Below are positions 1 to 64,000 of a DNA stretch of 64,000 bases, in pieces (within the stretch, counting starts at the first letter, position 1; each line of letters opens with the position of its first letter). The stretch lies in the NCBI RefSeq assembly GCF_003334355.1, contig NZ_QOWP01000020.1; one strand, given 5' to 3'. The notes beneath the pieces were generated by a model. The model saw only the letters and a program-made list of their open reading frames with translations. It ran no database searches and was not told where the DNA came from. Both the position numbers and the translations under genes were made by a program. Origin of the DNA: Escherichia coli (lineage in GTDB: Bacteria; Pseudomonadota; Gammaproteobacteria; Enterobacterales; Enterobacteriaceae).

Positions 1-1
1 G

Positions 2-619
2 GAAAAACGAGTATTTTTAGTCATCCTGTTTACCTCTTTCTCAGGGAGTTTAGTCTCCAGGATTTCCGGGGCGGTTCAGAAGGAGGGGTATCGCCTACGC
101 TTTCATACCGGCAATAAGCAACGTATTTATTCCCTTTTGCATGACGGGAGCGCCGATCTCGCTGTTACCGCATCTATGCCTGATGACCGTCTGTACGGCT
201 ATGCACATCTACTGACTGAACGCATGCTCCTTGTTCATGCTCCCGCCATGTCAGAGATCATCGGATCAGAACCTGGTGCTGAAACGCTTGCCTCATTACC
301 GCTGATTGCTTATGACGAAGAGTTGCCACTGATTAGAGCGCTCTGGGCCTCCATGTTTCAGAGAGCCCCTGAGATGCAGGCTACATTCACCATTCCGGAT
401 TTACGTATTATCCGCGACTTGGTCTGTGACGGCCACGGGTGGACAGTGCTGCCGGATTATCACTGTGACAATGACCTGAAAAGTGGTCGCCTGATTTCAG
501 TGACACCTGCAGACCTCGCTCCGACTAATCATCTTTATCTGGTCTGGAACAAAAGGACGGCTAATAACAGCCGAACCGCCTATGTTCGGGATTACATTCT
601 TAAAACGTTTCCGCGTTGA
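2..619 (+). CDS. LysR-type transcriptional regulator, C-terminal effector-binding portion; 5' end lies upstream of the window
   Basis: Frame is open from the window edge to the stop at 617-619; the track ORF starts at an internal TTG (137). Assignment to LysR family is from overall sequence pattern, not a search. Confidence 0.5.
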   Translation, partial: EKRVFLVILFTSFSGSLVSRISGAVQKEGYRLRFHTGNKQRIYSLLHDGSADLAVTASMPDDRLYGYAHLLTERMLLVHAPAMSEIIGSEPGAETLASLPLIAYDEELPLIRALWASMFQRAPEMQATFTIPDLRIIRDLVCDGHGWTVLPDYHCDNDLKSGRLISVTPADLAPTNHLYLVWNKRTANNSRTAYVRDYILKTFPR

Positions 620-663
620 TGTTTGAAACGGATGATTGGCGATGCGTATCATAAGTTACGTAT

Positions 664-700
664 GTCCGCTTCTGGCACAAAGCAGACGCCCACTCTCACG
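664..700. repeat. Imperfect ~37-bp hairpin-containing repeat, copy A (GTCCGCT-TCTGGCACAA-AGCAGAC)
   Basis: About 28/38 identity to copy B at 4337-4373; 7-bp arms with a conserved TGGCACAAAGC core. Read directly. Confidence 0.5.
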
Positions 701-749
701 CGAATGCTTTGCCCTTGACTTGCCAACAACCGTATCGCTTGCTCCGCAA

Positions 750-2027
750 CTATGGTTTTTTATTAGAATCTTCGCCACTAAATAAATTATAATAAATTGA
801 TTTTATTAGATATCTGTCAGAATCTATATGGTCAGCACGAGTAGCATGCTCTAATGTTTCAAATGCTAGGGTTTGTGCGGCTTCAGCAAAAATTCCAGGC
901 CAACCCTTACTCAGCATCGACAGTCCTTTAAGTACCCTTATCTGAATTTCCCTCATACTGGCACCATCGCGCGCAACAGGTGAGAAAAAGTCTTCAAGTA
1001 GATCGTTATTCTGAAGTGGTGCAACATGTACAGAAGGATATTTCACTTCTATTTCATCAGATTTATTCTGCGCGTAAGCGGAAAGTATACGTACACCTCT
1101 GCCAATGACATCAATGGCGGTTCCAGGATCGTTCACTGCGGGGGAAAGGGCTCGGCAGGCTATTTCGGCCATGACGCTAAGACAAAATCGGGGGTCCTGA
1201 GCAAATGAACGTACATCCGAGACAATAATCGTCTCAAGTAAATCGGTGCTGATTGATGACTCCTGGCCCTGACTCAGGTACAAAACTGGCGTGGACGGAT
1301 GTATGAAACTGCCCGGCTGCGCCACGAGGTATACATGACGGGGATCATTGGTCAGCAGCTTGCTGAGTTTCACCATATCAACATATTCAACATAGCCAAT
1401 CTTTTTCGGATAAACTGCAACCGTTCCTTTCGGCTGTTCATTGTTCTCAAGCCATGGATATCCGCCGAGACAGGGATTTCTTGCTCTCGCAATAAATGTT
1501 TCGATGGCCGCCTGTTCTACTTTTGCCGTTGTCTCACCAACCCTCCCCAGAGAGGTCAAATGCTGTATCCAGCGAAGCAATGTGATGAGGATTAAGGCAA
1601 TGACAACCAGTGTTACAATGAATAAAATGACTCTCCCCCTTTCTCCATAAGCTCCCATATTGAGGGCAATAATCCCTACCAGACTGAAGAGAAAAGAACC
1701 GATGAAGGTGGCCAGTACATTTTGTGTGGTGACGTCTTCAACAACTAAACGAGTAGCTCTGGGAGTCACATTAGTAGTGGCTGAACCGTAGGCTGTGACC
1801 ATGATGCTCAGCGAAAATGTGGTCACTGCCAGCATACTCGATGCCAGTATGTTCAGAATGTTATCGACTGCTTCCGCACCAACCTTCACGGAAACCGACT
1901 CAGGTATCATTGATTTAAAAAGAATTGATAAAAGGGCCGTTATTATTGCGACAATTGCGAATAACGTTGCCCTGAACCATAGTTTTTTAAATGTCTGCTT
2001 CAGCATCCATTTCCAGCGTGAAATCAT
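750..2027 (-). CDS. DUF2254-like integral membrane protein (four N-terminal TM helices plus soluble C-terminal domain)
   Basis: ORF 750..2042; start moved to the second ATG (MISRWKW) which has a GAGGG RBS about 8 nt upstream. Four hydrophobic segments in the first ~150 aa. Gene is AT-rich compared with neighbours. Confidence 0.55.
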   Translation of the reverse strand: MISRWKWMLKQTFKKLWFRATLFAIVAIITALLSILFKSMIPESVSVKVGAEAVDNILNILASSMLAVTTFSLSIMVTAYGSATTNVTPRATRLVVEDVTTQNVLATFIGSFLFSLVGIIALNMGAYGERGRVILFIVTLVVIALILITLLRWIQHLTSLGRVGETTAKVEQAAIETFIARARNPCLGGYPWLENNEQPKGTVAVYPKKIGYVEYVDMVKLSKLLTNDPRHVYLVAQPGSFIHPSTPVLYLSQGQESSISTDLLETIIVSDVRSFAQDPRFCLSVMAEIACRALSPAVNDPGTAIDVIGRGVRILSAYAQNKSDEIEVKYPSVHVAPLQNNDLLEDFFSPVARDGASMREIQIRVLKGLSMLSKGWPGIFAEAAQTLAFETLEHATRADHIDSDRYLIKSIYYNLFSGEDSNKKP

Positions 2028-2052
2028 TCTGCATTCCCTCATATTGCAGCCG

Positions 2053-2081
2053 GGATAAATAAATGCCGCCTCTGTGGCGGC
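2053..2081 (-). terminator. Candidate intrinsic terminator/attenuator between the BCCT gene and the DUF2254 gene
   Basis: GCCGCC-N5-GGCGGC hairpin (2065-2081) followed on the minus strand by AUUUAUUUAU, starting about 10 nt after the BCCT stop. Confidence 0.4.
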
Positions 2082-2090
2082 ATGTTGCTG

Positions 2091-4094
2091 TTAACGAACC
2101 AGATGCAGGAAGTGCAGGTGTTTTTCGTACTGGTCCAGTATGTCATTAATCAGCTGTTCCTGATTCCAGCCCATTACATCATAATTTTGGCCGCCCTCTT
2201 TGAGATAGACTTCAGCGCGATAATATCGATGTTGTTCACTCTGCTGCTCATCATTATCCAGCGCAGCGAGCGCGAAGGTCGGTGAGTTATACCCGCGAAG
2301 CCTCACTTCATATATATAATTCAGCTCGTTGCCCAAATCGACTTCAAGGCGAATACGATCCTCGGCGGCGTCACTGATGTGGCTTATCGTTCCCTGCTTG
2401 TTAAGTTCCTCCTGAACCAGCGTCATGGCGGGTTGGATAATGTCGTCCATAAAACGTTTCACAAGAGAGCGCTTCGGCAAATACGCGATATTGCGTAACC
2501 TTCTCTGCCAGGGAATTGGGTTACGTGCAGCCGTAGGAGCAATAGTCGCCATGCTAAGGCTTTCACGCTTGGTCAAATCCCGACGCAGGGCTTTTAACAG
2601 TCCGTATATGGATATTAATAAGATAACTGAGAAGGGCAATGCACTCGCTATCGTTACGGTTTGCAACGCACTCAGCCCCCCTGCGATCAGCAGGGCAATA
2701 GCAACAACGCCCATGAGCGATGCCCAGAAAATTCGCTGCCAGACGGGCGTGTTTGCCACCCCACCTGATGCCAGAGTATCCACAACCATTGCCCCCGAAT
2801 CAGCAGACGTTACAAAGAAGACGATGACCATCGCCATTGCAATGAATGACAGCACGGAAGAGAACGGGAAATGCTCCAGGAAATTAAACAGGGCAAGCGC
2901 AACATCCTGCTGAACGGTATTGGCGAGGTCAGTGGCGCCCTGGTTCATGATGAGATAGATGGCGCTGTTTCCAAACACCGTCATCCACATGAGCGTAAAG
3001 CCGGCGGGAACAAACAACACGCCAGTCACGAACTCACGAATTGTCCTGCCGCGGGAAACGCGTGCAATGAACATACCTACAAACGGCGACCATGAAAGCC
3101 ACCATCCCCAGTATAATAATGTCCAGCCCCCCAGCCAGTTGCTCGACTTGGGTTCATACGCGTAAAGGTTGAACGTTTTACTCACCAGTTCCGACAGATA
3201 ACCACCCGTATTTTCCACAAATGACTTCAGCAGAAGCACAGTGGGACCCAGGCACAAGACCAGCGCCAGGAGCAACACCGCCAGGCCCAGATTAAGCTCA
3301 GACAGGATGCGTATTCCCTTGTCCAGGCCGGACACCACCGAAATCGTCGCTAACCCCGTGATGACCACGATCAAAATGACCTGTACCGTTTCATTGATGG
3401 GCACGCCGAAAAGATGGTTCAAACCGGCATTCACCTGCAATACACCGTAACCCAGCGATGTTGCAACGCCAAAGACAGTGCCTATCACGGCGAAGATATC
3501 AACCGCGTGGCCTATAGGCCCGTAAATGCGATCGCCGATAATGGGATAGAGCGCAGAACGCAGCGTTAAAGGCAGACCGTGACGGTAACTGAAAAAGGCC
3601 AGAATCAGCGCCACGATGGCATAAATTGCCCATGCGTGCAGACCCCAGTGGAAGAACGTCAGGCGCATGGCTTCCTTCGCTGCCGCAACGGTCTCTGGAG
3701 TGCCGACAGGTGGCGAAAGATAATGCATCACAGGTTCGGCAACGCCAAAGAACATCAGGCCGATCCCCATCCCTGCCGAAAAAAGCATCGCGAACCAGGA
3801 GTGGTAGCTGAAATCAGGCTGCGCATGGTCTGGGCCCAGCTTTATATCACCGTAACGTGAGAGTCCAAGGAACGTGACGCTCAGTAAAATCAGGGCCACA
3901 GCAAGTATGTAGAACCAGCTGGCATTCGTGAAGATTTGTTGCTGAAGTAGTTTAAAATTTTTGTCGGCGACATCCGGGAATACGGCGGCAAAGGCGACAA
4001 GAAGGAAAATTAGCAAAGCAGATGTAAAGAATACCGCTTTGTTAATCTGGCTTGTAGACTTCTTTGGGGTTGTATCATTTTCACTCATAATCAT
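2091..4094 (-). CDS. BCCT-family transporter (betaine/carnitine/choline type), BetT-like with long C-terminal cytoplasmic extension
   Basis: 667-aa ORF. Conserved BCCT motifs (GWTLLYWGWWLSWSPFVGMFIARVSRGRTIREF) and overall similarity to E. coli BetT recalled from memory; clearly not identical to betT, caiT or yeaV. Confidence 0.8.
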   Translation of the reverse strand: MIMSENDTTPKKSTSQINKAVFFTSALLIFLLVAFAAVFPDVADKNFKLLQQQIFTNASWFYILAVALILLSVTFLGLSRYGDIKLGPDHAQPDFSYHSWFAMLFSAGMGIGLMFFGVAEPVMHYLSPPVGTPETVAAAKEAMRLTFFHWGLHAWAIYAIVALILAFFSYRHGLPLTLRSALYPIIGDRIYGPIGHAVDIFAVIGTVFGVATSLGYGVLQVNAGLNHLFGVPINETVQVILIVVITGLATISVVSGLDKGIRILSELNLGLAVLLLALVLCLGPTVLLLKSFVENTGGYLSELVSKTFNLYAYEPKSSNWLGGWTLLYWGWWLSWSPFVGMFIARVSRGRTIREFVTGVLFVPAGFTLMWMTVFGNSAIYLIMNQGATDLANTVQQDVALALFNFLEHFPFSSVLSFIAMAMVIVFFVTSADSGAMVVDTLASGGVANTPVWQRIFWASLMGVVAIALLIAGGLSALQTVTIASALPFSVILLISIYGLLKALRRDLTKRESLSMATIAPTAARNPIPWQRRLRNIAYLPKRSLVKRFMDDIIQPAMTLVQEELNKQGTISHISDAAEDRIRLEVDLGNELNYIYEVRLRGYNSPTFALAALDNDEQQSEQHRYYRAEVYLKEGGQNYDVMGWNQEQLINDILDQYEKHLHFLHLVR

Positions 4095-4336
4095 TTATTC
4101 CATTAATTAAATCCGCACTGGATAGAAGGTACTACCTCTCACAGAGTAGCAAAGTTCAACTGGCTATGCGGGGTTAATCGGAATGCATGGTGGAATGAGT
4201 GCCGATACAAATCATCCTATATTCTAAGGAGTTTTAAGTTACTCAGCCTGCCAATTACTGGGGCATTTAATTTGTATGATCTGTATCAAAGCTGGGATAT
4301 AAGTTAAGTGAAGTATATTAGGCACGAATTACCAGC

Positions 4337-4373
4337 GTCTGCTCTTGGCACAAAGCGGACAACCACGCTAGCT
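4337..4373. repeat. Imperfect ~37-bp hairpin-containing repeat, copy B (GTCTGCT-CTTGGCACAA-AGCGGAC)
   Basis: Pairs with copy A at 664-700; the two copies bracket the BCCT-DUF2254 gene pair. Confidence 0.5.
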
Positions 4374-4428
4374 CTACCCTGTGCCACAAAATGTCAATTT
4401 GCATCTGAACTAATGCACTTTAATCTCG

Positions 4429-4851
4429 TCACTTCAATAAATACCGAACATCCCCCTGATAAAACGACAATATGCGCTGCATAACTTCGCTCTTCCGGCA
4501 CTCGCGACAGATTATGTTTAGGCGACTGTCGTAGCGACGTATTTCTCCGTCAGGTAATGACCAGATAAGGTCCGGATCAACCACAACCGGTTTCTTCAGC
4601 TTTGCCCTCGATAATTTTTTGCGGGCATTTTGCCAGTCTTTACGAGCCTGTTCAGACGGGAATAACCCGTAGCCAGAATTGTATACATCGCCACTGGCAA
4701 CCAGCTCTCTGGCCAGAACGCTCATCAGATATCTTGTTGCCCCAGTTTTAGCTTCCAGTTGTCGTAACGTCTCGCGCCCACTCTGGCGTACGAGTTCAAG
4801 AACCTGCCCTTTAATTTTTTCCCGCTCTTCTTGTGTAAAAACTTTTGCCAC
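4429..4851 (-). CDS. Hypothetical prophage protein, 140 aa, basic, possible winged-helix segment
   Basis: ORF directly downstream of the ydaU-like gene; no Walker A motif, so not the DnaC-like ydaV expected at this position in K-12 Rac. No family recognised. Confidence 0.45.
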   Translation of the reverse strand: MAKVFTQEEREKIKGQVLELVRQSGRETLRQLEAKTGATRYLMSVLARELVASGDVYNSGYGLFPSEQARKDWQNARKKLSRAKLKKPVVVDPDLIWSLPDGEIRRYDSRLNIICRECRKSEVMQRILSFYQGDVRYLLK

Positions 4852-4891
4852 AAGCCCTCCTGAAAATTACCTCATGACCAGAAATTAACAC

Positions 4892-5968
4892 TTACCCCCT
4901 GAAGCCCGGCGGAATTTCGTTATCCGGTTCAGAAATATGATTCACACAACGCTGGTTGTTCGTGCCGCTTACCGGGAGCAACCAGGGGTTCTCAAAATTC
5001 CGGTCCGGTCCAAAAAACGTCGTCGCTCGCTGAACAAATTCCGTTCCCGTTTTCCCGGTAGCCGCCAAGTATCTTGCGTAACGCCTCACGCCATCCAGCA
5101 TGGCCTCTGGTGGCACCCCCTCGCGTAATCTGGCCTTCCAGGCACTGAAAGCGGATTTCTTCGGGTTTGCCCCAGCACGCAACGGGTACTCCCGCCAGAC
5201 CTGTTCGAACACATCCGGATAATCCACTCGTCCCACAGACTGCCCGGTGTTTTCCGGGACTACCCGATCGGCTTCCCGCTGAATGGCGGAATCGGCTTCA
5301 GGCTGCTGCAGTTGGTGTGATTGCTCCGCCCTTGCGGTCATCACCTGCTGCACAGCGCCCGAATCGGCTTTCAGCGCATACGCTGAATCGGCTTCCGGTG
5401 TCGTGCCTGCTGGCTGACCAAGATTGACGGTCTGAACATCCCCTGCCTGGTTCGTGGCGTTTTTTACGCCATGGACCATAGTGTTTTGATCTTCTTGATC
5501 TGTATCTTTATCTGTATCTTTATCTGTCGTGACTCGTCGTGACATGTGCGTGACATTTCGTGACGCGCCGTGACAATCGCCATTTTGTTCCCGCTTTCTT
5601 TCCCTCTCTCGCTGCGCCCTCTTGCGCTCTGCAGGAGATTTTGCGGTTTGCGAAATATTGCCGTTGTCCTCTTTAAGCACCTGGCGTTTTTCCCATCCAG
5701 TGATTAAATCACCATCAAGTACCCGCCCCTGCATCGTCTGCAAAATTGAATCAATTACCTCTTCTGTCACGTCGAGCGCACTTGCCAAATCTTCTGTCGT
5801 GACATCAATGTGACCTCGCGTGACATTTCGTGACGCGCTCACCAGGAGGTGGATATACACTGCCATCACTGTTGCAATTGGCTGTCCTGACACCCTGGCA
5901 ATTGTTCGCCACTTAGGGTCATTTGGCATGTCATGCCATAATCTGAGCCAGGCGTTAGCCATACTCAC
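4892..5968 (-). CDS. ydaU: YdaU-like prophage replication protein (DUF1376-like N-terminus, DnaT-like C-terminus, repeat-rich acidic linker)
   Basis: 358-aa ORF next to ydaT as in K-12 Rac; contains internal DNA direct repeats. Longer than the 285 aa I recall for K-12 YdaU, so treated as ydaU-like. Confidence 0.55.
   Translation of the reverse strand: MSMANAWLRLWHDMPNDPKWRTIARVSGQPIATVMAVYIHLLVSASRNVTRGHIDVTTEDLASALDVTEEVIDSILQTMQGRVLDGDLITGWEKRQVLKEDNGNISQTAKSPAERKRAQRERERKREQNGDCHGASRNVTHMSRRVTTDKDTDKDTDQEDQNTMVHGVKNATNQAGDVQTVNLGQPAGTTPEADSAYALKADSGAVQQVMTARAEQSHQLQQPEADSAIQREADRVVPENTGQSVGRVDYPDVFEQVWREYPLRAGANPKKSAFSAWKARLREGVPPEAMLDGVRRYARYLAATGKTGTEFVQRATTFFGPDRNFENPWLLPVSGTNNQRCVNHISEPDNEIPPGFRG
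5526..5576. repeat. Iteron-like cluster 1: five CGTGAC direct repeats at 10-11 bp spacing, preceded by an AT-rich TATCTT/TATCTG repeat tract (5489-5527)
   Basis: CGTGAC at 5528, 5538, 5549, 5559, 5569; read directly. Confidence 0.6.
5797..5836. repeat. Iteron-like cluster 2: four (C/T)GTGAC direct repeats at 10-11 bp spacing, plus an inverted GTCACG at 5767-5772
   Basis: Repeats at 5798, 5809, 5819, 5829; the 19-mer GCGTGACATTTCGTGACGCG is shared with cluster 1. Confidence 0.6.
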
Positions 5969-6033
5969 CTCTTTTGATACCGAATCTTTTTACTCACAAA
6001 TTGCCGGAAGTGATCCGGTATGAATATTGCGCG

Positions 6034-6459
6034 TCAATGCACAGCCACAATATTTCCTGCAGGGCCACCACGATTCATCTGGTTGAAACCAGCGATCGCC
6101 ACTGCGACAAAATCATCAGCGTCTCTCACCAGTCGTTCCCGCGTCTCCACTAGTTCCCGAAAATAGGCTGAGCTATGGCTGCGCATTCGGGCCACCAGCA
6201 GAGGTGGCATTGCTTTTTCGATAGCTGGTAACAACGCCTGAATTTTTTCAACTGCATCAGGGGTGTCTTTCTCTACCCAGCGGAAAATTTTCTGGGTATT
6301 GCGAGCCAGGGCTTCCGGATGGCTGTCGTCATACAGTTCTGGGAACGTCATACCCAGTTCAAAATAAGCCCTGGTTATTTCAGCTGCCGGAACTTTTTCA
6401 CCGTCCGGATGCGCCCAGGCATTCATCGCCATGCGGATGTGTTCATGCTTGATTTTCAT
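6034..6459 (-). CDS. ydaT: Rac prophage YdaT-like protein (toxic when derepressed)
   Basis: 141-aa ORF at the K-12 ydaT position, overlapping the upstream ydaS by 17 bp. Confidence 0.65.
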   Translation of the reverse strand: MKIKHEHIRMAMNAWAHPDGEKVPAAEITRAYFELGMTFPELYDDSHPEALARNTQKIFRWVEKDTPDAVEKIQALLPAIEKAMPPLLVARMRSHSSAYFRELVETRERLVRDADDFVAVAIAGFNQMNRGGPAGNIVAVH

Positions 6460-6724
6460 GAATCAAGCTCCTAGAAAGTGGTTGTGTTAACATTTTGGTA
6501 TCTTCCAGCTCGGGCCAAATATTCATCCAATCAAAAGGCCTTAGTTGCTGACGTGTAACTTCACCATTACTGGCTCGCTCAATAAGGACACATAACGATG
6601 CCCCTAACACTTGACCTTTACTCAATGCCTTTCTTAGATAACCGATGCTGGTACCACACTCGCATGCAAACATACGCTGTTCATCTGACGAAAGAGAATT
6701 GAGAAATATTCTTAATTCTTCCAT
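6443..6724 (-). CDS. ydaS: Rac prophage YdaS-like HTH protein
   Basis: 93-aa ORF divergent from racR, first gene of the ydaS-ydaT pair. Confidence 0.6.
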   Translation of the reverse strand: MEELRIFLNSLSSDEQRMFACECGTSIGYLRKALSKGQVLGASLCVLIERASNGEVTRQQLRPFDWMNIWPELEDTKMLTQPLSRSLIHENQA

Positions 6725-6752
6725 AGCTACTCCTTAGTAAACACAGCAAAGA

Positions 6753-6828
6753 ATACCCATAGGTAAACAAAAGTCAATACCCACAGGTTGTTTACCTTGC
6801 AGTAATCGCATCTATTATTTACCTATGG
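6753..6828. promoter_or_regulatory. Divergent racR / ydaS-ydaT control region with repeated ATACCCATAGGTA-type operator half-sites
   Basis: ATACCCATAGGTAAAC (6753-6768), TACCCACAGGTTGTTTACC (6778-6796) and its inverted copy TATTTACCTATGG (6816-6828, overlapping the racR start). Confidence 0.5.
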
Positions 6829-7244
6829 ACAAATATGAATTTAGACGACAGCAACTCATCAAAATTCGTGATGAGAAATGCGATGGTAAAGCGGTTAACG
6901 TGGCCAGAAAGATCGGGCGCGAGCCTTCTTATGTATCAAGAATGTTGTACCCAGAGGGGAAAAAGGGAAAAAAACGGATCGCTGATGATATGGTGGAGAT
7001 TATCGAAGAGTCCTTTGGGTTACCCCGGGGATGGATGGATGGTATCGTTTCATCATCAACGAACACAGCCTCCAGTTATGAAACAAGGGTTCTAACGCCA
7101 CGACAACGTATTTTTTTAGATCTCTTAGACGAACTGCCAGAAAGTGAAGCGGATAACTTATTAAAAACTCTTGAAGAGAAAAAACAGTATTACAATATGA
7201 TCTACGAAGAAATCCGTAAAAAGAAAGCACAAAACGCATCATAG
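6825..7244 (+). CDS. racR: RacR-like prophage repressor (XRE/HTH-like)
   Basis: 139-aa ORF divergent from ydaS-ydaT, at the K-12 racR position; no in-frame upstream start before the stop at 6738. Confidence 0.6.
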   Translation: MDKYEFRRQQLIKIRDEKCDGKAVNVARKIGREPSYVSRMLYPEGKKGKKRIADDMVEIIEESFGLPRGWMDGIVSSSTNTASSYETRVLTPRQRIFLDLLDELPESEADNLLKTLEEKKQYYNMIYEEIRKKKAQNAS

Positions 7245-7285
7245 CTCACCAAACAACTAGTCACCAGTTAAGACACCGTAAAAAG

Positions 7286-7324
7286 TTACCCATGGGTATT
7301 TACTTTTTAAATACCTATGGGTAT
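7286..7324. promoter_or_regulatory. Operator-like palindromes downstream of racR and upstream of ydaG-ydaF
   Basis: Perfect 12-bp palindrome TACCCATGGGTA (7287-7298) and 14-bp near-palindrome ATACCTATGGGTAT (7311-7324), same motif family as the racR upstream sites. Confidence 0.5.
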
Positions 7325-7498
7325 CCTTCTTTTCATACCAACCCACCCCGCCCCACAGAATGCAGGGCAATACTTCGAGTTACCAGGCAGTGGTCAGGGG
7401 TTAAGTAGCCAGCCCGAGGCGTAAGAACATGACGGCGGGATTCAAATTTTGCAGTGCAGCAGTTAGTTCCGCCACCCGGCGTTAAGGGGAGAGATAAG

Positions 7499-7633
7499 AT
7501 GGTGCATTACGAAGTAGTTCAGTATTTGATGGATTGTTGCGGTATCACTTACAACCAGGCTGTGCAGGCTTTACGCAGCAACGACTGGGATCTCTGGCAG
7601 GCAGAAGTCGCTATACGTAGCAACAAGATGTGA
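7499..7633 (+). CDS. ydaG: Rac prophage small protein YdaG (44 aa)
   Basis: ATG preceded by a GGGGAG RBS; below the track's 60-aa cutoff, translated by hand; position matches K-12 order racR-ydaG-ydaF-sieB. Confidence 0.55.
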   Translation: MVHYEVVQYLMDCCGITYNQAVQALRSNDWDLWQAEVAIRSNKM

Positions 7634-7643
7634 GATTCGCAAA

Positions 7644-7799
7644 ATGCAAAAAATCGACCTCGGCAACAACGAATCCCTGGTGTGCGGCGTGTTCCCCAAC
7701 CAGGATGGAACGTTCACTGCCATGACGTATACCAAAAGCAAAACATTTAAAACCGAAACTGGTGCGCGCCGATGGTTGGAGAAGCACACAGTAAGCTAA
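7644..7799 (+). CDS. ydaF: Rac prophage small protein YdaF (51 aa)
   Basis: Hand-translated (MQKIDLGNNESLVCGVFPNQDGTFTAMTYTKSKTFKTETGARRWLEKHTVS); below the track cutoff. Confidence 0.55.
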   Translation: MQKIDLGNNESLVCGVFPNQDGTFTAMTYTKSKTFKTETGARRWLEKHTVS

Positions 7800-8284
7800 C
7801 GATTAAAACGTCTACTCCTGCTGTTCCAGAATAACTTCATAAAATGGGAGTATTTTTCGGTGACGAGATAATAAGAACAGTTTGCGCTATCACTCTGATG
7901 TTGAATGATGCCCTTCCGTTCTAATTTTTTCATAACCGGGTTACGGCAAGGAGAAGTGATAATAAGATTTCCTGTTTTAAGGAAATCTTTAAATACAGCG
8001 ATTTCTTTCTCAGATAAACGAAGCAATACTCGTTGCTCTGGTAGTAATGAATAATGCTTTTGAATATGTGCTCGCAATCTTGAGAAGGAAATGGCGACCA
8101 CGAAAGAAAAGGCAAAAACGATAATCTGAAAGAGCCAAGGTATTTCAGTATAAGCATTGAATGCGACAGTAAACTCTTTCGGTATCAGCCAGAGAGTGAG
8201 ACCAAAAATGATAATCGTATACATAAGTCTTTCGAGTGGCTCGTTAGCAAAAAGTTTCAACAATGGAGTAAATACATCCAACAT
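7796..8284 (-). CDS. sieB: Superinfection exclusion protein SieB
   Basis: 162-aa product starting MLDVFTPLL at an internal ATG of the 203-aa track ORF; matches recalled SieB length and sequence. Confidence 0.8.
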   Translation of the reverse strand: MLDVFTPLLKLFANEPLERLMYTIIIFGLTLWLIPKEFTVAFNAYTEIPWLFQIIVFAFSFVVAISFSRLRAHIQKHYSLLPEQRVLLRLSEKEIAVFKDFLKTGNLIITSPCRNPVMKKLERKGIIQHQSDSANCSYYLVTEKYSHFMKLFWNSRSRRFNR

Positions 8285-8725
8285 ATCAATAACTCTCAAC
8301 TGTAAGGGTATTGAAATGTTAACACAAGCTCTCGCTGTAGGGGTATAGCCGAGACCACCGAAGCCCGGAGGTGGTGAAATAAAACCGGGCACAACACGAA
8401 GGCGCATTTCCGATATCCATAAAGAGTCGGTCTTGTCTGTTAAATTTAAATGGTGGGAGTGCGCCTCCGGTTGTAAATAACGACATTGCTGTGTGTAGTC
8501 CTGGCGGCATCAGTTTTTTTCTTGAAGTTCGGCTGATGTCCGCCCTTTTTAAAGTGAATTTTGTGATGCGGTGAATGCGGCTAAGCGCACGTGGCACAGT
8601 TAAAAGTCATGTTAGTCCTTATTGGTTTGGGTGGGAAAGCCGACTGTAATTGTTAACTGGTTGCAGTCACCTGGAGGCACCAGACACCGCATCAACAAAG
8701 TTCATTTGTAAAAATGGAGATAATT

Positions 8726-8947
8726 ATGATTGCACATCACTTCGGAACTGATGAAATACCACGTCAGTGTGTGACTCCTGGCGATTATGTTCTTCATGAA
8801 GGCCGGACATATATTGCCTCGGCAAACAATATTAAAAAGCGAAAACTATATATTCGTAACCTGACCACAAAAACATTCATTACTGACCGCATGATTAAAG
8901 TCTTCCTCGGTCGTGATGGTTTACCTGTAAAGGCGGAGTCATGGTGA
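8726..8947 (+). CDS. kilR: KilR, FtsZ-targeting cell division inhibitor of Rac
   Basis: 73-aa product [12 protein letters not shown]... from an internal ATG of the track ORF. Confidence 0.85.
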
Positions 8948-9117
8948 TGACTAAGAAAATAAAATGTGCTTACCACCTTTGCAAAAAAGACGTTGAAGAA
9001 AGCAAAGCTATTGAAAGAATGCTTCACTTCATGCACGGGATTTTATCAAAAGACGAACCGAGAAAATATTGCAGTGAAGCTTGTGCCGAAAAAGACCAGA
9101 TGGCACATGAACTTTAA
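8947..9117 (+). CDS. ydaE: Rac prophage small Cys-rich protein YdaE (56 aa)
   Basis: Hand-translated [14 protein letters not shown]...; start overlaps the kilR stop (TGATG); below the track cutoff. Confidence 0.7.
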   Translation: MTKKIKCAYHLCKKDVEESKAIERMLHFMHGILSKDEPRKYCSEACAEKDQMAHEL

Positions 9118-9191
9118 TTAATTGACTATTCGAAACTGAATTTATGCCAGAAATGGCAGGTATTCGCTCAACCTTAATTAAGGAGAAAAAC

Positions 9192-9467
9192 ATGATTACC
9201 AATTATGAAGCCACTGTTGTAACTACCGATGACATTGTTCACGAGGTGAATCTGGAAGGAAAGCGCATTGGCTACGTAATTAAAACAGAAAATAAAGAAA
9301 CCCCATTCACTGTGGTTGATATCGATGGTCCATCAGGCAACGTAAAAACACTTGATGAAGGTGTCAAAAAAATGTGCCTGGTGCATATCGGAAAGAATCT
9401 GCCCGCAGAAAAAAAAGCCGAATTTCTGGCAACTCTAATTGCAATGAAATTAAAAGGTGAAATCTGA
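9192..9467 (+). CDS. racC: RacC
   Basis: 91-aa product MITNYEATVV... with an AAGGAG RBS; internal start of the track ORF. Confidence 0.8.
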   Translation: MITNYEATVVTTDDIVHEVNLEGKRIGYVIKTENKETPFTVVDIDGPSGNVKTLDEGVKKMCLVHIGKNLPAEKKAEFLATLIAMKLKGEI

Positions 9468-9568
9468 AAGAAATAGCCTGCGTATGGCGCAGGCTATGAA
9501 CAGTGTGTATCCGGCAAGATCATTCACTGAACAAAACGAATTTTAATCTGAGTTGAGGTTAAAAAACA

Positions 9569-12169
9569 ATGAGCACAAAACCACTCTTCCTGTTACGGAA
9601 AGCGAAAAAATCATCCGGTGAACCTGACGTCGTCCTGTGGGCAAGCAACGATTTTGAATCGACCTGTGCCACTCTGGACTACCTGATCGTTAAGTCAGGT
9701 AAAAAACTGAGCAGCTATTTTAAAGCTGTTGCCACGAATTTTCCTGTCGTTAATGACCTGCCCGCTGAAGGTGAGATCGATTTTACCTGGAGTGAACGCT
9801 ATCAACTCAGCAAAGACTCCATGACATGGGAACTAAAACCGGGAGCAGCACCAGACAACGCTCACTATCAAGGCAATACCAACGTCAACGGCGAAGACAT
9901 GACTGAGATTGAGGAGAATATGCTACTCCCAATTTCTGGCCAGGAACTGCCCATTCGTTGGCTTGCTCAACACGGCAGCGAAAAACCGGTAACGCACGTT
10001 TCACGCGACGGACTCCAGGCATTACACATTGCTCTGGCTGAAGAACTACCGGCTGTTACTGCCCTGGCTGTTTCCCACAAAACCAGCCTGCTCGACCCGC
10101 TGGAAATTCGCGAACTCCACAAACTGGTTCGTGACACTGACAAAGTTTTCCCTAATCCTGGTAATTCAAACCTGGGACTGATAACTGCTTTTTTCGAAGC
10201 ATACCTGAACGCTGACTACACCGATCGAGGACTGCTGACAAAAGAGTGGATGAAGGGTAATCGTGTTTCACACATCACTCGCACGGCTTCCGGTGCTAAT
10301 GCTGGCGGCGGAAACCTCACCGATCGCGGCGAAGGTTTCGTACACGATCTGACGTCACTGGCGCGCGACGTAGCCACTGGCGTACTGGCCCGTTCAATGG
10401 ATCTGGACATCTATAACCTTCATCCGGCACACGCTAAACGCATTGAGGAAATTATCGCTGAAAATAAACCGCCCTTTTCTGTTTTCCGCGACAAATTCAT
10501 CACCATGCCTGGCGGGCTGGATTATTCCCGCGCCATCGTGGTTGCGTCCGTAAAAGAAGCACCAATTGGGATCGAGGTCATCCCCGCGCACGTCACTGAA
10601 TATCTGAACAAAGTACTGACTGAAACCGATCATGCCAACCCTGATCCGGAAATCGTGGATATTGCCTGCGGTCGCTCCTCTGCCCCGATGCCGCAGCGAG
10701 TAACAGAAGAAGGAAAACAGGATGATGAAGAAAAACCGCAACCATCTGGAACAACGGCAGTTGAACAGGGAGAGGCTGAAACAATGGAACCGGACGCAAC
10801 TGAACATCATCAGGACACGCAGCCGCTGGATGCTCAGTCACAGGTAAATTCTGTTGATGCGAAATATCAGGAACTGCGGGCAGAACTCCATGAAGCCCGG
10901 AAAAACATTCCATCAAAAAATCCTGTCGATGACGATAAATTGCTTGCTGCATCACGTGGTGAATTTGTTGACGGAATTAGCGACCCGAACGATCCGAAAT
11001 GGGTAAAGGGGATCCAGACTCGCGATTGTGTGTACCAGAACCAGCCAGAAACGGAAAAAACCAGCCCAGATATGAATCAACCTGAGCCAGTAGTGCAACA
11101 GGAACCGGAAATAGCCTGCAATGCCTGCGGCCAGACTGGCGGGGATAACTGCCCTGACTGTGGTGCGGTGATGGGCGACGCAACATACCAGGAAACATTC
11201 GATGAAGAGAGTCAGGTTGAAGCTAAGGAAAATGATCCGGAGGAAATGGAAGGCGCTGAACATCCGCACAATGAGAATGCTGGCAGCGATCCGCATCGCG
11301 ATTGCAGTGATGAAACTGGCGAAGTCGCAGATCCCGTAATCGTAGAAGACATAGAGCCAGGTATTTATTACGGAATTTCGAATGAGAATTACCACGCGGG
11401 TCCCGGTATCAGTAAGTCTCAGCTCGATGACATTGCTGATACTCCGGCACTATATTTGTGGCGTAAAAATGCCCCCGTGGACACCACAAAGACAAAAACG
11501 CTCGATTTAGGAACTGCTTTCCACTGCCGGGTACTTGAACCGGAAGAATTCAGTAACCGCTTTATCGTAGCACCTGAATTTAACCGCCGTACAAACGCCG
11601 GAAAAGAAGAAGAGAAAGCGTTTCTGATGGAATGCGCAAGCACAGGAAAAACGGTTATCACTGCGGAAGAAGGCCGGGAAATTGAACTCATGTATCAAAG
11701 CGTTATGGCTTTGCCGCTGGGGCAATGGCTTGTTGAAAGCGCCGGACACGCTGAATCATCAATTTACTGGGAAGATCCTGAAACAGGAATTTTGTGTCGG
11801 TGCCGTCCGGACAAAATTATCCCTGAATTTCACTGGATCATGGACGTGAAAACTACGGCGGATATTCAACGATTCAAAACCGCTTATTACGACTACCGCT
11901 ATCACGTTCAGGATGCATTCTACAGTGACGGTTATGAAGCACAGTTTGGAGTGCAGCCAACTTTCGTTTTTCTGGTTGCCAGCACAACTATTGAATGCGG
12001 ACGTTATCCGGTTGAAATTTTCATGATGGGCGAAGAAGCAAAACTGGCAGGTCAACAGGAATATCACCGCAATCTGCGAACCCTGTCTGACTGCCTGAAT
12101 ACCGATGAATGGCCAGCTATTAAGACATTATCACTGCCCCGCTGGGCTAAGGAATATGCAAATGACTAA
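9569..12169 (+). CDS. recE: Exodeoxyribonuclease VIII (RecE)
   Basis: 866-aa ORF, same length as K-12 RecE; C-terminal region overlaps the recT start by 8 bp. Confidence 0.9.
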
Positions 12170-12971
12170 GCAACCACCAATCGCAAAAGCCGATCTGCAA
12201 AAAACTCAGGGAAACCGTGCACCAGCAGCAGTTAAAAATAGCGACGTGATTAGTTTTATTAACCAGCCATCAATGAAAGAGCAACTGGCAGCAGCTCTTC
12301 CACGCCATATGACGGCTGAACGTATGATCCGTATCGCCACCACAGAAATTCGTAAAGTTCCGGCGTTAGGAAACTGTGACACTATGAGTTTTGTCAGTGC
12401 GATCGTACAGTGTTCACAGCTCGGACTTGAGCCAGGTAGCGCCCTCGGTCATGCATATTTACTGCCTTTTGGTAATAAAAACGAAAAGAGCGGTAAAAAG
12501 AACGTTCAGCTAATCATTGGCTATCGCGGCATGATTGATCTGGCTCGCCGTTCTGGTCAAATCGCCAGCCTGTCAGCCCGTGTTGTCCGTGAAGGTGACG
12601 AGTTTAGCTTCGAATTTGGCCTTGATGAAAAGTTAATACACCGCCCGGGAGAAAACGAAGATGCCCCGGTTACCCACGTCTATGCTGTCGCAAGACTGAA
12701 AGACGGAGGTACTCAGTTTGAAGTTATGACGCGCAAACAGATTGAGCTGGTGCGCAGCCTGAGTAAAGCTGGTAATAACGGGCCGTGGGTAACTCACTGG
12801 GAAGAAATGGCAAAGAAAACGGCTATTCGTCGCCTGTTCAAATATCTGCCCGTATCAATTGAGATCCAGCGTGCAGTATCAATGGATGAAAAGGAACCAC
12901 TGACAATCGATCCTGCAGATTCCTCTGTATTAACCGGGGAATACAGTGTAATCGATAATTCAGAGGAATAA
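12162..12971 (+). CDS. recT: RecT single-strand annealing protein
   Basis: 269-aa product from [13 protein letters not shown]; start overlaps the recE stop. Confidence 0.9.
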
Positions 12972-13027
12972 TTCAGCCTGGCGGTGTAATGCACCGCCAA
13001 CTTGAAATATTTTTTATGAGAAAAATT

Positions 13028-13222
13028 ATGAGATATGACAATGTTAAACCATGTCCATTTTGTGGTTGTCCATCAGTAACGGTGAAAGCCATTTCAGGAT
13101 ATTACCGAGCGAAGTGTAACGGATGCGAATCCCGAACCGGTTATGGTGGAAGTGAAAAAGAAGCACTCGAAAGATGGAATAAACGAACCACTGGAAATAA
13201 TAATGGAGGTGTTCATGTATAA
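13028..13222 (+). CDS. ralR: RalR (Lar), restriction alleviation protein and type I TA toxin
   Basis: 64-aa product MRYDNVKPCPFCGC... from an internal ATG of the track ORF. Confidence 0.8.
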   Translation: MRYDNVKPCPFCGCPSVTVKAISGYYRAKCNGCESRTGYGGSEKEALERWNKRTTGNNNGGVHV

Positions 13223-13424
13223 AATTACCGCCACTATTGAAAAGGAAGGTGGCACTCCTACTAACTGGACAAGATATTCAAAATCTAAACTAACGAAATC
13301 AGAATGCGAAAAAATGCTCTCAGGTAAAAAAGAAGCAGGCGTTTCCAGAGAGCAGAAAGTAAAACTGATAAATTTTAATTGCGAGAAACTTCAGTCCTCG
13401 AGAATTGCATTGTATTCAAATTAA
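13215..13424 (+). CDS. ydaC: YdaC
   Basis: 69-aa product MYKITATIEKEGG... with a GGAGG RBS; overlaps the ralR stop. Confidence 0.75.
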   Translation: MYKITATIEKEGGTPTNWTRYSKSKLTKSECEKMLSGKKEAGVSREQKVKLINFNCEKLQSSRIALYSN

Positions 13425-13502
13425 AACTTCATAGCTGATTATTAATAATCAACATCGGGCGTCAATTTCAGTCTAACATTGGCGCCTGCCAGAGGTGATG
13501 CG

Positions 13503-13718
13503 ATGGCACAAGTAATCTTTAATGAAGAGTGGATGGTTGAATACGGCCTGATGCTTCGCACTGGTCTGGGGGCCAGACAAATTGAAGCATACCGCCAGAA
13601 CTGTTGGGTGGAGGGCTTCCACTTCAAACGAGTATCTCCTTTAGGTAAGCCAGACAGCAAACGAGGGATTATCTGGTACAACTATCCAAAGATAAATCAG
13701 TTTATCAAAGACTCATGA
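13503..13718 (+). CDS. xisR: Rac excisionase XisR (YdaQ)
   Basis: 71-aa product [10 protein letters not shown]... immediately upstream of intR. Confidence 0.7.
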
Positions 13719-13719
13719 T

Positions 13720-14955
13720 ATGTCTAAATTACCAACAGGTGTCGAGATTAGAGGTAGATACATTCGCATCTGGTTCATGTTTCGAGGAAAACGATGTCGG
13801 GAAACATTAAAAGGCTGGGAGATTACAAACAGTAATATTAAAAAGGCCGGAAATTTAAGAGCGCTGATAGTTCATGAAATAAACTCCGGTGAATTTGAGT
13901 ATTTAAGACGTTTTCCCCAGTCCAGCACTGGGGCAAAAATGGTGACAACGAGAGTCATAAAAACGTTCGGAGAGCTTTGTGATATCTGGACAAAAATTAA
14001 AGAGACAGAGTTAACAACAAACACAATGAAGAAAACGAAATCACAATTAAAAACACTCAGAATAATAATTTGTGAAAGTACCCCGATATCACATATTCGT
14101 TATAGCGATATCTTAAACTACCGGAATGAACTGCTGCATGGAGAAACGCTTTACCTGGATAATCCAAGATCCAACAAAAAAGGAAGAACCGTGCGCACAG
14201 TTGATAACTATATCGCCCTGCTCTGTTCGCTGTTGCGTTTTGCGTATCAGTCGGGATTTATATCAACCAAACCATTTGAAGGAGTAAAAAAATTACAGCG
14301 AAACAGAATAAAGCCTGATCCGTTATCTAAAACAGAATTCAATGCATTAATGGAAAGTGAAAAAGGACAGAGCCAGAACTTGTGGAAATTTGCCGTTTAC
14401 TCAGGACTTCGTCACGGGGAACTGGCAGCTCTGGCGTGGGAGGATGTGGATCTCGAAAAGGGAATAGTGAATGTCAGAAGAAACCTGACGATACTTGATA
14501 TGTTCGGTCCCCCAAAAACAAATGCCGGGATCCGAACAGTAACACTACTGCAGCCTGCTCTTGAAGCACTGAAGGAGCAATACAAACTGACCGGGCATCA
14601 TCGCAAAAGCGAAATCACCTTTTATCATCGGGAGTACGGCAGAACCGAAAAGCAAAAACTGCATTTTGTTTTCATGCCCAGGGTGTGTAACGGAAAACAA
14701 AAACCTTATTACTCGGTAAGCAGTTTGGGGGCAAGGTGGAATGCAGCAGTAAAACGTGCTGGTATTCGCCGCCGTAATCCGTACCATACGCGGCATACTT
14801 TTGCCTGCTGGCTGTTGACGGCAGGAGCGAACCCGGCATTTATAGCCAGCCAAATGGGGCATGAAACTGCGCAGATGGTGTATGAAATTTACGGTATGTG
14901 GATTGATGACATGAACGACGAACAGATAGCCATGTTGAATGCGCGGTTATCGTAG
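13720..14955 (+). CDS. intR: Rac prophage tyrosine integrase IntR
   Basis: 411-aa ORF with the tyrosine recombinase C-terminal region (RHTFA...); adjacent to ttcA as in K-12. Ends with TAG. Confidence 0.9.
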   Translation: MSKLPTGVEIRGRYIRIWFMFRGKRCRETLKGWEITNSNIKKAGNLRALIVHEINSGEFEYLRRFPQSSTGAKMVTTRVIKTFGELCDIWTKIKETELTTNTMKKTKSQLKTLRIIICESTPISHIRYSDILNYRNELLHGETLYLDNPRSNKKGRTVRTVDNYIALLCSLLRFAYQSGFISTKPFEGVKKLQRNRIKPDPLSKTEFNALMESEKGQSQNLWKFAVYSGLRHGELAALAWEDVDLEKGIVNVRRNLTILDMFGPPKTNAGIRTVTLLQPALEALKEQYKLTGHHRKSEITFYHREYGRTEKQKLHFVFMPRVCNGKQKPYYSVSSLGARWNAAVKRAGIRRRNPYHTRHTFACWLLTAGANPAFIASQMGHETAQMVYEIYGMWIDDMNDEQIAMLNARLS

Positions 14956-15006
14956 TTGCAAAGTTTGCCCCCAATTTGCCCCATTTAGTACCAGAGAACT
15001 GAAATA

Positions 15007-15942
15007 ATGCAAGAAAATCAACAAATTACAAAGAAAGAACAATACAACCTGAACAAATTACAAAAACGTCTGCGTCGTAACGTGGGCGAAGCCATTGCTG
15101 ACTTCAATATGATTGAAGAAGGCGATCGCATCATGGTTTGCCTCTCCGGGGGTAAAGACAGCTATACCATGCTGGAGATTCTGCGCAATTTGCAGCAAAG
15201 CGCGCCAATCAATTTTTCGCTGGTGGCTGTTAACCTCGATCAAAAGCAACCGGGCTTCCCGGAACACGTTCTGCCCGAGTATCTTGAAAAGCTGGGCGTT
15301 GAGTACAAGATTGTTGAAGAGAATACTTACGGTATCGTGAAAGAGAAGATTCCAGAGGGCAAAACCACTTGCTCACTGTGTTCTCGCCTTCGTCGCGGTA
15401 TCCTTTATCGTACCGCAACGGAACTGGGGGCGACGAAGATCGCGTTGGGTCACCATCGTGACGATATCCTGCAAACGTTGTTCTTAAATATGTTCTACGG
15501 CGGTAAGATGAAAGGTATGCCTCCGAAACTGATGAGCGATGATGGCAAACATATCGTTATTCGTCCGCTGGCCTACTGCCGCGAGAAAGATATTCAGCGA
15601 TTTGCCGATGCAAAAGCGTTCCCGATTATTCCGTGCAACCTGTGCGGTTCACAGCCTAACCTGCAACGTCAGGTGATTGCTGACATGTTGCGTGACTGGG
15701 ATAAACGTTATCCAGGGCGTATCGAGACGATGTTCAGCGCGATGCAGAATGTGGTGCCGTCGCATCTGTGCGATACCAACCTGTTCGATTTCAAAGGCAT
15801 CACCCACGGTTCTGAAGTGGTTAACGGGGGTGATCTGGCGTTTGATCGCGAAGAGATCCCACTACAACCGGCGGGCTGGCAGCCAGAAGAAGATGAAAAT
15901 CAGTTGGATGAGTTACGGCTGAATGTGGTTGAAGTGAAATAA
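15007..15942 (+). CDS. ttcA: tRNA 2-thiocytidine(32) synthetase TtcA
   Basis: 311 aa; SGGKDS PP-loop motif and paired CxxC motifs. Confidence 0.9.
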
Positions 15943-15950
15943 CCAGGATA

Positions 15951-16024
15951 GCGCCCGATGCGCAAGCGTATCGGGCTACTCTTATGGAGGCCGGATAAGA
16001 CGCGGCCAGCGTCGCATCCGGCAA
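15951..16024. repeat. REP (repetitive extragenic palindrome) elements between ttcA and dbpA
   Basis: GCGCCCGATGCGCAAGCGTATCGGGC and GGCCGGATAAGACGCGGCCAGCGTCGCATCCGGC palindromic units. Confidence 0.6.
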
Positions 16025-16070
16025 TCCCGAATAAGATGTTTACTCTTGCACCCGGCAATTCAACATTTCA

Positions 16071-17444
16071 TTATTTTAATAACCGCACCCGGCACGTTTT
16101 TCCTTTAATCTTCCCGCCCTGTAACTGTTTCCATGCTTTATGAGCAACAGCCTGACGGACCGCGACATAGACATGCGCCGGATGCACGGCGATTTTGCCA
16201 ATATCTGCGCCATCAAGCCCGATATCTCCTGTCAGTGCACCTAATACATCACCCGGGCGCATTTTGGCTTTTTTCCCGCCATCGATACACAACGTTGCCA
16301 TTTCTGCTTCCAGCGTCGCAATGGAACTATTAGCTGGCGGCGTTTGCCAGTTAAGTTTTATCTGCAACATGTCAGAAATGATATTGGCCCGCTGTGCTTC
16401 TTCCGGAGCACAGAAACTGATCGCCAGACCGCTATTTCCTGCACGAGCTGTACGACCGATGCGATGTACATGAACTTCAGGGTCCCACGCCAGCTCAAAG
16501 TTCACCACCAGCTCAAGCGATTTAATATCCAGACCACGCGCAGCAACATCAGTCGCGACCAGTACACGGGCGCTACCGTTAGCAAAACGTACCAGGGTCT
16601 GATCGCGATCGCGTTGCTCCAAATCGCCGTGTAATGACAATGCACTTTGCCCTACTTCATTCAGCGCGTCGCAGACAGCCTGGCAATCTTTTTTGGTATT
16701 GCAAAACACCACGCAAGAGGATGGCTGATGCAAGCTTAATAACCGTTGCAACAGAGGAATTTTGCCTTTGCTGGATGTCTCATAAAATTGTTGTTCAATG
16801 GGTGGCAAAGCATCTGTTGAGTCAATTTCAATCGCCAAAGGATCGCGTTGCACTCGTCCGCTGATTGCAGCGATGGCTTCCGGCCAGGTTGCCGAAAACA
16901 GAAGCGTCTGTCGAGATGCAGGCGCAAAACGGATGACATCATCAATGGCATCGCTAAATCCCATATCCAGCATGCGGTCGGCCTCATCCATCACCAGCGT
17001 ATTCAACGCATCCAGTGATACCGTGCCTTTTTGCAGGTGATCCAGCAAACGCCCCGGCGTTGCCACGATAATATGCGGCGCATGTTGCAACGAATCACGC
17101 TGCATACCGAACGGTTGACCACCGCACAACGTCAAAATTTTGGTATTTGGCAGAAAACGCGCCAGCCGACGCAATTCACCTGCCACCTGATCCGCCAGTT
17201 CACGCGTAGGACACAGCACTAAAGCCTGGGTTTGAAATAGCGACGCATCAATTTGCTGTAACAAGCCGAGGCCAAAAGCCGCCGTTTTGCCGCTGCCGGT
17301 TTTCGCCTGCACGCGAACATCTTTTCCGGCAAGGATCGCCGGAAGCGCGGCGGCCTGCACCGGCGTCATGGTTAAATAACCCAACTCATTAAGGTTCGTG
17401 AGTTGGGCGGGAGGCAAAACATTCAGGGTAGAAAAAGCGGTCAC
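16071..17444 (-). CDS. dbpA: ATP-dependent RNA helicase DbpA
   Basis: 457 aa; DEAD-box motifs (GSGKT, DEAD). Confidence 0.95.
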   Translation of the reverse strand: MTAFSTLNVLPPAQLTNLNELGYLTMTPVQAAALPAILAGKDVRVQAKTGSGKTAAFGLGLLQQIDASLFQTQALVLCPTRELADQVAGELRRLARFLPNTKILTLCGGQPFGMQRDSLQHAPHIIVATPGRLLDHLQKGTVSLDALNTLVMDEADRMLDMGFSDAIDDVIRFAPASRQTLLFSATWPEAIAAISGRVQRDPLAIEIDSTDALPPIEQQFYETSSKGKIPLLQRLLSLHQPSSCVVFCNTKKDCQAVCDALNEVGQSALSLHGDLEQRDRDQTLVRFANGSARVLVATDVAARGLDIKSLELVVNFELAWDPEVHVHRIGRTARAGNSGLAISFCAPEEAQRANIISDMLQIKLNWQTPPANSSIATLEAEMATLCIDGGKKAKMRPGDVLGALTGDIGLDGADIGKIAVHPAHVYVAVRQAVAHKAWKQLQGGKIKGKTCRVRLLK

Positions 17445-17473
17445 AATCTATTCTCGTGGTCATCGACGCAAAG

Positions 17474-17647
17474 TTAGCAGGCGCGTATCCTCGCAGATCT
17501 ACGCTCACGATGCGACAATTTAATCGGTTCTTCATCGGGTGGTGGGTCAGGCATGGGTTGCGGGCGAGGGATCGGATCGGGCACTGGAACAGGATCGCCA
17601 GGAATCGGTTCAGGGACAGGAATTTGCAAATAAATAAGTGTCGTCAT
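17474..17647 (-). CDS. Small proline-rich ORF (57 aa) between dbpA and fnrS
   Basis: Hand-translated MTTLIYLQIPVPEPIPGDPVPVPDPIPRPQPMPDPPPDEEPIK...; below the track cutoff; expression not established. Confidence 0.3.
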   Translation of the reverse strand: MTTLIYLQIPVPEPIPGDPVPVPDPIPRPQPMPDPPPDEEPIKLSHRERRSARIRAC

Positions 17648-17704
17648 ATTTCCCTCTGGTCATTGGGTGGACTCTTAAAGGGTAGACGCTGATAAATAAC
17701 AGGC

Positions 17705-17826
17705 AAAAAAAAGCCGACTCATCAAAGTCGGCGTCGTACGAATCAATTGTGCTATGCAGTAATTCAAAAAAGGAAGTAAGACAATATGGAGCGCAACGCC
17801 CATCGCTTGACGTTGCATTCACCTGC
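17705..17826 (-). ncRNA. fnrS: FnrS small RNA (FNR-activated)
   Basis: Reverse complement reads GCAGGTGAATGCAACGTCAAGCGATGGGCG...GCCGACTTTGATGAGTCGGCTTTTTTTT, matching recalled FnrS including its terminator. Confidence 0.85.
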
Positions 17827-17861
17827 AAGAGAGATATTGCCCTGAATGGGTAGAGAGTTTA

Positions 17862-17875
17862 TTGACTTCGCTCAA
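17862..17875 (-). promoter_or_regulatory. FNR binding site of the fnrS promoter (TTGAG-N4-GTCAA)
   Basis: Centred about 42 bp upstream of the fnrS 5' end; matches TTGAT-N4-ATCAA consensus at 8 of 10 positions. Confidence 0.6.
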
Positions 17876-17921
17876 ACTTTGCGGCGTTTTTGTATACAGA
17901 CAGCCGGAAAAATTGCTTTTG

Positions 17922-18926
<1,005 letters not shown>

Positions 18927-19159
18927 TTATTTTGTAGTCTAGCCTTCTGGCCCTGTTACGCAACATCTCATCACCCCATTACCCTGAAATGATTAATAAA
19001 ATTCTGTCTAAATTGAATACAAAAAGCAAAATGCTTTTCCGTATACAAACCGTGTGAAGTGTTAAATAGCGTCTATCATTATCAGAATTATCTGATCATA
19101 TGACGTGGCTTTTTTGCGATCGGATAGCAACAAAAATTGATAAAAATAACGGGATCTCA

Positions 19160-20392
19160 ATGATTACGCACAACTTCAATACCCTGGACTTACTCACCAG
19201 TCCTGTCTGGATCGTTTCGCCCTTTGAGGAACAGTTAATTTATGCCAATAGCGCGGCGAAACTGTTGATGCAAGACCTCACGTTTAGTCAGCTACGAACC
19301 GGACCCTATTCCGTCTCCTCACAAAAAGAACTGCCGAAATACCTCTCCGATCTGCAAAACCAACACGATATTATCGAAATCCTCACTGTTCAGCGTAAAG
19401 AAGAGGAAACAGCATTGAGCTGTCGGCTTGTTTTGCGAAAGCTGACAGAAACAGAACCGGTGATTATTTTCGAAGGTATCGAAGCGCCGGCAACGCTGGG
19501 TTTAAAAGCCAGTCGCTCGGCAAATTATCAGCGCAAAAAACAAGGTTTTTATGCGCGCTTTTTTCTGACTAACTCTGCACCAATGTTGTTGATTGACCCG
19601 TCACGAGATGGACAAATCGTCGATGCTAACCTCGCCGCGCTCAATTTCTATGGTTATAACCATGAAACGATGTGCCAGAAACATACCTGGGAAATAAATA
19701 TGCTCGGGCGTCGCGTCATGCCTATCATGCATGAAATCTCGCATTTACCCGGTGGTCATAAACCTTTGAATTTTGTTCATAAACTGGCGGATGGTTCGAC
19801 TGGTCATGTGCAGACCTATGCCGGACCGATTGAAATTTATGGCGACAAGCTCATGTTATGTATTGTGCATGATATTACTGAGCAAAAACGGCTGGAGGAG
19901 CAGCTGGAACATGCTGCTCACCATGACGCGATGACCGGATTACTGAATCGGCGACAGTTTTATCACATTACGGAACCAGGCCAAATGCAGCATCTCGCCA
20001 TCGCTCAGGATTACAGCTTGTTGCTCATCGACACCGATCGTTTTAAACACATTAACGATCTCTATGGGCATTCTAAAGGTGATGAGGTGTTATGCGCCCT
20101 CGCCCGCACCCTCGAAAGTTGCGCTCGCAAAGGCGATTTGGTGTTTCGTTGGGGAGGCGAAGAGTTTGTCTTATTGCTACCAAGAACCCCACTGGATACC
20201 GCGCTTTCGCTGGCTGAAACTATCCGCGTAAGCGTGGCAAAAGTGAGTATTTCGGGCTTACCACGCTTTACCGTCAGCATTGGTGTGGCGCATCACGAAG
20301 GAAATGAAAGCATCGATGAACTGTTTAAACGCGTTGATGATGCTTTGTATCGGGCGAAAAATGATGGACGCAACCGCGTGCTGGCGGCATAA
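19160..20392 (+). CDS. dgcM: Diguanylate cyclase DgcM (YdaM), PAS-GGDEF
   Basis: 410-aa product from MITHNFNTLD; GGEEF motif present. Confidence 0.9.
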   Translation: MITHNFNTLDLLTSPVWIVSPFEEQLIYANSAAKLLMQDLTFSQLRTGPYSVSSQKELPKYLSDLQNQHDIIEILTVQRKEEETALSCRLVLRKLTETEPVIIFEGIEAPATLGLKASRSANYQRKKQGFYARFFLTNSAPMLLIDPSRDGQIVDANLAALNFYGYNHETMCQKHTWEINMLGRRVMPIMHEISHLPGGHKPLNFVHKLADGSTGHVQTYAGPIEIYGDKLMLCIVHDITEQKRLEEQLEHAAHHDAMTGLLNRRQFYHITEPGQMQHLAIAQDYSLLLIDTDRFKHINDLYGHSKGDEVLCALARTLESCARKGDLVFRWGGEEFVLLLPRTPLDTALSLAETIRVSVAKVSISGLPRFTVSIGVAHHEGNESIDELFKRVDDALYRAKNDGRNRVLAA

Positions 20393-20412
20393 GCCGCGGA
20401 TGCGTCTCGAGA

Positions 20413-20976
20413 TCAACGACTGCGCTTAGCGTGGCGCTCCCAGTTTTCTTGCTTCGCCTGCGCCGTTTTACGTAGTGCGACGTAACACGCCCCGCTGCCG
20501 CCATGATGCGGTAGCGCGGTGCAATATGCCTGAACATCATCAAATTCGGTCAGCCAGCGCGCCACATAGCTGCGGACAATATTGGCATGCGATTTATCAT
20601 CCCGCCCTTTACCATGAATAATCAGCACGTTACGCAAACCATCCGCCAGGGCTTGTTGAATAAAACTGAACACCATTTTGCGGCACTCTTCCACCGGCTG
20701 GCGCAAAAGATTCAGGCTCGCCTGTTGCGGATATTTACCACTGCGCAGCTTATCCAGCACCCCATGTTGCAACCCTTCCCGCCGAAACTCCAGCGGCTGA
20801 CTTAGTGGGATGATGTCGAGAAATCCGGTGGTGAGGAAATTATCAAGCTGCAGCGTGTCGATACGCTGCGGCGCACGTTGGTTACGCGTTGGATGCCAGT
20901 GGACATCGGTAGCACGTTTCAGCGGCTGGACATCTTCCATGGCGTCAAGAAACAGCGATTTGTCGTCAAGGTTCAT
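20413..20976 (-). CDS. smrA: Smr-domain DNA endonuclease SmrA (YdaL)
   Basis: 187-aa ORF at the conserved position between abgR and dgcM. Confidence 0.85.
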   Translation of the reverse strand: MNLDDKSLFLDAMEDVQPLKRATDVHWHPTRNQRAPQRIDTLQLDNFLTTGFLDIIPLSQPLEFRREGLQHGVLDKLRSGKYPQQASLNLLRQPVEECRKMVFSFIQQALADGLRNVLIIHGKGRDDKSHANIVRSYVARWLTEFDDVQAYCTALPHHGGSGACYVALRKTAQAKQENWERHAKRSR

Positions 20977-21203
20977 GTTACATCCTCCCGCAATTAAGAG
21001 CGCGATATGATAACCAGACCGGGTCGGTCCAACAACGTATTACCCAAATTTCCAGTAATAAGTTCCAAATATTGCCGATATTTTAAGCAAAATACTTATG
21101 CATGATTATTCATTCACGATATTAATAATGTAACTTATATTTTCGTGAAATCTGTCACTGAAGAAAATTGGCAACTAAAGGTTAAAACCGTTATAACACA
21201 GTC

Positions 21204-21298
21204 ACCGGCGCAGAGGAGACAATGCCGGATTTAAGACGCGGATGCACTGCTGTGTGTACTGTAGAGTCTGGCGGATGTCGACAGACTCTATTTTTTTA
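21204..21298 (+). ncRNA. mcaS: McaS (IsrA) small RNA
   Basis: ACCGGCGCAGAGGAGACAATGCCGGATTTAAGACGCGGATGCACTGCTGTGTGTACTGTAGAGTCTGGCGGATGTCGACAGACTCTATTTTTTT, matching recalled McaS with its terminator; lies in the abgR-smrA intergenic region. Confidence 0.8.
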
Positions 21299-21305
21299 TG
21301 CAGTT

Positions 21306-22214
21306 TTAACTTTGCAGATAGCCGCATTCTCGCCGGAATTGCGTGATTAATGACGCGGTCAGTGGTGTCTGGCGACTATCACGCCGCTGAATCAAATAAT
21401 AGGCCGCTTTCGGTAAAATTTCGCTAACCGGCAACATCACCAGCCCCTGTCCGTGCAAGGGATCGCAGCCCATTTCTTCAGGCAGTATGCTGAGAAAATC
21501 GCTTTTTGCCACCAGACTGATACAGGCTGAGAACGTCTCGCAGACTACACCGACCTGTGGCGTTTGCGCCTGATCGTCAAGCAATTCACTCAACTGTTTG
21601 TAGTAACTGCCGTGTGGCGTCGGCATTGTCCAGCTGTAATCCAGTAACTGTTTGATCGAACGGGCACCAATGGCGGGGTGTCCCGGGCGGCAAAAGATCG
21701 CGAATTGCTTTTCCAGTAATTTCTCAAAAGTAAATTCGTGGTCGTACGGTCCCTGATAATAGGTATTGATGGTGAAATCCAATTCTCCCTGACGCAATTC
21801 ATTAATCATCGACACCAGTTGCCCTTCCATAATGCGTACTTTTACCTGCGGATGCTGCTGATGAAAACGAGATATGACAGCTGGCATCAGACTGCGGGAA
21901 ATACTGGCCCCCATGCCGATATTAATCTGCCCTGCCAGTTGCCCTTGTCGTTGGCGAATATCCTCTTGGGCTGCGCGCAGCTCTTCAAGAATAAGACTGG
22001 CGTGCTGATAAAAACTTTCACCGGCATCAGTTAACGTCACGCCTTTACTACGGCGAAAAAAGAGTTGCGCCGCTAACCCTTCTTCCAGCTCCTGAATAGA
22101 TTTACTCAGTGCCGGTTGCGACATATTCAACATTCGGCTCGCTCCGCGAATGCTGCCCTGACGAGCCACTTCAACAAAAGCCCGAATTTGATGAATTTTT
22201 ACCTGAAAAGCCAT
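21306..22214 (-). CDS. abgR: LysR-type regulator AbgR
   Basis: 302 aa, divergent from abgABT. Confidence 0.9.
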   Translation of the reverse strand: MAFQVKIHQIRAFVEVARQGSIRGASRMLNMSQPALSKSIQELEEGLAAQLFFRRSKGVTLTDAGESFYQHASLILEELRAAQEDIRQRQGQLAGQINIGMGASISRSLMPAVISRFHQQHPQVKVRIMEGQLVSMINELRQGELDFTINTYYQGPYDHEFTFEKLLEKQFAIFCRPGHPAIGARSIKQLLDYSWTMPTPHGSYYKQLSELLDDQAQTPQVGVVCETFSACISLVAKSDFLSILPEEMGCDPLHGQGLVMLPVSEILPKAAYYLIQRRDSRQTPLTASLITQFRRECGYLQS

Positions 22215-22389
22215 GACGCCACCGATAACCGTTATTTATCAGACCAAAGAAACTGGCATCTACTTTAATGCAGATGATTGTGTCAGGGTAATTTATGAAC
22301 GGTTAAAACTGTGAAAAATCAGTTAGTGATAAGTAAAAACTATCGCTACGTGAACCGGGTCACACTTTTTACTGATGACGGGAAAGGTT

Positions 22390-23700
22390 ATGGAGTCTTT
22401 GAATCAATTTGTTAATTCGCTTGCCCCAAAATTATCGCACTGGCGACGTGATTTTCATCACTATGCAGAGTCTGGCTGGGTGGAATTCCGCACTGCCACC
22501 CTTGTTGCGGAAGAATTGCAGCAGCTCGGCTATTCACTGGCGCTGGGCCGCGAAGTAGTTAATGAAAGTAGCCGGATGGGACTACCTGATGAACTCACTC
22601 TACAACGCGAATTCGAGCGCGCTCGTCAACAGGGTGCGCTAGCACAATGGATTGCGGTTTTTGAAGGTGGTTTCACGGGTATCGTCGCCACCCTGGATAC
22701 CGGTCGCCCCGGTCCGGTGATGGCTTTCCGTGTCGATATGGACGCGCTGGATCTCAGTGAAGAGCAGGATGTCAGCCATCGCCCCTACCGCGACGGTTTT
22801 GCGTCATGTAACGCCGGAATGATGCATGCCTGTGGTCATGATGGACATACCGCCATTGGGCTTGGGCTGGCGCATACCCTTAAACAATTCGAGTCCGGAC
22901 TACATGGCGTCATCAAACTGATTTTTCAGCCTGCAGAGGAAGGTACGCGTGGCGCGCGGGCGATGGTCGATGCAGGTGTCGTAGATGATGTTGATTATTT
23001 TACTGCCGTGCACATTGGCACTGGCGTACCTGCGGGCACCGTGGTGTGCGGCAGTGATAATTTTATGGCAACCACCAAATTTGACGCGCACTTCACCGGT
23101 ACCGCCGCTCACGCAGGCGCAAAACCAGAAGACGGTCACAATGCCTTGTTGGCGGCAGCACAAGCCACTCTTGCACTGCATGCAATCGCCCCGCACAGCG
23201 AAGGAGCTTCCAGAGTAAACGTGGGCGTTATGCAGGCAGGAAGCGGTCGTAACGTTGTTCCTGCCTCGGCGTTGCTGAAAGTGGAAACACGCGGGGCCAG
23301 CGACGTCATTAATCAATATGTTTTTGACCGTGCACAACAAGCGATTCAGGGCGCAGCAACCATGTATGGTGTCGGCGTTGAAACTCGTCTGATGGGTGCA
23401 GCTACCGCCAGTTCTCCTTCGCCGCAATGGGTCGCATGGTTGCAAAGTCAGGCGGCTCAGGTCGCGGGGGTCAATCAGGCCATTGAACGTGTTGAAGCGC
23501 CTGCGGGTTCCGAAGATGCCACATTAATGATGGCCCGCGTGCAGCAACATCAAGGGCAAGCCTCCTACGTGGTGTTTGGCACACAGCTGGCGGCAGGTCA
23601 TCACAACGAAAAATTCGATTTTGACGAGCAGGTTCTCGCTATTGCCGTCGAAACGCTGGCGCGCACCGCGCTCAATTTTCCCTGGACGCGAGGTATCTGA
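22390..23700 (+). CDS. abgA: p-Aminobenzoyl-glutamate hydrolase subunit A (M20 peptidase)
   Basis: 436-aa product from MESLNQF. Confidence 0.9.
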   Translation: MESLNQFVNSLAPKLSHWRRDFHHYAESGWVEFRTATLVAEELQQLGYSLALGREVVNESSRMGLPDELTLQREFERARQQGALAQWIAVFEGGFTGIVATLDTGRPGPVMAFRVDMDALDLSEEQDVSHRPYRDGFASCNAGMMHACGHDGHTAIGLGLAHTLKQFESGLHGVIKLIFQPAEEGTRGARAMVDAGVVDDVDYFTAVHIGTGVPAGTVVCGSDNFMATTKFDAHFTGTAAHAGAKPEDGHNALLAAAQATLALHAIAPHSEGASRVNVGVMQAGSGRNVVPASALLKVETRGASDVINQYVFDRAQQAIQGAATMYGVGVETRLMGAATASSPSPQWVAWLQSQAAQVAGVNQAIERVEAPAGSEDATLMMARVQQHQGQASYVVFGTQLAAGHHNEKFDFDEQVLAIAVETLARTALNFPWTRGI

Positions 23701-25145
23701 TGCAGGAAATCTATCGTTTTATCGACGATGCGATTGAAGCCGATCGCCAACGTTATACCGATATTGCCGATCAAATCTGGGATCATCCAGAAACACGTTT
23801 TGAAGAGTTCTGGTCAGCGGAGCATCTGGCTTCGGCGCTGGAATCTGCAGGCTTCACCGTTACCCGCAACGTAGGCAATATCCCAAATGCCTTTATTGCT
23901 TCGTTTGGTCAAGGCAAACCGGTTATCGCCCTGCTGGGAGAATATGACGCCCTGGCAGGTTTAAGTCAGCAAGCTGGTTGCGCGCAACCTATATCCGCGA
24001 CGCCCGGTGAAAATGGTCACGGTTGCGGACACAATTTGCTGGGAACCGCCGCCTTTGCCGCTGCAATAGCCGTCAAGAAATGGCTGGAACAATATGGGCA
24101 AGGCGGCACAGTGCGCTTTTATGGTTGTCCTGGCGAAGAAGGCGGCTCGGGTAAAACGTTCATGGTCCGCGAGGGGGTATTTGATGATGTGGATGCGGCA
24201 CTCACCTGGCACCCGGAAGCCTTTGCCGGCATGTTCAATACCCGCACGCTGGCAAACATTCAGGCATCATGGCGCTTTAAAGGGATCGCAGCACATGCCG
24301 CGAATTCCCCTCATTTGGGACGCAGCGCCCTTGATGCCGTAACGTTGATGACCACTGGCACCAACTTCCTCAACGAACATATTATTGAAAAAGCGCGCGT
24401 ACACTATGCCATCACAAATAGCGGCGGGATCTCACCCAACGTGGTCCAGGCGCAGGCAGAAGTGCTTTATCTTATCCGCGCCCCCGAAATGACCGACGTG
24501 CAGCATATTTATGATCGGGTCGCCAAAATCGCCGAAGGTGCGGCATTGATGACCGAAACCACGGTTGAATGCCGCTTCGACAAAGCCTGTTCCAGTTATC
24601 TCCCGAATCGCACCTTAGAAAATGCCATGTACCGAGCCCTATCCCATTTTGGTACCCCGGAATGGAACTCCGAAGAACTGGCTTTTGCGAAACAAATTCA
24701 GGCTACGCTCACCTCCAACGATCGGCAAAACAGTCTGAATAATATCGCCGCAACCGGTGGCGAAAACGGCAAGGTTTTTGCACTACGTCATCGTGAAACG
24801 GTACTGGCGAATGAAGTCGCTCCATATGCCGCCACCGATAACGTGCTTGCAGCATCGACAGATGTCGGCGACGTCAGTTGGAAACTGCCTGTTGCCCAGT
24901 GTTTCAGCCCCTGTTTTGCCGTCGGTACACCGCTACATACGTGGCAACTGGTTAGCCAGGGGCGAACATCTATTGCTCATAAAGGAATGCTGCTCGCGGC
25001 GAAAACTATGGCTGCAACCACAGTCAATCTCTTCATTGATTCAGGGCTATTGCAAGAATGCCAACAAGAGCATCAGCAAGTTACGGACACGCAACCGTAT
25101 CACTGCCCTATCCCGAAAAACGTGACACCGTCACCTTTAAAATAA
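23700..25145 (+). CDS. abgB: p-Aminobenzoyl-glutamate hydrolase subunit B
   Basis: 481 aa; start overlaps the abgA stop by 1 bp. Confidence 0.9.
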   Translation: MQEIYRFIDDAIEADRQRYTDIADQIWDHPETRFEEFWSAEHLASALESAGFTVTRNVGNIPNAFIASFGQGKPVIALLGEYDALAGLSQQAGCAQPISATPGENGHGCGHNLLGTAAFAAAIAVKKWLEQYGQGGTVRFYGCPGEEGGSGKTFMVREGVFDDVDAALTWHPEAFAGMFNTRTLANIQASWRFKGIAAHAANSPHLGRSALDAVTLMTTGTNFLNEHIIEKARVHYAITNSGGISPNVVQAQAEVLYLIRAPEMTDVQHIYDRVAKIAEGAALMTETTVECRFDKACSSYLPNRTLENAMYRALSHFGTPEWNSEELAFAKQIQATLTSNDRQNSLNNIAATGGENGKVFALRHRETVLANEVAPYAATDNVLAASTDVGDVSWKLPVAQCFSPCFAVGTPLHTWQLVSQGRTSIAHKGMLLAAKTMAATTVNLFIDSGLLQECQQEHQQVTDTQPYHCPIPKNVTPSPLK

Positions 25146-25178
25146 CAACAACGCAAACACAACAACCGAGGAATGTCC

Positions 25179-26705
25179 ATGAGTATGTCATCCATACCGT
25201 CATCCTCCCAATCCGGGAAGCTCTATGGCTGGGTCGAAAGAATTGGTAACAAGGTTCCCCATCCTTTTTTGCTCTTTATCTATTTGATTATCGTACTCAT
25301 GGTGACGACGGCAATTTTGTCGGCCTTTGGCGTCAGTGCGAAAAACCCGACCGATGGTACGCCGGTCGTGGTGAAAAACCTGCTCAGTGTGGAAGGATTA
25401 CACTGGTTTTTACCCAATGTTATTAAAAACTTTAGCGGTTTTGCCCCACTTGGCGCGATCCTGGCGCTGGTTTTAGGTGCCGGTCTGGCGGAGCGCGTCG
25501 GCTTACTGCCAGCGCTAATGGTTAAAATGGCATCGCATGTTAATGCCCGCTACGCCAGTTATATGGTGCTGTTTATTGCTTTTTTCAGCCACATTTCTTC
25601 CGATGCGGCGTTAGTGATCATGCCACCGATGGGTGCGCTGATTTTTCTGGCGGTGGGCAGACATCCAGTTGCAGGTTTACTGGCCGCCATTGCAGGCGTA
25701 GGTTGCGGCTTTACGGCTAATTTACTGATTGTCACAACCGACGTGTTGCTGTCGGGGATCAGCACGGAAGCGGCGGCTGCGTTCAATCCGCAAATGCACG
25801 TCAGTGTAATTGATAACTGGTATTTTATGGCCAGCTCCGTAGTCGTACTGACGATTGTTGGCGGCCTGATAACCGACAAAATCATCGAACCACGGTTAGG
25901 TCAATGGCAGGGAAACAGCGATGAGAAACTGCAGACATTGACCGAAAGTCAGCGTTTTGGTTTACGCATAGCAGGTGTCGTATCGCTACTTTTTATTGCT
26001 GCGATTGCGCTGATGGTGATCCCGGAAAACGGGATATTGCGCGATCCGATTAATCACACCGTGATGCCATCACCCTTTATTAAAGGTATCGTGCCACTGA
26101 TCATTCTTTTTTTCTTTGTGGTCTCGCTGGCTTATGGCATCGCTACTCGCACAATTCGACGTCAGGCGGATTTACCGCATTTAATGATTGAACCGATGAA
26201 AGAGATGGCGGGATTTATCGTGATGGTTTTTCCCCTCGCCCAGTTTGTCGCCATGTTTAACTGGAGCAACATGGGGAAATTCATCGCCGTGGGGCTGACC
26301 GATATACTGGAAAGTTCAGGGCTTAGCGGCATCCCGGCGTTTGTCGGTCTGGCGTTGCTTTCCTCTTTCTTATGCATGTTTATCGCCAGCGGTTCCGCAA
26401 TCTGGTCGATTCTGGCCCCCATTTTCGTACCAATGTTTATGCTACTTGGCTTTCACCCGGCATTTGCGCAAATCCTCTTTCGTATTGCCGACTCATCCGT
26501 ATTGCCTTTAGCGCCAGTATCTCCTTTTGTTCCACTGTTTCTTGGATTCCTGCAACGCTACAAACCAGACGCGAAACTGGGTACTTACTATTCGTTAGTC
26601 TTGCCCTATCCACTTATCTTTTTGGTGGTATGGCTGCTGATGTTGCTGGCGTGGTATCTTGTCGGTCTGCCGATAGGTCCGGGTATTTACCCACGTTTGT
26701 CTTAA
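25179..26705 (+). CDS. abgT: p-Aminobenzoyl-glutamate transporter AbgT
   Basis: 508-aa product; start chosen by spacing from the GAGGAA RBS (alternative ATG at 25173). Confidence 0.9.
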
Positions 26706-26715
26706 GAGAGAACGG

Positions 26716-27231
26716 ATGCTGAGATTACTTGAAGAAAAAATTGCCACGCCACTGGGTCCACTGTGGGTGATTTGCGATGAGCAATTTCGCCTGCGGGCGG
26801 TTGAATGGGAAGAGTACAGCGAACGCATGGTGCAGCTGCTGGACATCCATTATCGCAAAGAAGGCTATGAGCGCATTTCTGCCACCAATCCAGGCGGTTT
26901 AAGCGACAAGCTTCGTGAATATTTTGCCGGTAATCTTAGCATTATTGATACGCTTCCCACTGCTACGGGGGGGACGCCATTTCAGCGCGAAGTCTGGAAA
27001 ACACTACGCACTATCCCCTGCGGGCAGGTAATGCATTACGGCCAACTGGCTGAGCAATTGGGCCGTCCTGGCGCGGCGCGTGCCGTTGGTGCGGCAAACG
27101 GATCGAATCCCATCAGCATCGTCGTACCTTGCCATCGGGTTATTGGCCGAAACGGCACCATGACCGGATATGCAGGCGGAGTTCAGCGAAAAGAGTGGTT
27201 ATTGCGCCATGAAGGTTATCTTTTGCTGTAA
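26716..27231 (+). CDS. ogt: O6-alkylguanine-DNA methyltransferase Ogt
   Basis: 171 aa; PCHRV active-site motif. Confidence 0.9.
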
Positions 27232-27425
27232 ACATTAAACAATTTGTGCCAGCTTGTTCACACTTTTATGTAAAGTTACCCTTAGCAACTTAAGGGTTTT
27301 CAAATAGATAGACATATATTTACATCTAATATCGGAATTCTCTGCTGTTAAGGTTTGCTTAGGCTTACTTGCTCCCTAAAAAGATGTTAAAATTGACAAA
27401 TATCAATTACGGCTTGAGCAGACCT

Positions 27426-28178
27426 ATGATCCCGGAAAAGCGAATTATACGGCGCATTCAGTCTGGCGGTTGTGCTATCCATTGCCAGGATTGCAGCATC
27501 AGCCAGCTTTGCATCCCGTTCACACTCAACGAACATGAGCTTGATCAGCTTGATAATATCATTGAGCGGAAGAAGCCTATTCAGAAAGGCCAGACGCTGT
27601 TTAAGGCTGGTGATGAACTTAAATCGCTTTATGCCATCCGCTCCGGTACGATTAAAAGTTATACCATCACTGAGCAAGGCGACGAGCAAATCACTGGTTT
27701 CCATTTAGCAGGCGACCTGGTGGGATTTGACGCCATCGGCAGCGGCCATCACCCGAGCTTCGCGCAGGCGCTGGAAACCTCGATGGTATGTGAAATCCCG
27801 TTCGAAACGCTGGACGATTTGTCCGGTAAAATGCCGAATCTGCGTCAGCAGATGATGCGTCTGATGAGCGGTGAAATCAAAGGCGATCAGGACATGATCC
27901 TGCTGTTGTCGAAGAAAAATGCCGAGGAACGTCTGGCTGCATTCATCTACAACCTGTCCCGTCGTTTTGCCCAACGCGGCTTCTCCCCTCGTGAATTCCG
28001 CCTGACGATGACTCGTGGCGATATCGGTAACTATCTGGGCCTGACGGTAGAAACCATCAGCCGTCTGCTGGGTCGCTTCCAGAAAAGCGGCATGCTGGCA
28101 GTCAAAGGTAAATACATCACCATCGAAAATAACGATGCGCTGGCCCAGCTTGCTGGTCATACGCGTAACGTTGCCTGA
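27426..28178 (+). CDS. fnr: Fumarate/nitrate reduction regulator FNR
   Basis: 250-aa product from [29 protein letters not shown] with the N-terminal Cys cluster. Confidence 0.95.
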
Positions 28179-28329
28179 TTTTTCCGCATAACTCACTATC
28201 CTTCTGTCATATCATTAAATTTTTCTGATTTATTGATCTGGCAGAAGGTTCATCACTGTTTCATTCACCAGATATGGGTTAATCTTTTAATTACAAACTG
28301 CGTTGACAGTTGTTGTAAGGAGACCCTGT

Positions 28330-29280
28330 ATGGCTATGTATCAGAACATGCTCGTTGTTATCGATCCTAACCAGGACGACCAACCAGCATTGCGGCGAGC
28401 TGTTTATTTACATCAACGGATTGGTGGCAAAATTAAAGCCTTTTTGCCGATCTATGACTTCTCATACGAAATGACCACCCTGCTCTCCCCGGACGAACGT
28501 ACCGCTATGCGTCAGGGCGTCATCAGCCAGCGTACAGCCTGGATCCACGAGCAGGCAAAATATTATCTCAATGCTGGCGTTCCCATTGAAATTAAAGTGG
28601 TCTGGCATAACCGTCCTTTCGAAGCCATCATTCAGGAAGTGATCAGCGGCGGGCACGATTTGGTGCTAAAAATGGCGCACCAACATGACCGTCTGGAAGC
28701 GGTGATTTTTACGCCAACGGACTGGCATCTGTTACGCAAATGCCCAAGCCCGGTGTGGATGGTGAAAGACCAGCCGTGGCCGGAAGGAGGTAAGGCGCTG
28801 GTGGCGGTGAATCTCGCCAGTGAAGAGCCGTATCATAATGCGCTCAATGAAAAACTGGTCAAAGAGACGATCGAACTGGCAGAACAAGTCAACCATACCG
28901 AAGTTCATCTGGTTGGCGCTTACCCAGTAACGCCAATTAATATCGCGATTGAACTGCCGGAATTTGATCCGAGCGTTTATAACGATGCCATTCGTGGGCA
29001 ACATTTGCTGGCAATGAAAGCCCTGCGGCAGAAATTCGGCATTAATGAAAACATGACGCACGTAGAAAAAGGTCTGCCAGAAGAGGTGATTCCTGATTTG
29101 GCGGAGCACTTACAGGCGGGGATTGTGGTTCTGGGCACGGTAGGACGCACCGGTATTTCAGCAGCATTCCTCGGCAACACGGCGGAACAGGTGATTGATC
29201 ATCTTCGCTGCGACCTGCTGGTCATTAAACCTGACCAGTATCAGACACCCGTTGAACTGGATGACGAAGAAGACGATTAA
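28330..29280 (+). CDS. uspE: Universal stress protein E
   Basis: 316-aa product from [15 protein letters not shown]. Confidence 0.9.
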
Positions 29281-29300
29281 CGACTCTTCAATAACTGACA

Positions 29301-29327
29301 AGGCCCGAGTTATCGGGCCTATTTTTT
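29301..29327 (+). terminator. Rho-independent terminator downstream of uspE
   Basis: AGGCCCGA-GTTA-TCGGGCCT hairpin followed by TTTTTT. Confidence 0.6.
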
Positions 29328-29329
29328 AC

Positions 29330-29587
29330 TTACTGCTCTTCGCCGCCAAGGAAATAAATTCCCAACGGGATTGCCAGCAACACAGTAAAGACCAGGCTAT
29401 AAACAAAAATCATCGATGACTGAATCACATACATTGATGTCGTCCACTCAGACAGCGGAATATTGTACTGTTCTATAACGCCGCCGATGGTCGCGCGAGT
29501 CACAACCGACGCCGCAATAATGAAAACCGCCAACAAACCAAAGAGAAATTTCTTCCCTTTCGCTGACTTCAGTTTCGCCATAATCAT
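29330..29587 (-). CDS. ynaJ: Small membrane protein YnaJ
   Basis: 85-aa ORF with two hydrophobic segments at the conserved position. Confidence 0.8.
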   Translation of the reverse strand: MIMAKLKSAKGKKFLFGLLAVFIIAASVVTRATIGGVIEQYNIPLSEWTTSMYVIQSSMIFVYSLVFTVLLAIPLGIYFLGGEEQ

Positions 29588-29830
29588 GATGTAATCCTTG
29601 TGCAGACAAATTTCTTGTTACCTAAACGTAACAATACCATGACATTTCACCGTTGTCTGCTCTGAAAACCTCACCTCTTAGCTGGATTTACAATCAACGC
29701 ATTGATTAGTTAGCTAATGTTGCTACTTCCTTCCCTGACTATTGATGATCTGAATGAATTGTCGCGGTAAAATAGCCCCGCCAGGGGTTTCCGGCATGAC
29801 GACAATTATCTGGAGGAGCCTGATAAAACA

Positions 29831-30862
29831 ATGATCGCTGAACTGTTTACAAATAATGCGCTTAATCTGGTCATTATTTTCGGTAGCTGCGCAGCATTGA
29901 TTCTGATGAGCTTTTGGTTTCGCCGTGGAAATCGTAAAAGAAAAGGATTTTTATTCCATGCGGTGCAATTTTTAATCTACACCATAATTATCAGTGCTGT
30001 TGGTAGCATTATTAATTATGTTATAGAAAACTATAAACTCAAATTTATCACTCCAGGCGTTATCGATTTTATCTGTACGTCCCTGATTGCGGTTATTCTG
30101 ACGATTAAGCTATTTCTGCTGATTAATCAGTTTGAAAAACAGCAGATTAAAAAAGGTCGCGATATCACCAGTGCGCGGATTATGTCGCGTATCATCAAAA
30201 TCACCATTATTGTGGTGCTTGTTCTGCTTTATGGCGAACATTTCGGCATGAGCCTTTCTGGCTTGCTGACCTTTGGTGGTATTGGTGGTCTGGCTGTCGG
30301 TATGGCCGGTAAAGATATTCTGAGTAACTTCTTTTCCGGGATTATGCTCTATTTCGACCGTCCTTTCAGTATTGGCGACTGGATCCGTTCACCGGACAGA
30401 AATATCGAAGGTACAGTAGCGGAAATTGGCTGGCGAATTACCAAAATTACGACCTTTGATAATCGTCCATTGTACGTACCGAACTCGCTGTTTTCGTCGA
30501 TCAGCGTAGAAAACCCAGGACGAATGACCAACCGCCGCATTACCACGACCATTGGTTTACGTTATGAGGATGCGGCAAAAGTGGGCGTTATTGTCGAAGC
30601 TGTACGTGAGATGCTGAAAAATCACCCGGCCATCGACCAGCGACAAACCTTACTGGTTTATTTCAACCAGTTTGCTGACTCTTCATTGAATATTATGGTT
30701 TATTGCTTTACCAAAACCACGGTATGGGCTGAATGGCTTGCTGCACAGCAAGACGTTTATTTGAAGATTATCGATATTGTACAGTCACACGGCGCGGACT
30801 TTGCCTTCCCCAGCCAGACGCTGTATATGGATAACATTACACCGCCGGAACAGGGTCGCTAA
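29831..30862 (+). CDS. ynaI: MscS-family mechanosensitive channel YnaI
   Basis: 343 aa. Confidence 0.9.
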
Positions 30863-30871
30863 ATCAGACAT

Positions 30872-30902
30872 CACTGGCGTTATGCACAAGGGTAACGCCA
30901 GT
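30872..30902. terminator. Hairpin between convergent ynaI and mppA, possible bidirectional terminator
   Basis: 10-bp perfect stem ACTGGCGTTA / TAACGCCAGT with an 11-nt loop; weak U-tracts. Confidence 0.4.
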
Positions 30903-30912
30903 TCCCATCACA

Positions 30913-32526
30913 TCAATGCTTCACAATATACATAGTCCGACTGTACGCCACATCTTCAGGATTATTAATGGGATAACCTTTCAGCCACGGCTTGATTAAT
31001 CGTCCATTGGTATATTGATAAATTGGTGCAATCGGTGCTTGCTCCATGAGGATTTTTTCTGCCGCGTTGTAATCGGCATTACGCGCTTTAACGGTATTTT
31101 CCGTCGATGCCTGGGCCAGAACTTTGTCATATGCCGGATTGTTAAAGCGTGAAATATTTCCTGAATGCGTTGACGTTAATAATGTCAGGAAAGTGGAGGG
31201 TTCATTATAATCCCCCACCCACGAGGCGCGGATAACATCAAAATTGCCGGTGTTACGGCTATCGATATAGGTTTTCCATTCCTGATTTTGCAATTTAACA
31301 TCTACGCCAAGGTTCTTTTTCCACATCGATGCTACAGCAATCGCAATTTTTTGATGGTTTTCTGAAGTGTTATACAAAAGCGTCAGCTTCAGCGGTTTTT
31401 GCGGACCATAACCAGCTGCGCTCAACAAAGTTTTTGCCTGCGCATTCAGTTCTTCCTGACTCATTTGTTCAAACGGCGAAGGTTCCGGCGTAAATCCCGC
31501 GGTAACATCTGGTGTAAAATGCCACGCTGGCTTTTCGCCCGTCCCTAATACTTTTTCGGTCATCAGGCGGCGATCTATCGTCATACTTAATGCCAGACGA
31601 ACGCGCTGATCTGCCGTCGGCCCTTTTTGCGTGTTAAACGCATAATAATAGGTCCCGAGCTGCGGCGGCGTATAAACCTGCCCCGGAATATCCTTCAACA
31701 GCTTCTGATACATATTTTTCGGGAAGGATTCGGTGATATCAATATCCCCCGCGAGGTAACGCTTAGTGGCTGCGGATTCCTGATTAATTGGCAGGAAGGT
31801 CACTTTTTGCAGTACCGTTTTGGCGTTATCCCAATAATGGGTATTCGGTACCACGACCAGTTTTTCATTGACTACGCGCTCTTTAAGAACATAAGCGCCA
31901 TTGCCGATCAGATTTCCGGGTTTCGTCCACTCTTTACCGCTTTCTACGTTGGCTTTTTGCACCGGGAAGAAGGCAAAGTTAGCGGTTAAATTCACAAACC
32001 ACGGCAACGGTTTATCAAGCTGAATTTTCAAAGTATGGGCATCAACTGCGGTGACGCCAAGCTGGTCAGGCGTAGCTTTACCATCAATAATCGCCTGTGC
32101 GTTGTTGATTCCCGCCAGCGCGGCAAACCATGCAAATGGCGACAATGTTTTTGGGTCCACCAGACGTTGCCAGCTGTAGACAAAATCTTGCGCCGTTACC
32201 GGTGTGCCATCCGCCCATTTTGCGTTATCGCGCAGGGTAAAAGTCCAGATACGGTTGTCATTACTTTTCCACTGAGTCGCAACGCCGGGGACAATCTCCC
32301 CTTTTTCGTTCTGATTCACCAGACCTTCAAACAGATCGCGAATGACCTGAATCTCTGGCAGGCCCACGGCTTTAGCGGGATCCAGCGACGCAGGCTCATC
32401 TTTAATGTGGCGCACCAGCTCCTGCTTCTCTGCCAGTACTGTGCCGCTCGGAACTTCTGCAGCATACGAAAGAGAAATGCTGCTGACCAACAGCGCACAA
32501 CACGTGACTGAAACAGAGTGCTTCAT
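30913..32526 (-). CDS. mppA: Periplasmic murein tripeptide-binding protein MppA
   Basis: 537-aa product from MKHSVSV. Confidence 0.9.
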   Translation of the reverse strand: MKHSVSVTCCALLVSSISLSYAAEVPSGTVLAEKQELVRHIKDEPASLDPAKAVGLPEIQVIRDLFEGLVNQNEKGEIVPGVATQWKSNDNRIWTFTLRDNAKWADGTPVTAQDFVYSWQRLVDPKTLSPFAWFAALAGINNAQAIIDGKATPDQLGVTAVDAHTLKIQLDKPLPWFVNLTANFAFFPVQKANVESGKEWTKPGNLIGNGAYVLKERVVNEKLVVVPNTHYWDNAKTVLQKVTFLPINQESAATKRYLAGDIDITESFPKNMYQKLLKDIPGQVYTPPQLGTYYYAFNTQKGPTADQRVRLALSMTIDRRLMTEKVLGTGEKPAWHFTPDVTAGFTPEPSPFEQMSQEELNAQAKTLLSAAGYGPQKPLKLTLLYNTSENHQKIAIAVASMWKKNLGVDVKLQNQEWKTYIDSRNTGNFDVIRASWVGDYNEPSTFLTLLTSTHSGNISRFNNPAYDKVLAQASTENTVKARNADYNAAEKILMEQAPIAPIYQYTNGRLIKPWLKGYPINNPEDVAYSRTMYIVKH

Positions 32527-32862
32527 AAGTTTCCCTCTAACCGACATTAAAATTGATGCGTAATTATTTGTTTCGCCTTAAAGAAATGCAAACAACTTCC
32601 ATCAAAAAAGTGACAAAGGAAGCATCAAATGTTTTAAGTATCAATATATCAAATCAGATTTAGTGTAAATAATAGTCTCCAAAATGCGGTAAAGCACATA
32701 GAACTCCGAACACTACGTTCGGGCTTCGCACGTTCAAACCCGTTTTCGGTATCATAATCAGCATCTGTCGCCATTGTACGAAGAATAAAAAATGACCAAA
32801 ACGTTGAAAGGAACTGAGAATACGTTAAGAGAAGAATTAAATTAATGTATCAGCAAGTAGTG

Positions 32863-33762
32863 CTAAACAGCACCTTTATACTTCAGCCTATCTATAAATA
32901 ATGAGAATGCCGAGCCAGCATGTCGACGGTGTGGATAGTACAGGTGATAACCGGGTAAATCTGGTGTGAATTTATCCAAAACACGTATCAGTTTTTTTTC
33001 TTTAATAGCCCGCTCAACCTGATCATAAGGTAGATACGCCAATCCATGCCCATCAATTGCAGCATCAATGATCAGGTCTATCGTATTCAGTAAAAGCTGA
33101 CCTTCCATGCGAACACGAACTTCACGTCCACCGCGTATTAATCTCCAGCGATTTGCTGTACCCGATGTGGGAAGATACAAATTAATTGCCTGATGATCTA
33201 TTAATTGTGACACTGACGTTGGAACACTTCGGCGAGAAAAATAATCCGGTGAGCCAACAATAGCCATTGGTATATCTGGCCCGATTCGAATGGCGATCAT
33301 ATCTTTATCCATCTCCCCACCCAGACGGACGCCTGCATCAAAACGTTCAGAAACGACATCGGTCAAACCATAATCAATGGTGAGCTGAATATCAATTTCA
33401 GGATGCGATTTCAGGAATGTGCGCATTGCTGGTAACAATATCGTTTTTGCTGCATGTTCTACAGTAGTAATACGTATTGTCCCGGATGGGCGGTTCTGCA
33501 GATCGCTCAGGGATGCCATGGCTGAATCTATGTCATGCAACATAGGGCCAAGAACAGACAAAAGATGCTCGCCCGCTTCAGTTGGAACAACGCTGCGCGT
33601 GGTTCGCGTCAGAAGCCGCAATCCCAATCGTTCTTCTATACGACGCACTATCTGGCTTAAAGCTGACTGCGCCATGCTCAGGCGGGCTGCTGCACGAGTG
33701 AAGCTACGCTCCTCTGCAACGACGACAAACGCCATCAGATCAGCGATTTCTTCACGCTTCAT
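32863..33762 (-). CDS. pgrR: LysR-type regulator PgrR (YcjZ)
   Basis: 299 aa. Confidence 0.85.
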   Translation of the reverse strand: MKREEIADLMAFVVVAEERSFTRAAARLSMAQSALSQIVRRIEERLGLRLLTRTTRSVVPTEAGEHLLSVLGPMLHDIDSAMASLSDLQNRPSGTIRITTVEHAAKTILLPAMRTFLKSHPEIDIQLTIDYGLTDVVSERFDAGVRLGGEMDKDMIAIRIGPDIPMAIVGSPDYFSRRSVPTSVSQLIDHQAINLYLPTSGTANRWRLIRGGREVRVRMEGQLLLNTIDLIIDAAIDGHGLAYLPYDQVERAIKEKKLIRVLDKFTPDLPGYHLYYPHRRHAGSAFSLFIDRLKYKGAV

Positions 33763-33899
33763 TCAGTATCTCCATGCAATCTATTAATCATTTAAATGAT
33801 AGGTCTAATCATGATTTTGGGTCTAATCAACTTAATGATCAATATCTATAGTGATATCACCAACCGTTAAAACGAACCGACAACTCCATGAGGAACGGA

Positions 33900-34820
33900 A
33901 TGATGAATAATAAAGTCAGCTTCACTAACAGCAATAATCCAACCATCTCTTTGTCTGCAGTGATCTATTTCCCTCCAAAATTTGATGAAACCCGTCAGTA
34001 TCAGGCAATTGTGTTATCTCACCCAGGTGGGGGCGTTAAAGAACAAACGGCCGGAACCTATGCCAAAAAACTGGCGGAAAAGGGATTTGTCACTATTGCT
34101 TATGACGCATCTTATCAAGGTGAAAGTGGCGGCGAGCCGCGTCAGTTAGAAAACCCATACATTCGTACTGAAGACATCAGTGCCGTGATTGATTACCTGA
34201 CAACGCTTTCTTATGTCGACAATACCCGAATTGGTGCGATGGGAATTTGTGCCGGTGCAGGATATACAGCCAATGCTGCAATTCAGGATCGCCGCATCAA
34301 GGCCATCGGTACCGTTAGTGCGGTCAATATTGGTTCGATATTCCGTAATGGTTGGGAAAACAATGTGAAATCTATTGATGCCCTGCCATACGTTGAAGCG
34401 GGTTCAAACGCCAGAACCAGCGATATTAGCAGCGGAGAATACGCCATTATGCCACTGGCACCAATGAAGGAGTCCGATGCGCCGAACGAAGAACTGCGTC
34501 AGGCCTGGGAGTATTACCACACCCCTCGCGCGCAGTATCCAACAGCACCGGGTTACGCTACTTTGCGCAGCCTTAACCAGATTATTACCTATGATGCTTA
34601 CCATATGGCGGAAGTGTACCTGACTCAGCCGACGCAGATTGTGGCGGGCAGCCAGGCAGGGAGCAAATGGATGAGTGACGACCTGTACGATCGAGCATCA
34701 AGCCAGGATAAACGCTATCACATTGTTGAAGGCGCAAACCATATGGATCTTTATGACGGCAAAGCCTATGTGGCTGAAGCAATTTCAGTATTAGCTCCGT
34801 TCTTTGAGGAAACTCTGTAA
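33900..34820 (+). CDS. ycjY: Alpha/beta-hydrolase YcjY
   Basis: 306-aa product; start inferred by length match. Confidence 0.8.
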   Translation: MMNNKVSFTNSNNPTISLSAVIYFPPKFDETRQYQAIVLSHPGGGVKEQTAGTYAKKLAEKGFVTIAYDASYQGESGGEPRQLENPYIRTEDISAVIDYLTTLSYVDNTRIGAMGICAGAGYTANAAIQDRRIKAIGTVSAVNIGSIFRNGWENNVKSIDALPYVEAGSNARTSDISSGEYAIMPLAPMKESDAPNEELRQAWEYYHTPRAQYPTAPGYATLRSLNQIITYDAYHMAEVYLTQPTQIVAGSQAGSKWMSDDLYDRASSQDKRYHIVEGANHMDLYDGKAYVAEAISVLAPFFEETL

Positions 34821-34890
34821 TGAAACATATTCAAATCCGCAATAGTGATATGGCCTGGCATATTGCTGCCAATAATCTGGGATAATTTTC

Positions 34891-35073
34891 ATGAAAAATG
34901 TACTGATTCTTGGTGCTGGCGGTCAGATAGCCCGCCATGTGATTAATCAACTGGCAGATAAGCAAACCATTAAACAAACTTTATTTGCCCGTCAGCCAGC
35001 AAAAATCCACAAACCCTATCCAACTAATAAAATGCAAACAACTTCCGGCAAAAAAGTGATACAAGATCGATGA
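34891..35073 (+). pseudogene. Short ORF resembling the N-terminal Rossmann (GAGGQIA) fragment of an NAD(P)-binding protein; likely gene remnant (ymjC-like)
   Basis: 60 aa, MKNVLILGAGGQIARHVINQLADKQ..., terminates after about 60 codons. Confidence 0.4.
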
Positions 35074-35154
35074 CATAGCGTTGAAGAAAAGGATTTGATA
35101 ATCCGCAAAATTTGCACAACACTGCCTGTAATACTTCCTGAACCAGAGACGATC

Positions 35155-35857
35155 ATGACCGTAACCCGCCCACGCGCCGAACGCGGCGCATTTCCGCCCG
35201 GAACAGAACATTACGGACGTTCATTATTGGGCGCGCCGTTAATCTGGTTTCCTGCCCCTGCAGCCAGCCGCGAAAGTGGTTTGATTCTGGCTGGCACTCA
35301 CGGTGATGAAAACTCTTCGGTCGTCACGCTCTCCTGTGCTCTGCGGACGTTGACACCTTCTTTGCGCCGTCATCATGTGGTGCTGTGTGTGAATCCTGAC
35401 GGCTGCCAGTTGGGGTTACGGGCCAATGCTAATGGTGTGGATTTAAACAGAAACTTTCCGGCGGCGAACTGGAAGGAAGGTGAAACCGTTTATCGCTGGA
35501 ACAGCGCCGCTGAAGAACGCGATGTCGTATTACTGACAGGTGACAAACCTGGCTCCGAACCTGAAACCCAGGCGCTGTGCCAGCTTATACACCGCATTCA
35601 ACCTGCCTGGGTGGTCTCATTCCACGATCCACTGGCCTGTATTGAAGATCCCAGACACAGCGAATTAGGCGAATGGCTGGCTCAGGCGTTTGAATTGCCT
35701 CTGGTAACCAGCGTCGGTTATGAAACGCCTGGCTCTTTCGGCAGTTGGTGTGCAGATCTGAACTTGCATTGCATCACCGCAGAGTTTCCGCCCATCTCCT
35801 CCGACGAAGCCAGCGAAAAATATCTCTTTGCGATGGCAAACTTGCTGCGCTGGCATC

Positions 35858-35883
<26 letters not shown>
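35155..35883 (+). CDS. mpaA: Murein peptide amidase A (gamma-D-Glu-Dap amidase)
   Basis: 242-aa product from MTVTRPRAERGAFPPG. Confidence 0.9.
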
Positions 35884-36833
<950 letters not shown>

Positions 36834-36941
36834 TGTTGTCGCGGTGGTCTGCGGATTAAGCGCAAATAGCGTTTGCTGTGTTATTGACAGTTAGCATAAA
36901 CTAGGTGTGACGTTAACTATATGTAAACAGGAAAGATAATC

Positions 36942-37448
36942 ATGTCACAAACCGTTCATTTCCAGGGCAACCCGGTTACAGTCGCCAATTCCATCCCGCA
37001 GGCGGGTAGCAAAGCGCAGACTTTTACTCTCGTGGCAAAAGATCTGTCTGACGTCACCCTCGGTCAGTTTGCGGGTAAACGCAAAGTGCTGAACATTTTC
37101 CCGAGTATTGATACCGGTGTTTGCGCCGCATCAGTACGTAAGTTTAACCAACTGGCAACCGAGATCGACAACACCGTTGTGCTGTGTATCTCTGCCGATC
37201 TGCCGTTCGCCCAGTCTCGTTTCTGCGGCGCAGAAGGTCTGAACAACGTTATCACCCTCTCCACTTTCCGTAACGCTGAATTTCTGCAAGCCTACGGTGT
37301 GGCAATTGCTGATGGCCCACTGAAAGGTCTGGCAGCGCGTGCCGTTGTGGTTATTGACGAAAATGACAATGTGATTTTCAGCCAGCTGGTGGATGAAATC
37401 ACCACCGAGCCGGATTACGAAGCAGCTCTGGCTGTACTGAAAGCATAA
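36942..37448 (+). CDS. tpx: Thiol peroxidase Tpx
   Basis: 168 aa. Confidence 0.95.
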
Positions 37449-37452
37449 TTTA

Positions 37453-37487
37453 ATATGCCTGATGGTGTTGCACCATCAGGCATATTC
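37453..37487. terminator. Bidirectional terminator hairpin between convergent tpx and tyrR
   Basis: 16-bp perfect inverted repeat AATATGCCTGATGGTG / CACCATCAGGCATATT. Confidence 0.5.
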
Positions 37488-37491
37488 GCGC

Positions 37492-39033
37492 TTACTCTTC
37501 GTTCTTCTTCTGACTCAGACCATATTCCCGCAACTTATTGGCAATCGCGGTATGTGAAACGCCGAGACGTTTTGCCAGTTTGCGCGTGCTGGGATAATTG
37601 CGATAAAGCTGGGTTAATACCGAGCGTTCAAAACGGCTGGTGATTTCGTCCAGCGAACCTTCCATCGCATCTTCGCCCACGGCTACCGTTGCGGCGTCAT
37701 AATCCGGCAACAAAATATCCTGTGGACGCAGCTCATAACCGTCCAGTTGTGTCAGTGCGCGATAGATAGCGTTCTTTAACTGCCGCACATTTCCCGGCCA
37801 CGCATAACGCGTAAGTACAGTATTCAGGTCAGCGGCCAGTTTCGGACGCGGCACGCCCTGCTCGTCGGCAAAGCGGGCGACGAACAGCTCAGTTAACGGC
37901 ATGATGTCCTGCGGACAGTCACGTAGCGGTGGCAGATTGAGCGTCAACACGTTCAGACGATAATAGAGATCTTCACGGAACATGCCTTTTTGCACCAGTT
38001 CGACCAGATTCTTCTGCGTAGCGCAAATCACCCGCACATCGACATGCACCTCATGGTCTTCGCCAACCCGACGGAAAGTGCCATCATTAAGGAAACGCAG
38101 TAATTTCGCCTGCATCCGTGGTGACATTTCCCCTATTTCATCCAACAGCACCGAACCACCGTTCGCCTGCTCAAAGAATCCTTTCTTCCCTTCCGGAGCA
38201 TGACCAAACAGTTCACTCTCGACCGCATCTTCCGGTATAGACGCACAGTTCAGCGCCAGGTAAGGTTTGCCCGCTCTGGGGCTTGCCTGATGGCAGGCGT
38301 AGGCAAAGAGATCTTTACCTGTACCTGTGTCACCCGTAATCAGCAGCGGCGCGCTTAGCATCGCCAGTTTCTGCGCCTGTTCGACAACATGCTTCATTTT
38401 CGGGCTGACGGCGACAATTTGACTGAAGGCGCTGACGTCCTGGGCGGCGACATTTTGCAACTGGCGGCCCATACGAATCGTTGATCGCAACATCACCACC
38501 GCACCGGTCAGGACGTGTTGATCATTTTCATCCTGAAGATAAACAGGCGTAATCTCCATCAGGAAATTCTGCCCATTAATAACGACATGCTCGTTATGCG
38601 AATCTTGCGGTTCGCTTTCCAGCCAACGTAAAAAATTAAAGCCGTTAATCAATTGTGCGGCGGTATGGTTGCGCAGGCGATCCAATTTTTGCCCAAAAAG
38701 CTGACAGCTCGCCGGGTTCGCCATATCCACTTTGCTTTTCATATCGACAGAGAGCACAGGTTCAGGCAACGCCTCCAGTAACGCGCTCAACGCCAGATGC
38801 TCACGTTCGGAAGGCATCCACGGGACAGTACGCACATCGGTAACACCCGCAATACGGCGTATTTCGGCCATCAGACTGCTGAAACTCTCAAACTCCAGTT
38901 CAGCAAAATTGAGGTAGATTCGCCCAATGGGATCAATCTCAATACCGCGTAAATCAATGCCTCTTAGCACGAGTAGATCGAGTAATTCGCGGGTCAGACC
39001 GAGTCGGTCTTCACAAAAGACTTCCAGACGCAT
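37492..39033 (-). CDS. tyrR: Transcriptional regulator TyrR
   Basis: 513-aa product from MRLEVFCEDRLG; sigma-54-type AAA+ central domain and C-terminal HTH. Confidence 0.95.
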   Translation of the reverse strand: MRLEVFCEDRLGLTRELLDLLVLRGIDLRGIEIDPIGRIYLNFAELEFESFSSLMAEIRRIAGVTDVRTVPWMPSEREHLALSALLEALPEPVLSVDMKSKVDMANPASCQLFGQKLDRLRNHTAAQLINGFNFLRWLESEPQDSHNEHVVINGQNFLMEITPVYLQDENDQHVLTGAVVMLRSTIRMGRQLQNVAAQDVSAFSQIVAVSPKMKHVVEQAQKLAMLSAPLLITGDTGTGKDLFAYACHQASPRAGKPYLALNCASIPEDAVESELFGHAPEGKKGFFEQANGGSVLLDEIGEMSPRMQAKLLRFLNDGTFRRVGEDHEVHVDVRVICATQKNLVELVQKGMFREDLYYRLNVLTLNLPPLRDCPQDIMPLTELFVARFADEQGVPRPKLAADLNTVLTRYAWPGNVRQLKNAIYRALTQLDGYELRPQDILLPDYDAATVAVGEDAMEGSLDEITSRFERSVLTQLYRNYPSTRKLAKRLGVSHTAIANKLREYGLSQKKNEE

Positions 39034-39180
39034 GGGAACCTTCACCTGAAAAAAGAACAATTAATATGATGATATGACACTATTTGGATAGCAGGAAGGT
39101 TTCTGTCAACAATCATTGACACAAAGACGGAAAAACGGGCACTTCGGCGTAAAGATATCCGGTCAGCACCCGATATTGCA

Positions 39181-40242
39181 TTATTTTTCGCTGGGCGTTT
39201 TGCCTTTTTGCAGCGTTTCTTTCACCTGACCGATAAGCTGACGACGGAAATCCCCGAGGCGAGGTTTGTCATCGTCAATCCACGGCAGCGGGCGGCAAAG
39301 CTCCATAGCTTTAATCCCGAGTCGTGCCGTCAGAAGTCCTGCACCAATCCCCTGAGCTGCGCGGGTAGACAAACGAGCAGCGAGATCTTGCGACATCCAG
39401 TCCATCCCCACTTCGCGCACCAGTTCGCTGGCTCCGGCAAAAGCGATATTCAGCAATACCAGCTTAAACAGACGCAAACGGCTGTAATACCCCAGTTCAA
39501 TGCCATACAGCGTGGCGATGCGATTAATTAAACGCAGATTGCGCCAGGCGATAAACGCCATATCGACCAACGCCAGCGGGCTGACCGCAATCATCAACGT
39601 TGATTCCGCCGCCGAACGGCTGATTTCGCGCCGCGCCTGGGCATCTAAAACTGGCTGGACCAAATGCGCATACAGGCTGACCACTTCACGGTCGTTTTGC
39701 GTTTCATGGATTGAGGCATACCAGCGTTGCAGCGCCGGATGCGACTGATCAATACCCGCCTGCTGCGCCAGTTTTTCGCAAAATGCGCGGCCTTTGCCCG
39801 TGCCGTGGCTATGCAATAAATCACGCGCTTCGTCGCGTTCATGGGCGCGCTGTCGCAAGCGCCATAAGCGCCGCCACTCTGTTACCACAGAACCTACGCC
39901 AGCGCCGATAATCAATGCCCCAGCGGCACATCCACCCAGCGCCACCCAGTCCTGGGTTTGCCAGGCATTCATTGTCCACTGTACACCCTGCCCGACAACG
40001 CTTGCGCCAAACAGAGCCAGCCCGCCCATCACCATTTTGCGCCACAGGCTGCGTTTCGGACGTAACGCTGCGTCCATTACCGCTTCGACTTGCCCCTCTT
40101 CTTCCTGCGCTTCGTCGAGCGTGGCCGGGGCAAAATTTTGCGCCTGATTTTCGTCAAAGGTCTGCTGCGCCCTGAATTTAGGATTCTGATCGACCTCCAG
40201 AGGACCGTCGAAATCAATACGTGGTTTTAACGGTTCGGTCAT
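39181..40242 (-). CDS. ycjF: UPF0283 membrane protein YcjF
   Basis: 353 aa; overlaps ycjX by 4 bp. Confidence 0.9.
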
Positions 40243-41636
40243 CGCAATTTATCTCCTATTAAAAATTCCAGCGCAGCATCAAGACGAATATGCGGTAGTG
40301 GTTTGTCGACATCCATCACCTGCGGACGAAATGCCTCAAACTGGAAGCCTTGCTTATCCCAGAACGCCTGACCAGGCAAACGTGCGGGAACTTCGCCAGG
40401 ATAAACAGTGAGCGGTGCGCCATCGCTAAGTCGATTACCACGCAGCGCCGGGATTTTCTCACCGTTAACATCAATAATGCCGCTGGTGGTCGCCTGAACT
40501 GACGCCAGCCCCAGGCAGTCCATGCTGATCCCTTCGAACGCCGCATTTTGCCAGGCATCCTGAATCAGTTGTTGCAGTAATGAAACCATATTAGCGTGCT
40601 GATCGATGGTCACATGGTCCGCTTTAGTGGCAGCAAACAATAGCTTATCGATAACCGGCGAAAACAAACGCCGGAACAGGGTACGCTGCCCGTAGTGAAA
40701 ACTTTGCATCAGCTGCGTCAGTGCCAGACGCATATCATTAAATGCCTGTGGCCCACTGTTGAGAGGTTGCAGGCAATCCACCAGCACAATCTGGCGGTCA
40801 AAGCGCAGAAAATGATTCTTATAGAACCCCTTCACCACCTTCTCGCAGTAATAATTAAAGCGCTCGCGCAGCATTCCGGCATTGGTATGCTTATCGGCCT
40901 GCGCCAGTTTGGACTCGCCCCAGGTATCGACATCCGGCCACGGGAAGAATTGCAGCGCGGGCGCACCTGCCATATCTCCCGGCAAGACAAAGCGCCCAGG
41001 CTGAATAAAGTGCAGCCCCTGCTGTTTACAGTGGTGGAGATAATCGGTCCACGCGGCGGCAATGTCCGCCAGCCGGTTTTCGTCGGCAGGCGCTAGCGGG
41101 TCCAGCCCTTCGCTCATCATTCGCCATTTCGCCGACCATTCTCCGCGCTGACCATTGAGTAAGCCCGTCATCTGGCGCGACCAGCTTAAATAGTCCTGCG
41201 CCAGCATCGGCAGGTCGAGCAACCATTCGCCGGGATAATCCACAATTTCCAGATACAGCGTGGAGGTATCCTTAAAGTGGCGTAGCAGCGAATCATTCGA
41301 TTTAAAACGTAGCGCCAGGCGGATTTCACTGACGCCGCGCGTTGGCGTTGGCCAGGCGGGTGGATCGCCATATAACTGCGCCAGCCCTTCGTCATAGGTG
41401 AAGCGCGGAATGCCAAAGTCACGCTGGGGAATGCGTTTCACGCCCAGCAGGCGCTCTTCACGCACCGCACTTAACAGCGGCAAACGTGCTCCGGCGTGAA
41501 TATTAAGCAATTGATTAACCATCGCGGTGATAAACGCTGTTTTGCCGCTGCGGCTAAGTCCGGTTACAGCGAGGCGCAGATGTCTGTCGACACCCCGATT
41601 CACCAGCGCATTGAGTTCATTTTTAAGTCGCTTCAT
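40239..41636 (-). CDS. ycjX: P-loop NTPase YcjX
   Basis: 465 aa; Walker A motif GLSRSGKT. Confidence 0.9.
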
Positions 41637-41791
41637 TGCTGTCCTGTGCTGCTCTGAAGACCAGAAAAAAAATCATTCGTAAGGATATGAATGTGGGGGC
41701 CAGGCCATTGATTATCAACTGCCCGTGTTGTCATCGACCGGCGAACTCCATAAGATGTGCAGCATTCACGTTCGGACGGAGTTCCTGACCT

Positions 41792-42790
41792 ATGTCCCCT
41801 ACTATTTATGATATTGCCAGGGTTGCAGGCGTATCAAAATCCACCGTATCACGCGTGCTGAATAAGCAAACTAATATCTCCCCGGAAGCGCGCGAAAAAG
41901 TGTTACGGGCCATTGAAGAATTACAGTATCAGCCAAACAAGCTGGCCCGCGCACTGACCTCTTCGGGTTTTGATGCCATTATGGTGATTTCTACCCGTTC
42001 GACCAAAACTACGGCGGGTAATCCGTTTTTCTCTGAAGTTTTGCATGCCATCACCGCCAAAGCTGAAGAAGAAGGTTTCGACGTGATATTACAAACGTCG
42101 CACAATCCGGCAGAAGATCTGCAAAAATGCGAAAGCAAAATTAAGCAGAAAATGATTAAAGGCATTATTATGCTCAGTTCGCCAGCGGATGAGTCATTTT
42201 TTGCCCAACTCGATAAATATGATATTCCGGTGGTGGTGATTGGCAAAGTTGAAGGTCAATATGCCCATGTTTATTCTGTCGATACCGATAATTTTGGCGA
42301 CAGCATTGCGTTGACCGATGCATTAATTGAAAGTGGGCATCAAAATATTGCCTGCCTGCATGCTCCGCTTGATGTCCATGTTTCGGTTGATCGCGTTAAT
42401 GGTTATAAGCAGAGCCTGGCTGCGCATAATATTGCAGTGCGTGATGAATGGATTGTTGATGGCGGTTATACCCATGAAATTGCATTAAAAGCAGCACGGC
42501 AATTATTAAGCCAGTCACCGTTGCCTGAGGCGGTGTTTGCCACTGACAGCCTGAAATTAATGAGCATTTATCGTGCGGCAGCAGAGAAAAATATTGCTAT
42601 TCCGCAGCAGTTAGCGGTGGTGGGTTATAGCAATGAAACGCTGTCATTTATTTTAACGCCTGCACCGGGCGGCATCGATGTTCCGACGCAGGAGTTAGGT
42701 CAACAAAGCTGCGAGTTATTATTCAGCTTAATTTCTGGAAAACCGTCACCACAGAATATTACCGTTGCCACGCATATGACGCTGAAATAA
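41792..42790 (+). CDS. ycjW: LacI-family repressor YcjW
   Basis: 332 aa. Confidence 0.9.
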
Positions 42791-42804
42791 ATACCAGCTA
42801 CCTT

Positions 42805-42888
42805 GCCTGAATGCCAGATGCGATGCTAGCGCATCTTATCCGGCCTACATTTATAGATCGGATAAAGTACTCGCGCCGCATCCGGCAA
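42805..42888. repeat. REP elements between ycjW and ompG
   Basis: GCCTGAATGCCAGATGCGATGCTAGCGCATCTTATCCGGCCTACA and CGGATAAAGTACTCGCGCCGCATCCGGCAA. Confidence 0.6.
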
Positions 42889-42900
42889 TTTAGCCCATTA

Positions 42901-43806
42901 TCAGAACGAGTAATTTACGCCGACACCTGCATAATGGAATTTATCACTGTCGCCTTCGTCGTGATCCTGCCACTCAAACGCGTATTCCAGCGAAACGGAA
43001 AGTCCGTTCTGGAAATCATAACCGTAAAATAAACCTACACGGTTAAAATCATGGCCTTCACGTTCAATATCATCCTGCCAGTCCCAGTTACTCCAGCGAT
43101 CCAGCCCAATGCGCGTATACGGCGTCACCGAGTGGTTGCCGAGCGTCAGCGGCAAATAGGCGCGAATTTCTTGCGTGGAAAACTCACCGTTATTGCGGCT
43201 GTCGTCCATATTGAAGCCGCGCTCGAGATAATAGTTCACTCGCAAGGCAACCGTTTCGTTGAAGGTATATTGCAGACCTGTTTCCGTTTCGACACGGGTA
43301 TCAGCGTAACCGGTAGTGTTCAGATCGTTGGCAAATTTATACATCGACAACCAACCGTTGAAACGTAAATCGTCAGTCAGTTTCACATCCCAGTCTGGCG
43401 CGATTTTCCAGCGCTGCATATTCGCCGTGTCTTTACCCGGTTCATCAACGTAGTGATAACCATAATTACGGAAACCGCCGGTCAGGCCGAAACTGAAATC
43501 ATCGTTTTCGAGGAACTGATAATGCACCTCCAGCTCCGGGCGATCAAACCACGTTCCACGTTTACCCGCGCTATAATCTACCGGCCCTTCCTGATAATAG
43601 GCCAGAGCAATTCTCCACGGCCCGTTGGCGGCATTAAAATAGACTGAAGGCTCCGCCAGCCCATCCATATCTTCGCCATAACCCTCGACGTTTTCTATTT
43701 CGTACATCGCGCCGATATTAAAGTGCCAGTCGTTCCTTTCCTCGGCCTGTGCGCAGGCCATTCCCGCACACATCACCAGTGCGGTACAGGGTAATAACTT
43801 TTTCAT
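42901..43806 (-). CDS. ompG: Outer membrane porin OmpG
   Basis: 301 aa; signal peptide and C-terminal ...NYSF. Confidence 0.9.
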   Translation of the reverse strand: MKKLLPCTALVMCAGMACAQAEERNDWHFNIGAMYEIENVEGYGEDMDGLAEPSVYFNAANGPWRIALAYYQEGPVDYSAGKRGTWFDRPELEVHYQFLENDDFSFGLTGGFRNYGYHYVDEPGKDTANMQRWKIAPDWDVKLTDDLRFNGWLSMYKFANDLNTTGYADTRVETETGLQYTFNETVALRVNYYLERGFNMDDSRNNGEFSTQEIRAYLPLTLGNHSVTPYTRIGLDRWSNWDWQDDIEREGHDFNRVGLFYGYDFQNGLSVSLEYAFEWQDHDEGDSDKFHYAGVGVNYSF

Positions 43807-43850
43807 TATTGTTCCTTGTATTATCCTGGGGGAATGTCTTCCCCCTGTAT

Positions 43851-44933
43851 TTAGCGAATTGCTATTTCCGTTTCTGCATCAAAGAAATGACATTTCGTCA
43901 TATCAAAATGAATAGTGATATTTTCTCCTGCATGATAATCATTTAACGCACCAGCACGGACCACTAACTCGTGCCCCCCAACCGTGGTGTAGAGCATAAA
44001 TTCCGCACCGGTTAATTCTGCCACGCTAATTTTGGCGGAAATGTTATTTTCCTCTTGCGCGTCCGGATGAATATCTTCCGGTCGTATTCCCATCACGATG
44101 GGCTTATGCAAACTTTCCTGTGTTTTCAGAACCGCTAATTTCTCTTCGGGAATGGTTAATTTAAGCGTTTCCGTAACGAATTTATCGCCATCGATCGTGC
44201 CGCGAATAAAATTCATCGCTGGTGATCCAATAAATCCGGAAACAAACATATTCGCGGGTTGGTTATAAACGGTTTTCGGCGCACCTACTTGCTGAACAAT
44301 CCCGTCTTTCATAATCACAATCCGCGTCGCCATGGTCATCGCTTCGGTCTGATCGTGGGTCACGTAGATCATGGTGGTGTTCAGTTTCTGATGCAGCTTG
44401 CTGATCTCTGCGCGCATTTGCACGCGCAGCTTGGCATCAAGGTTAGAGAGCGGTTCATCCATTAAAAACACGCCCGCTTCGCGTACAATCGCCCGCCCAA
44501 GCGCCACTCGCTGACGTTGCCCGCCGGAAAGCGCCCCCGGCTTACGTTTCAGGTACTCACGCAGGCCGAGAATTTGCGCCGCCCAGTTCACCCGCTCATC
44601 AATCACCTCTTTGGCGATTTTTTGCATCTTCAGACCAAACGCCATGTTGTCGTAAACCGTCATATGCGGATACAACGCGTAGTTCTGGAACACCATCGCT
44701 ATATTGCGTGCTTTGGCTGGAACGTCATTCATTCGTTTGCCGTCGATCAACAGATCGCCGCCGCTGATCTCCTCAAGCCCGGCAATCATGCGCAGGGTGG
44801 TCGACTTACCGCAGCCCGACGGGCCGACAAACACGATGAACTCTTTATCGGCAATTTCCAGGTTGAAGTCCTTCACCACATGCACCTGGTTATCGTAGAT
44901 TTTTTGAATATGTTGTAACGAAAGCTGAGCCAT
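43851..44933 (-). CDS. ycjV: ABC transporter ATP-binding protein YcjV (intact)
   Basis: 360-aa uninterrupted ORF with Walker A (GPSGCGKST), signature (LSGGQRQR) and Walker B motifs. Confidence 0.9.
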   Translation of the reverse strand: MAQLSLQHIQKIYDNQVHVVKDFNLEIADKEFIVFVGPSGCGKSTTLRMIAGLEEISGGDLLIDGKRMNDVPAKARNIAMVFQNYALYPHMTVYDNMAFGLKMQKIAKEVIDERVNWAAQILGLREYLKRKPGALSGGQRQRVALGRAIVREAGVFLMDEPLSNLDAKLRVQMRAEISKLHQKLNTTMIYVTHDQTEAMTMATRIVIMKDGIVQQVGAPKTVYNQPANMFVSGFIGSPAMNFIRGTIDGDKFVTETLKLTIPEEKLAVLKTQESLHKPIVMGIRPEDIHPDAQEENNISAKISVAELTGAEFMLYTTVGGHELVVRAGALNDYHAGENITIHFDMTKCHFFDAETEIAIR

Positions 44934-44946
44934 GTTGATTCCTTTG

Positions 44947-45606
44947 CTATACGTTTTGCCAGAAGGCCGATAACCGCGGCCAGGTGAGTGATTCCGTTGA
45001 AGGCAACAGTAATTGCGCCCCGGTTAAGCCCGCGCCGATCCCCACCGAGCGCATACCGCTGGCGTTAATGGCGTCAATGCCCGCCTGCGCATCTTCAATG
45101 CCGATACATGCCTGCGGCGGCACGCCCAGCCCTGCACAGGCGGCGAGAAAGATTTCCGGGTCCGGTTTCGAGTTTTTAAGTTGGGAAGCATCCGCGCAGA
45201 AGGTGAAAAACTCGCGCAGCTCCAGCGCCGCTAAAATCGTCGGCGCATTCAGGGAGACAGAAGCCAGCCCAACCGAGATCTGCTGTGCACGGAGATCTGC
45301 CAGCAAAGAGCGAATGCCGGGTAGAACAGCGTTGACCGTCAACTCGCGTAGTGAGTGGACATAGAGCAGATTTTTGCGATACGCCAGTTGCGCCCTCTCC
45401 TGCGAGTTAAAGTCGCCCTCTTTGCCCCCGTGTTGCAGAATGCGCCGCAGAGACTCATCGCGGCTGATCCCTTTTAGGGATTCGTTAAACTGCGCATCAA
45501 TGCTGATGCCAATTTCAGCGGCAATCTGCTGCCACGCCTGGAAATGCAGATGCGCGGTATCGGTGATTACACCATCCAGATCGAAAATTACCCCTTGCAG
45601 TTTCAT
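44947..45606 (-). CDS. ycjU: Beta-phosphoglucomutase YcjU
   Basis: 219 aa; HAD DxDG motif. Confidence 0.9.
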
Positions 45607-47870
45607 TCATCCTCCTGATGTTTGGTAGCGGTCCCATTGAAGGGCAAAATAAAATCACCCAAACAGAAAACAGATTCTTCAGCCACGGTTATAAGCTGAC
45701 CGTTCAAACGCAGTGAAACGGGCGCAGAAGTTCGAATCGCAATACGCTGCGCGTCAAGAGTGACCTGTAATTCGCAGCCCTGCCAGAACAGAGGGAAAGA
45801 CAACTGTTGCCACTGCTCAGGTAACGCCGGATTGAGATGCAATTCACCGTCACGCACGCTCACCCCGGCAAAACCCTGAATCGCCCCCAGCCAGATAGCG
45901 CCAGTTGCGGCAGCATGGATACCATCATCACAACTATGCGGATCAGCACCAAGATCGATTTCAGTCCCCTCGCGCCAGAACTGATAACTTTGGGTCAGCA
46001 GGCCACAGCGTGCGGCAACAATGCCGTGGATTGCTTTACTTAATGACGAGTCGTGAATAGTGCGCGGTTCATAAAATTGCAGATTGGCAAGACACGATGC
46101 CGCTGAGAACTGCTCCGGCAGCATGTAATTGAGCATCACCACATCAGCTTGTTTGAGGATCTGCATCTCGTTCACTTCTGCGCGTGAATAATCCAGCAGT
46201 ATGGTTTGCTTCCCCGCCGCCGCTTTGTATTTCGCCAGATTAATCGCCGGCTTAGCCATAAACGAATCATCCTGCGGCAAAACGCCGTCGGGCTGAATTT
46301 CTGGCATCCATAGCTCTTTGAGGAACATTTCGGCGCGATGGATAAACGCATCGTCGCTACAGCCGAACTGGCGGGCAATATTCAGCGCCTGTTGAACGTT
46401 GTAGCGGGCCATATAGCTGGTGTATGCATTATTATTGACATGTTCGGTATATTCGTCTGGCCCAATAACATCATGAATTTCCAGACGATCGTTAACTCTT
46501 ACCGCGCGGCTAATCCAGAACTTTGCCGTCTCCAGAAGTAGCGCCATGCCTTCATGCGCAATGAAACTTTCATCCCCCGTGGTCTGCCAGTATTGAATAA
46601 CCGCCCAGGCGATATCGGCCACCAGATGATGTTCCGCCTGCGCCGAGGCCACTTTTTGCCGCAGCCCGGTGCGAATGTTAATGGCGGCAAATTCCGGCGT
46701 CTCTTCTTCGCCGCTGCGCGCGCTTTCCCACGGAAATAGCGCGCCCTGCCAGCCGTTGCGTCGCGCTTTCTCCTGCGCGCCTGGCAAGTTGTGCCAGCGA
46801 TAACGCAGTAAACTTCGGGCAACCGTCGGATCGCTAAACAGATGAAACGGTAACAAAAATACTTCTGTATCCCAGAAAACGTGGCCTTTGTAGCCTTCGC
46901 CGGTTAAGCCTTTTGCCGCAATGCTGCTGCGCTCGTCGTGGGCAGGCGTCATGATGCGCAGATGATAAAGCGCATAATCTAACGCTTGCTGATCGTGCGC
47001 TTCGCCGCCATTTACCGTGATACGACGTTTCTGCCACCATTGACGCCAGTTTTCTGTTGATGCTGCAAGAAGTTGGTCGTAACTCTGCTGCGCGCACATT
47101 TCAAGCTGGCGAAGCGACGCGCTGCCCCACTCGTCTAAAGCAGCTTGCCTGTCATCCCGCCAGTCGATCCACACCAGTTTTTGCAACGTCATTGTCTCGC
47201 CTGCATGAAGCTGCGCACTGGTATGTTGCAGTAAACGGCGCTCTTTGGCGGTATAGCATTGCTGCACATCACCGCTCACCTTACAGCAACAGCTGATGGC
47301 CACATCACTGCGTCCATCCTGGGTGGTGTAGCTCCCCTGCATCAGATGCTGACCAAACACCCGCACCTGGGTTTCGTCGAGATGTTGGCGACCGTGATTG
47401 GTTTGCGTGGCGTCAATGCCTGTTGAAATCAGCACTGACGCGTCGGCGTCCAGTGGCGTAATAGTGATTTCCAGCGCAATGAGCGGCAGTTGGTCTGCCG
47501 AAACAAAGCGACGGCTGGCGATGGTGTAACCTGAGCCGTTGCTGGTACGCCAGACAACATTGCGGCGTAATTCGCCACTGGCAAAGTCAAGCTCACGCTG
47601 CCAGGCTTCGTGGGATAACGAGAAAACCTCACCATTTATGGCAATCTCCATCCCCACGACATCAGGCAGGTTCACCAGTTCGTTGATTTCACCTTTTCCC
47701 GCCCGATGATACAGCCCCGCCAGATACATCCCTCGCGTCTGGCGCGTGTAATCTTCTTCATGGCTGGCGCGAAGCCCAAGATAGCCGTTCCCCTGCGCCA
47801 TCAGCGATGCATACTTGTTCAGGGTATGCTGGCTGAAATGGGGTTCTGATAACGTTACTGGCCTGGTCAT
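45603..47870 (-). CDS. ycjT: Kojibiose phosphorylase YcjT (GH65)
   Basis: 755 aa. Confidence 0.9.
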
Positions 47871-48922
47871 AATTCCACACGCGTCCCTGTTTCTGCGGAT
47901 TGATACAACGCCGCCACCAGTTGCTGGATGATGTACCCCTGCTCGGCGTCGGCTATCATCACGGGCTTGCCCTGTACGTGATTGATAAAGGCTTCCATGC
48001 TGCGCAAATGGCGGTTGTCGTCTGCCATTTCCCGTTGCATCAGCGTCATTAATTCACCGTTGTTATCGGTGTAGATATGTGCTGGAAACAGCGTCGCACC
48101 AGCTTTATCACCACAAAAGCTGACGTTCATAATCGACTGTTCGCGGATGTTGAGTGCAAATGACGTTTCCAGCCACAGAATGCCGCCGTTATGAAATTCA
48201 ATGGTGCCAAACAGCGAATCTTCGACGCTGTAAGTTGCCGGATCCCACTCACCAAATTGACCACAGCTCTTTTGCGTGCCGATCTTTTGAAAGCTATGCG
48301 CATTCACGCTTTTCACCGCCGGAAAGCCCAGCACATACATCGCAGCATCCAGCATATGAATGCCGATGTCGATCAGCGGGCCACCACCCTGCAGTTCTTT
48401 ATTGGTAAAGACACCCCAGCCGGGAACGCCGCAGCGACGCAGGGCGCGGGCGGTGGTAACGTAAATCTCTCCCAAAACGCCGTTGGTCACCTGTTCACGC
48501 AGCTGTTGCGTATCGAGCGCAAAACGATGGTGAAAGTCGTAGGCCAGCACCTTGCCCAGTTTGCGCGCGGTATCGCACATTTCCCGCGCCTGTTCTGGCG
48601 TCATGGCGGGCGGTTTTTCGCACATCACATGGCAGCCCGCTTCCAGTGCCATCAGGGTATGTTCGTAATGAAAACGGTTAGGTGAGCAGACGCTAACCAC
48701 ATCAGGTTTCACCGCCAGCAGCATGGCCTGCGGATCGTCCCACACGGATGCATTCCCGTATTTTTCTGCCAGCGCCTGCGCCTGGGAAAGGCGGCTGTCA
48801 CAGACAGCCACCAGTTCCAGATCGTTGCGGGTGCAGTAGTACGAAGCATGAACCTTATCCGCCACCTGGCCTGCGCCTATTATCGCGACCCGCAGCGGAG
48901 AGCTTGTCATTGCACTTTTCAC
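47867..48922 (-). CDS. ycjS: Gfo/Idh/MocA-family sugar 3-dehydrogenase YcjS
   Basis: 351 aa. Confidence 0.9.
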   Translation of the reverse strand: MKSAMTSSPLRVAIIGAGQVADKVHASYYCTRNDLELVAVCDSRLSQAQALAEKYGNASVWDDPQAMLLAVKPDVVSVCSPNRFHYEHTLMALEAGCHVMCEKPPAMTPEQAREMCDTARKLGKVLAYDFHHRFALDTQQLREQVTNGVLGEIYVTTARALRRCGVPGWGVFTNKELQGGGPLIDIGIHMLDAAMYVLGFPAVKSVNAHSFQKIGTQKSCGQFGEWDPATYSVEDSLFGTIEFHNGGILWLETSFALNIREQSIMNVSFCGDKAGATLFPAHIYTDNNGELMTLMQREMADDNRHLRSMEAFINHVQGKPVMIADAEQGYIIQQLVAALYQSAETGTRVEL

Positions 48923-48931
48923 AAAGACCTC

Positions 48932-49720
48932 TTAGCAGGTACGCAACCAGGCCAACGAATCACGGTACGCCTGGGCAGGATCTTCCGCCCGGATACGCCC
49001 TTCGTACACTACATAGCCCTGATAGTTATCCGCGCGCAGCTGTTCAAACAGCGCGTGGAAATCCAGGGTGCCGCTGCCCGGCTGGTAGCGATGGTTATCC
49101 GCAATATGCACATGACCGAGCAGGTCGCGGTTGTCATGCAGCGCCTGCGCCAGGTTATCTTCTTCGATATTCATGTGATAGAAATCGCCGATAATCTGTA
49201 CATGTTTAAGATCGTTTTCGACGATGTAACGGCGGGCATCGGCGAGGGTGTTGATCATATGATCCTGATAGCGGTTTAACGGTTCGAGATACACCACGGT
49301 TCCGGTACGCGCGGCGACCTGTTCCAGTACGCGCAGGGAATCACTCACCATTTTGCGGTCGCCGTCCAGGCTACGCGGCGAGGTCATCGGCGGTAAGCGG
49401 AAGGTAAACATGCCCCACGCAGCCGGAACGACGATGCCTTTACCGCCCACTTCTGCCAGCGCTTCGAGAATGCGCTCGATCTGCTTTAAGCCATTAAGAC
49501 GACGCTCTTCGATAAAGTCGCCAATCCATCCGTCATAGCCACCGCAGGCGGTGGTCACCGGTAAACCGGTTTCTTTGATCGCCGCTTTGACTTCTTCGAT
49601 GTTGTTAACCAGCAGTTTGCCGTCAATCTCAAAACCATCGAAGTCCATCTCTTTGATATAACGAAATTTCTCCAGAATGTTTTCCGGAAAGAACGCCTGA
49701 TTCTGTGTGCCGATTTTCAT
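48932..49720 (-). CDS. ycjR: Sugar-phosphate isomerase/epimerase (TIM-barrel) YcjR
   Basis: 262-aa product; start chosen by RBS spacing. Confidence 0.85.
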   Translation of the reverse strand: MKIGTQNQAFFPENILEKFRYIKEMDFDGFEIDGKLLVNNIEEVKAAIKETGLPVTTACGGYDGWIGDFIEERRLNGLKQIERILEALAEVGGKGIVVPAAWGMFTFRLPPMTSPRSLDGDRKMVSDSLRVLEQVAARTGTVVYLEPLNRYQDHMINTLADARRYIVENDLKHVQIIGDFYHMNIEEDNLAQALHDNRDLLGHVHIADNHRYQPGSGTLDFHALFEQLRADNYQGYVVYEGRIRAEDPAQAYRDSLAWLRTC

Positions 49721-49738
49721 TTTTTTCATTCCTTTGAA

Positions 49739-50791
49739 TTAAAACGTAACGCCCATTTTGATGCTCTGTTCCGGATGCTGGTCGACATACTGCATATAGC
49801 TTTCCGGGCTATTGGCAAAGGTCACCACCGGGTCGATTAAATCTTCGCAATTGAGATAACCGTTCATCAGCAGTTCCCAACAGGTTTCTTCAATACGCTT
49901 GCGGCTCCAGCGCGGATAATCCGGGTTCGGTTCGCTGCACGCGCGAGAGAAGACAATTTTGGCGTTATTGAAATGCGCTTCGCGTCCGAGGTTAAAACCT
50001 TCGGCAAACGGCTTGGCAAACGCGACATAGGAGATGGTGCCGCCATAAGCCAGACCGCGGAGCGCCGATTGCAGCGCGTCGGCGTAGCCGCTGGTTTCGA
50101 TAATCACATCGGCACCCTGCTTGCCGGTCAGCGTTTTGATCTCTTTACCTACATCAGTGCCGATGGGGTTAAGGCAGAAATCCGCGCCGTGGCGACGGGC
50201 AATATCACAGCGATGGGCGATAGGATCGACGCCAATCACCACAGAAGCGCCAGCGCGTTTAGCCAGTTGGATGGCAATTTGACCGATTGCGCCAAGCCCT
50301 ACCACCACCACAAAATCCCCTACGCGCACGTTGGCATCGCGCACGCCGCTCATGGCAAACTGCGCCGGGTCGTAGCAGACGGCGTTTTTCCAGGAGCTGC
50401 CTTGCGGCATTTTGCGCAGCTTGTAGTTATTCACTGCGTTAATGATGACCGTCTCGGAGAGCGGGCCGTAGCCGCATACGCTGTCGCCCACCGCGTAGTC
50501 GGTAACGTCGCTGCCGCACTCGATAATGTCGCCAACCACCATGTTGCCAAGCTGGAATTTGCCAAACTCAATGCCGCGCGGCGCATCTGCCGGACGCGGA
50601 GTGAACATCTGCCATTCGCCGTTAAAGTCTTCATCAATAAACGGGCTGGCGGCGCGGAAGTCGACCACTTCCGTTCCGTGTTTCGGTGCGCCGAAACGCA
50701 CGCGGATCTTCACTTCATTAGCTAAAATCGCCCGATCTTCATACTCAACCAGCGCAGCAACACGCGGTGCTGTGGCTACTAACTTTTTCAT
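49739..50791 (-). CDS. ycjQ: Zn-dependent alcohol/sugar dehydrogenase YcjQ
   Basis: 350 aa. Confidence 0.9.
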   Translation of the reverse strand: MKKLVATAPRVAALVEYEDRAILANEVKIRVRFGAPKHGTEVVDFRAASPFIDEDFNGEWQMFTPRPADAPRGIEFGKFQLGNMVVGDIIECGSDVTDYAVGDSVCGYGPLSETVIINAVNNYKLRKMPQGSSWKNAVCYDPAQFAMSGVRDANVRVGDFVVVVGLGAIGQIAIQLAKRAGASVVIGVDPIAHRCDIARRHGADFCLNPIGTDVGKEIKTLTGKQGADVIIETSGYADALQSALRGLAYGGTISYVAFAKPFAEGFNLGREAHFNNAKIVFSRACSEPNPDYPRWSRKRIEETCWELLMNGYLNCEDLIDPVVTFANSPESYMQYVDQHPEQSIKMGVTF

Positions 50792-50821
50792 TTAAAACTC
50801 CTTGTAAAGAAACTGGCCGCT

Positions 50822-51664
50822 TTAGCCCTTCACGCCACCGGCGGTCAAACCACTCTTAATAAAACGTTCCGAAAGCGCATACATAATCACCACCGGCAAT
50901 GCGGTCACCAGTGAGGCCGCCATCATCCGTCCCCAGATGTAATCTGGCGTACTGAACAGCGCGTTCAGGCCCACCGGTAAGGTGAAATTGCTGGCGCTGG
51001 AGAGGAAAATCGACGCAAACAGATAGTCGTTCCACGCCACCATAAAGCAGTAGACGAACACGGATATCAGCCCGGACATCGCCAACGGCACGGTGATGCG
51101 GAAGATAATTTGCAGACGGTTGAGGCCATCCATCATCGCCGCTTCTTCGATCTCATCGGGGATGGTGTCGAAGTAGCTTTTCAGCATAAACACGGCGGTG
51201 GGCAGAGTTTGCGTCACCATGGTGATGATCAGCGCCATCTCAGTGTCGTAAATGCCAAGCGCGGTGATGATTTTGAAAAGCGGCACCACCAGCAAAATGC
51301 CAGAGAACATATACACCGTGTAAAAGCTGGCGTTGATGGTCATCCGACCTTTAAAGCGCAGGCGGGAAAGCGCGTAAGCCCCAAGAATGCCGAGGAATAC
51401 CGCCACCACGGATGAAACCACAGACACCACCAGACTGTTACGGAAGTAGTCGACAAACGGGAAAATCATCGGGTTAAAAATGTCGACGTAATGCTCCAGC
51501 GTCCACTGCTGCGGCAGCAGCGTAGGATGCAGTGAGATCGCCTCTTTCGCGCCCTTGAACGAGGTCATCAGCATCACAAAAAATGGAAACAGCGTGATGA
51601 TGAGAAACAGCGCCAGCCCGCAGTAAAAACCGATGCGACTGAGTGTGCGTTTATTTGTTGCCAT
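50822..51664 (-). CDS. ycjP: ABC sugar transporter permease YcjP
   Basis: 280 aa. Confidence 0.9.
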   Translation of the reverse strand: MATNKRTLSRIGFYCGLALFLIITLFPFFVMLMTSFKGAKEAISLHPTLLPQQWTLEHYVDIFNPMIFPFVDYFRNSLVVSVVSSVVAVFLGILGAYALSRLRFKGRMTINASFYTVYMFSGILLVVPLFKIITALGIYDTEMALIITMVTQTLPTAVFMLKSYFDTIPDEIEEAAMMDGLNRLQIIFRITVPLAMSGLISVFVYCFMVAWNDYLFASIFLSSASNFTLPVGLNALFSTPDYIWGRMMAASLVTALPVVIMYALSERFIKSGLTAGGVKG

Positions 51665-52532
51665 TGAGGTTCACCCGTTTCCTGGTCAGCAGAATGACAG
51701 CGAAAATAATGATGAAGAGCACCACCGAGATCGCCGCCGCTTTTCCTAAATCATTAAAGGCAAAGGCGGTTTTGTAGAGATATACACCGAGAATATCGAC
51801 CTTGGTCGTCAGCAAATAAACATCCGCGAACATGTAGAACATCCAGATGGTGCGCAGTGTCACCACCGTCGCCAGGACCGGCATAATTGCGGGCAGCGTG
51901 ACGATACGAAACCGTTGCCAGGCATTAGCGCCATCCATCTCTGCCGCTTCGTACAGCGATTTGTCGATGGTCTGCAAAATCGCCAGAAACGAGATAAAGG
52001 CATACGGGAAGTAGCGCCAGATGGCGAACAGCACCACCAGCACAAAGCTACTGCCCGGATTATCGAACCACAGCGGTGCCTGCTCATAGAGATGCAGAAG
52101 ATCGACGCCGAGGTAGTTAACAATGCCGTAGCCGTTGTTGAACATGTATTTCCAGGCGAACACCAGCGAAATGGACGGCGTTACGTAGGAGAGGATCACC
52201 AGCGAACGCGCGGTTTTGCGCAGGCGGAACTCGCGGTTGAAAAACATCGCCACCGCCAGCCCGAGCACGGTGCTGCCCGCCACCACCAGCGCGGTATACC
52301 AGACCGTCATCCACAGCGAATGCCAGAAGCCGGGATCGGAGAGGATACGCACATAGTTGCTCACCCCAACAAACGTTGACTCGATGTTGGGATTGAGCGG
52401 CAGACGTAAAAAACTGATTTCGATATTCGACACCATCGGCCACGCCACCAGACCGCCCAGCAGTAATAAGCTGGGCGCGAGAAGCAGCAGCGCAAAGGGC
52501 ATATCGGAACGACCTGAAAAAAGTCTGTTCAT
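51651..52532 (-). CDS. ycjO: ABC sugar transporter permease YcjO
   Basis: 293 aa. Confidence 0.9.
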   Translation of the reverse strand: MNRLFSGRSDMPFALLLLAPSLLLLGGLVAWPMVSNIEISFLRLPLNPNIESTFVGVSNYVRILSDPGFWHSLWMTVWYTALVVAGSTVLGLAVAMFFNREFRLRKTARSLVILSYVTPSISLVFAWKYMFNNGYGIVNYLGVDLLHLYEQAPLWFDNPGSSFVLVVLFAIWRYFPYAFISFLAILQTIDKSLYEAAEMDGANAWQRFRIVTLPAIMPVLATVVTLRTIWMFYMFADVYLLTTKVDILGVYLYKTAFAFNDLGKAAAISVVLFIIIFAVILLTRKRVNLNGNK

Positions 52533-52552
52533 TGCGGATTCCTGTCCTGGGT

Positions 52553-53845
52553 TTAGTGCTGTTCGATCAGTTCATCCAGTTTTTTCTGGCTCGCTTGCAG
52601 CGTAGTAGAGAGATCGGCTTTACCCACGGTGACGTTATGCACCATTGAACTCACCACGCCAGAACCCGTCACATCACCCATGCGGGTAAAGTTTTTATCC
52701 CCTACTGCGCCAAAAACCTGAATATTTGGCAGTTCACCGATTAGCTGATTCGGTAGTTCACCCAGCGCCTTAATAACGTCGTTGTCTTTCCAGGTGGCGG
52801 TAGTCACCACCGCTTTATTCACCGGCAGCGCAGCACCTGGCGACATCATCACCCAGTCGGCAATGTTGTCTGCCTGCTCCATAAAGGTGACAAATTTTTC
52901 TGCTGCTTCCGTCTCTTCGGTCTTTTGCCCGGCGGTAATGGTCAGCGAGGTCAACATGCCGTAGACCGCAGAGTTTTTCTCGGTTGGCACCACGAAACCG
53001 ACGTTTTTCGGGTCGCCTTCTTTAATCACAGCCGGAAGGATATAGGTGGAGTAAATCGCCATCGGCGCGGTGCCGTTCATAAAGGCGTCTTTCACTTCCA
53101 TGATGTCGTTAGAACCCGGCATAGTGTTGGCAGCAAGGTCGCGGTAATAGGTCAGTGCCTGCATCATCTCTGGTGTATCAAGGGTGATTTTGCCTTCGGC
53201 GTTAAAGACGTTAGCCTGGTTGGATAACGCAAACTGGGAGAAGGATTGTTCCGTCAACACGCTTTCTGCTGTAGGCAGCGCAATGCCGTATTTTTTATTC
53301 GCCGGGTCATTCAGTTTCTGTGCAACGTCCAGCAGCTGTTGCCAGTTTTTCGGCTCCTCAAGCCCCGCTTTTGCCAGCACATCTTTGCGATACCAGATAC
53401 CGCCAATCCAGGCGCTGACAGGAACACCGGTCCATGCGCTACCATCTTCGGTACGCACAATACGCAGTACGCCATCGTAAAACGCGCCTTCACCAACGTT
53501 GCTGATGACTGTGGCAACCGCTTTGCGATCGATAAGCTGCTCTTTGTCCATCACTTTGGCGTAGTCATGGCTGGTTTCGATCACTTCCGGCAGCGAACCG
53601 CTACGTGAAAGAGTAATGACTTTAGTGTTATAGGCATCTTCTTCCACGGGCACTTGCTTAACGGTGATGCCAGGGTTTTCTTTTTCAAAACGGGCAATCA
53701 ATTTACTGATAACGGCCTGGCGCTCCTGCTCCACCGAAGAATGCATAAATTCGATGGATACATTCGTTTTATTTTCTTCTTTACAGCCTGAAATCAGGGC
53801 GCATGAAACCAGTGCTGATAACAGCACGATTTTTGATTTAATCAT
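52553..53845 (-). CDS. ycjN: ABC sugar transporter periplasmic binding protein YcjN
   Basis: 430 aa with lipoprotein-like signal (LISGC). Confidence 0.9.
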   Translation of the reverse strand: MIKSKIVLLSALVSCALISGCKEENKTNVSIEFMHSSVEQERQAVISKLIARFEKENPGITVKQVPVEEDAYNTKVITLSRSGSLPEVIETSHDYAKVMDKEQLIDRKAVATVISNVGEGAFYDGVLRIVRTEDGSAWTGVPVSAWIGGIWYRKDVLAKAGLEEPKNWQQLLDVAQKLNDPANKKYGIALPTAESVLTEQSFSQFALSNQANVFNAEGKITLDTPEMMQALTYYRDLAANTMPGSNDIMEVKDAFMNGTAPMAIYSTYILPAVIKEGDPKNVGFVVPTEKNSAVYGMLTSLTITAGQKTEETEAAEKFVTFMEQADNIADWVMMSPGAALPVNKAVVTTATWKDNDVIKALGELPNQLIGELPNIQVFGAVGDKNFTRMGDVTGSGVVSSMVHNVTVGKADLSTTLQASQKKLDELIEQH

Positions 53846-53858
53846 GAGATGTTCCTTT

Positions 53859-55538
53859 TTATTTAATCCACATAACCTGCCAGGGGCGCAGCGTTATTTC
53901 ATTACCCAATATATCAACTTCACTAATCAGATCCCGACCATGCAGATTAGTAATATTTACATGCTGAATATTTTTACTGACATTAAACAATCCAGTCAGA
54001 CAATTACCATCAGCGTTACTTCTTTGAATACGCATTACGGATGAATTAATCGTATCAATGGTAAAATTATTATCCGGATGAAACTCGTTATGGCTGCGAC
54101 GAAGTGTAATTAAACGCGACAACTCATGATATACCGCATGCCTTAATGTAGCTTCATCGTTCAGTTCTCGGGTTATCTCTTTACTGTGATATTTTTTACG
54201 GTTAATCGCACGGTTATATCCGAGTTTTTCGACACCTGCGTAATCATTACGCGAGCCAAGAATACTTTGAATATATATCGCTGGCACACCGGGGAAACTT
54301 AACAAAATCGCATGGGCAAGGATAAACCTGGCGCAACGTTCTTCATCGCTACTCTCACGGCGGCTTAACGCATCCATATAGGTCACATTTATTTCATACG
54401 GACTGCGTGTACCGTCGGGATTATTTTTCCAGTTTACTAATGCACCTTCCTGCTGTAACGCCTCGACCAGCTCTAATATTTCGCTTTCAGGCAACAAGCC
54501 CCGTAGCGGGTTTAGCCCGATGCCATCGTGAGAGGCGAGGAAGTTAAACCAGGTGGTGTTGCTGGAAGGTAGTGTCAGGTTTTGCGCCCACGCACAAAGC
54601 GCCTCAACGTTCTGTTTTTGCACCGCATGCAGCACCAGTGGCGGCAGCGAGAACTGGTACACCATATGTGCTTCGTCATCGCCTGCGCCAAAGTAAGCAA
54701 TGTTGTCTTTATGCGGAACATTGGTCTCGGTAATGATCACTGTACCTGGCGCAACGTTATCAATAATCGACCGTAACAGTTTGATAATCAGATGTGTTTT
54801 TTCCAGATGGATGCAGCTTGTTCCCGGCTCTTTCCACATAAAGCCAACGGCATCCAGGCGGACATACTCAGCACCTTTCGCAAAGTAACAGAGTAAAACA
54901 TCCACCATCGCCAGCAACACTTCAGGGCTACGGTAATTCAGGTCAATTTGATCGTCACTAAAGGTGGTCCATAAATGGCGCGTTGAATGATCGCGCATCT
55001 GGAATGGCGTTAATAACGGTAACGCACGCGGGCGAGTGACGGCGCTGAGATCGGTTTGCGGGTCAACGGCAATAAAAAAATCTTCAAAACCTGGATGCTG
55101 TTGTAAATAGTTTTTAAACCATTCACTTTTTGCCGACATATGGTTGCAGACAAAATCAAACATTAAATGACTGCATTCACCGAGTTGCTGAATATCCTGC
55201 CACTCCCCCGCTTCACTGGCGACCTGATGATAATCAATTACCGAAAAGCCATCATCAGATGACCATGGATAAAACGGCAACAAATGAACATGTGAAAAAA
55301 TGCTTTGCAGCCATTGATGGTAAAACTGATTAAATGTGGGTAATGGTTTTAAATCATTGCTGTGAAATTGATCGGCATAGGTAATTAACACGACATCACT
55401 TTCATCCCAGTGTTTTTTACGTCGCTGTGTAATTAATCGTTTCGCACTCTCAAGACGCGTTACAAGTTTCTGTAAATGAGTTGCGGTAAATGTTCCACCG
55501 TAGATTTCGTCCAGGTAATCCGTAATTTTCTGTTTCAT
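53859..55538 (-). CDS. ycjM: GH13 sucrose-phosphorylase-like enzyme YcjM (glucosylglycerate phosphorylase)
   Basis: 559-aa product from MKQKITDYLDE. Confidence 0.9.
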   Translation of the reverse strand: MKQKITDYLDEIYGGTFTATHLQKLVTRLESAKRLITQRRKKHWDESDVVLITYADQFHSNDLKPLPTFNQFYHQWLQSIFSHVHLLPFYPWSSDDGFSVIDYHQVASEAGEWQDIQQLGECSHLMFDFVCNHMSAKSEWFKNYLQQHPGFEDFFIAVDPQTDLSAVTRPRALPLLTPFQMRDHSTRHLWTTFSDDQIDLNYRSPEVLLAMVDVLLCYFAKGAEYVRLDAVGFMWKEPGTSCIHLEKTHLIIKLLRSIIDNVAPGTVIITETNVPHKDNIAYFGAGDDEAHMVYQFSLPPLVLHAVQKQNVEALCAWAQNLTLPSSNTTWFNFLASHDGIGLNPLRGLLPESEILELVEALQQEGALVNWKNNPDGTRSPYEINVTYMDALSRRESSDEERCARFILAHAILLSFPGVPAIYIQSILGSRNDYAGVEKLGYNRAINRKKYHSKEITRELNDEATLRHAVYHELSRLITLRRSHNEFHPDNNFTIDTINSSVMRIQRSNADGNCLTGLFNVSKNIQHVNITNLHGRDLISEVDILGNEITLRPWQVMWIK

Positions 55539-55709
55539 GTTGCCTTTCCGTGGTAGCGGTCCCATGAAACGAGAGACTACTCCGCAGAAAATAAACTGTC
55601 AATTGAGCACAAGGGTTTTAGTCACGCAGGAAATCATTTTTTACCAGGGAAAAAGCGTATTTGTGAGCTGACGCAAATAATCTATGGGGATGTAAATAAG
55701 GTGTGACAG

Positions 55710-64000: not shown

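Follow-up and report, generated by a model that had tools for sequence, protein, structure and literature searches.

Genes and sites at the left end of the window

The locus lies at the left end of the 64,000-nt Escherichia coli stretch that we analysed (the window). It holds two neighbouring genes, encoding a BCCT-family transporter (betU) and a DUF2254 membrane protein, between two 24-bp palindromic sites. Its features are the following (window coordinates):

1–78, no strand assigned: terminal 78 nt of an IS3-family element disrupting the LysR gene (SLK172 elements annotated as 'IS3 family transposase' match it at 97.5% with both of their ends)
79–619, plus strand: last 541 nt (3′ end) of a gene for a LysR-family regulator (NCBIfam LysR-type matches; stop at 619)
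664–687, plus strand: left A-type 24-bp site, GTCCGCTTC-TGGCAC-AAAGCAGAC; positions 1–9 vary with the left neighbour, positions 10–24 belong to the cassette
673–4345, minus strand: betU-DUF2254 cassette proper, from the left central TGGCAC to just before the right central TGGCAC, about 3.67 kb
750–2027, minus strand: DUF2254 membrane protein gene, 425 aa from the RefSeq start (longest ORF 750–2042)
2063–2083, minus strand: intrinsic-terminator-like hairpin between the betU stop and the DUF2254 start; 8-bp stem, 6 GC pairs, tail TTATTTAT
2091–4088, minus strand: betU, BCCT family, 665 aa from the RefSeq start (longest ORF 2091–4094, 667 aa)
4095–4336, minus strand: upstream non-coding region, presumed promoter/5′ UTR, in the unit common to all A-flanked copies
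4337–4360, plus strand: right A-type 24-bp site, GTCTGCTCT-TGGCAC-AAAGCGGAC; positions 1–9 are part of the cassette, and the phage backbone begins at about position 10
4429–4851, minus strand: DUF977 (ydaW-like) gene, with which the prophage backbone borders the hot spot

An earlier note on this DNA had placed a co-directional DUF2254 and BCCT pair at 750–2027 and 2091–4094, and open reading frames and profile matches confirmed both positions and the shared minus strand. It had also set the block against the 3′ end of a LysR gene, in agreement with the stop at 619. This gene is 882 nt long when intact (RefSeq annotation of L001), and homology to the intact copy of strain ECCWS199 begins only at window 79. 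The LysR gene belongs to a neighbouring MFS-GGCT-LysR cassette and not to the betU cassette; in L001 the former extends from a B site at 9520 to an A site at 12586.

From 79 to 18500 the window is colinear with ECCWS199 at 99.9%. In that strain the block is followed by LysR, GGCT, MFS and DUF1971 cargo and then by DUF1367/1364/1133, lysis genes, trkG and a capsid gene. In this near-identical relative the block is thus internal to the prophage, so that the proposed 'truncated end' is not supported. The cargo hot spot in which it sits belongs to a Rac-like lambdoid prophage and has the replication module (DUF977 gene) on one side and hok/nin-Q on the other.

The composition of the block had been described as different from that of the core genes. 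This holds for the DUF2254 gene (GC 0.447, GC3 0.418) and the intergenic DNA only, since the GC content of betU (0.511) is close to that of the core region at 15000–64000 (0.508). The presumed promoter region at 4095–4336 had no Rfam match and no strong sigma-70 consensus.

An osmoprotectant transporter and its DUF2254 neighbour

In a profile search the betU product matched the BCCT model TIGR00842 with 542.6 bits (cut-off 407.55; residues 59–506 covered), which places it in this family. Its translation contains the Trp-rich TM8 signature GGWTLLYWGWWLSWSPFVGMFIARVSRGRTIREF, a motif established for BetP and BetT, and the glycine-rich segment AGMGIGLMFFG; both features are shared with E. coli BetT and Corynebacterium glutamicum BetP. 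The BetU of uropathogenic E. coli, reportedly with a substrate range of betaine and proline betaine, is likewise a BCCT protein of 665–667 aa with a long C-terminal extension and no adjacent bet regulon. The window protein is identical at 652 of 665 residues (98%) to the chromosomal allele of the B2 lineage ST131, and betU has a dN/dS of 0.027. The allele of B2 strains is presumably the published BetU, an assumption that also draws on PMC3139670. The window copy differs from it in being a 'second allele' at roughly 94% nucleotide identity and in lying in a Rac-like prophage instead of beside fecABCDE. Judged by its sequence, the window transporter is the BetU of the literature; we show this sameness here, and the transport activity is taken from published work. 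Where PMC3139670 deals with BetU, citing Ly et al. 2004 (J Bacteriol 186:296), it describes an importer of the osmoprotectants glycine betaine and proline betaine. At high external osmolality BetU, a secondary transporter, would thus import both compounds, by which turgor and growth would be restored.

A second choline importer, that is a BetT paralogue feeding choline-to-betaine oxidation, is an improbable alternative. The protein scored 752 bits against the choline transporter model NF007399 (BetT; cut-off 695), and 593 bits against the glycine-betaine equivalog model, below its cut-off of 650. RefSeq and PLSDB also often label the gene betT. However, NF007399 is a subfamily-level model and not an equivalog, and betI, betB and betA were absent beside betU in all nine contexts examined. 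E. coli BetT, in contrast, is linked to betIBA, and the substrate reported for BetU is betaine or proline betaine and not choline (PMC3139670).

The second gene encodes a DUF2254 protein (PF10011, E 1.9e-92, residues 15–369) that has four transmembrane helices and an extensive domain on the cytoplasmic side. It is 97% identical to the ST131 allele, with a dN/dS of 0.149 in this comparison. Its AF2 model has a pLDDT of 93.6, and a Foldseek search of this model against AFDB50 returned DUF2254 proteins only, at TM 0.9 or more. The family counts 5868 representatives at E up to 0.001 and remains without assigned function. Its fold is predicted with confidence and has no solved relative. The copy tightly linked to betU is amenable to experiments and offers a convenient way into the family.

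Three facts argue against an obligate partnership of the two proteins. First, in roughly 30% of the E. coli carriers IS911 truncates the DUF2254 gene while betU is kept. Second, distant DUF2254 homologues have no BCCT neighbour. Third, a terminator-like hairpin lies between the genes (2063–2083; −20.4 kcal/mol, z −2.15). Probably, the DUF2254 protein is an accessory that the transporter can do without, or a stress protein acting on its own, and not a required subunit.

The pair was found in 1966 of 5426 complete E. coli genomes (36%), mostly beside the fec operon, and on 1533 PLSDB plasmids, with Klebsiella plasmids among the carriers. In about 1550 records a 94% allele adjoins fecABCDE, whereas only about 303–319 genomes carry the pair within a Rac-like prophage, so that an association with Rac is not supported. 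BCCT and DUF2254 genes are also adjacent in Leclercia and Pluralibacter chromosomes, in unrelated surroundings. The block is missing from K-12 Rac, and this scattered distribution over several loci and plasmids bears out the view that it is a non-K-12, accessory and horizontally acquired element; it does not form a core operon that most E. coli conserve at this locus.

Tn6062, on IncHI1 PST6 plasmids (S. Typhi pSTY7 and S. Paratyphi A pAKU_1; Holt et al. 2011), carries this gene pair in identical order, as SPAP0105/0106, with SPAP0106 being betU (PMC3139670). With the cloned SPAP0105/0106 pair, S. Typhi was able to grow in 0.8 M NaCl, in an experiment that used both genes jointly (PMC3139670). 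Primer IS1056-03, used in cloning the Tn6062 genes, matches window 770–789 exactly. Unlike the window copy, Tn6062 has been described as a composite transposon; identity to the Salmonella allele is about 89%. The window pair has no IS flanks but is flanked by the 24-bp palindromic sites, the LysR cassette and phage DNA, and the IS3-family end (1–78) lies 580 bp away from it, inside the neighbouring cassette.

Two further functions were considered for the pair. It might be prophage cargo for phage defence or superinfection exclusion, for example with DUF2254 as a membrane exclusion protein, as occupants of the hot spot elsewhere include PD-T7-1 (RUT3575), a reverse-transcriptase gene (Shigella plasmid array) and fun(Z) (P2). 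Against this, none of the PADLOC models matched DUF2254, most copies lie outside prophages (fec locus, Klebsiella plasmids, Leclercia and Pluralibacter chromosomes), and osmotolerance was demonstrated for the cloned pair (PMC3139670), all of which make a defence role very unlikely. Even less credible is an import of DMSP or a related sulfonium or acrylate precursor by the transporter. Some BCCT members do import DMSP, and at the fec-side locus of ST131 the DUF2254 gene abuts acuR, an acrylate-utilisation regulator gene. However, acuR was missing from every other context examined, and it lies outside the conserved unit because homology starts at window 668.

The block is thus known mobile osmoprotection cargo, horizontally acquired and not core at this locus. 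The earlier note had seen in it a pair without assigned function and the most plausible site of uncharacterised biology in the window. The former is still true for DUF2254 but not for the transporter, which is BetU, nor for the pair, which confers growth in 0.8 M NaCl; as known betU and Tn6062 cargo, the block is not uncharacterised. BetU osmoprotection and the spread on IncHI1 and other plasmids are documented, and the gene pair alone matters little. The finding is ordinary in this respect, and its residual interest lies only in the cassette sites, for which no recombinase is known.

The bracketing sites and the ends of the cassette

The block had been said to be bracketed by a related repeat of about 37 bp. 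Such a repeat exists, but it is 33 nt long (664–696 and 4337–4369; 26/33 identical, 79%), with a 24-bp palindrome as its core. The 64 kb hold no third copy, and matches were found in 0 of 100 shuffles. Each site has a 9-6-9 layout, in which 9-bp inverted arms (GTCCGCTYY) surround the asymmetric hexamer TGGCAC.

The same unit, 99.8–99.9% identical, was found in an ICE (L006) and three plasmids (L003, L139 and L140), and homology ends at window 662/664 on the left and 4360/4361 on the right. Including Rac, five left neighbours were seen: the LysR cassette, ICE DNA, a reverse-transcriptase cassette, a small tyrosine-recombinase cassette and flxA. Across these contexts, positions 1–9 of the left site differ while positions 10–24 are constant. 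On the right side, about 2400 genomes that lack the block have the stretch 4337/4338–4430 after the DUF977 gene, and an intact empty site, GTCCGCTCTTGGCACAAAGCGGAC, is present in RUT3575. An empty site joining the LysR cassette directly to the DUF977 gene was not found in the 5426 genomes. No B-like sequence follows the left site, and both ends of the betU cassette are A-type. Taken together, we consider it likely, with a probability of about 0.8, that the locus is a betU-DUF2254 osmoprotection unit that sits as a 3.67-kb cassette between two 24-bp sites in the hot spot of a Rac-like prophage.

In site structure the cassette resembles the Z/fun cassettes of P2-like phages, where variable lysogenic-conversion genes lie between the P2 repeats (Nilsson, Karlsson & Haggård-Ljungquist 2004). 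The betU cassette has the same GTCCGCT-N10-AGCGGAC sites at both ends, and homology breaks there in 5 contexts. In GenBank entries AJ512682 and AJ512683 these sequences are labelled as the left and right inverted repeats of the P2 Z-region; the left one, as annotated, terminates precisely at an A site, and a B site marks the exact start of the right one. In contrast to P2, the host here is lambdoid and Rac-like, the cassette lies downstream of the DUF977 gene, and A sites stand at both ends instead of a B and an A site.

Integron cassettes and their attC sites are also similar, as they form arrays of unrelated cassettes with imperfect-palindrome sites in a single orientation. Also reminiscent of attC are composite junctions of about 66 bp in which an A and a B site are separated by 18 nt, often flanked by AAC...GTT. 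However, genes of either orientation are present in the cassettes here, together with regulatory DNA of their own, and neither an intI gene nearby nor RYYYAAC/GTTRRRY cores were found. Recombinase profile matches in other arrays were weak ones of a 202-aa protein only.

A possible exchange of cassettes at the central hexamer

We recovered 120 viral loci with this site family, of which 75 have at least two sites. Homology breakpoints were 19-fold enriched within 15 nt of the site centres. At A sites, positions 16–17 stay with the right flank in 93–95% of 337 pairs, and at B sites, positions 8–9 stay with the left flank in 86–99% of 191 pairs, the pairs being phylogenetically non-independent. 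As the variable positions segregate with the flanks, we infer that crossovers are rare in the invariant arms and that the junctions lie in the central hexamer.

Based on this junction mapping, the most likely way of entry would be a reciprocal recombination within the TGGCAC hexamer. One partner would be the site of a circular or donor copy, GTCTGCTCT-TGGCAC-AAAGCAGAC, and the other the phage's own site, GTCCGCTCT-TGGCAC-AAAGCGGAC. This would result in the two hybrid sites seen at the left and right ends.

More broadly, the sites could belong to a cassette-exchange system without known recombinase, a reading that we put forward tentatively and at somewhat less than even odds. It would use two heterospecific sites, A (TGGCAC) and B (GAGCGA), with crossover confined to the hexamer, and would be common to lambdoid and P2-like prophages, ICEs, plasmids and chromosomal islands of Enterobacterales. 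Its cargo would be both metabolic (betU) and defensive (PD-T7-1, reverse transcriptases, fun(Z)). A candidate enzyme is a tyrosine recombinase of 200 aa, which is itself carried by such cassettes and was found in 848 of 5426 E. coli genomes.

Alternatively, the palindromes could be conserved functional hairpins, acting for example at transcript ends or in protein binding, with cassettes swapped by homologous or RecET-type recombination over short homology patches and no dedicated site-specific recombinase. We regard this as rather unlikely, although several observations fit it. In the loci examined, no recombinase gene accompanied the sites consistently: just 5 of the 120 loci contained the small tyrosine recombinase, and one copy of it had no sites nearby. 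Moreover, the prophage itself encodes RecET, and Rousset et al. also invoke homologous exchange for P2 hot spots. On the other hand, the flank segregation places the junctions in the hexamer, the 9-6-9 layout resembles that of tyrosine-recombinase core sites, and the sites keep one orientation within an array. As RNA, their hairpins are weak (z −0.9 to −0.2) and have no U tract, which argues against a function as hairpins.

Site-specific recombination at the P2 Z-region repeats was already proposed in 2004. Should an exchange at A and B sites prove true, the novelty would lie in how widely it occurs, in the distinction of two site classes, in the mapped junctions and in the candidate enzyme. 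Inverted-repeat sites of the P2 type mark the limits of cargo in Rac-like prophages, ICEs and plasmids as well, and their occurrence outside P2 bears on the question of how prophage hot spots exchange their contents, which was raised explicitly by Rousset et al. 2022.

The betU-DUF2254 pair and its place in the prophage

Both ORFs of the block lie where the earlier note had placed them, and profile searches bore out their assignment to the DUF2254 and BCCT families.

Features of the betU cassette and its left neighbour in the window
1-78: one end of an IS3-family element that interrupts the LysR gene (882 nt) at nucleotide 342
664-687: left 24-bp site, palindrome-like, GTCCGCTTC-TGGCAC-AAAGCAGAC
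750-2027, minus strand: DUF2254 gene with the RefSeq start (425 aa; ORF 750-2042; PF10011, E 1.9e-92)
2091-4094, minus strand: betU, BCCT transporter ORF (667 aa; profile scores above curated cut-offs)
4337-4360: right 24-bp site, palindrome-like, GTCTGCTCT-TGGCAC-AAAGCGGAC

In curated profile searches, the transporter passed TIGR00842 (543 bits, cut-off 408) and the BetT-subfamily model NF007399 (752 bits, cut-off 695), and scored below the cut-off of the glycine-betaine equivalog profile (593 versus 650 bits). The betU product is 98% identical (652/665) to the ST131 allele and the DUF2254 protein 97%. The pair had been described as lacking an assigned function, but Tn6062 of IncHI1 PST6 plasmids is already documented to carry both genes as its cargo, there named SPAP0105 and SPAP0106 (betU), and S. 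Typhi with the cloned pair grows in 0.8 M NaCl (Holt et al. 2011, PMC3139670). As mobile cargo the block is known, and a phenotype has been documented for it. The 3′ end of primer IS1056-03 of that study, TTATTAGAATCTTCGCCACT, corresponds to window 770-789. The second Tn6062 primer had no match in the window at up to 3 mismatches, consistent with the ~89% identity of the Salmonella allele.

Of the deviant composition attributed to the pair, only the DUF2254 part held: its GC content is 0.447 (GC3 0.418), whereas that of betU is 0.511 (GC3 0.59), compared to 0.508 in the core region 15000-64000. Between two E. coli alleles, dN/dS was 0.027 for betU and 0.149 for DUF2254; judged from these ratios, both genes are under purifying selection. 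The dS between the Rac-borne allele and the ST131 allele beside fec (window 750-4088 versus L002 8051-11388) was 0.325 for betU and 0.091 for DUF2254, a 3.5-fold difference which suggests that the gene pair is itself mosaic. On the minus strand at 2063-2083, a terminator-like GC-rich hairpin with a T-rich tail, TTATTTAT, separates the stop codon of betU from the start of DUF2254; co-transcription of the pair may not be strict. An Rfam scan of 1-8000 (E up to 1) gave a spurious lncRNA as sole match and, 5′ of betU, neither a riboswitch nor another known RNA; a sigma-70 scan of the minus strand upstream of betU revealed no convincing promoter.

The window is colinear with strain ECCWS199 from 79 to 18500 (99.9% identity). 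The gene order in ECCWS199 starts with ttcA, intR ... recET ... racR-like, ydaS, ydaT, the replisome organiser and DUF977, followed by the cargo (betU-DUF2254, then LysR, GGCT and MFS, then DUF1971) and, beyond it, DUF1367/1364/1133, holin, rrrD, trkG, ynaK and a capsid gene. This order puts the block inside the prophage, in the stretch from the replication module to the late-regulation one, and not at a truncated end as had been thought. The IS3-family insertion in the LysR gene implies that the regulator of the neighbouring cassette is inactivated in the window's strain. In the near-identical prophage of ECCWS199, intR (L001 25642-26877; window ~13720-14955) is annotated as a pseudogene with an internal stop, so that the Rac-like element probably cannot excise. 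The same prophage has trkG (L001 1417-2874) as well as betU; the title of a 2004 paper by Ly et al. reportedly contrasts the distributions of these accessory osmoregulatory genes.

Sites bracketing the betU cassette

The bracketing repeat proposed in the earlier note is real: 664-696 and 4337-4369 share 26/33 bases, and its 24-nt core occurs just twice in 64 kb, with matches in 0/100 shuffles. In strain RUT3575, a prophage free of the block, GTCCGCTCT-TGGCAC-AAAGCGGAC is found immediately 3′ of the DUF977 gene and is followed by sequence identical to window 4361-4430. The phage backbone from window 4337/4338 onward is common to ~2400 genomes.

The betU unit, at 99.8-99.9% identity, terminates at window 662/664 and 4360/4361 in four other places, namely the TA8571 ICE (with trbL/trbJ as neighbours), plasmid pCRST047, a Shigella sonnei IncF plasmid and the IncY plasmid pPO125. 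Its left neighbour differs in each of these. When all five contexts are compared, the left site varies at positions 1-9 (GTCCGCTTC, GTCCGCTCC, GCCCGCTTT, GGCTGCTCC) and is invariant at positions 10-24; the right site is invariant at positions 1-15 and varies at position 16 with the right-hand context. A circularised betU cassette would carry GTCTGCTCT-TGGCAC-AAAGCAGAC, in which the arms are matched.

The hairpin-like ends had prompted us to consider an IS200/IS605 or other HUH-type element. This was rejected, since reciprocal hybrids are found at the junctions and the right site is itself phage backbone. Reading the palindromes as terminators or RNA elements was also discarded, since folding on either strand was not above that of shuffles (z −0.2 to −0.9). 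The sites have no known likeness to XerCD/dif-like sites, to sigma-54 promoters or to the lambdoid nut boxB. A chimeric empty-site query (LysR cassette plus DUF977 flank) matched no genome at 80% coverage or more, and a search with the site sequence found no relevant literature.

About 18 nt past the A site (the class with a TGGCAC core), at window 4379-4387, phage backbones contain CTGTGCCA(C/T), which is complementary to the TGGCACAG core of the site. This second conserved inverted repeat has the same position in many loci and, in the P2 records, forms part of the 113-bp 'left inverted repeat'.

A wider family of A and B sites

An exact-pattern scan of viral contigs yielded at least 120 loci with sites. 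Among the loci listed, 75 contain two or more sites, where ~4 extra sites are expected by chance. The sites fall into two classes, A (TGGCAC core) and B (GAGCGA core), all sites of one locus share the same orientation, and adjacent cassettes are joined through A-18 nt-B composites. In composite junctions such as those of L040, L055, L119 and L123, the A site is followed by 18 nt (consensus ..CTGAGCTGAAG) and the B site, often with AAC...GTT flanking. Given partial complementarity between the A and B cores, the 66-bp composite could also fold as a single long attC-like hairpin.

In the viral loci listed, homology breakpoints were 19-fold enriched within 15 nt of site centres (11.5% versus 0.6%), and 142/219 sites had a breakpoint within 30 nt. 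For A-site pairs with a common right flank but different left flanks (n=337), identity was 0.39/0.41 at positions 8-9 and 0.95/0.93 at positions 16-17; for B-site pairs with only the left flank in common (n=191) it was 0.99/0.86 and 0.36/0.34, respectively, all figures being descriptive as the site pairs are phylogenetically non-independent. These identities place the junctions in the central hexamer. The arrangement of 9-bp arms around a hexamer (9-6-9) is the same as in the core sites of tyrosine recombinases.

In P2-like prophages, sites are also located between gene G (tail-fibre assembly) and gene FI (sheath). For P2-EC53 and P2-EC58, the 'proviral Z-region' is covered by GenBank records AJ512682 and AJ512683. 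The annotated 'left inverted repeat' ends precisely at the A site in both records; the 'right inverted repeat' begins precisely at the B site in AJ512683, and a recognisable TCGCTC core alone is left in AJ512682. In P2 itself, fun(Z) is flanked by a degenerate B site and by an A site. Repeats at these sites are already known for P2; Rousset et al. 2022 do not mention them and left the exchange mechanism open.

Further occupants of these hot spots include PD-T7-1, a reverse-transcriptase gene and a tyrosine recombinase of 200-202 aa. In other Rac/Qin-like prophages (L005 614-6024, L070, L096), the hot spot 3′ of DUF977 is filled by cassettes between B and A sites, with two unknown genes, PD-T7-1 (E 7e-157) and a tyrosine recombinase of 202 aa. 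The recombinase gene occupies L005 2202-2810, minus strand. The 200-aa tyrosine recombinase gene was found in 848/5426 E. coli genomes, always with different flanking genes on both sides. A chromosomal island of CFT073 (L141 4877-9168) has it inside a B...A cassette; no sites were found within 7 kb of it in SCU-482 (L142).

DUF2254 and the distribution of the pair

Besides the putative recombination-site system, the function of DUF2254 is what remains of interest. The family comprises 5868 representative sequences at E up to 0.001. An AlphaFold2 model built from a 60-sequence alignment (mean pLDDT 93.6) predicts four long N-terminal helices (16-36, 51-86, 99-123, 131-157) and then a mixed beta/helical domain, in which R273, D278, D300 and T303, within the motifs QDPRF and SPAVNDPGTA, are invariant. 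Conservation of the BCCT-DUF2254 pair extends to Leclercia (73% identity) and Pluralibacter (68%), where the surroundings are unrelated, and DUF2254 homologues without a BCCT neighbour exist in Pantoea, Serratia, Alloalcanivorax, Paraburkholderia and Cellvibrio. The neighbourhoods of seven homologues showed no consistent partner except BCCT, in close relatives. We infer, as the weakest part of our account, that DUF2254 is a dispensable accessory or has an independent stress role, and is not an obligate subunit. In Leclercia adecarboxylata (L013 3466-7284), the chromosomal pair, at which no A or B sites were found, is located directly 3′ of a putative tRNA gene. tRNA genes are typical insertion points of islands.

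The query 700-4200 matched 1966/5426 complete E. coli genomes, 1378 of them with at least 80% coverage. An allele at 99% identity or more was present in 408 records, and a 90-95% allele beside fecABCDE in 1554. In PLSDB, 1533/72,556 plasmids carry the pair. The LysR/DUF2254 junction of the window occurs in 303 genomes and the betU/DUF977 junction in 319. Together, these counts indicate that the pair is neither core nor Rac-specific: accessory status and horizontal acquisition, as suggested before, are upheld, while the proposed association with Rac is not.

The ST131 order beside fec is acuR, DUF2254, betU, IS600; in L002 (7147-11543), acuR and IS600 form the two flanks, and a diverged palindrome, GTTTGCTTTTGGCACAAAGCATAC, is found at the left end. 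In BL21, betU is intact and DUF2254 is interrupted by IS911. Among the PLSDB carriers, 1266 are from Klebsiella (~93% identity), and Salmonella copies are ~89% identical. In hundreds of Klebsiella pneumoniae plasmids the pair has identical record coordinates (~9842-13327), which suggests a fixed place in one successful plasmid backbone.

Follow-up and report, generated by a model that had tools for sequence, protein, structure and literature searches.

Two related hairpins stand on either side of a BCCT transporter gene and a DUF2254 gene in Escherichia coli, and the locus raises the question of what these hairpins are and how the gene pair came to lie between them. They were analysed within a 64-kb stretch of DNA, here called the window, and the region that holds them is a Rac/Qin-like (lambdoid) prophage.

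The two hairpins of the window

An initial annotation, made from the sequence alone, had described two related hairpins on the same strand, and its letters and positions proved exact (Table 1). The hairpins agree at 20 of 24 positions, and identity is 28/38 (74%) between 664-701 and 4337-4374 and 79% over 33 nt. The swapped arm mismatches that had been reported were confirmed (C/A in site 1, T/G in site 2), as were the lack of resemblance to REP elements and the absence of terminator U-runs; no T-run follows either copy and no terminator was called. Chance similarity has been ruled out by shuffle controls. A degenerate 24-mer with up to three mismatches matched sites 1 and 2 only in the 64 kb and nothing in 100 shuffles, and one pair of related 7-10-7 hairpins was present in the real window against none in 20 shuffles.

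Both sites lie 63-69 nt past the stop codon of a minus-strand gene. Their single-strand folds are weak (-3 to -5.2 kcal/mol, z -0.5 to -1.3), and a search of window positions 1-8000 with Rfam 15 (E<=1) left the hairpins unmatched, the sole match being an unrelated lncRNA model at 6252-6303. The evidence leans, by no wide margin, towards sites 1 and 2 being double-stranded recombination core sites rather than structural hairpins.

Table 1. Positions in the window of the two putative recombination sites, the cassette between them and the adjoining genes.
Feature	Position	Strand	Remarks
LysR-family regulator gene, 3' part	137..619	+	last gene of the neighbouring cassette
Site 1, putative type-A recombination site, chimeric	664..687	+	sequence GTCCGCTTCTGGCACAAAGCAGAC
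Site 1, left half GTCCGCTTC	664-672	+	travels with the LysR-side cassette
Site 1, core TGGCAC	673-678	+	
Site 1, right half AAAGCAGAC	679-687	+	travels with the BCCT-DUF2254 module
Cassette proper, core to core	679..4345	-	DUF2254 gene, BCCT gene and upstream region of the BCCT gene
DUF2254 gene	750-2042	-	inside the cassette
BetT-like BCCT choline/betaine transporter gene	2091-4094	-	inside the cassette
Site 2, putative type-A recombination site, chimeric	4337..4360	+	sequence GTCTGCTCTTGGCACAAAGCGGAC
Site 2, left half GTCTGCTCT	4337-4345	+	travels with the BCCT-DUF2254 module
Site 2, core TGGCAC	4346-4351	+	
Site 2, right half AAAGCGGAC	4352-4360	+	travels with the prophage backbone downstream of the DUF977/ren-like gene
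DUF977/Ren-like exclusion gene	4429..4851	-	last backbone gene of the prophage replication module

A family of sites with two core types

The degenerate 24-mer scan of viral contigs returned at least 120 stretches, and about 250 loci were fetched overall. These loci show a site family with two types, a rule for their orientation and a cassette architecture. Type A sites have a 9-6-9 layout, GTCCGCTnn TGGCAC nnAGCGGAC, in which the arms GTCCGCTyy and rrAGCGGAC enclose an asymmetric core of 6 bp. Type B sites have the core TCGCTC and the opposite orientation. The arms are nearly invariant, the core is invariant within each type, and a dinucleotide A-Y is conserved 5' of the site. The layout of tyrosine-recombinase core sites, which is inverted arms around an asymmetric centre of 6-8 bp, fits the 133 unique A and 62 unique B sites. 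A site scan of 1.29 Mb of shuffled sequence gave no match at threshold.

The 125 oriented loci contain 191 A(+) and 138 B(-) sites and a single A(-), and hybrid cores were seen only five times. Nearly all B-to-A intervals (n=127) measure 0.4-4.8 kb and each encloses cargo; cargo genes are found in either orientation with respect to the sites (103 minus, 96 plus). The A-to-B spacing is exactly 42 nt in 44 of 65 cases; the spacer of this A-B doublet is held at a length of 18 nt and has a loose consensus. A further class of 684 nt is explained by the recombinase gene that occupies it.

Across the fetched loci, the sites bracket mostly single-gene cassettes in the P2 Z/fun hotspot, after the ren-like gene of lambdoid prophages and on a plasmid. 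In phage P2 itself, fun(Z) is bracketed by an A site 61 nt past the stop codon of gene G and a B site upstream of fun(Z), and in many P2-like prophages A and B sites flank the cargo between genes G and FI. The prophages of K-12 carry two sites in Qin, where flxA follows the ren-like gene, and none in DLP12 (emrE region) or Rac (trkG region), although these two hold cargo in the equivalent place. Hyphomicrobiales metagenome-assembled genomes (MAGs) each contain many copies of the same palindrome, in a different arrangement, with dozens of intergenic copies in Hyphomicrobium MAGs. No recombinase was found beside the Hyphomicrobium arrays in the sequence fragments examined.

The suggestion of a small uncharacterised repeat family has held, the family being a large one with its members at cassette boundaries. 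A common dispersed element unrelated to the edges of the module would have refuted the initial annotation; the sites are dispersed across phage hotspots, yet they are tied to module edges.

Exchange breakpoints within the core

The position of the exchanges was examined in 299 pairs of unique A sites sharing the same right flank and differing in their left flanks. Nucleotides 16-17 are identical in 86% of these pairs, close to the 84% of flank nucleotides 25-26, and nucleotides 8-9 are identical in 20%, for a background of 19%. Linkage to the flank thus switches between nucleotides 9 and 16. B sites follow the same pattern, and mutual-information z-scores agree with breakpoints inside the core, as do the junctions seen wherever the BCCT-DUF2254 module occurs (three contexts). 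Exchange breakpoints are therefore confined to the 6-base core, a result that rests on comparative and not on biochemical evidence. The pair counts do not represent independent events, since many of the loci are related prophages. No excess complementarity was detected at positions 8:17 or 9:16, and there is no sign of selection for a hairpin.

Junctions of the BCCT-DUF2254 module

The module is found between two A sites in three contexts, namely the window (L001), a second locus (L003) and a plasmid (L250), and is joined exactly at the core in each. At the left junction, three different left halves with their flanks meet an identical core, right half and module: L003 and the plasmid differ from the window in left half and left flank and are identical to it from the core rightwards. 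At the right junction, the module end is identical and the backbones are two, the plasmid having a relB flank. The chimeric nature of these junctions is thus shown in all three contexts.

On the left of the module, the neighbouring cassette encodes an MFS transporter, a gamma-glutamylcyclotransferase and the LysR regulator and extends in the full strain from a B site to site 1; its bounds in L001 are B(-) at 2976 and A(+) at 7355. On the right, the cargo hotspot starts at site 2, 69 nt past the DUF977 stop codon; in 22 of the fetched loci, the gene immediately right of the array is a DUF977 gene.

Homology to other E. coli genomes breaks at the two hairpins, in line with the insertion or recombination boundary that had been proposed for them. 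Comparison with genomes lacking the gene pair, where a single copy might occupy the empty site, was partly successful. A single A site is present at the matching backbone position in locus L002, beside DUF977, and in K-12 Qin, beside relB. The copy in L002, at the same backbone position as site 2, is the perfect palindrome GTCCGCTCT TGGCAC AAAGCGGAC. The left cargo differs in both places, being flxA in Qin, and an exact empty join was not recovered. The DUF2254 flank accompanied the LysR flank wherever the latter was detected, and synthetic empty joins for L003 and L250 had no full-length match in 5,426 E. coli genomes. As no exact empty site is available for the module, insertion cannot be distinguished from replacement of its neighbours.

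A candidate recombinase

A gene for a 200-aa tyrosine recombinase (WP_023147793) lies in L002 at 1202-1804, between an A site at 1160 and a B site at 1844. Its only Pfam match is PF00589, the protein consists of the catalytic domain only, and the R, HxxR, H and Y motifs can be aligned with those of XerD and XerA. Weak HMM matches to 'tyrosine-type DNA invertase' models were also obtained. A search of 5,426 E. coli genomes found the gene in 772. Among about 8,000 homologues, the top 120 show 77-95% identity and come from several gammaproteobacterial orders. An A-type site follows its stop codon by 18-19 nt in E. coli, Proteus, Idiomarina and Cycloclasticus, and for Idiomarina, Proteus and Cycloclasticus/marine metagenomes this held in all nine places inspected. 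Gene and sites are thus shown to be physically associated across four genera. The arms facing the gene are degenerate (AGGGCTG..), which makes these flanking sites non-canonical.

The recombinase is likely to be the catalyst, an inference made without any experiment and without binding or cleavage data. Its gene occurs in only about 6% of the viral loci and is absent from the 64-kb window. Distant homologues (44-55% identity) have no canonical A/B sites beside them, with related-looking palindromes in one or two cases, so that co-variation of site and enzyme is suggestive at best. A different or additional factor also remains conceivable, since the Hyphomicrobiales copies are arranged differently and no recombinase has been seen near them.

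A model of core-site cassette exchange

The sites may be regarded as a cassette system operating in variable hotspots of enterobacterial temperate phages, plasmids and genomic islands. The BCCT-DUF2254 pair would be one such cassette; it would have come to lie between the LysR cassette and the backbone of the prophage when its own site and a resident site underwent reciprocal exchange within the 6-bp core. Each junction would then receive one half-site from each parent, and perfect palindromes (C-G or T-A at arm position 4) would give rise to two mismatched chimeras. The swapped arm mismatches of sites 1 and 2 are accounted for in this way, each copy being a chimera of two parental perfect palindromes. 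The junction of the circularised module would be the perfect palindrome GTCTGCTCT TGGCAC AAAGCAGAC. The 200-aa recombinase, encoded between A- and B-type sites elsewhere, would act in trans on those of the window.

It is inferred, and has not been shown, that the recombinase cuts and joins at the core and that a circular intermediate exists; when and in which direction the event took place in this genome is likewise inferred. Taken as a whole, core-site cassette exchange with this recombinase as the most likely catalyst is the preferred explanation and is held with moderate confidence.

Alternative explanations

The rival that survives best holds that the sites are conserved intergenic palindromes with another main role, such as binding of a regulator or nucleoid protein, and that RecA, RecET or Red shuffles cargo by short-homology recombination, the palindromes being the sole sequence common to unrelated cargo. 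In its favour, the prophage of the window encodes RecE, with RecT-type functions nearby; the 18-nt doublet spacer with its loose consensus and the 42-bp phasing would suit cooperative protein binding; the recombinase gene is missing from most arrays; and none was seen near the Hyphomicrobiales copies. This explanation predicts, however, that the invariant 7-nt arms and the conserved spacer receive junctions as often as the 6-nt core does, whereas nucleotides 8-9 are unlinked to the right flank and nucleotides 16-17 are linked as tightly as the flank itself. A homology of 6-24 bp is far below the length that RecA, RecET or Red use efficiently. Nor would it account for the strict orientation of A and B sites or for the existence of two different cores, and the rival is considered unlikely.

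REP/REPIN-like selfish palindromes, moved by an HUH-type or other transposase and present at module edges merely through intergenic insertion, are a very unlikely alternative. The inverted A-18 nt-B doublets do look like REPIN doublets, the dozens of intergenic copies in Hyphomicrobium MAGs would agree with such elements, and the conserved A-Y points the same way. Against this, the 5' context is A-Y and not a GTAG-type tetranucleotide, no RAYT-like gene is among the recurrent neighbours in the loci, and the 64-kb window has just two copies, both at module edges. The halves of one site segregate with different flanks, unlike an element inserted as a unit, and K-12 has two copies in Qin with none in DLP12 or Rac.

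An origin as RNA or transcription elements (terminators, attenuators or processing hairpins) that flank the pair only through their position at gene ends is even less probable. The short distance to the stop codons and the location of the P2 A site in the 3' untranslated part of the V operon speak for it; against it stand the missing U-run and terminator call, the weak folds, the lack of an Rfam match and of compensatory pairing at variable stem positions, the two-way orientation of the cargo, and the annotated V-operon terminator of P2, which lies at 15639-15666 with the A site at 15335-15358.

Other identities were considered and dropped: a sigma-54 promoter (TGGCAC-N5-TTGC) has no -12 element, the resemblance to lambda boxA (CGCTCTT) is on the wrong strand for early transcription, and the sites of serine invertases (pin/gin/hix) and the sfx repeats of shufflons are unrelated in sequence.

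Relation to known systems

One close precedent is the P2 Z/fun hotspot, which shares locus and sites with the family described here; the window copy differs in lying in a lambdoid and not a P2-like prophage. Site-specific recombination at Z/fun was proposed in the title of Nilsson, Karlsson and Haggard-Ljungquist (2004, Mol Biol Evol 21:1, doi 10.1093/molbev/msg223), and the repeats were probably already noted there. The hotspot has also been treated by Rousset et al. (2022, PMC9122126). Recent hotspot literature, as far as it was searched and with Nilsson et al. outside its scope, mentions no hairpin, palindrome or stem-loop. Searches by sequence or topic found no description of the repeats; papers citing the P2 work gave no repeat detail, and the 2004 P2 paper, a 2006 TO-region paper and a P2 review were outside their scope.

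Integrons resemble this system in having arrays of cassettes, most with a single gene, whose cargo is very diverse and extends to anti-phage defence, and in a tyrosine recombinase gene adjoining its sites. The A-18 nt-B doublet is also, like attC, an imperfect inverted repeat of two simple sites with inverted arms and a 5-6 bp spacer. The conserved arms GTCCGCT and AGCGGAC, however, are not attC core sites, and the boundaries failed a test for RYYYAAC ... GTTRRRY, with no GTTRRRY motif. Crossover takes place in the central 6 bp, whereas in integrons it occurs at the edge of one core site. The 200-aa recombinase lacks an N-terminal domain and is too short for IntI, whose signature it does not meet (NF011946, 17.6 bits for a cutoff of 435; TIGR02249, 17.2 for a cutoff of 265). 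Cargo orientation is random, no common promoter is evident, and the platforms are phage hotspots.

The pdif (XerC/XerD) modules of Acinetobacter plasmids have sites of arm, 6-bp spacer and arm in alternating orientation and move from replicon to replicon without a transposase of their own. The system described here shares these features, as it does discrete gene modules bounded by such short sites. The arms described here are unrelated to dif (GGTGCGCATAA-TGTATA-TTATGTTAAAT) in a direct comparison with the E. coli dif consensus as generally known, without a formal scan. The probable enzyme is a dedicated mobile recombinase and not the host XerC/XerD, the two site types have different cores, and the context is phage rather than plasmid.

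FimB/FimE-type tyrosine recombinases of 200 aa are alike in size and in possessing the catalytic domain only, and they act on short inverted repeats. They invert a promoter segment between identical 9-bp repeats, whereas A and B sites, though inverted, differ in their cores; the products observed here are cargo exchanges and not inversions, with only five hybrid cores seen.

In hyperplastic regions of T4-type phages, conserved PeSL (promoter-early stem-loop) elements flank small accessory-gene cassettes and mediate their shuffling, as the present sites may do. A PeSL combines a terminator and a promoter and is thought to act by homologous recombination. This is the mode of shuffling that the short-homology explanation assumes. 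The sites described here differ in the limitation of junctions to the 6-bp core and in the associated recombinase gene.

Significance

Phage hotspots such as P2 Z/fun are now heavily mined for anti-phage defence systems. Cargo swapping has been described without a mechanism in the recent hotspot literature searched, one paper stating that the recombination processes are still to be elucidated. The 24-bp site, the core-confined breakpoints and the candidate 200-aa recombinase together offer a testable mechanism for this exchange, as well as a core-to-core rule by which prophage cassettes can be delimited. Should the enzyme be confirmed, genome engineering would gain a new site-specific recombinase of very small size that uses heterospecific sites.

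A bolder reading, rated somewhat less likely than not, is that of an uncharacterised integron-like cassette platform, in which a minimal 200-aa tyrosine recombinase works with two heterospecific site types of 9-6-9 layout. It would carry accessory genes, those for defence and transport included, among P2-like and lambdoid phages, plasmids and chromosomal islands across Gammaproteobacteria, and would be the missing mechanism behind rapid swapping of hotspot cargo. Related site arrays in Hyphomicrobiales and other Alphaproteobacteria could possibly form part of such a platform. On the preferred, narrower model, cassette exchange would explain why the same cargo, a BetT-like transporter with its DUF2254 partner, is carried in lambdoid prophages and on plasmids.

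The hairpin pair of the window and the module between them

Two imperfect hairpins, site 1 (664-687) and site 2 (4337-4360), bracket a BCCT-DUF2254 gene pair, here called the module. The sites are identical at 20 of 24 bases, or at 28 of 38 (74%) when flanks are counted, and a repeat search of the window aligned them at 79% identity over 33 nt. They were the only matches in the 64 kb to a degenerate 24-mer with up to three mismatches, which found none in 100 shuffles; a single pair of related 7-10-7 hairpins was found in the window, against none in 20 shuffled versions. Between the two copies the mismatches in the arms are reciprocal. The initial annotation had described two same-strand hairpins, about 74% identical over 38 bp, with arm mismatches swapped between copies (GTCCGCT/AGCAGAC versus GTCTGCT/AGCGGAC), and a direct check of the sequence confirmed both statements. 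Its suggestion that the repeats could mark an insertion or recombination boundary is supported, as comparison with other genomes shows that sites 1 and 2 are chimeric recombination sites delimiting a cassette; the catalysis is inferred.

E. coli SLK172 and related strains match the window at 100% identity, and the gene order was taken from the annotation of the SLK172 record, NCBIfam and PHROGs. The prophage is a Rac/Qin-like lambdoid prophage, and the gene pair is placed directly after its replication module. Short GTGAC-containing repeat clusters (e.g., GTCGTGACATGTGCGTGACATTTCGTGACGCGCCGTGAC; repeat families D7 and D9) at 5536-5574, 5796-5834 and also 5267-5398 fall within the phage replisome-organiser gene (4892-5968). 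They resemble origin iterons in an O-like gene, as in lambda. A 42-nt direct repeat (family D5, TAAAGAAATGCAAACAACTTCC...AAAAAAGTGA; 83% identical, copies 2.4 kb apart at 32579-32620 and 35025-35066) is unrelated to the hairpins.

Coordinates of the sites and genes discussed
Feature	Sequence	Position	Strand	Remark
LysR gene, 3' end	window	to 619	+	left of site 1
Site 1	window	664-687	+	left arm GTCCGCT, right arm AGCAGAC
DUF2254 gene	window	750-2042	-	between sites 1 and 2
BetT-like BCCT transporter gene	window	2091-4094	-	between sites 1 and 2
Site 2	window	4337-4360	+	left arm GTCTGCT, right arm AGCGGAC
DUF977/Ren-like gene	window	4429-4851	-	right of site 2
Phage replisome organiser, then ydaT-, racR-, sieB-, kilR- and recE-like genes	window			beyond the DUF977/Ren-like gene
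Recombinase gene, 200 aa	L002 (E. coli strain 98209)	1202-1804		between A at 1160 and B at 1844; annotated "site-specific integrase"
A site	phage P2 (L128, AF063097)	15335-15358		61 nt past gene G stop codon
B site, degenerate	phage P2 (L128, AF063097)	17432-17455		upstream of fun(Z)
A site	K-12 Qin (L127)	15982-16005		with the B site, brackets ydfV/flxA, beside relB
B site	K-12 Qin (L127)	16973-16996		with the A site, brackets ydfV/flxA, beside relB

Breakpoints and junctions

Both intergenic regions were compared by BLAST with 5,426 complete E. coli genomes. The DNA right of site 2 also matches genomes in which the module does not adjoin it, and these matches begin exactly at 4337; the DNA right of site 1 is likewise found separate from the LysR flank, with matches beginning at 662 or 668. 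The entire region was found in only about 320 genomes. The homology breakpoints coincide with the two hairpins.

Junctions of the module in the window, comparison locus L003 and plasmid L250
Junction	Sequence	Site	DNA that follows
left	window	GTCCGCTTC TGGCAC AAAGCAGAC	gcccactctc... (module)
left	L003	GTCCGCTCA TGGCAC AAAGCAGAC	same module
left	L250	GCCCGCTTT TGGCAC AAAGCAGAC	same module
right	window and L003	GTCTGCTCT TGGCAC AAAGCGGAC	aaccacgc... (DUF977 backbone)
right	L250	GTCTGCTCT TGGCAC AAAGCGGAC	agtgatcacc... (relB flank)

The left flanks at the left junction are unrelated among the three sequences, and an identical module end, ...accagc, precedes the right site in all of them; thus, the module extends from core to core. 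L002 and K-12 Qin have these same backbones joined to different cargo, with left halves GTCCGCTCT and GGCTGCTCC, respectively. The first comparison loci scanned contained more copies of the site; among them, at the backbone position of the window, L002 has unrelated cargo and a perfect palindrome, GTCCGCTCTTGGCACAAAGCGGAC, which represents the resident backbone site. The junction of a circularised module, a form inferred and not observed, would be another perfect palindrome, GTCTGCTCT TGGCAC AAAGCAGAC. The swapped arm mismatches are explained because a single core exchange between two perfect palindromes gives exactly both chimeras.

About 1,000-2,000 E. coli genomes have, in their fec island, a more divergent copy or remnant of BCCT(-DUF2254), 91-97% identical and IS-flanked (L260, L249 and L004). 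This IS-rich island adjoins the fec operon; BCCT has IS600 103 nt upstream of it, and DUF2254 is followed by a degenerate A-like site, GTTTGCTTT TGGCAC AAAGCATAC. The island could represent an earlier or independent location of the module.

Two site types and the organization of the arrays

A scan of viral contigs with GTCCGCTNNTNGCACNNAGCGGAC hit at least 120 stretches, whose 127 matches represent 42 different sequences. The position weight matrix derived from them, used at a threshold of 16 bits, gave no match in 1.29 Mb of shuffled sequence and uncovered a second site type. Type A reads GTCCGCTyy TGGCAC rrAGCGGAC and type B GTCCGCTyy TCGCTC rrAGCGGAC. In oriented loci, 191 A sites were on the plus strand and one on the minus strand, and 138 B sites were on the minus strand. 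The 127 B-to-A intervals are nearly all 0.4-4.8 kb long, the A-to-B start-to-start spacing is exactly 42 nt in 44 of 65 cases, and only nine A-to-A intervals exist, including the 3,673-bp interval of the window. The array pattern is therefore B(-) cargo A(+), 18 nt, B(-) cargo A(+), repeating. The BCCT-DUF2254 unit, with only an A site, is an atypical cassette.

The 18-nt A-B spacers are diverse (36 variants in 50) and retain their length and a loose consensus. The 133 cassettes have a median length of 1,466 bp, and 94 contain a single gene of at least 80 aa. Their cargo comprises 143 clusters with mixed gene direction (103 minus, 96 plus), including PD-T7-1, TIR and SIR2/ThsA-like defence proteins. 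Hybrid cores are rare, with three TGGCTC and two TCGCAC (L007 4705, L045 6158, L037 4867, L203 4861), and might result from occasional A x B recombination at the core centre. In a B-type site of L003 (3879-3935), the loop between arms GTCCGCGGT and AGCAGAC is enlarged by five tandem copies of GAGCGAA; slippage at the core could be responsible.

Exchange is confined to the 6-bp core

Within the 24-nt site, nt 1-7, nt 18-24 and the core are nearly invariant; nt 8-9 and 16-17 are variable and can hence be used as markers. By mutual information, nt 16, 17, 21, 25 and 26 track the right flank (z 3-15, nt 21 being weakest), and nt 0, 8 and 9 track the left flank (z about 4-5), with no link to the right one (z about 0-1). 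Among 299 A-site pairs sharing the right flank and differing in the left, nt 8-9 were identical in 20%, nt 16-17 in 86% and nt 25-26 in 84%. The corresponding background values, from 6,965 pairs with both flanks different, were 19%, 13% and 8%. B-site pairs behaved in the same way, and the few reciprocal pairs showed the opposite pattern. Breakpoints therefore lie essentially always between nt 9 and nt 16. On this comparative evidence, the restriction is the expected product of a site-specific enzyme with fixed cleavage points; homology-driven exchange would use the 7-nt arms and spacer too. Bases 8:17 and 9:16 pair no more often than expected, so there is no selection for an extended hairpin.

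A candidate recombinase

An atypical class of A-to-B intervals has a start-to-start spacing of 684 nt (seven cases) or a similar length, the usual gap being 18 nt. In L002 such an interval contains a gene for a 200-aa tyrosine recombinase, whose sole Pfam match is PF00589. Matches to XerA, XerC, IntI and Fim-type models are weak and far under cutoffs. In alignments, XerD shares the HxxR, H and Y motifs of the protein, and XerA shares its first arginine. The gene was found in 11 comparison loci. Together with its flanking sites it is carried, on the chromosome or a plasmid, by 772 of 5,426 E. coli genomes. In plasmid pB18271_2 it adjoins the BCCT-DUF2254 module.

About 8,000 homologues were found below E 1e-10; the best 120 (77-95% identical) belong to Enterobacterales, Proteus, Providencia, Pantoea, Idiomarina, Cycloclasticus and Pseudoalteromonas. 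Nine places from Idiomarina, Proteus and Cycloclasticus/marine metagenomes were examined, and each has an A-type site (GTCCGCTnnTGGCACAGGGCTGnT) 18-19 nt past the stop codon. Three of the four Proteus places also have a B-type half-site 66 nt upstream, in surroundings of A/B arrays with defence-like cargo. The site arms facing the recombinase gene are degenerate. Distant homologues (44-55% identity) had no canonical sites beside them. One 46%-identical homologue, on marine metagenome contig L263, is preceded at 1797-1900 by two palindromes with arms ATGTTCGCT/AGCGAACAT (arm pair GTTCGCT/AGCGAAC), a compensatory change relative to GTCCGC/GCGGAC. This single case may hint at co-evolution of site and enzyme. 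The 200-aa recombinase is probably the catalyst, an inference made without binding or cleavage data.

Phage platforms and other taxa

The genes that recurrently adjoin arrays define two platforms, P2-like phages and lambdoid prophages. In the former, arrays are flanked by tail-fibre assembly gene G (32 loci) and, at the opposite end, by tail sheath gene FI (17 loci), which makes this platform the classical P2 Z/fun hotspot. In the latter, a DUF977/ren-like gene lies beside the array in 22 loci. In P2 itself, the A and B sites lie on either side of fun(Z), a classical lysogenic-conversion gene. The A site of K-12 Qin falls within the annotated ydfV reading frame (15898-16203), which makes this annotation doubtful. 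K-12 DLP12 and Rac have no A/B sites, even though cargo (emrE, trkG) occupies the corresponding position in them.

When single genomes of each species were scanned, the same arrays were found at least in Enterobacter, Citrobacter, Pantoea, Erwinia, Serratia, Rahnella, Cedecea, Mixta, Kosakonia, Buttiauxella, Idiomarina and others. In Hyphomicrobiales, the same 24-nt palindrome is extended to ATGTCCGCT...AGCGGACAT and present in many copies per genome. The palindrome was noted in Hyphomicrobium MAGs (L182, L186, L188, L139, L150), Nitrosospira (L196, L197), and Rhizobium, Microvirga, Pseudolabrys and Paracoccaceae loci. Hyphomicrobiales units consist of three same-orientation palindromes about 45 nt apart, with cores TGGCAC, CGGGGG and TGACCC. 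Such units follow one another at 1-3 kb in direct orientation, separated by genes of ordinary appearance. The genome fragments examined showed no recombinase beside them. Either a chromosomal cassette array or a REP-like family could account for these units.

Alternative explanations

Short-homology recombination at elements with another role is unlikely but cannot be excluded; it leaves the core restriction and the orientation grammar unexplained. A REP/REPIN-type element is very improbable, since half-sites segregate with different flanks and neither a GTAG motif nor a RAYT gene is present. A terminator or RNA role is also very improbable, given no Rfam match, weak folds, no terminator call at sites 1 and 2, no compensatory pairing, cargo genes in both directions, and an annotated P2 V-operon terminator (15639-15666) separate from the A site.

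Relation to known systems and proposed cassette exchange

That P2 Z/fun is a variable hotspot is already known; Rousset et al. (2022) and the iLund4u preprint cite Nilsson et al. (2004) for it. No hairpin, palindrome or stem-loop is mentioned in the hotspot literature searched, these two sources included, and searches by sequence and topic returned no description of the sites or the 200-aa recombinase; Nilsson et al. (2004) lay outside both searches. According to a 2026 preprint on hotspots, the recombination processes "still need to be elucidated". Within the literature searched, no description appears to exist of the lambdoid and plasmid extension, the pair of core types, the confinement of breakpoints to the core or the candidate recombinase.

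We group the A/B-site system with tyrosine-recombinase cassette systems, all catalytic steps of the exchange being inferred. A dimer-of-dimers tyrosine recombinase would pair like sites, A with A and B with B, and swap strands across the 6-bp core. Heterospecificity of A and B is expected because the arms are common but the cores differ, and it would stabilise a cassette bounded by B...A. If two successive A sites recombined, they would still free a circle of one cargo and one doublet, which could integrate at any A site of another phage, plasmid or island.

Follow-up and report, generated by a model that had tools for sequence, protein, structure and literature searches.

A previously unannotated intrinsic terminator hairpin between betU and a co-directional DUF2254 gene in Escherichia coli

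The betU-DUF2254 gene pair and its start codons

We analysed a stretch of 64,000 nucleotides of Escherichia coli DNA (the window throughout this text). Near its beginning two genes lie one after the other on the minus strand, the first encoding a BCCT-family transporter and the second a DUF2254 membrane protein, and the short gap between them carries a hairpin followed by a U-rich tail. In the direction of transcription, the features are the following:

2091..4088 (open reading frame to 4094), minus strand: betU allele, BCCT-family glycine-betaine/proline-betaine transporter, 665 aa (NCBIfam BetT subfamily, TIGR00842, RefSeq, identity to Tn6062)
2084..2090, minus strand: 7-nt spacer CAGCAAC between the TAA stop and the hairpin (sequence)
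2063..2083, minus strand: betU terminator hairpin, 8-bp stem and 5-nt loop, AUGCCGCC-ACAGA-GGCGGCAU (scan match, fold, covariation, RNAalifold)
2053..2062, minus strand: interrupted U-rich tail UUAUUUAUCC (scan, sequence)
2028..2052, minus strand: short DUF2254 leader with the Shine-Dalgarno sequence GAGGGA at about 2039-2034 and a non-conserved ATG at 2042-2040 (allele alignments)
750..2027 (open reading frame 750-2042), minus strand: DUF2254 membrane-protein gene, 425 aa, homologue of SPAP0105 of Tn6062 (Pfam PF10011)

The product of the first gene matches the NCBIfam BetT subfamily model with 752 bits, and TIGR00842 as well. As it is 98% identical at the amino acid level to BetU of Tn6062 and 42% identical to BetT of K-12, the gene is an allele of betU. 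The second protein matches Pfam PF10011 with an E value of 2e-92 and is 98% identical to the Tn6062 copy. The family matches (BetT subfamily and PF10011) thus bear out the gene calls of a preliminary description of this DNA, made from the sequence alone. The starts of the longest open reading frames are probably not the real ones for either gene. The window is collinear at 99.8% identity with E. coli ECCWS199, where RefSeq places the DUF2254 start at 2027 and the BCCT start at 4088; this PGAP start of betU lies 6 nt downstream of the first ATG of the frame, so that 4089-4094 is excluded. Diverged alleles retain the ATG at 2027 along with a GAGG-type Shine-Dalgarno sequence, GAGGGA lying 6-9 nt before this conserved ATG; the ATG at 2042, by contrast, has disappeared from them or is out of frame. 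The ATG at 2042 was therefore ruled out as the DUF2254 start, since it is not conserved across alleles.

A GC-rich hairpin with a U-rich tail follows the betU stop codon

Read on the minus strand, the intergenic region has the order TAA-CAGCAAC-AUGCCGCC-ACAGA-GGCGGCAU-UUAUUUAUCC-CGGCUGCAAUAUGAGGGAAUGCAGA-AUG. Folding and terminator scanning both place on this strand the GC-rich hairpin and U-rich tract that had been described between the BCCT and DUF2254 genes at 2053-2081. These coordinates are essentially right: the G+C core starts with base 2081, and the U-rich tail runs to 2053. The distance of 10 nt from the BCCT stop agrees as well, since the TAA at 2093-2091 is separated by 7 nt from the full stem and by 9 nt from the G+C core, which begins at the tenth nucleotide. 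The gap from the betU stop to the conserved DUF2254 ATG (2027) measures 63 nt, of which 35 nt separate the stem from that ATG, and only 20 nt lie between the end of the stem and the non-conserved first ATG (2042).

Six of the eight stem pairs are G-C pairs. The hairpin has a folding energy of -14.9 kcal/mol (z = -4.06), and none of 200 dinucleotide shuffles of the minus strand was equally stable. In the tail, UUAUUUAU, U occupies six of the first eight positions and three U touch the G+C core, yet the tract is interrupted, and the longest U run in the U-tract of the window allele (UUUAUUUAU) is 3. The annotation records that we examined list no regulatory feature here.

Since the palindrome folds both ways (centroid of -16 kcal/mol on the plus strand) and the scan also lists a plus-strand site with the tail GUUGCUGUUA, we considered a plus-strand or bidirectional function, in which the hairpin would halt antisense transcription that comes from the side of DUF2254 and enters betU. 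On that strand, however, the z value reaches only -2.4, 4 of 200 shuffles being equally stable, and the orthologues always have their T-tract on the coding strand of betU. We ruled out a plus-strand function on the poorer tail and on the absence of any plus-strand gene that ends at the hairpin, and regard this reading as very improbable.

The hairpin is neither a chance palindrome nor a dispersed repeat

Terminator prediction across the junction lists the hairpin in both a loose and a strict scan. The loose consensus scan is unspecific: it returned 13 terminator-like sites in 8 kb in comparison to 8.0 +/- 3.0 in shuffled sequences. For that reason we ran a stricter scan over both strands of the 64 kb, which demanded a perfect stem of 7 bp or more, with 5 or more G-C pairs, and a T at 6 or more of the 9 positions that follow. 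Only 3 sites were found, whereas 40 dinucleotide shuffles yielded 0.125 on average, and all three are 3' ends of genes or of an sRNA, namely the betU hairpin, the FnrS terminator (17713-17732; Rfam FnrS match at 17709-17826, minus strand) and a site between the convergent genes uspE and ynaJ.

The lack of specificity of the loose scan would suit a palindrome that arose by chance, or one that belongs to a dispersed REP/BIME-like repeat, with no role specific to this locus. The z value of the fold and the outcome of the strict scan speak against it, as do the covariation of the stem (below) and the distribution of the junction among genomes. A 51-nt query centred on the hairpin found the junction in 1407 of 5426 complete E. 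coli genomes, at a median of 1 place per genome, and every listed match lies under or next to a BCCT gene. A REP/BIME-like repeat is ruled out by this single copy and constant adjacency to betU. A search of window positions 1-8000 with the covariance models of Rfam 15 left the junction unmatched even at E<=1, which also rules out a known RNA family. The reading as chance or dispersed repeat is effectively refuted.

The stem is conserved with compensatory changes

Among six alleles with 86-100% DNA identity the stem is kept and the loop varies (ACAGA, CUGGG, CUAGGG, UGCC); one C-to-U change in the stem yields a G.U pair. For wider sampling, one genome per species was scanned with a degenerate pattern of the BetU C-terminus, DQYEKHLHFLH. 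This gave 93 BetT-like junctions, among which a hairpin with a T-tract right after the stop is common, and 8 new loci with DUF2254 downstream. At these 8 loci the hairpin is always present and DUF2254 always begins 58-69 nt past the stop, so that all nine linked loci, together with the plasmid and island alleles, keep both the hairpin and the 58-69 nt spacing from stop to start.

In an alignment of the nine diverged DUF2254-linked junctions, 93% of cells are paired in the stem, and three of the eight stem pairs show compensatory double changes (U-A to A-U or C-G, G-C to A-U, and C-G to U-A). When, as a control, the 3' partner was slid by 1 to 3 columns, 33-60% of cells were paired and at most one compensatory pair appeared. 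RNAalifold, applied to the same junctions, recovers the hairpin independently. This covariation across diverged loci supports the stem. A fold of 101 nt of the single sequence had suggested another structure, a long-range helix between CUGCACUUCC at the 3' end of betU and the Shine-Dalgarno region of DUF2254. We rejected this helix as a means of translational coupling by sequestering the Shine-Dalgarno sequence, since RNAalifold does not recover it on the nine junctions and it is weaker in other alleles. Its 5' side consists of the invariant LHFLH codons, whose likeness to an anti-Shine-Dalgarno sequence would seem to be due to chance.

Taken with its conservation, the stable G+C-rich stem-loop, the adjoining U-rich tract and the position close to the stop codon are the hallmarks of intrinsic termination. 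The hairpin is a previously unannotated but wholly typical intrinsic terminator within a known cassette, and not a new type of element.

The hairpin belongs to betU

Orthologues of BetU with 92-95% amino acid identity occur without DUF2254 in Serratia, Citrobacter, Enterobacter cloacae, Cedecea, Phytobacter and Pantoea. Several of these loci (Serratia, Citrobacter, Enterobacter, Cedecea) carry a homologous hairpin, UGCCG(U/C)CC-loop-GGGCGGCA, with an uninterrupted tract of U5-U7. When the window was compared with DUF2254-less loci by blastn, the homology ran from the coding region through the hairpin and its tail and stopped at 2051-2063. The gene after betU is convergent in S. marcescens UMH3, where its translation reads as lysS-like, and in C. 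freundii, where it reads as a LysR-type-like regulator. Since orthologues without DUF2254 share the hairpin and the homology ends past the U-tract, the hairpin is the ancestral terminator of betU itself, which would end a monocistronic betU unit where the partner gene is absent. The preliminary description had presented the hairpin as a feature of the junction; its terminator anatomy stands, but it had missed that orthologues lacking DUF2254 carry the betU terminator too.

The placement of DUF2254 directly beyond the hairpin is an old arrangement in the linked lineage, because the identity of DUF2254 goes down to 68-74% where that of BetU is 92-95% and the spacing is unchanged. Independent gains of DUF2254 at one and the same spacing seem unlikely. 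The figures come from three linked loci (L016, L025 and L037) compared with window positions 750-4088, and the gap in identity between the two adjoining proteins suggests either that the genes are constrained very differently or that one partner was replaced by recombination.

Transcription of DUF2254 probably crosses the hairpin

A search for sigma-70-like promoter sites on the gene strand between 2000 and 2700 found none scoring at least 9/12. Four matches of 8/12 were found, all inside betU and upstream of the hairpin. The weak matches of this class in the 3' coding region of betU are conserved among alleles; they could feed DUF2254, though still by way of the hairpin. Past the stem, the tail of the window allele contains no TAnnnT hexamer, and the 35 nt up to the ATG are filled by the tail and the Shine-Dalgarno sequence. 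We thus rejected a sigma-70-like promoter between the hairpin and DUF2254, and since there seems to be no room for one in this gap, transcription from upstream must cross the hairpin in order to reach the gene. Independent expression from such a promoter, one of two options in the preliminary description, is accordingly disfavoured.

The other option, attenuated read-through, is the best remaining model and agrees with the interrupted U-tract, the 7-nt spacer and the fixed spacing of 58-69 nt. With no sigma-70-like site of at least 9/12 past the hairpin, partial termination with read-through is also the most economical one. Our preferred explanation, to which we give a probability of roughly 0.6, is that the hairpin is the Rho-independent (intrinsic) terminator of betU, inherited together with betU, and that it acts only partially. 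Most RNA polymerases from the betU promoter would probably halt at the hairpin and leave a stable betU mRNA, while a minority would continue past it, so that less of DUF2254 is made. Two properties of the junction may aid this leakiness, namely the interruption of the U-tract (UUUAUUUAU) and the stop codon 7 nt before the stem, as a terminating ribosome could hinder folding. Spacers shorter than about 20 nt between stop and hairpin lower termination through ribosome hindrance, according to Li et al. as cited in a preprint (bioRxiv 10.64898/2026.07.06.736697). Termination in vivo, its partial character and the dependence of DUF2254 on read-through are all inferred here from sequence.

DUF2254 is absent from many orthologous betU loci and so is dispensable for the carriage of betU; for this reason, its level of expression may be under no selection. 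A more elaborate form of partial termination, gated by the ribosome, would have read-through rise with ribosome density on betU, e.g., upon osmotic induction, and would thereby tie DUF2254, as an accessory osmoprotection factor, to the synthesis of BetU. We consider this extension doubtful.

In the strength of their U-tracts the alleles differ. With a T-tail score after d'Aubenton-Carafa, used for description only, the window allele reaches 3.1-3.7 in comparison to 4.7 for S. marcescens and 5.1 for FnrS, and the O104:H4 and pHCM1/Klebsiella alleles reach 1.65-1.85. The commonest E. coli allele and the pHCM1/Klebsiella allele have poor U-tracts (AUUAUUAUC, AUUAUUUAU), with T-tail scores of 1.65-1.85, next to a conserved stem. 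A systematic weakening of the U-tract in linked loci fits the E. coli, Klebsiella and Salmonella alleles, but we rejected it as a rule, as it fails for the distant linked loci L025 and L037. Because these two have U6-U7 tracts, leakiness does not appear to be a conserved design feature.

Poor U-tracts beside a conserved stem, as in the weakly scoring alleles, are also what could be expected of an mRNA-stability element. Here the pair would be co-transcribed with little termination, and, once the transcript has been processed, the hairpin would block 3'-to-5' exonucleases so that the betU segment outlives that of DUF2254. The orthologues with convergent neighbours, however, combine the hairpin with a canonical U5-U7 tract, which is the anatomy of a terminator, and the window allele itself has three U right after the stem and U at 6/8 positions. 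We therefore find it rather improbable that stabilisation is the main function, although the two roles are compatible and not mutually exclusive.

At the opposite end, the hairpin could be an efficient, near-complete terminator, with DUF2254 either transcribed from an unrecognised promoter (non-consensus, sigma-S, activator-dependent or overlapping the hairpin and U-tract) or carried as a silent passenger. Its stability is similar to that of bona fide terminators elsewhere in the window, the distant linked loci with strong U6-U7 tracts still have an intact DUF2254 frame, and homologues of DUF2254 occur alone elsewhere. Moreover, the U-tract region of the O104:H4 allele scores as a weak -10-like TATTAT (8/12), with the stem serving as -35. 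An own promoter, on the other hand, would have to fit into the occupied 35-nt gap of the window allele, where neither the hexamer nor a site of at least 9/12 is present. A silent gene is hard to reconcile with an intact frame of 425 aa that is 98% identical across alleles, which argues for an expressed and selected gene, and with a spacing that stays fixed even where DUF2254 identity is only 68-74%. Complete termination is thus unlikely in our judgement.

Comparison with known systems

With canonical intrinsic terminators such as those of FnrS and uspE/ynaJ, the betU hairpin shares a G+C-rich 8-bp stem, a loop of 4-5 nt, a U-rich tail directly 3' of the stem, a place just past the stop on the coding strand, a folding energy between -12 and -15 kcal/mol and conservation through compensatory changes. 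It differs from them in the interrupted U-tract (UUUAUUUAU, longest run 3, versus U6-U8), in a stem that begins 7 nt past the stop, and in what follows, which is a co-directional gene 35 nt on and not a convergent gene or a long spacer. Partial terminators within operons are known between the co-directional genes rplL-rpoB, rpsU-dnaG and rpsO-pnp. The betU hairpin resembles these in lying between genes of the same strand, the distal one without a recognisable promoter, and a lower expression of the distal gene would be expected here as well. The betU terminator, in contrast, predates the pairing or is common to DUF2254-less orthologues, and tuning need not be what it evolved for. REP/BIME palindromes are likewise intergenic and, e.g., between malE and malF, stabilise the upstream mRNA segment. 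As a G+C-rich palindrome between co-directional genes, the betU hairpin could stabilise upstream mRNA in the same way; unlike them, it occurs once per genome, does not resemble dispersed repeats and has a U-tract behind it.

Contexts and spread of the betU-DUF2254 cassette

At least part of the cassette is present in 1966 of 5426 complete E. coli genomes and on 1531 plasmids, of which 1266 are from Klebsiella. The betU gene of uropathogenic E. coli, the subject of work by Ly et al. in 2004, is reportedly present in about a third of isolates, and our count of genomes with at least part of the cassette fits this share. A LysR gene and genes of the Rac prophage, and not IS1, border the pair both in the window and in the near-identical genome. 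Elsewhere the pair is found in IS1 composites, in the O104:H4 island beside capU/virK/lpxM and on IncF plasmids (Klebsiella), the two genes and their spacer of 62-63 nt travelling together across contexts. The Rac cargo block (window 1-4428; 1-27601 of locus L001) comprises betU-DUF2254 together with LysR, gamma-glutamylcyclotransferase, MFS transporter and DUF1971 genes. It lies between the replication/immunity-side genes and the late genes, and trkG is on the same prophage.

A close relative is found in Tn6062, an IS1 composite transposon of IncHI1 PST6 plasmids, which carries betU (SPAP0106) and a second 'putative transporter', SPAP0105 (Holt et al. 2011, PMC3139670). In the passages of that paper considered here, the two coding sequences, cloned as a 3,405-bp fragment, are reported to allow growth of S. 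Typhi in 0.8 M NaCl, and IncHI1 PST6 plasmids to owe a growth advantage under high-salt conditions to betU; the same passages contain no mention of an intergenic hairpin. The published primers match locus L002 exactly at 1411-1430 and 4790-4811, a span of 3,401 bp that includes the hairpin. One of them also matches the window exactly, at 760-779, and no site for the second is present there at up to 3 mismatches. Tn6062 and the window have the same two genes, 98% identical as proteins, in the same order, with a 62-63 nt spacer and a homologous hairpin. The window pair differs in that it is not flanked by IS1 but sits in the larger cargo block of the Rac prophage, and it is a distinct allele, with about 93% DNA identity overall and 82-84% over the 51-nt junction.

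In two plasmids, one of Klebsiella quasipneumoniae (L005) and one of Enterobacter hormaechei (L006), an IS903B transposase gene follows betU at about 900-2740, and no DUF2254 coding sequence is listed in their gene tables, which are incomplete; DUF2254 has apparently been truncated by IS903B. Since betU and the hairpin are intact in both, betU seems to be the selected gene of the pair. A lone DUF2254 homologue with 51% identity lies on a plasmid of Burkholderia sp. PAMC 28687 (L009, 1-6685), where its neighbours are genes for an MscS-type mechanosensitive channel, a ClC chloride channel and a Na+/H+ antiporter. By analogy, this neighbourhood hints at a role of DUF2254 in ion or osmotic stress.

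The value of the present findings lies mainly in annotation, as the hairpin marks the 3' end of betU and the start codon of DUF2254 is corrected. Beyond that, the fraction of read-through would tell whether, and in what ratio, DUF2254 and BetU are co-expressed, and would give a first handle on the function of DUF2254, a gene which was co-cloned with betU in the only functional test, as far as the passages of Holt et al. 2011 (PMC3139670) go.

Other features of the window

Three regions of the window match Rfam families above the gathering score, namely the RalA antitoxin sRNA of Rac (13221-13399, minus strand), FnrS (17709-17826, minus strand) and McaS (21204-21299, plus strand). The terminator scan also brought up two long palindromes on the plus strand. 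The first, at 7287-7323, has a 16-bp stem (TACCCATGGGTATTTA...TAAATACCTATGGGTA) and lies between genes of the Rac early region; the second, at 5448-5478, has a 13-bp stem and lies within the coding sequence of a hypothetical protein (4892-5962). Both may be operator or terminator sites. In the annotated genome that is 99.8% identical to the window, the Rac integrase gene intR is a pseudogene with an internal stop (window equivalent at about 13720-14955), and ogt is frameshifted (window equivalent at about 26719-27233).

What the first reader, a model, noticed from the sequence alone, without database searches (positions are those of the whole stretch)
4429..4851. Unrecognised 140-aa basic protein in the slot where K-12 Rac has the DnaC-like ydaV
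The gene directly downstream of the ydaU-like replication gene has no Walker A motif and no family I recognise. It has a possible helix-turn-helix stretch (TLRQLEAKTGATRYLMSVLARELVASG) and a Lys/Arg-rich segment. Its position suggests a replication-module or accessory prophage function.
Basis: inference. Interest (0 to 1): 0.45.

Follow-up and report, generated by a model that had tools for sequence, protein, structure and literature searches.

The report
Lambda Ren-like (DUF977) prophage protein
The "unrecognised" 140-residue basic protein is an ordinary member of a catalogued prophage family (Pfam DUF977, "Ren-like exclusion protein") related to phage lambda Ren; it occupies the same place after the replication genes and is found in about three quarters of complete E. 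coli genomes.

Summary
The ORF is real. It lies on the minus strand at 4429..4851, has a GTG start with AGGAGG 4 nt upstream, and encodes 140 aa (pI 9.8) with no Walker A motif. It is under purifying selection (dN/dS 0.10-0.37).

It does belong to a recognised family. It matches Pfam DUF977 over its full length (E 4e-28) and PHROG 142, "Ren-like exclusion protein" (E 5e-45), the PHROG that contains phage lambda Ren. A profile-profile comparison of DUF977 against Ren homologues gives 97% probability (E 5e-11).

The architecture is an N-terminal winged helix, a basic helix, a disordered linker that lambda Ren lacks, and a conserved C-terminal motif N-x-[IV]-C-x-ECRxSxxMxR[IV]LxFY.

RefSeq annotates the same gene as "DUF977 family protein" in 3967 of 5426 complete E. 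coli genomes, and phage records call it "LygF".

In every related locus examined it lies in the early rightward operon. In all but one it closes the replication module, either after a DnaC-like loader or directly after the initiator. So this is the "ren slot", not a replacement for ydaV. K-12 Rac lost the gene in the deletion that truncated ydaW.

Its function is inferred from lambda Ren: a replication-module accessory that protects the phage from Rex-type exclusion. The family's mechanism remains unknown. Verdict: already known, low interest.

The parts
4429..4851 (-). CDS of 140 aa: Ren-family / DUF977 / 'LygF' protein (RefSeq WP_001151151.1)
   Evidence: ORF. Pfam DUF977, E 4.3e-28, residues 1-135. 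PHROG 142, E 4.7e-45. 100% identical and annotated 'DUF977 family protein' in E. coli CP53 and others. dN/dS 0.10-0.37.
4856..4861 (-). Shine-Dalgarno sequence AGGAGG, 4 nt upstream of the GTG start
   Evidence: Read directly from the sequence. A GGAG-type motif lies at the same distance in most homologous loci.
4657..4833 (-). N-terminal winged helix-turn-helix, residues ~7-65 (helices 7-24, 29-36 and 40-53, plus a beta-hairpin wing)
   Evidence: AlphaFold2 model with pLDDT >90. Foldseek top hits are MarR/GntR/IclR/Z-alpha/RPA2 winged helices with probability 0.9-1.0 but E >0.01. This region aligns with residues 7-50 of lambda Ren.
4597..4653 (-). Basic helix, residues 67-85 (EQARKDWQNARKKLSRAKL); contains the nearly invariant W73
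   Evidence: Model helix 67-85 with pLDDT >90 up to about residue 80. Charge count. W73 conservation.
4519..4596 (-). Variable, probably disordered linker, residues 86-111; largely absent from lambda Ren
   Evidence: pLDDT about 50. Gapped and variable in the alignments.
4459..4518 (-). Conserved C-terminal motif N-x-[IV]-C-x-E-C-R-x-S-x-x-M-x-R-[IV]-L-x-F-Y, residues 112-131; the most conserved part of the family and shared with lambda Ren
   Evidence: Invariant N112, E117, C118, R119, S121, M124 and R126 across DUF977 members plus Ren. BLASTP against the Ren C-terminus gives E 5e-6. hhalign. Model helices 116-119 and 122-131.
4892..5968 (-). Context: upstream replication-initiator gene (358 aa, PHROG 3729), very likely co-transcribed with the DUF977 gene
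   Evidence: PHROG 3729, E 2e-257. No significant Pfam hit. Only the C-terminal tail resembles K-12 YdaU and DnaT. The same initiator-then-DUF977 pair occurs in phages Tritos and vB_EcoS-813R8.
6750..6777 (-). Context: pR-like promoter candidate (TTGACT-16-TATTCT) upstream of the ydaS/cro-like gene; probable start of the operon that ends with the DUF977 gene
   Evidence: Consensus scan only. Assigning the operon to this promoter is an inference from gene order.

Best explanation
The ORF encodes a member of the Ren / DUF977 / 'LygF' family of lambdoid-phage early proteins.

Shown here:
- It is a full-length DUF977 and PHROG 142 member and is homologous to lambda Ren.
- It consists of a winged helix, a basic helix, a flexible linker and a strongly conserved C-terminal helix motif (ECRxSxxMxR[IV]LxFY).
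- It is the last gene of the rightward early operon's replication block (cro/ydaS-like, cII/ydaT-like, initiator, then this gene), the place ren holds after O and P in lambda.
- It is under purifying selection and is carried by sequenced phage genomes.

Inferred:
- After prophage induction or infection it is made together with the replication initiator.
- Like lambda Ren, it then acts as a non-enzymatic accessory of the replication module that keeps the phage's own replication from triggering, or succumbing to, Rex-type abortive-infection exclusion by a resident lambdoid prophage.
- The conserved C-terminal helix would contact a conserved partner: a Rex-like protein, the initiator complex or a host factor.
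- The winged helix and basic helix would hold it on DNA or on the replication complex.

It is not a substitute for the DnaC-like loader YdaV.
For: Family membership:
- Pfam DUF977 E 4.3e-28 over residues 1-135.
- PHROG 142 E 4.7e-45 for the query and 1.6e-41 for lambda Ren.
- hhalign of DUF977 against Ren alignments gives probability 97.1%, E 5e-11, covering both the winged helix and the C-terminal motif.
- Residues are invariant across both groups.

Synteny:
- Lambda has O-P-ren.
- Rac-SA53 has ydaU-ydaV-ydaW-lygF.
- Stx phage 75/02, phiSTEC1589 and PhiR5_2 have initiator-DnaC-YdaW-LygF.
- Tritos and 813R8 have initiator-LygF, as in the window.
- Divergent members (31-38% identity) lie after HTH_36-type or unclassified initiators, with or without an IstB/DnaC-like gene.

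Real gene: dN/dS 0.10-0.37, a conserved start and Shine-Dalgarno sequence, and presence in 3967 of 5426 complete E. coli genomes.

Function of Ren, from the literature:
- ren mutants of heteroimmune lambda grow poorly on Rex+ lysogens, with suppressors in O and P (Toothman & Herskowitz 1980, as summarised in the supplement of bioRxiv 10.1101/2021.04.19.439022).
- Ren interacts with RexA and RexB in bacterial two-hybrid assays.
- Ren interacts with RexB in yeast two-hybrid (PMC3224144).
Against: - The functional part rests entirely on analogy with lambda Ren, which is only about 22% identical and lacks the ~40-residue basic helix and linker.
- Ren's own mechanism is unresolved.
- The two-hybrid signals for Ren are modest. 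In the yeast screen Ren also scored with several unrelated baits in the same vector pair, so the interactions may not be specific.
- This prophage carries no rexAB, so any anti-Rex role would concern other resident prophages.
- The recognition helix of the winged helix varies across the family. That fits phage-specific DNA binding, that is a regulator, as well as it fits a scaffold role.
- In one phage (PhiR46_1) the gene follows a small exonuclease-like gene rather than an initiator.
Confidence: 0.7

Rival explanations
1. It is a sequence-specific transcriptional regulator (MarR/GntR-like winged helix) that controls phage or host promoters, and has nothing to do with exclusion or replication.
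For: The winged-helix fold has MarR, GntR and IclR regulators as top structural hits. Lambda Ren has a weak PHROG hit to a 'MarR family regulator' family (phrog_1687, E 1.5e-10). Truncated Ren fragments are annotated as MarR family in NCBI. The recognition helix varies between phages, as expected for differing DNA specificities.
Against: There is no significant Pfam MarR/GntR match. All Foldseek E-values are above 0.01, and only the ~65-residue generic domain superposes. The MarR-type dimerisation helices are absent. The most conserved part of the family is the C-terminal helix, not the DNA-reading helix. The position fixed to the replication block is not explained.
Confidence: 0.17
2. It functionally replaces the DnaC-like helicase loader YdaV in replication modules that lack one, acting as an ATP-independent helicase-recruitment adaptor essential for replication. 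This is the reading suggested by the first reader's title.
For: In the window, Tritos, 813R8, L011 and L012 the module contains only an initiator and this gene. No DnaC-, P- or YdaW-like gene exists anywhere in the window. The preprint held in the library describes ren as 'likely involved in DNA replication'.
Against: The family co-occurs with a DnaC/IstB-like loader in L005, L008, L010 and L015, and with P in lambda, so it is not an alternative to a loader. There is no Walker A motif or AAA+ domain. Heteroimmune lambda ren mutants are described as growing poorly specifically on Rex+ lysogens, which implies ren is not essential for lambda replication. The initiator itself carries a DnaT/YdaU-like C-terminal tail that could recruit host primosome proteins.
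Confidence: 0.08
3. It is a decaying or non-functional ORF of a cryptic prophage.
For: The window's Rac-type element carries a cargo island directly after this gene. K-12 Rac shows that this region is prone to deletion.
Against: dN/dS is 0.10-0.37 with dS up to about 1. The reading frame is intact with a conserved start and Shine-Dalgarno sequence. The gene is present in sequenced phage genomes and in 73% of complete E. coli genomes.
Confidence: 0.03

Closest known systems
Phage lambda Ren (NP_040633, 96 aa)
   Same: Same PHROG (142). Homology holds by profile-profile comparison (97%, E 5e-11). Both have an N-terminal winged helix and the C-terminal N-x-x-x-x-ECRxSxxMxRVLxxY motif. Both genes lie immediately after the replication genes in the rightward early operon.
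   Different: About 22% identity. The query is 44 residues longer, with a basic helix and a disordered linker between the two conserved parts. It has C115, giving a CxxC pair that Ren lacks. Lambda Ren itself does not score on the Pfam DUF977 model. The Rex-escape phenotype is known only for lambda Ren.
Pfam PF06163 (DUF977), called 'LygF' in GenBank phage records (Rac-SA53, Shigella Stx phages 75/02 and POCJ13, mEp460-like phages)
   Same: Full-length member, 65-96% identical to these proteins, with the same length, motif and gene position.
   Different: Nothing essential. The last ~6 residues differ (GDVRYLLK against GNFQEVMA) because a mosaic junction falls inside the 3' end of the gene. 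No paper in the searched library explains the name LygF.
K-12 Rac YdaV (DnaC/IstB-like AAA+ loader) and YdaW
   Same: They are neighbours of the initiator in the same operon. YdaW also contains winged-helix-like repeats and gives a marginal hit to PHROG 142 (E 2e-4).
   Different: No detectable BLASTP similarity to YdaW. YdaV is an ATPase of PHROG 50, whereas the query has no ATPase motif. Both are absent from the window. In intact Rac-type phages they precede the DUF977 gene rather than replace it.

Membership tests
Pfam DUF977 (PF06163) | Significant full-length match to the family HMM | tested here: met
   i-Evalue 4.3e-28, query residues 1-135 on model positions 1-133 of 134. All 120 listed close homologues carry PF06163.
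PHROG 142 'Ren-like exclusion protein' | Significant match to the PHROG profile that contains lambda Ren | tested here: met
   Query E 4.7e-45. Lambda Ren E 1.6e-41 on the same profile.
Lambda Ren family | Sequence homology to lambda Ren over both conserved regions | tested here: met
   hhalign of A3 against A2: probability 97.1%, E 5.1e-11, query residues 20-129 against Ren 7-94. BLASTP of the C-terminal motif gives E 5e-6. There are seven invariant residues in the joint alignment.
Lambda Ren family | Gene located directly downstream of the replication genes in the pR operon | tested here: met
   Window, lambda and 11 of 12 other loci where context was available. The exception is PhiR46_1.
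Lambda Ren family | Confers escape from RexAB exclusion (the phenotype that defines ren) | not testable with these tools
   This needs plating of deletion or complemented phages on rex+ lysogens. Only literature on lambda Ren is available.
DnaC/IstB-like helicase loader (YdaV) | AAA+ domain with a Walker A motif | tested here: not met
   No [AG]xxxxGK[ST] motif. No IstB_IS21 or Bac_DnaA Pfam hit. The PHROG hits differ from those of YdaV.
MarR-type transcriptional regulator | Winged-helix DNA-binding domain | tested here: met
   AlphaFold2 model. Foldseek hits to MarR/GntR/IclR winged helices at probability up to 1.0 but E >0.01.
MarR-type transcriptional regulator | Family HMM match and N/C-terminal dimerisation helices flanking the winged helix | tested here: not met
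   No MarR Pfam hit for the query. Lambda Ren scores MarR_2 only at E 0.2. The model shows a single basic helix and a disordered linker after the domain.

The most novel reading that the evidence does not exclude
The Ren/DUF977 family could be a widespread, still uncharacterised counter-defence or replication-adaptor module. Its invariant C-terminal ECRxSxxMxRVLxFY helix would dock on one conserved target: a Rex-like abortive-infection protein, DnaB or another host factor. In loader-less modules like this one (initiator plus Ren-like only) it could be needed for efficient phage replication. My evidence does not exclude this, because no partner, DNA target or phenotype was testable.
Probability: 0.15. 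Interest if true: 0.5.

Novelty: already known. Interest (0 to 1): 0.13.

Why it matters
It matters little as a discovery. The gene is catalogued in Pfam, PHROGs, RefSeq and GenBank and is common in E. coli prophages.

Its residual value is as a reminder. A gene present in about 73% of complete E. coli genomes, and homologous to a lambda gene named decades ago, still has no known molecular mechanism. The domain layout defined here (winged helix, basic helix, linker, invariant C-terminal helix) indicates which residues to mutate. The existence of two-gene replication modules (initiator plus Ren-like) offers a simple genetic system to test whether Ren-like proteins act in replication or in escape from exclusion.

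Tried and rejected
- PDB sequence search: no hit below E 0.18.
- Foldseek against PDB and BFVD: only generic winged-helix matches, all with E >0.01, and nothing that covers the C-terminal motif.
- NCBIfam and PADLOC: no hits for the query or for lambda Ren, so it is not a listed defence-system component.
- Literature: 'DUF977' appears in one paper, and only as a winged-helix domain fused to Fic. 'LygF' with 'phage' gives nothing. 'Ren-like exclusion' appears only as an annotation label. The most relevant paper (Thomason & Court 2022, Phage 3:153) is not held in the library.
- K-12 YdaW as a truncated homologue: rejected. There is no BLASTP similarity and it belongs to a different PHROG (630).
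- A second copy in the window, or a hidden DnaC/P/YdaW homologue: none found.
- Co-variation between the Ren-like N-terminus and the initiator type: rejected. Rac-SA53 has a near-identical DUF977 gene next to an unrelated initiator.
- A terminator downstream of the gene: none detected on the minus strand.

Full report
**1. The observation**

The finding's coordinates hold a 140-codon ORF on the minus strand (4851 to 4429).
- It starts with GTG, has AGGAGG 4 nt upstream (4861-4856), and ends with TGA.
- Homologues in eleven other loci start at the same aligned position with ATG or GTG, most behind a similar Shine-Dalgarno sequence.
- The protein is basic (28 K+R against 18 D+E, pI 9.8) and has no Walker A motif. 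The Lys/Arg-rich stretch is residues 67-88.
- Nei-Gojobori dN/dS against eight phage homologues is 0.10-0.37, with dS up to about 1. It is therefore a protein-coding gene under purifying selection.
- The ORF lies 40 nt downstream of a 358-aa replication-initiator gene (4892..5968, minus strand), which in turn follows ydaT/cII-like and ydaS/cro-like genes.

The descriptive part of the finding is confirmed.

**2. What it is**

The protein belongs to a recognised family.
- It matches Pfam DUF977 (PF06163) end to end (E 4.3e-28).
- It matches PHROG 142, "Ren-like exclusion protein" (E 4.7e-45).
- The identical sequence is annotated "DUF977 family protein" (WP_001151151.1) inside a Rac-type prophage next to ttcA in E. 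coli CP53 and many other strains.
- The gene alone is found at 80% coverage or more in 3967 of 5426 complete E. coli genomes, with up to five places per genome.
- The exact initiator-then-DUF977 arrangement is found in 1536 genomes.
- In GenBank phage records the same protein is called "LygF" or "Ren-like exclusion protein". I found no paper explaining the name LygF.

**3. Relationship to lambda Ren**

- Lambda Ren (96 aa, the gene immediately after O and P) scores 1.6e-41 on the same PHROG.
- A joint alignment shows two shared blocks: an N-terminal helix-turn-helix region and a C-terminal motif N-x-[IV]-C-x-E-C-R-x-S-x-x-M-x-R-[IV]-L-x-F-Y.
- N112, E117, C118, R119, S121, M124 and R126 are invariant in the joint alignment.
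- To test this independently of PHROGs, I aligned DUF977 members without Ren (A3) and Ren homologues without DUF977 (A2). hhalign gave 97.1% probability and E 5e-11 over query residues 20-129 against Ren residues 7-94.
- Lambda Ren itself does not reach the Pfam DUF977 model, so the link does not show up in a Pfam scan alone. It is already embodied in PHROGs and in phage annotations derived from it.
- The family is narrow. There are 99 cluster representatives at 50% identity in 1.8 billion proteins, and all hits that carry an organism name are Escherichia or Shigella.

**4. Anatomy**

An AlphaFold2 model built on 16 sequences has mean pLDDT 79. It shows:
- a confident basic helix at residues 67-85;
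- a low-confidence linker at residues 86-113, which lambda Ren lacks;
- short helices at 116-131 that carry the conserved motif.

Foldseek against PDB and BFVD returns only generic winged helices (MarR, GntR, IclR, Z-alpha, RPA2), all with E >0.01. No solved structure matches by sequence.

Across the family the C-terminal helix is the most conserved part and the putative recognition helix is variable. I read this as a conserved protein partner for the C-terminus, which is an inference.

**5. Context and the "ydaV slot"**

In every related locus with context the gene lies in the early rightward operon, and in all but one it lies at the end of the replication block.

| Locus | Gene order |
|---|---|
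| lambda | O-P-ren |
| Rac-SA53 | ydaU-ydaV-ydaW-lygF |
| Stx phage 75/02, phiSTEC1589, PhiR5_2 | initiator-DnaC-YdaW-LygF |
| L015 | HTH_36 initiator-IstB/DnaC-DUF977 |
| Tritos, vB_EcoS-813R8, L011, L012, the window | initiator-DUF977, no loader |

- The exception is PhiR46_1, where the gene follows a small exonuclease-like gene.
- The family thus coexists with DnaC-like loaders and is not an alternative to them.
- The window contains no DnaC-, P- or YdaW-like gene at all.
- K-12 YdaW is unrelated to the query and is truncated. It covers positions 1-155 of the 253-position PHROG 630 profile and is followed by rzpR. The intact Rac-SA53 has lygF right after ydaW. K-12 Rac has therefore most likely lost its Ren-like gene by deletion.
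- The initiator here is not a YdaU orthologue. It has no Pfam DUF1376 domain, and BLASTP similarity to K-12 YdaU is limited to the last 19 residues (..PD..IPPGFRG) and a low-complexity linker. That tail also weakly resembles the C-terminus of DnaT.

**6. How it probably works**

What is known comes from lambda.
- According to the supplement of Thomason et al. (bioRxiv 10.1101/2021.04.19.439022), heteroimmune lambda ren mutants grow poorly on Rex+ lysogens, and suppressors map to O and P (Toothman & Herskowitz 1980).
- Ren gives bacterial two-hybrid signals with RexA and RexB.
- A yeast two-hybrid screen found a RexB-Ren interaction (PMC3224144).
- The authors state that Ren's function is not elucidated and suspect a role in replication.

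By homology and synteny I propose the following.
- The window's protein is made with the initiator from the pR-like promoter after induction.
- It acts as a non-enzymatic accessory that shields the phage's replication from Rex-type exclusion.
- Its C-terminal helix contacts the conserved partner.
- The winged helix and basic helix anchor it to DNA or the replication complex.

Only family membership, architecture, synteny and selection are shown. The mechanism is inferred.

The rivals are:
- a plain transcriptional regulator;
- a loader substitute, which the co-occurrence with DnaC and P argues against;
- a decaying ORF, which dN/dS contradicts.

**7. Novelty and verdict**

The family, its link to Ren and its genomic position are all already in public resources.

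What remains open is the mechanism of the whole Ren/DUF977 family, and nothing in this window illuminates that in a new way. Interest is low (0.13).

The most novel reading not excluded is that the conserved C-terminal helix defines a widespread anti-abortive-infection or replication-adaptor function. I give it about 15% probability.

Noticed in passing
window 4892-5968 (-): The 358-aa 'ydaU-like' initiator is not a YdaU/DUF1376 protein. It has no significant Pfam hit and belongs to PHROG 3729. It shares only its last ~19 residues (..PDNEIPPGFRG) and a TDKDTDKD linker with K-12 YdaU, and the tail weakly matches the C-terminus of DnaT. Initiators of other families upstream of DUF977 genes in L011 and L012 end in the same ..GFRG tail, which suggests a portable C-terminal docking peptide.
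   Followed up: partly
window 5536-5574, 5796-5834 and 5493-5528: Inside the initiator gene there are two clusters of four CGTGAC repeats, about 10-11 nt apart, lying 260 nt from each other. There is also a 3 x 12-nt tandem repeat that encodes DKDTDKDTD. The repeat clusters look like iteron arrays, so the origin may lie inside the initiator gene, as ori lambda lies inside O.
   Followed up: partly
window ~137-4330, and L001 5739-11989: A non-phage cargo island lies immediately after the DUF977 gene, between it and hokD and the nin-like genes of the Rac-type prophage. It contains a BCCT-family transporter (2091..4094, minus strand), a DUF2254 membrane protein (750..2042, minus strand), a LysR regulator, a gamma-glutamylcyclotransferase and an MFS transporter. 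Other Rac-type phages carry different inserts at the same point.
   Followed up: partly
window 4429-4446: A mosaic recombination junction falls inside the last ~6 codons of the DUF977 gene. Homology to Rac-SA53 and 813R8 stops at 4446, whereas homology to Tritos continues to 4329. This gives alternative C-terminal tails (GDVRYLLK against GNFQEVMA/GNFQEAVL) on otherwise near-identical proteins.
   Followed up: partly
L003 5753-6313 (K-12 ydaW) compared with L004 5223-5984: K-12 YdaW is a truncated member of PHROG 630, which has two winged-helix-like repeats. The K-12 Rac deletion that fused it to rzpR also removed the DUF977/lygF gene that follows ydaW in the intact Rac-SA53.
   Followed up: partly
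L009 (phage PhiR46_1) 3402-4420: Here the DUF977 gene follows a 200-aa 'exodeoxyribonuclease VIII'-annotated gene, and the phage carries a large primase on the opposite strand. This is the one case seen where the Ren-like gene is not adjacent to an initiator or loader.
   Followed up: no

Follow-up and report, generated by a model that had tools for sequence, protein, structure and literature searches.

The stretch of Escherichia coli DNA analyzed here (the window, 64,000 nucleotides) carries a Rac-type prophage in which a gene for a replication initiator protein lies between Cro/CII-like genes and a Ren-like gene (Table 1). The initiator gene is RefSeq CDS WP_001262352 in strain CP53. Its product matches the PHROG family phrog_3729 "replication initiation protein" with an E value of 2e-257, relatives of the protein carry the NCBI name "phage replisome organizer", and the PHROG "replisome organizer" families match it at E values of 6e-6 and 2e-4. 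The 356-aa gene is also present in two deposited phage genomes, vB_EcoS-689R5 and Tritos; the protein is 98.9% identical to the vB_EcoS-689R5 copy, and its N-terminal 144 amino acids are identical to those of the Tritos copy. The N-terminal domain has a helix-turn-helix and a β-hairpin wing, i.e., the fold of DnaD-NTD-like or CRP-like winged helix-turn-helix domains, with the recognition helix at residues 67–77, and is presumed to be the iteron-binding domain. Pfam searches with the whole protein and with an alignment of the N-domain gave marginal matches to PF09681 and HTH_Crp_2 and nothing else; PF09681 (Phage_rep_org_N) aligns end to end but weakly (E value 0.24 for the whole protein and 0.015 for residues 1–129), and at E ≤ 0.001 it is found in 0 of 62 members of the initiator family. 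The C-terminal tail matches PDB entries 6aep, 2ru8, and 9zbt, and NCBIfam detects the DnaT tail alone in the initiator (DnaT positions 156–179 of 179); a 2026 preprimosome paper assigns no role to this DnaT C-terminal tail.

Table 1. Coordinates of the initiator gene, its neighbors, and the repeat features discussed in the text (positions in the window)
Feature	Position	Strand	Remarks
Replication initiator gene	4892..5962	-	open reading frame with translation, 356 aa; encloses the whole predicted origin
N-terminal winged-helix domain, coding sequence (aa 1–95)	5678..5962	-	
Last 20 codons (QRCVNHISEPDNEIPPGFRG)	4895..4954	-	near-identical to the C terminus of the host primosomal protein DnaT
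DUF977/Ren-like gene, downstream of the initiator	4429..4851	-	
YdaT/CII-like gene, upstream of the initiator	6034-6459	-	
Cro/YdaS-like gene, upstream of the initiator	6443-6724	-	
Four copies of AAGCCGAT(T)	5266..5394	-	encode PEADSA / LKADSG / PEADSA / READRV
Hyphenated inverted repeat (hairpin)	5448..5478	.	13-nt arms, 5-nt A/T loop, perfect core TGGCGT/ACGCCA
AT-rich tract (ACAGATAAAGATACAGATAAAGATACAGATCAAGAAGATCAAA on the gene strand)	5485..5527	-	28% GC; 74% purine on the gene strand
Iteron cluster B, five direct GTCACG	5528..5574	-	linker, aa 130–146; spacing 10/10/11/10
Inverted iteron, single copy	5766..5771	+	codons D-V-T; about 30 nt downstream of cluster A
Iteron cluster A, three GTCACG and one GTCACA	5798..5834	-	spacing 10/10/11; codons for a loop of the N-domain, aa 43–56

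The YdaT/CII-like and Cro/YdaS-like genes (6034..6724) are the equivalents of the lambda rightward operon, so to speak, and transcription crosses the origin region; a promoter-like site, found by consensus match only, is on the minus strand at 6777–6750. A RacR-like repressor maps to 6825–7244. On the other side, the DUF977/Ren-like gene occupies the slot which P and then ren hold in lambda, and a helicase-loader gene of the P or DnaC type after the initiator is absent in the prophage. The gene order around the initiator is the same in phages Tritos and vB_EcoS-689R5, likewise without a loader gene, and some homologues of the initiator are followed by lambda P, DnaC-like, or DnaB genes. The prophage itself is a cargo-laden and apparently tail-less Rac-type remnant, with transporter and regulator cargo in place of late genes. 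Sequence matching the module is found in 2,699 of 5,426 complete E. coli genomes, i.e., about half.

The most conspicuous feature of the initiator gene is two clusters of the hexamer GTCACG. An earlier note on this DNA, made from the letters alone, had described five copies of (C)GTGAC in one cluster and four in the other at 10–11-bp periodicity, and both clusters are found as described. Read on the plus strand, CGTGAC of cluster B starts at 5528, 5538, 5549, 5559, and 5569 (spacing 10, 11, 10, and 10), which is gene nt 389–435, codons 130–146; cluster A has CGTGAC at 5798, 5819, and 5829 and the five-base GTGAC at 5809, is 130–170 nt from the start codon inside the coding sequence, and has no adjoining AT-rich tract. 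The two clusters share sequence exactly, as the note had seen, over 21 nt rather than 19 (5548–5568 = 5818–5838, GCGTGACATTTCGTGACGCGC). Across the whole window GTCACG is not enriched (32 observed versus 29.6 expected); nine of the 32 copies, however, fall within 307 bp where 0.11 would be expected (Poisson P 6e-15). The note had also held that the repeats create duplicated peptide segments; this is right for ASRNVT, which occurs twice in the initiator, but the hexamer is translated in all three frames (as CH, SR, and VT), and the copies of cluster B alone read in frames 1, 2, 0, 2, and 0. No DnaA boxes (≤1 mismatch) are present in the initiator gene, and an Rfam scan of 4300–7400 returned nothing relevant. 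We consider cluster B as the presumed core origin iterons and cluster A as probably an accessory set.

The AT-rich tract that the note placed beside cluster B is indeed there: its 40-mer 5484–5523 is the least stable of the gene and within the top 0.4% of all 40-mers in the window, and the tract, which contains three 12-nt units and two GATC sites, is presumed to be the DNA unwinding element. E. coli alleles differ in its length by steps of 6 or 12 nt, and the homologues have after cluster B a tract of the form (C/T)AGA(T/G)A(C/A)AGA despite a differing encoded peptide. Mosaic junctions fall at this tract, where N- and C-modules are exchanged. Two further features, the hairpin beyond the tract and the single inverted iteron, were absent from the earlier note. 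The hairpin has a DNA folding energy of −8.7 kcal/mol (z −2.75), is found after the tract in 40 of 76 homologues versus 5.8% of control windows, and is kept in Shigella phage 75/02 Stx, where the loop-closing pair has switched from T-A to A-T by compensatory change. A scan calls it terminator-like on the plus strand; we reject the terminator reading, given its poor T-run and its recurrence as a palindrome on the origin side. The numbers of promoters and terminators called in the scan are at chance level as such. By analogy, the hairpin is the third element of the predicted origin and the counterpart of the lambda ori palindrome.

A degenerate repeat that was said to recur about four times is also present, with three exact copies and one single-mismatch copy of AATCGGCTT at 5266–5394 and one further exact copy elsewhere in the window. 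It was proposed as part of the origin, and here we disagree. The GAATCGGCTT repeats are not iterons because all four are in a single reading frame, their spacing (24/72/24) is not helical, and they are part of the C-terminal module; we therefore reject them as a second iteron class and read them as an in-frame peptide repeat of that separate module. The C-terminal module with these repeats is common to phage 75/02 Stx, whose counterpart differs in its N-domain and lacks GTCACG. That phage shows a similar two-cluster pattern built on another motif.

The layout is conserved well beyond E. coli. A first scan of viral contigs returned only E. coli copies with identical N-domains, which inform on alleles and not on divergence, so distant members of the family were used as query in a second scan. 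A phased pentamer layout, with two to nine adjacent pairs, is found in 77 of 82 distinct homologues; flanking segments used as controls almost always have 0–2 adjacent pairs, and base-shuffled copies never more than two. The spacings are dominated by 10 bp (261 cases), followed by 11 (48), 20–21 (41), and 12 (20). The core is lineage specific (GTCACG, CGAACGC, GGAACGC, GTAACGC, GCAACG, GTGACG, and GAAACG) and follows the relatedness of the N-domain, which is 57% identical between sequences with the same core versus 46% for different cores. The GCAACG type is found, for example, in Ralstonia phage Firinga. Cluster B spans all three reading frames in 58 of 77 homologues. Cluster A is found in 49 of 77 and missing from the other 28. 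The extended core, by inspection of consensuses, is the same for clusters A and B in each two-cluster locus; please note that the pentamer shared by the two is partly built in, since the search used a single pentamer to define both clusters. Homologues from Pseudomonas, Aeromonas, Enterobacter, and Neopusillimonas have the inverted iteron at this same place in the gene (nt 193), and an inverted copy of the own lineage pentamer occurs in 23 of 77.

We compared the E. coli, Pseudomonas 5399, and Aeromonas pAEv1818 genes (about 70% amino acid identity) and considered only codons of conserved amino acids: within the hexamers nine of 10 are codon-identical, versus eight of 51 outside (Fisher P 1.2e-5). 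Judged from these alignments, synonymous sites within the hexamers are frozen and the constraint is on the DNA rather than on the encoded peptide. E. coli alleles differ at four spacer sites and at one hexamer site, and one allele has six cluster A copies, with seven amino acids inserted. Linker peptides differ among homologues, while the hexamer and its 10–11-bp phasing persist. Recent recombination of one DNA segment is excluded because the protein identities of the homologues are 32–70%.

Taken as a whole, and on the evidence of sequence and comparative anatomy, this Rac-like lambdoid prophage very probably has the segment 5448–5834 as its replication origin, within the gene for its own initiator. 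The initiator reading fits the winged-helix N-domain, the PHROG name, and the slot between cro/cII-like and ren-like genes. The core of the earlier proposal, a lambdoid origin inside an initiator gene, is strongly backed by the comparative evidence; its details need three corrections, on the descent of the gene (see below), on the GAATCGGCTT repeats, and on the hairpin and inverted iteron that had been missed. From the anatomy and its conservation, which are the observed part, we infer the following mechanism. The N-terminal winged-helix domain would bind each GTCACG core, and because the cores lie 10–11 bp, i.e., one helical turn, apart, the bound proteins would line up along the same side of the helix, with an O-some-like complex at cluster B as the result. 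The strain from this complex, together with transcription from the cro-side promoter through the gene, would open the purine-rich tract of 28% GC. The hairpin-forming inverted repeat, on the side of the tract away from cluster B, would bound the bubble or act as a loading or priming signal. The C-terminal module, which encodes no P or DnaC of its own and ends with the DnaT-tail copy, would then recruit the host DnaB–DnaC or primosome machinery. Cluster A and the inverted copy would be an accessory site for the same protein, probably either by looping to cluster B or by control of initiation or of expression.

Whether the predicted origin still works in this strain is a separate matter, which qualifies the main reading rather than replaces it. 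The origin may be unused in the present strain because the prophage is a cargo-laden, apparently tail-less remnant, and it is a real though minority possibility that the segment is an origin by descent and a silent relic here, in an element that is defective, permanently repressed, and loaderless. The transporter and regulator cargo takes the place expected for late genes, the initiator is not followed by a P or DnaC gene, and in K-12 one study saw no Rac replication upon lambda infection (PMC3945230). Against this, the initiator gene is intact, and most of the retrieved E. coli prophage copies show no change in any of the nine iterons, in the tract, or in the hairpin; moreover, the 356-aa gene occurs in the deposited phage genomes within the same module, likewise without a loader, and about half of complete E. 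coli genomes have matching sequence.

An improbable explanation is that the hexamer arrays are sites at which the initiator or another regulator controls expression or copy number, either as an autorepressing roadblock or through handcuffing like that at P1 incA or P4 crr, with the true origin elsewhere in the prophage. Cluster A would suit such a role, being within the coding sequence with an inverted partner, without an AT tract beside it, and dispensable in the 28 homologues mentioned above, and SPP1 G38P likewise binds two separate sites (PMC5737612). Cluster B speaks against it: this cluster is nearly universal, the low-stability purine tract always comes directly after it and the hairpin often follows, and the three together make the full lambda and SPP1 origin layout at the same gene position; moreover, no other iteron-plus-AT-tract arrangement was noticed in the examined part of the prophage. 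Very improbable is that the repeats are by-products, with no DNA function, of tandem peptide duplication (ASRNVT etc.) in a low-complexity linker, as the double ASRNVT, the exact 21 nt common to both clusters, and the neighboring DKDT and PEADS repeats, which do behave as peptide or slippage repeats, might suggest, for the hexamer occurs in three different frames, its synonymous sites stay frozen between proteins that are about 70% identical, it keeps its phasing where the linker peptides of homologues differ, and the cluster A and B cores co-vary among lineages.

Within the origin reading, we put forward more tentatively, and with rather more doubt than confidence, that the origin of this widespread initiator family is bipartite and self-encoded, with cluster A and its inverted copy located in the codons for a tolerant loop of the DNA-binding domain and co-evolving with the iterons 230 bp downstream. 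Changes in the copy number of cluster A may lengthen or shorten this loop of the initiator, and clusters A and B could pair via bound initiator, by looping or handcuffing. If true, such pairing would link initiation with how the initiator gene is transcribed and translated. The conserved tetraloop hairpin beyond the unwinding tract could, in this reading, act as a signal for single-strand loading or priming. To our knowledge, a self-encoded bipartite design is undescribed for lambda or SPP1; it may be general because phage 75/02 Stx has two clusters of its own kind.

What the analysis offers is a sequence-level prediction of the cis-acting origin for a module which is carried by isolated temperate coliphages and by about half of complete E. 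coli genomes. A rule for finding such origins is suggested as well, namely G-N-N-A-C-G cores in phase, next to them a purine-rich tract, and after it a hairpin, which may also predict initiator specificity and whose scope is a large, mostly unannotated initiator family of Proteobacteria phages. The rule may be of use in mapping incompatibility or replication interference between co-resident prophages of the same iteron type, in accounting for the mosaic exchange of N- and C-modules with junctions at the tract, and in picking fragments with which to assay the replication of Rac-type elements.

The K-12 Rac module ydaU–ydaV, the site of oriJ, has the same prophage backbone and the same slot after ydaS and ydaT, and the gene had been called ydaU-like on first reading. 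The name does not hold: BLASTP finds in common with K-12 YdaU only the last 19 residues (E value 8e-6), which end in the same ...IPPGFRG tail, and a low-complexity KDTDKD tract. The K-12 protein has another N-domain (DUF1376), and the DnaC-like ydaV which is present there is absent in the window. K-12 ydaU does contain a AATAAAGATACAGATAAAGATC tract after a small repeat cluster, followed by a C/G palindrome; the repeats, however, are (A/G)TGTTCAAAC, two direct copies 33 bp apart and one inverted. We found no fine mapping of oriJ in the literature searched. By sequence comparison, the two genes are non-orthologous replacements in the same Rac slot, and we reject K-12 ydaU and oriJ, which the note had put forward for comparison, as an orthologue test because the proteins are non-homologous apart from the tail; the absence of GTCACG from K-12 ydaU therefore refutes nothing. 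Plasmid iteron origins such as RSF1010 oriV also have phased iterons bound by their own initiator, an AT-rich segment, and ssi hairpins. Their iterons are usually 17–22 bp and outside the rep coding sequence, and no homology with the window origin is claimed.

The oriL of Bacillus phage SPP1 also resembles the predicted origin: short direct repeats of the GAAACGACA type, which fit the G-N-N-A-C-G pattern of the window, are repeated at about 11 bp in the middle of gene 38 and followed by an AT-rich unwinding element (repeats and tract at gene-38 nt 360–460). That oriL is bound by G38P and is sufficient for replication was shown experimentally (PMC5737612, PMC6316719). The organizer G38P binds two separate repeat regions (PMC5737612, PMC6316719), the second of which, oriR, is about 13 kb away (PMC6316719), whereas here the second cluster is 230 bp upstream in the same gene. 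SPP1 also encodes its own loader and helicase; the window module does not.

The predicted origin is also much like lambda ori. Both are within the linker-coding part of the initiator gene, at O-gene nt 349–504 in lambda versus nt 389–515 in the window gene, in the gene context cro, cII-like, initiator, and ren-like. In both, the iterons are followed by an AT-rich tract with many purines on the coding strand and, after it, by a palindrome whose loop is 4–5 nt; in the lambda record, the iterons are at O nt 349–433 and the palindrome has 12-bp arms and a 4-nt loop. The differences are in the details. Lambda has four 18-bp iterons 20–24 bp apart, with internal dyad symmetry by eye, whereas the window has five direct 6-bp cores every 10–11 bp, of which the core alone is conserved and the spacers vary. 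The window has no P gene, and its second cluster and inverted copy in the N-domain coding sequence have no counterpart in the annotated lambda ori. The initiator has no match to Pfam Phage_rep_O (lambda O), and hhalign of its N-domain against SPP1 G38P indicates no homology (probability 0.1%). The analogy with lambda and SPP1 thus rests on architecture, because the N-domain is not detectably homologous to lambda O or to G38P. On this architecture, the predicted origin is a fresh example of the well-known lambdoid design rather than a novel type of element, and it leaves the general picture of how lambdoid origins function unchanged.

The earlier note's proposal of a lambdoid-type origin lying inside its initiator gene is right in substance; its ydaU orthology and its inclusion of the GAATCGGCTT repeats among the iterons did not hold. 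This is a known kind of origin, an additional example of the classical layout. The GTCACG repeats are real, and although the hexamer shows no enrichment window-wide (32 observed versus 29.6 expected), nine copies fall within a 307-bp stretch, against an expectation of 0.11 (P 6e-15). The stretch shared by clusters A and B is an exact match as claimed, but is 21 nt long and not a 19-mer. The AT-rich tract beside cluster B was also borne out, while the inverted copy and the hairpin had been overlooked. No 40-mer of the gene is less stable than 5484-5523, which also ranks among the least stable 0.4% window-wide.

Features of the proposed origin region and its surroundings in the window
Feature	Position	Strand	Content
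Initiator gene, 356 aa	4892-5962	minus	contains the repeats
Cluster A	5798-5834	gene strand (minus)	GTCACG x3 + GTCACA x1
Inverted copy	5766-5771		GTCACG
Cluster B	5528-5574	gene strand (minus)	GTCACG x5, spacing 10/10/11/10
AT-rich tract	5485-5527		28% GC, 74% purine on gene strand; codes for DKDT
Hairpin	5448-5478		DNA fold -8.7 kcal/mol, z -2.75
AATCGGCTT repeat	5266-5394		four copies
DnaT-like tail	4895-4954	minus	QRCVNHISEPDNEIPPGFRG, last 20 initiator residues
Cargo at the trkG place of K-12 Rac	750-4094		BCCT-family transporter and others

As judged from sequence comparison, the repeats are constrained as DNA and not as peptide. The 10-bp step moves the reading frame (1, 2, 0, 2, 0 for the five hexamers of cluster B), and therefore the same hexamer is translated as CH, SR and VT. 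Pseudomonas phage 5399 and Aeromonas phage pAEv1818 keep both clusters, the inverted copy and the following tract, with linker peptides that are unlike. At positions whose amino acid does not change among the three genes (E. coli, 5399 and pAEv1818), the identical codon is kept at 9/10 codons in hexamers versus 8/51 outside (Fisher P 1.2e-5), and among 57 distinct E. coli alleles cluster B has four variable positions in spacers versus one in hexamers.

The same architecture was found across the family. A viral-contig scan that used distant N-domain relatives as seeds yielded 80 loci, 32-69% identical, which together with other homologues made 82 distinct sequences; 77 of them carry a phased pentamer (at least two adjacent copies 9-12 bp apart within the gene's first 600 nt), most with 3-9 adjacent pairs, whereas flanking segments almost always had 0-2 and base-shuffled copies never more than two. 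The spacings are 10 (261), 11 (48), 12 (20) and 20-21 (41). Cores are lineage-specific (GTCACG, CGAACGC, GGAACGC, GTAACGC, GCAACG, GTGACG, GAAACG) and fit a general pattern G-N-N-A-C-G, and iteron type tracks N-domain relatedness. In 58/77 homologues the copies of cluster B are spread over all three frames. Both clusters are present in 49/77, with the same extended core in each by inspection of the printed consensuses; the pentamer common to both is partly a search artefact, because one pentamer defined the two. In one E. coli allele (GCA_012627985.1; locus L169, 3115-3205) cluster A has grown from four to six iterons, inserting seven residues (KCHGVSL) between helices 29-45 and 56-63, in a predicted loop of the DNA-binding domain; the loop is therefore a tolerant carrier of DNA sites, and changes in iteron number are paid for in protein length.

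In the inspected homologues cluster B is directly followed by a tract of the form (C/T)AGA(T/G)A(C/A)AGA..., with A+T above the gene-wide level. The peptides it encodes are not the same (DTDT, ETET, DKDK, EKRREE), and the pattern is therefore maintained as DNA. Among E. coli prophage copies (L009-L088) the tract is length-polymorphic in 6- or 12-nt steps, which explain most of the observed protein lengths (352-360 aa) and fit slippage during replication of the (GATAAAGATACA)n repeat. In the 60 nt that follow the tract, a perfect hairpin (stem at least 6 bp, loop 3-6 nt) occurs in 40/76 homologues versus 5.8% of 1,520 control windows (P 2e-29), lying about 0-40 nt after the purine tract (L089-L168). 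Stems are lineage-specific and tetraloops mostly TGAC, TAAA, TAAC or TATC; phage 75/02 Stx retains the hairpin of the window, in which the pair closing the loop has undergone a compensatory change.

The 356-aa gene is, by its protein matches, the initiator: it hits phrog_3729 'replication initiation protein' (PHROGs, E 2e-257) and, more weakly, 'replisome organizer' and 'DnaD-like helicase loader' families, and NCBI names its relatives 'phage replisome organizer'. It is not a ydaU orthologue, as K-12 YdaU (DUF1376) can be aligned only at a KDTDKD stretch and at the final 19 residues (...IPPGFRG); with this limited similarity, and the DnaC-like ydaV of K-12 absent from this prophage, the Rac backbone has had its replication module exchanged. 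The protein is a mosaic: residues 1-138 share ~70% identity with Pseudomonas and Aeromonas phage proteins that have different C-termini, and residues 158-356 share 63% with 'primosomal protein I' of Shigella phage 75/02 Stx, whose N-terminus differs. As this homology break (residue ~158) comes right after the tract, the tract may also be a recombination junction between the two modules. The GAATCGGCTT repeat is present in four copies, much as described, but these were ruled out as iterons: the four AAGCCGAT(T) copies, spaced 24/72/24, keep a single frame (PEADSA, LKADSG, PEADSA, READRV) and belong to the C-module that 75/02 Stx also has. They are a peptide repeat, not tied to the iteron-binding domain. 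The C-terminal tail is near-identical to the extreme C-terminus of DnaT (PDB 6aep, 9zbt), as is the end of K-12 YdaU (L002, 12918-12977) to that of this host primosomal protein. The tail is found both where the module includes a DnaC-like gene (75/02 Stx, K-12 Rac) and where it lacks one (the window, Tritos), which suggests mimicry of a DnaT interaction; a 2026 preprimosome paper assigned no role to the DnaT C-terminal tail. Many NCBI entries for the protein are 'partial', ending at contig edges; assemblies apparently often break at this gene, perhaps owing to several co-resident prophages sharing parts of it.

The window is E. coli chromosome with a Rac-like prophage, and 1,077 bases around the proposed origin are 100% identical to many complete genomes (match in 2,699/5,426 genomes). 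In strain CP53 the order, in the direction of initiator transcription, is ttcA, intR, xisR, rcbA, ralR, recT, recE, racC, ydaE, kilR, sieB, ydaF, repressor, Cro/YdaS-like regulator, YdaT-family protein, the 356-aa 'hypothetical protein', a DUF977 protein and cargo (BCCT transporter and others). The cargo (also L001, 4947-11197) lies between the ren-like gene and hokD and comprises the transporter and a DUF2254 protein, with genes for a LysR regulator, a gamma-glutamylcyclotransferase and an MFS transporter lying farther along. In two deposited phage genomes, Tritos and vB_EcoS-689R5, the 356-aa gene recurs and the DUF977/ren-like gene again comes next, without a loader.

We propose that the winged-helix domain would bind the phased cores on one helix face, forming an O-some-like complex on cluster B, whose strain, together with transcription from the cro-side promoter, would open the purine-rich tract. 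The hairpin could mark the bubble boundary or serve as a loading or priming signal, the C-terminal module would act via recruited host helicase-loading proteins, and cluster A may be an accessory site for looping or control.

The initiators of 75/02 Stx and PhiR5_2, with an unrelated N-domain, apparently have two clusters of their own (L004, 2180-2225 and 2440-2530; L175, 580-625 and 838-945): repeats of the AAGGGGCTTC type, 10-11 bp apart, in the early part of the gene, and two inverted GAAGCCCCTT(T)CA just upstream of a (CAGGAA)n tract and the shared hairpin. Lambdoid initiators in general may have such a two-cluster design. K-12 ydaU (L002, 12505-12660) has two (A/G)TGTTCAAAC copies 33 bp apart plus an inverted copy, then AATAAAGATACAGATAAAGATCTAAAAACAGATC, then a CCCCCGGGGG palindrome, a plausible position for the Rac origin oriJ.

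The lambda record annotates four iterons in gene O, then ACACAAAAGACACTATTACAAAAGAAAAAAGAAAAGATTATTC, then the palindrome GTCAGAGAATTC-TGGC-GAATCCTCTGAC, at O nt 349-504; the three parts here lie at nt 389-515 of the initiator gene, and the palindrome and the homologues' hairpin take the same place after the unwinding tract. In SPP1 gene 38, repeats of the GAAACGACA type recur about every 11 bp at nt 360-415, and an AT-rich tract comes after them; this region is oriL, bound by G38P and sufficient for in vitro replication (PMC5737612; PMC6316719). Given these like arrangements, the layout here is the classical one. It differs from lambda in its short phased cores, unrelated winged-helix domain and absent loader gene, and in a second iteron cluster placed inside the N-domain's own coding sequence.

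Follow-up and report, generated by a model that had tools for sequence, protein, structure and literature searches.

Comparison with described immunity regions

In phage lambda, the repressor gene and the divergent cro gene form a pair, palindromic operators lie in several copies over PR and PRM, and a second group of operators covers a promoter that directs transcription away from the repressor gene and into the early-left genes. A layout of the same kind was found at positions 6466-7333 of the DNA studied here, an Escherichia coli stretch of 64 kb that is called the window below, and this segment is very probably a self-contained lambdoid immunity cassette with OR plus OL/PL, carried by a Rac-type prophage. 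A leaderless repressor mRNA, here predicted, and an exchangeable immunity cassette are further features in common with lambda. However, the operator sequence differs and is here TACC-N4-GGTA with a 12-bp core, there are two left operator sites versus three OL sites in lambda, and the repressor is a protein of 139 aa without the S24 autocleavage domain. In addition, OL lies 43 bp past the repressor stop here, without rex genes or a separate terminator, and neither an N gene nor a nut site follows PL.

The arrangement of OR plus OL/PL is already known in kind, with experimental precedents in CP-933P and Qin, and because the mechanism is that of a textbook lambdoid switch, it should not surprise a specialist. 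In CP-933P of E. coli O157:H7, it was demonstrated experimentally that PaaR2 and YdaS regulate PL933P, which contains OL1-3 (PMC8630535). The present prophage has the same backbone, a Cro of the YdaS family, YdaT as the CII analogue and a short repressor that is not of the S24 type and whose transcript lacks a leader (here predicted). In both prophages, OR-related operators are located on PL downstream of the repressor operon, the PL of the window being putative. The repressor and the operators of CP-933P (GTTTAGTAA repeats) are unrelated to those of the window, and a toxin-antitoxin pair is situated between the repressor and PL. In Qin, DicA represses dicBp (bioRxiv 10.1101/2023.04.14.536235 and the papers by Bejar et al. 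to which it refers). DicA is a non-cleavable repressor of 135 aa whose C-terminal domain is homologous to that of the window repressor; operators flank dicA, dicBp is equivalent to PL, and part of the leader is in common. The differences are the DNA-binding domain, the operator sequence and the control of DicA by the antirepressor Rem.

The K-12 Rac prophage, also chromosomal, has the same layout and the same flanking genes (ydaT-like, ydaG, ydaF, sieB, kilR and recET), whereas its repressor is non-homologous, its Cro-like protein is barely similar and its operators are RacR boxes. The functional lambdoid phage mEp043 (NC_019706) shares with the window the DNA-binding domain of the repressor (65% identity between residues 1-86 and the mEp043 cI), Cro (73% identity) and the operator motif. 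The spacing of the sites is the same as well, with distances of 25 and 15 bp at OR versus 24 and 15 bp in the window, and 25 bp at OL in both. In contrast, the mEp043 cI protein is 228 aa long and ends in an S24 peptidase domain; the PL of this phage comes after an additional gene and a canonical terminator and is itself followed by nutL and N. The PL of mEp043 is known as an annotation, not from experiment, and no operator study was found in a literature search for this phage.

Repressor and Cro-like proteins

In the preliminary description, the gene at 6825-7244 (plus strand) was taken to be racR. Its position is indeed that of racR, but its product (WP_000362155.1, annotated as "hypothetical protein") showed no similarity to K-12 RacR (best BLASTP E = 2.3). 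Instead, the sequence points to an mEp043-cI-type N-terminal helix-turn-helix domain joined to a DicA-type helical C-terminal domain. Identities of 60-82% over the N-terminal 75-100 residues were obtained with many PF00717 proteins of 221-242 aa, which aligned to the N-terminal 53-73% of the repressor only. A Pfam search of the repressor returned no domain, S24 peptidase included. By sequence comparison, the repressor is thus without a C-terminal S24 autocleavage domain, yet its N-terminal domain is homologous to that of S24-type repressors. The C-terminal domain was 33% identical to DicA over 46 residues (E = 1e-7), and the NCBIfam DicA profile NF007257 matched residues 81-131 with 23.9 bits, below its cut-off of 101. 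Since the DNA-binding domain is not DicA-like, the protein is considered a chimera and not a DicA orthologue.

The helix-turn-helix fold of the N-terminus is predicted by an AlphaFold model (mean pLDDT 85) with helices at residues 3-18, 23-30, 34-40 and 54-63; the C-terminal domain was modelled as two helices that form a long helical hairpin. The best Foldseek neighbours were phage repressors, C proteins and HigA, all of them weak (E of 1.3e-3 or worse). A profile match to the N-terminal domain of P22 C2 was found with E = 0.0017, the input alignment including DicA, and a PDB sequence search with the repressor gave chance-level matches only.

The divergent gene (6443-6724, minus strand) encodes a Cro-like protein of 93 aa that belongs to phrog_35. 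Because it is close to the Cro of mEp043 and has no more than marginal similarity to K-12 YdaS, the statement that RacR represses a toxic ydaS-ydaT pair has no direct transfer to this locus. The published RacR box, (T/A)TAGGC-N3-GCCTA(T/A) (PMC9638921), was absent from the whole window even when one mismatch was tolerated. Considering that the repressor is unlike RacR and that the window has no RacR box, K-12 RacR footprints are uninformative for this locus, and results on K-12 RacR are not transferable to the present strain. Naming immunity genes by position can thus mislead in mosaic prophages. As for annotation, a product labelled "hypothetical protein" in every row inspected gains a likely role and a predicted operator.

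Operator motif and the probable right operator cluster

Three exact copies of TACC-N4-GGTA were found in the window (6754-6765, 7287-7298 and 7312-7323), where ~0.3 were expected, and all three were confined to 570 bp. In a first-order Markov simulation, three sites within 600 bp occurred in none of 1000 runs; a Poisson estimate of the clustering with Bonferroni correction was ~8e-7. When up to one mismatch was allowed, 17 sites were counted in the window. Five of these lay inside 590 bp, which corresponded to a 45-fold enrichment, and the remaining 12 represented the chance rate; the two copies with one mismatch in the cluster are at 6778-6789 and 6793-6804. The palindrome family reported earlier on both sides of the repressor gene is therefore real and its clustering non-random. 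Across five E. coli variants, operator substitutions fell in the central N4 or in the flanks, and the TACC/GGTA arms were never changed.

The motif was also searched in seven related prophages whose repressors share the DNA-binding domain: mEp043 and prophages of Salmonella, Klebsiella, Pantoea, Yersinia, Serratia and Edwardsiella. It was present upstream of the repressor in all seven. Exact sites were located near -72 and -32 in four of them (Salmonella, Yersinia, Serratia and Edwardsiella), at -61 and -21 in Pantoea, and in Klebsiella solely at -46; in mEp043, the motif occurred at 3429, 3454 and 3469.

OR site 1 (TACCCATAGGTA, 6754-6765) is exact, lies 71 nt upstream of the repressor ATG and covers the spacer and the -10 of the cro-side promoter. 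Its central N4 alone varied among the five E. coli variants, and six of the seven relatives have an exact site at the equivalent -72 position. OR site 2 (TACCCACAGGTT, 6778-6789) has one mismatch and a degenerate right half; it adjoins the cro-side -35 and sits just 5' of the -35 of the repressor promoter, and its left half, caaTACC, is kept at -47 among the relatives. OR site 3 (TACCTTGCAGTA, 6793-6804), also with one mismatch, overlaps the -35 of the repressor promoter. It corresponds to the conserved -32 site of the family, which is perfect in the E. coli variants L004 and L005 (TACCTTGCGGTA and TACCTTACGGTA) and exact in five of the seven relatives, with Pantoea having its site at -21 and Klebsiella none there. 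The single site given earlier as 6778-6796 did contain operator sequence, although as sites 2 and 3 merged.

A weak match at 6820-6831 (TACCTATGGACA), described earlier as a site at 6816-6828, has two arm mismatches and places the repressor ATG within its spacer. Since it is missing from mEp043 and the other relatives, it was downgraded from a firm fourth operator to a doubtful one. Its position is analogous to that of RacR O3 (PMC9638921). In the Tritos immunity type, the third site likewise overlaps the repressor start.

Two divergent promoter-like sequences were identified by a consensus scan, each with 9/12 matches. The PR-like promoter of the Cro-like gene (6750-6777, minus strand) consists of a -35 TTGACT (6777-6772), a 16-nt spacer and a -10 TATTCT (6755-6750). 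The PRM-like promoter of the repressor (6791-6818, plus strand) consists of a -35 TTTACC and a -10 TATTAT. Because the latter hexamer ends 6 nt before the ATG at 6825, the repressor mRNA is predicted to be leaderless; no Shine-Dalgarno sequence was present upstream of this ATG. In our reading of the alignment, a -10-like hexamer ends 6 nt before the ATG in mEp043, Salmonella, Yersinia, Serratia and Edwardsiella as well. Repressor mRNAs without a leader have been described in the case of RacR (PMC9638921) and PaaR2 (PMC8630535).

Probable left operators and leftward promoter

Downstream of the repressor gene, OL site a (TACCCATGGGTA, 7287-7298) is an exact motif and a perfect 12-nt palindrome, and OL site b (TACCTATGGGTA, 7312-7323) is an exact motif identical to the reverse complement of OR site 1. 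Site a was invariant in the five variants, and six of the seven relatives have an equivalent site. Between and over these sites lies a PL-like promoter (7299-7327, plus strand) with a -35 TTTACT (7299-7304) that adjoins site a, a 17-nt spacer and a -10 TATCCT (7322-7327) that is overlapped by site b. It points at ydaG-ydaF, with a predicted start at ~7334-7335. The hexamers match the consensus at 8/12 by eye and were missed by the scan, for which the threshold was 9/12. Therefore, the PL call rests on the duplication of PR and on comparative evidence: the PL-like region nearly repeats the PR-like region, and this extends to the operators (GGGTATTGACTTTTG-TTTACCTATGGGTATTCTT versus GGGTATTTACTTTTTAAATACCTATGGGTATCCTT). 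In the variant L005, the -10 is improved to TATACT.

The layout of the PL-like region is the same as at the annotated putative PL of mEp043, where the motif occurs at 4596 and 4621, and in the six further relatives. A downstream pair with a spacing of 25-26 bp was found in six of the seven relatives, and Edwardsiella had one exact downstream site. In five of the six relatives other than mEp043, the pair lay 113-1943 bp past the repressor stop. A -35-like T(T/A)(T/G)AC adjoins site a in the relatives, and a -10-like TAT(A/C)(T/C)T overlaps site b. These in silico data support the interpretation of the downstream pair as the left operator and promoter (OL/PL) of a lambdoid immunity region. The earlier proposal that the downstream sites control ydaG-ydaF through RacR is thus retained as to a promoter-like sequence reading into these genes and abandoned as to RacR as the repressor.

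The predicted PL start and ydaG are separated by a conserved leader of 165 nt (7334-7498, plus strand). A ydaG-like gene (7499-7633) and ydaF (7644-7799), both on the plus strand according to the annotation of the identical locus L001, are the first genes of the leftward operon. An Rfam search of 6000-9600 returned no family at the operators or in the leader. Folding of 7330-7505 was no better than that of shuffled sequence (z = 0.03), so a structured leader RNA or nut-like element was dropped.

Alternative readings of the operator sites

When transcribed, the two OL sites would form a hairpin with a 16-bp stem and a 5-nt loop, followed by UCCUUCUUUU (7287-7333, plus strand), and a terminator scan returned it as a candidate intrinsic terminator of the repressor transcript (-22.9 kcal/mol, z = -5.0). 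A hairpin at OL is to be expected, however, since two palindromic operators automatically yield one. It is highly improbable that the downstream pair is a rho-independent terminator and nothing else, with no protein bound and its likeness to the upstream sites incidental. The scan match with its T-rich tail and its folding energy would agree with such a reading, as would the search from the stop at 7244, which found no other terminator before OL and no further one up to the leader. The stem is maintained in all variants, where four of four right-arm substitutions keep the pairing (U-A to U-G or G-U to G-C), and part of the conservation of the OL pair could thus act at the RNA level. But two complementary arms suffice for a terminator, whereas each arm here is self-complementary as well and an exact OR motif. 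Moreover, the relatives have the pair in its -35/-10-like context 113-1943 bp past the repressor stop, in four of them after their own canonical GC-rich terminator, and a T-rich tail is not a constant feature among them; the hairpin of the K-12 RacR pair is weak (-11.6 kcal/mol) and lacks a T tract. A tentative combination of the two functions has better prospects, in which the element would serve as the OL/PL operator-promoter in DNA and as the intrinsic terminator of the repressor transcript in RNA, so that transcripts reading through from the repressor promoter would end only a few bases from the PL start. All of the terminator evidence and all of the operator evidence would be accommodated together. 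Furthermore, the 43-bp distance from the stop to OL is the shortest among the relatives, the hairpin is the strongest (-22 to -24.5 versus -12 to -18 kcal/mol), and the tail, with 7/10 T, is the most T-rich together with that of Klebsiella. The repressor and the early-left genes are co-oriented and need insulation; in lambda, a terminator is present before PL. On the other hand, with 5 G-C pairs of 16 the stem is rich in A and U, its length is unusual, and a C breaks the U tract. Two palindromes with an AT-rich promoter between them will resemble a terminator in any case, and bound repressor could stop read-through without any terminator. It is somewhat doubtful, but conceivable, that left operators, leftward promoter and repressor-gene terminator are compressed into one 47-bp element (7287-7333) that insulates the toxic early-left genes (kilR, recET) from read-through. 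If so, the DNA of this element would bind repressor and RNA polymerase, its RNA would be a 16-bp hairpin with a U tract, repressor transcripts would end a few bases from the PL starts and a separate terminator would not be needed.

The reading of the pair as operators leaves the question of which protein occupies them. That TACC-N4-GGTA is bound mainly by the Cro-like protein, and not by the 139-aa repressor, is very unlikely. Covariation with the motif is as close for the Cro-like protein as for the repressor domain (73% versus 65% identity to mEp043), and in lambda and CP-933P both proteins act on overlapping sites (PMC8630535). However, the CI-type repressor also binds these operators in every studied lambdoid switch, the prophage would be unregulated if there were no sites for its repressor, and the association between domain and motif spans repressors with two different C-terminal domains. 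With the repressor as the binding protein, the OL- and OR-bound molecules may also contact each other and loop out the ~530-bp repressor gene for tighter repression, an addition to the main explanation that is possible rather than probable. The two multi-site clusters are 533-558 bp apart, lambda CI has been described to form loops and octamers, and PaaR2 to form octamers (PMC8630535), and oligomers could arise through the long helical hairpin predicted at the C-terminus. Nevertheless, the OL-OR distance ranges from ~0.8 to 2.4 kb in the relatives, and because of this variation no spacing constraint is visible.

Boundaries of the cassette and proposed switch

Homology to K-12 Rac stopped at ~6465 and resumed at 7334, just past the PL-like -10 and near the expected transcription start, as determined by megablast and alignment. 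The left edge of the exchangeable cassette (6466-7333) coincides with a YdaT box (TTGATTTTCATGAATCAA, 6449-6466) over the start codon of the ydaT-like gene; this box has been published (PMC9986795, PMC11879457). YdaT/CII binding was rejected as the cause of the palindromes, the YdaT box being another sequence at another place. Cassettes of the Tritos and RacR types end at the same right junction, each with its own palindrome pair, and this junction is common to four immunity types. In the relatives L003, L005 and L006, the cassette sits upstream of ydfA and dicB. The repressor is carried by 822 of 5426 complete E. coli genomes, and the 6740-7335 query matched essentially at full length in all 822. 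Therefore, it may be concluded that the segment from OR through the repressor to OL travels as one unit. Judged by these boundaries of homology, the operators are swapped jointly with the repressor and cro, in the form of a single immunity module.

We infer that the 139-aa protein is the one that binds the sites, that it represses both early promoters and that its binding is cooperative. Repressor dimers would recognise TACC-N4-GGTA. Bound at OR (6754, 6778, 6793 and perhaps 6820), the dimers would switch off the promoter on the cro side and adjust the leaderless promoter of the repressor gene itself; bound at OL (7287 and 7312), they would occlude the leftward promoter, which would start at ~7335 and, when free, transcribe the leader and ydaG-ydaF, followed by the more distal kilR, recE and recT. 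The predicted regulon thus comprises the cro-side operon and the operon from ydaG-ydaF to kilR-recET, or the ydfA-dicB operon in relatives.

RacR boxes downstream of racR in K-12

Five matches to the RacR box were found at the K-12 locus. Two of them lie over a TTGACA/TATAGT promoter downstream of racR, which gives the same two-sided layout as in the window; the K-12 fragment L002 carries TAGGCATAGCCTA and TAGGCATTACCTA at 2940-3000. In its general form, the earlier proposal thus applies to genuine RacR of K-12. The published RacR sites are in the racR-ydaS intergenic region and at the start of racR only (PMC5700373, PMC9638921). No description of a two-sided RacR-box layout was found in the literature searched; on sbcA and the Rac promoter, this comprised only reviews, which give no operator detail. 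For K-12, there thus appears to be a small gap between the downstream boxes and a literature on the racR-ydaS region alone. It was reported that K-12 ydaG, ydaF, ydaE and racC are up ~40-fold when RacR falls (PMC6765115). A 40-70-fold derepression from ydaG through kilR has been reported on a drop in RacR, and the two boxes over the promoter beyond racR would account for it.

Palindromic motif in the window

The 64-kb window contained three exact copies of the motif TACC-N4-GGTA (6754, 7287 and 7312), against approximately 0.3 expected. Allowing one mismatch added sites at 6778 and 6793, and the remaining 12 matches in the window occurred at the chance rate. Three exact sites inside 600 bp were obtained in none of 1000 first-order Markov simulations, and the Poisson-Bonferroni estimate for this clustering was ~8e-7. 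The site coordinates given in the preliminary description were correct overall, but the interval 6778-6796 comprised two sites, and TACCTATGGACA at 6816-6828, which matched with two mismatches, is doubtful as an operator. The cluster before the repressor gene (putative OR) and the pair after its stop codon (putative OL) were 533-558 bp apart.

Among four further E. coli loci with the cassette (91-99% identical), the TACC and GGTA arms were constant, and site substitutions were confined to the central N4 or to positions beyond the arms; the 6793 site was a perfect match in two of the four. Three of these loci carried ydfA and dicB, some with ydfB, ydfC or ydfD as well, next to the cassette in place of ydaG-ydaF; this junction is the dicBp position of Qin-type prophages.

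Locus organization and cassette boundaries

The region 5800-8400 was read directly, and its ORFs were listed. The 139-aa repressor ORF (6825-7244, + strand) was divergent from a 93-aa Cro-like ORF (6443-6724, -), next to which lay a 141-aa YdaT-family ORF (6034-6459, -), and it was followed downstream by a ydaG-like gene (7499-7633, +) and ydaF (7644-7799, +). The essentially identical locus of E. coli Combat11I9 (99.9%) is annotated as toxin YdaT family protein, transcriptional regulator, hypothetical protein and phage protein and, further on, YdaF, SieB, KilR, YdaE, RecE, RecT, RalR, XisR and IntR. Considering this annotation, the locus represents a Rac-type prophage that is reversed relative to the K-12 map. 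Megablast and pairwise alignment demonstrated that homology to K-12 Rac stopped at the YdaT box covering the ydaT start (~6465) and restarted at 7334. Therefore, 6466-7333 is a replaced immunity cassette that spans the Cro-like gene, the repressor, the sites between them and both palindromes downstream. Of 5426 complete E. coli genomes, 822 carried the unit 6740-7335 at essentially full length; in every row inspected, the repressor was labelled "hypothetical protein".

The left edge of the exchangeable cassette is marked by a perfect YdaT box, TTGATT-N6-AATCAA (6449-6466), across the start codon of the ydaT-like gene, in agreement with the YdaT binding sites of CP-933P and Rac (PMC9986795, PMC11879457). 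Beyond the right edge, the 165-nt untranslated leader of ydaG (7334-7498; ~97-98% identity in the alignments) is common to at least three immunity types (those of the window, K-12 RacR and phage Tritos) and partly to Qin. This leader matched no Rfam family, did not fold unusually (z = 0.03) and lacked an obvious nut site.

Identity of the repressor

The gene had been taken for racR, which is incorrect: BLASTP of the 139-aa protein against K-12 RacR gave nothing (E = 2.3), and the RacR box TAGGC-N3-GCCTA, of which the K-12 locus has five, was absent from the 64-kb window even at one mismatch. The protein had no Pfam domain and no sequence relative in the PDB, and it fell in phrog_5736, "transcriptional regulator". 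Over its N-terminal 75-100 residues, it shared 60-82% identity with the corresponding domains of many 221-242-aa prophage repressors of the S24-peptidase (LexA/CI) type from Salmonella, Klebsiella, Pantoea, Edwardsiella and Yersinia, and 65% with that of the cI product of the lambdoid phage mEp043. The C-terminal 50 residues resembled the DicA C-terminus (33% identity, E = 1e-7), with a match to the NCBIfam DicA profile at positions 81-131, and also Tritos CI. Because the N-terminus is of the mEp043 type while the C-terminus is of the DicA type, the repressor is, as judged from these alignments, a chimera of an mEp043-type DNA-binding domain and a predicted non-cleavable DicA-type C-terminal domain. 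In the AlphaFold model (mean pLDDT 85), a disordered linker (77-86) connected an N-terminal domain of four to five helices to a C-terminal helical hairpin; the nearest solved folds, all with weak E-values, were phage repressors, restriction-modification C proteins and HigA. The Cro-like protein was 73% identical to mEp043 Cro, and its similarity to K-12 YdaS was marginal.

An overlapping ORF in the +1 frame was also present within the repressor gene (6835-7095). Some database "homologues" (P0015, P0018) begin in this frame (MNLDDSNSS...) and then switch to the repressor frame, which suggests frameshifted or inactivated repressor copies in some E. coli genomes.

Predicted promoters and the proposed role of the downstream pair

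A consensus scan placed the cro-side promoter on the - strand (-35 TTGACT, 6777-6772; -10 TATTCT, 6755-6750) and the repressor promoter on the + strand (-35 TTTACC, 6791-6796; -10 TATTAT, 6813-6818). Since 6 nt separate the latter -10 from the ATG and a Shine-Dalgarno sequence is absent, a leaderless repressor mRNA is predicted. Alignment of 7275-7340 to the reverse complement of the cro-side promoter revealed a near-duplicate: both copies contain, in order, an operator, a -35 (TTGACT versus TTTACT), the identical operator TACCTATGGGTA and a -10 (TATTCT versus TATCCT). The hexamers of this PL-like promoter scored 8/12, slightly below the scan threshold; in variant L005, the -10 is TATACT. The predicted PL start, ~7334-7335, is the point at which K-12 Rac homology restarts. 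The promoter scan, the PR/PL duplication and this coincidence point the same way, to the downstream pair as putative operators of a left promoter.

In mEp043, TACCTGTAGGTA, TACCCATAGGTT and TACCGGCAGGTA lie 72, 47 and 32 nt upstream of cI, and TACCTATAGGTA and TACCTGTAGGTA, 25 bp apart, lie on a promoter annotated "putative PL". Six more prophages (Salmonella, Klebsiella, Pantoea, Yersinia, Serratia and Edwardsiella) were located via diverged repressor homologues, and the motif preceded the repressor start in all six. Salmonella, Yersinia, Serratia and Edwardsiella had exact sites near -72 and -32, Pantoea at -61 and -21, and Klebsiella a single one at -46. The downstream pair was spaced 25-26 bp, 113 to 1943 bp beyond the stop, except in Edwardsiella, which had a single exact site. 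In all six, T(T/A)(T/G)AC adjoined the first downstream site and TAT(A/C)(T/C)T overlapped the end of the second; the next gene, where recognisable, encoded an N-type antiterminator. Considering that these prophages and mEp043 repeat the layout, the DNA-binding domain and the two-sided motif go together across genera and two C-terminal domain types.

As the two left sites are palindromic copies of one sequence, they also form a predicted 16-bp RNA hairpin (-22.9 kcal/mol, z = -5.0) followed by UCCUUCUUUU. The comparative evidence leaves almost no room for the pair acting as a terminator only. A dual role, as operator-promoter and as terminator of the repressor gene, is plausible but less likely than not. 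The 43 bp from the repressor stop to the first left site hold no other terminator, all four right-arm substitutions keep pairing, and among the relatives the hairpin is strongest in the window lineage, whose tail is also, jointly with that of Klebsiella, the most T-rich; a canonical GC-rich terminator precedes PL in mEp043, Pantoea, Yersinia and Serratia. However, any AT-rich promoter flanked by two palindromic operators would have this appearance, so these features argue only weakly for termination.

The palindromes are real and, in our reading, are very probably operators in the usual OR plus OL/PL arrangement of a lambdoid immunity region. Repressor dimers would bind TACC-N4-GGTA, perhaps cooperatively and with a loop between the two clusters. 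Occupancy of 6754 and 6778 would switch off the cro-side promoter. Site 6778 lies just 5' of the repressor promoter -35; in lambda, an operator in this position permits activation. Site 6793, overlapping the -35, and 6820, if real, overlapping the start, would provide negative autoregulation. At 7287 and 7312, the leftward promoter would be occluded, silencing ydaG-ydaF and kilR-recET beyond. The proposal that the same repressor also controls ydaG-ydaF gains in silico support from a conserved motif pair over a PL-like promoter. The operator/repressor specificity is new and uncharacterised, inside a known architecture.

Comparison with further immunity types

K-12 Rac has five RacR boxes, three of them in the racR-ydaS region and two downstream of racR (L002 2954-2991). 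The latter, TAGGCATAGCCTA (exact) and TAGGCATTACCTA (one mismatch), flank TTGACA and overlap TATAGT directly 5' of the common ydaG leader, and look like an apparently undescribed RacR-controlled left promoter. RacR papers place operators O1-O3 between racR and ydaS and describe the racR promoter as leaderless, with ydaG unmentioned (PMC9638921, PMC5700373); no description of the downstream boxes was found in the searchable literature, the older sbcA work being outside its scope. A transcriptome with lowered RacR showed increases of ~40-fold for ydaF, ydaG, ydaE and racC and >70-fold for kilR (PMC6765115), which fits such a promoter.

Tritos has TG(T/A)AC-N5-GTACA palindromes at the same junction, three upstream, the third with ATG in its spacer, and two downstream (L008 2856-2927, 3416-3454). 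Its CI, also of 139 aa, shares the DicA-like C-terminal domain with the window repressor but differs in the DNA-binding domain (39% identity over residues 21-139, mostly in the C-terminal domain). Qin has DicA operators on either side of dicA, and DicA repression of dicBp is established (bioRxiv 10.1101/2023.04.14.536235). In CP-933P, PL933P with OL1-3 was experimentally shown to be regulated by PaaR2 and YdaS (PMC8630535).

The interval between sieB and kilR contains a DicF-like RNA (8490-8545, +; 39.1 bits versus the Rfam gathering score of 48, E ~1e-6), with a conserved terminal stem-loop and an identical copy in K-12 Rac (L002 4156-4211), where only Qin dicF is annotated. Directly 5' of kilR, a weak match to the STnc100 sRNA family (8547-8733, +; 28 bits versus a gathering score of 47, E = 0.002) was also found in K-12 Rac.
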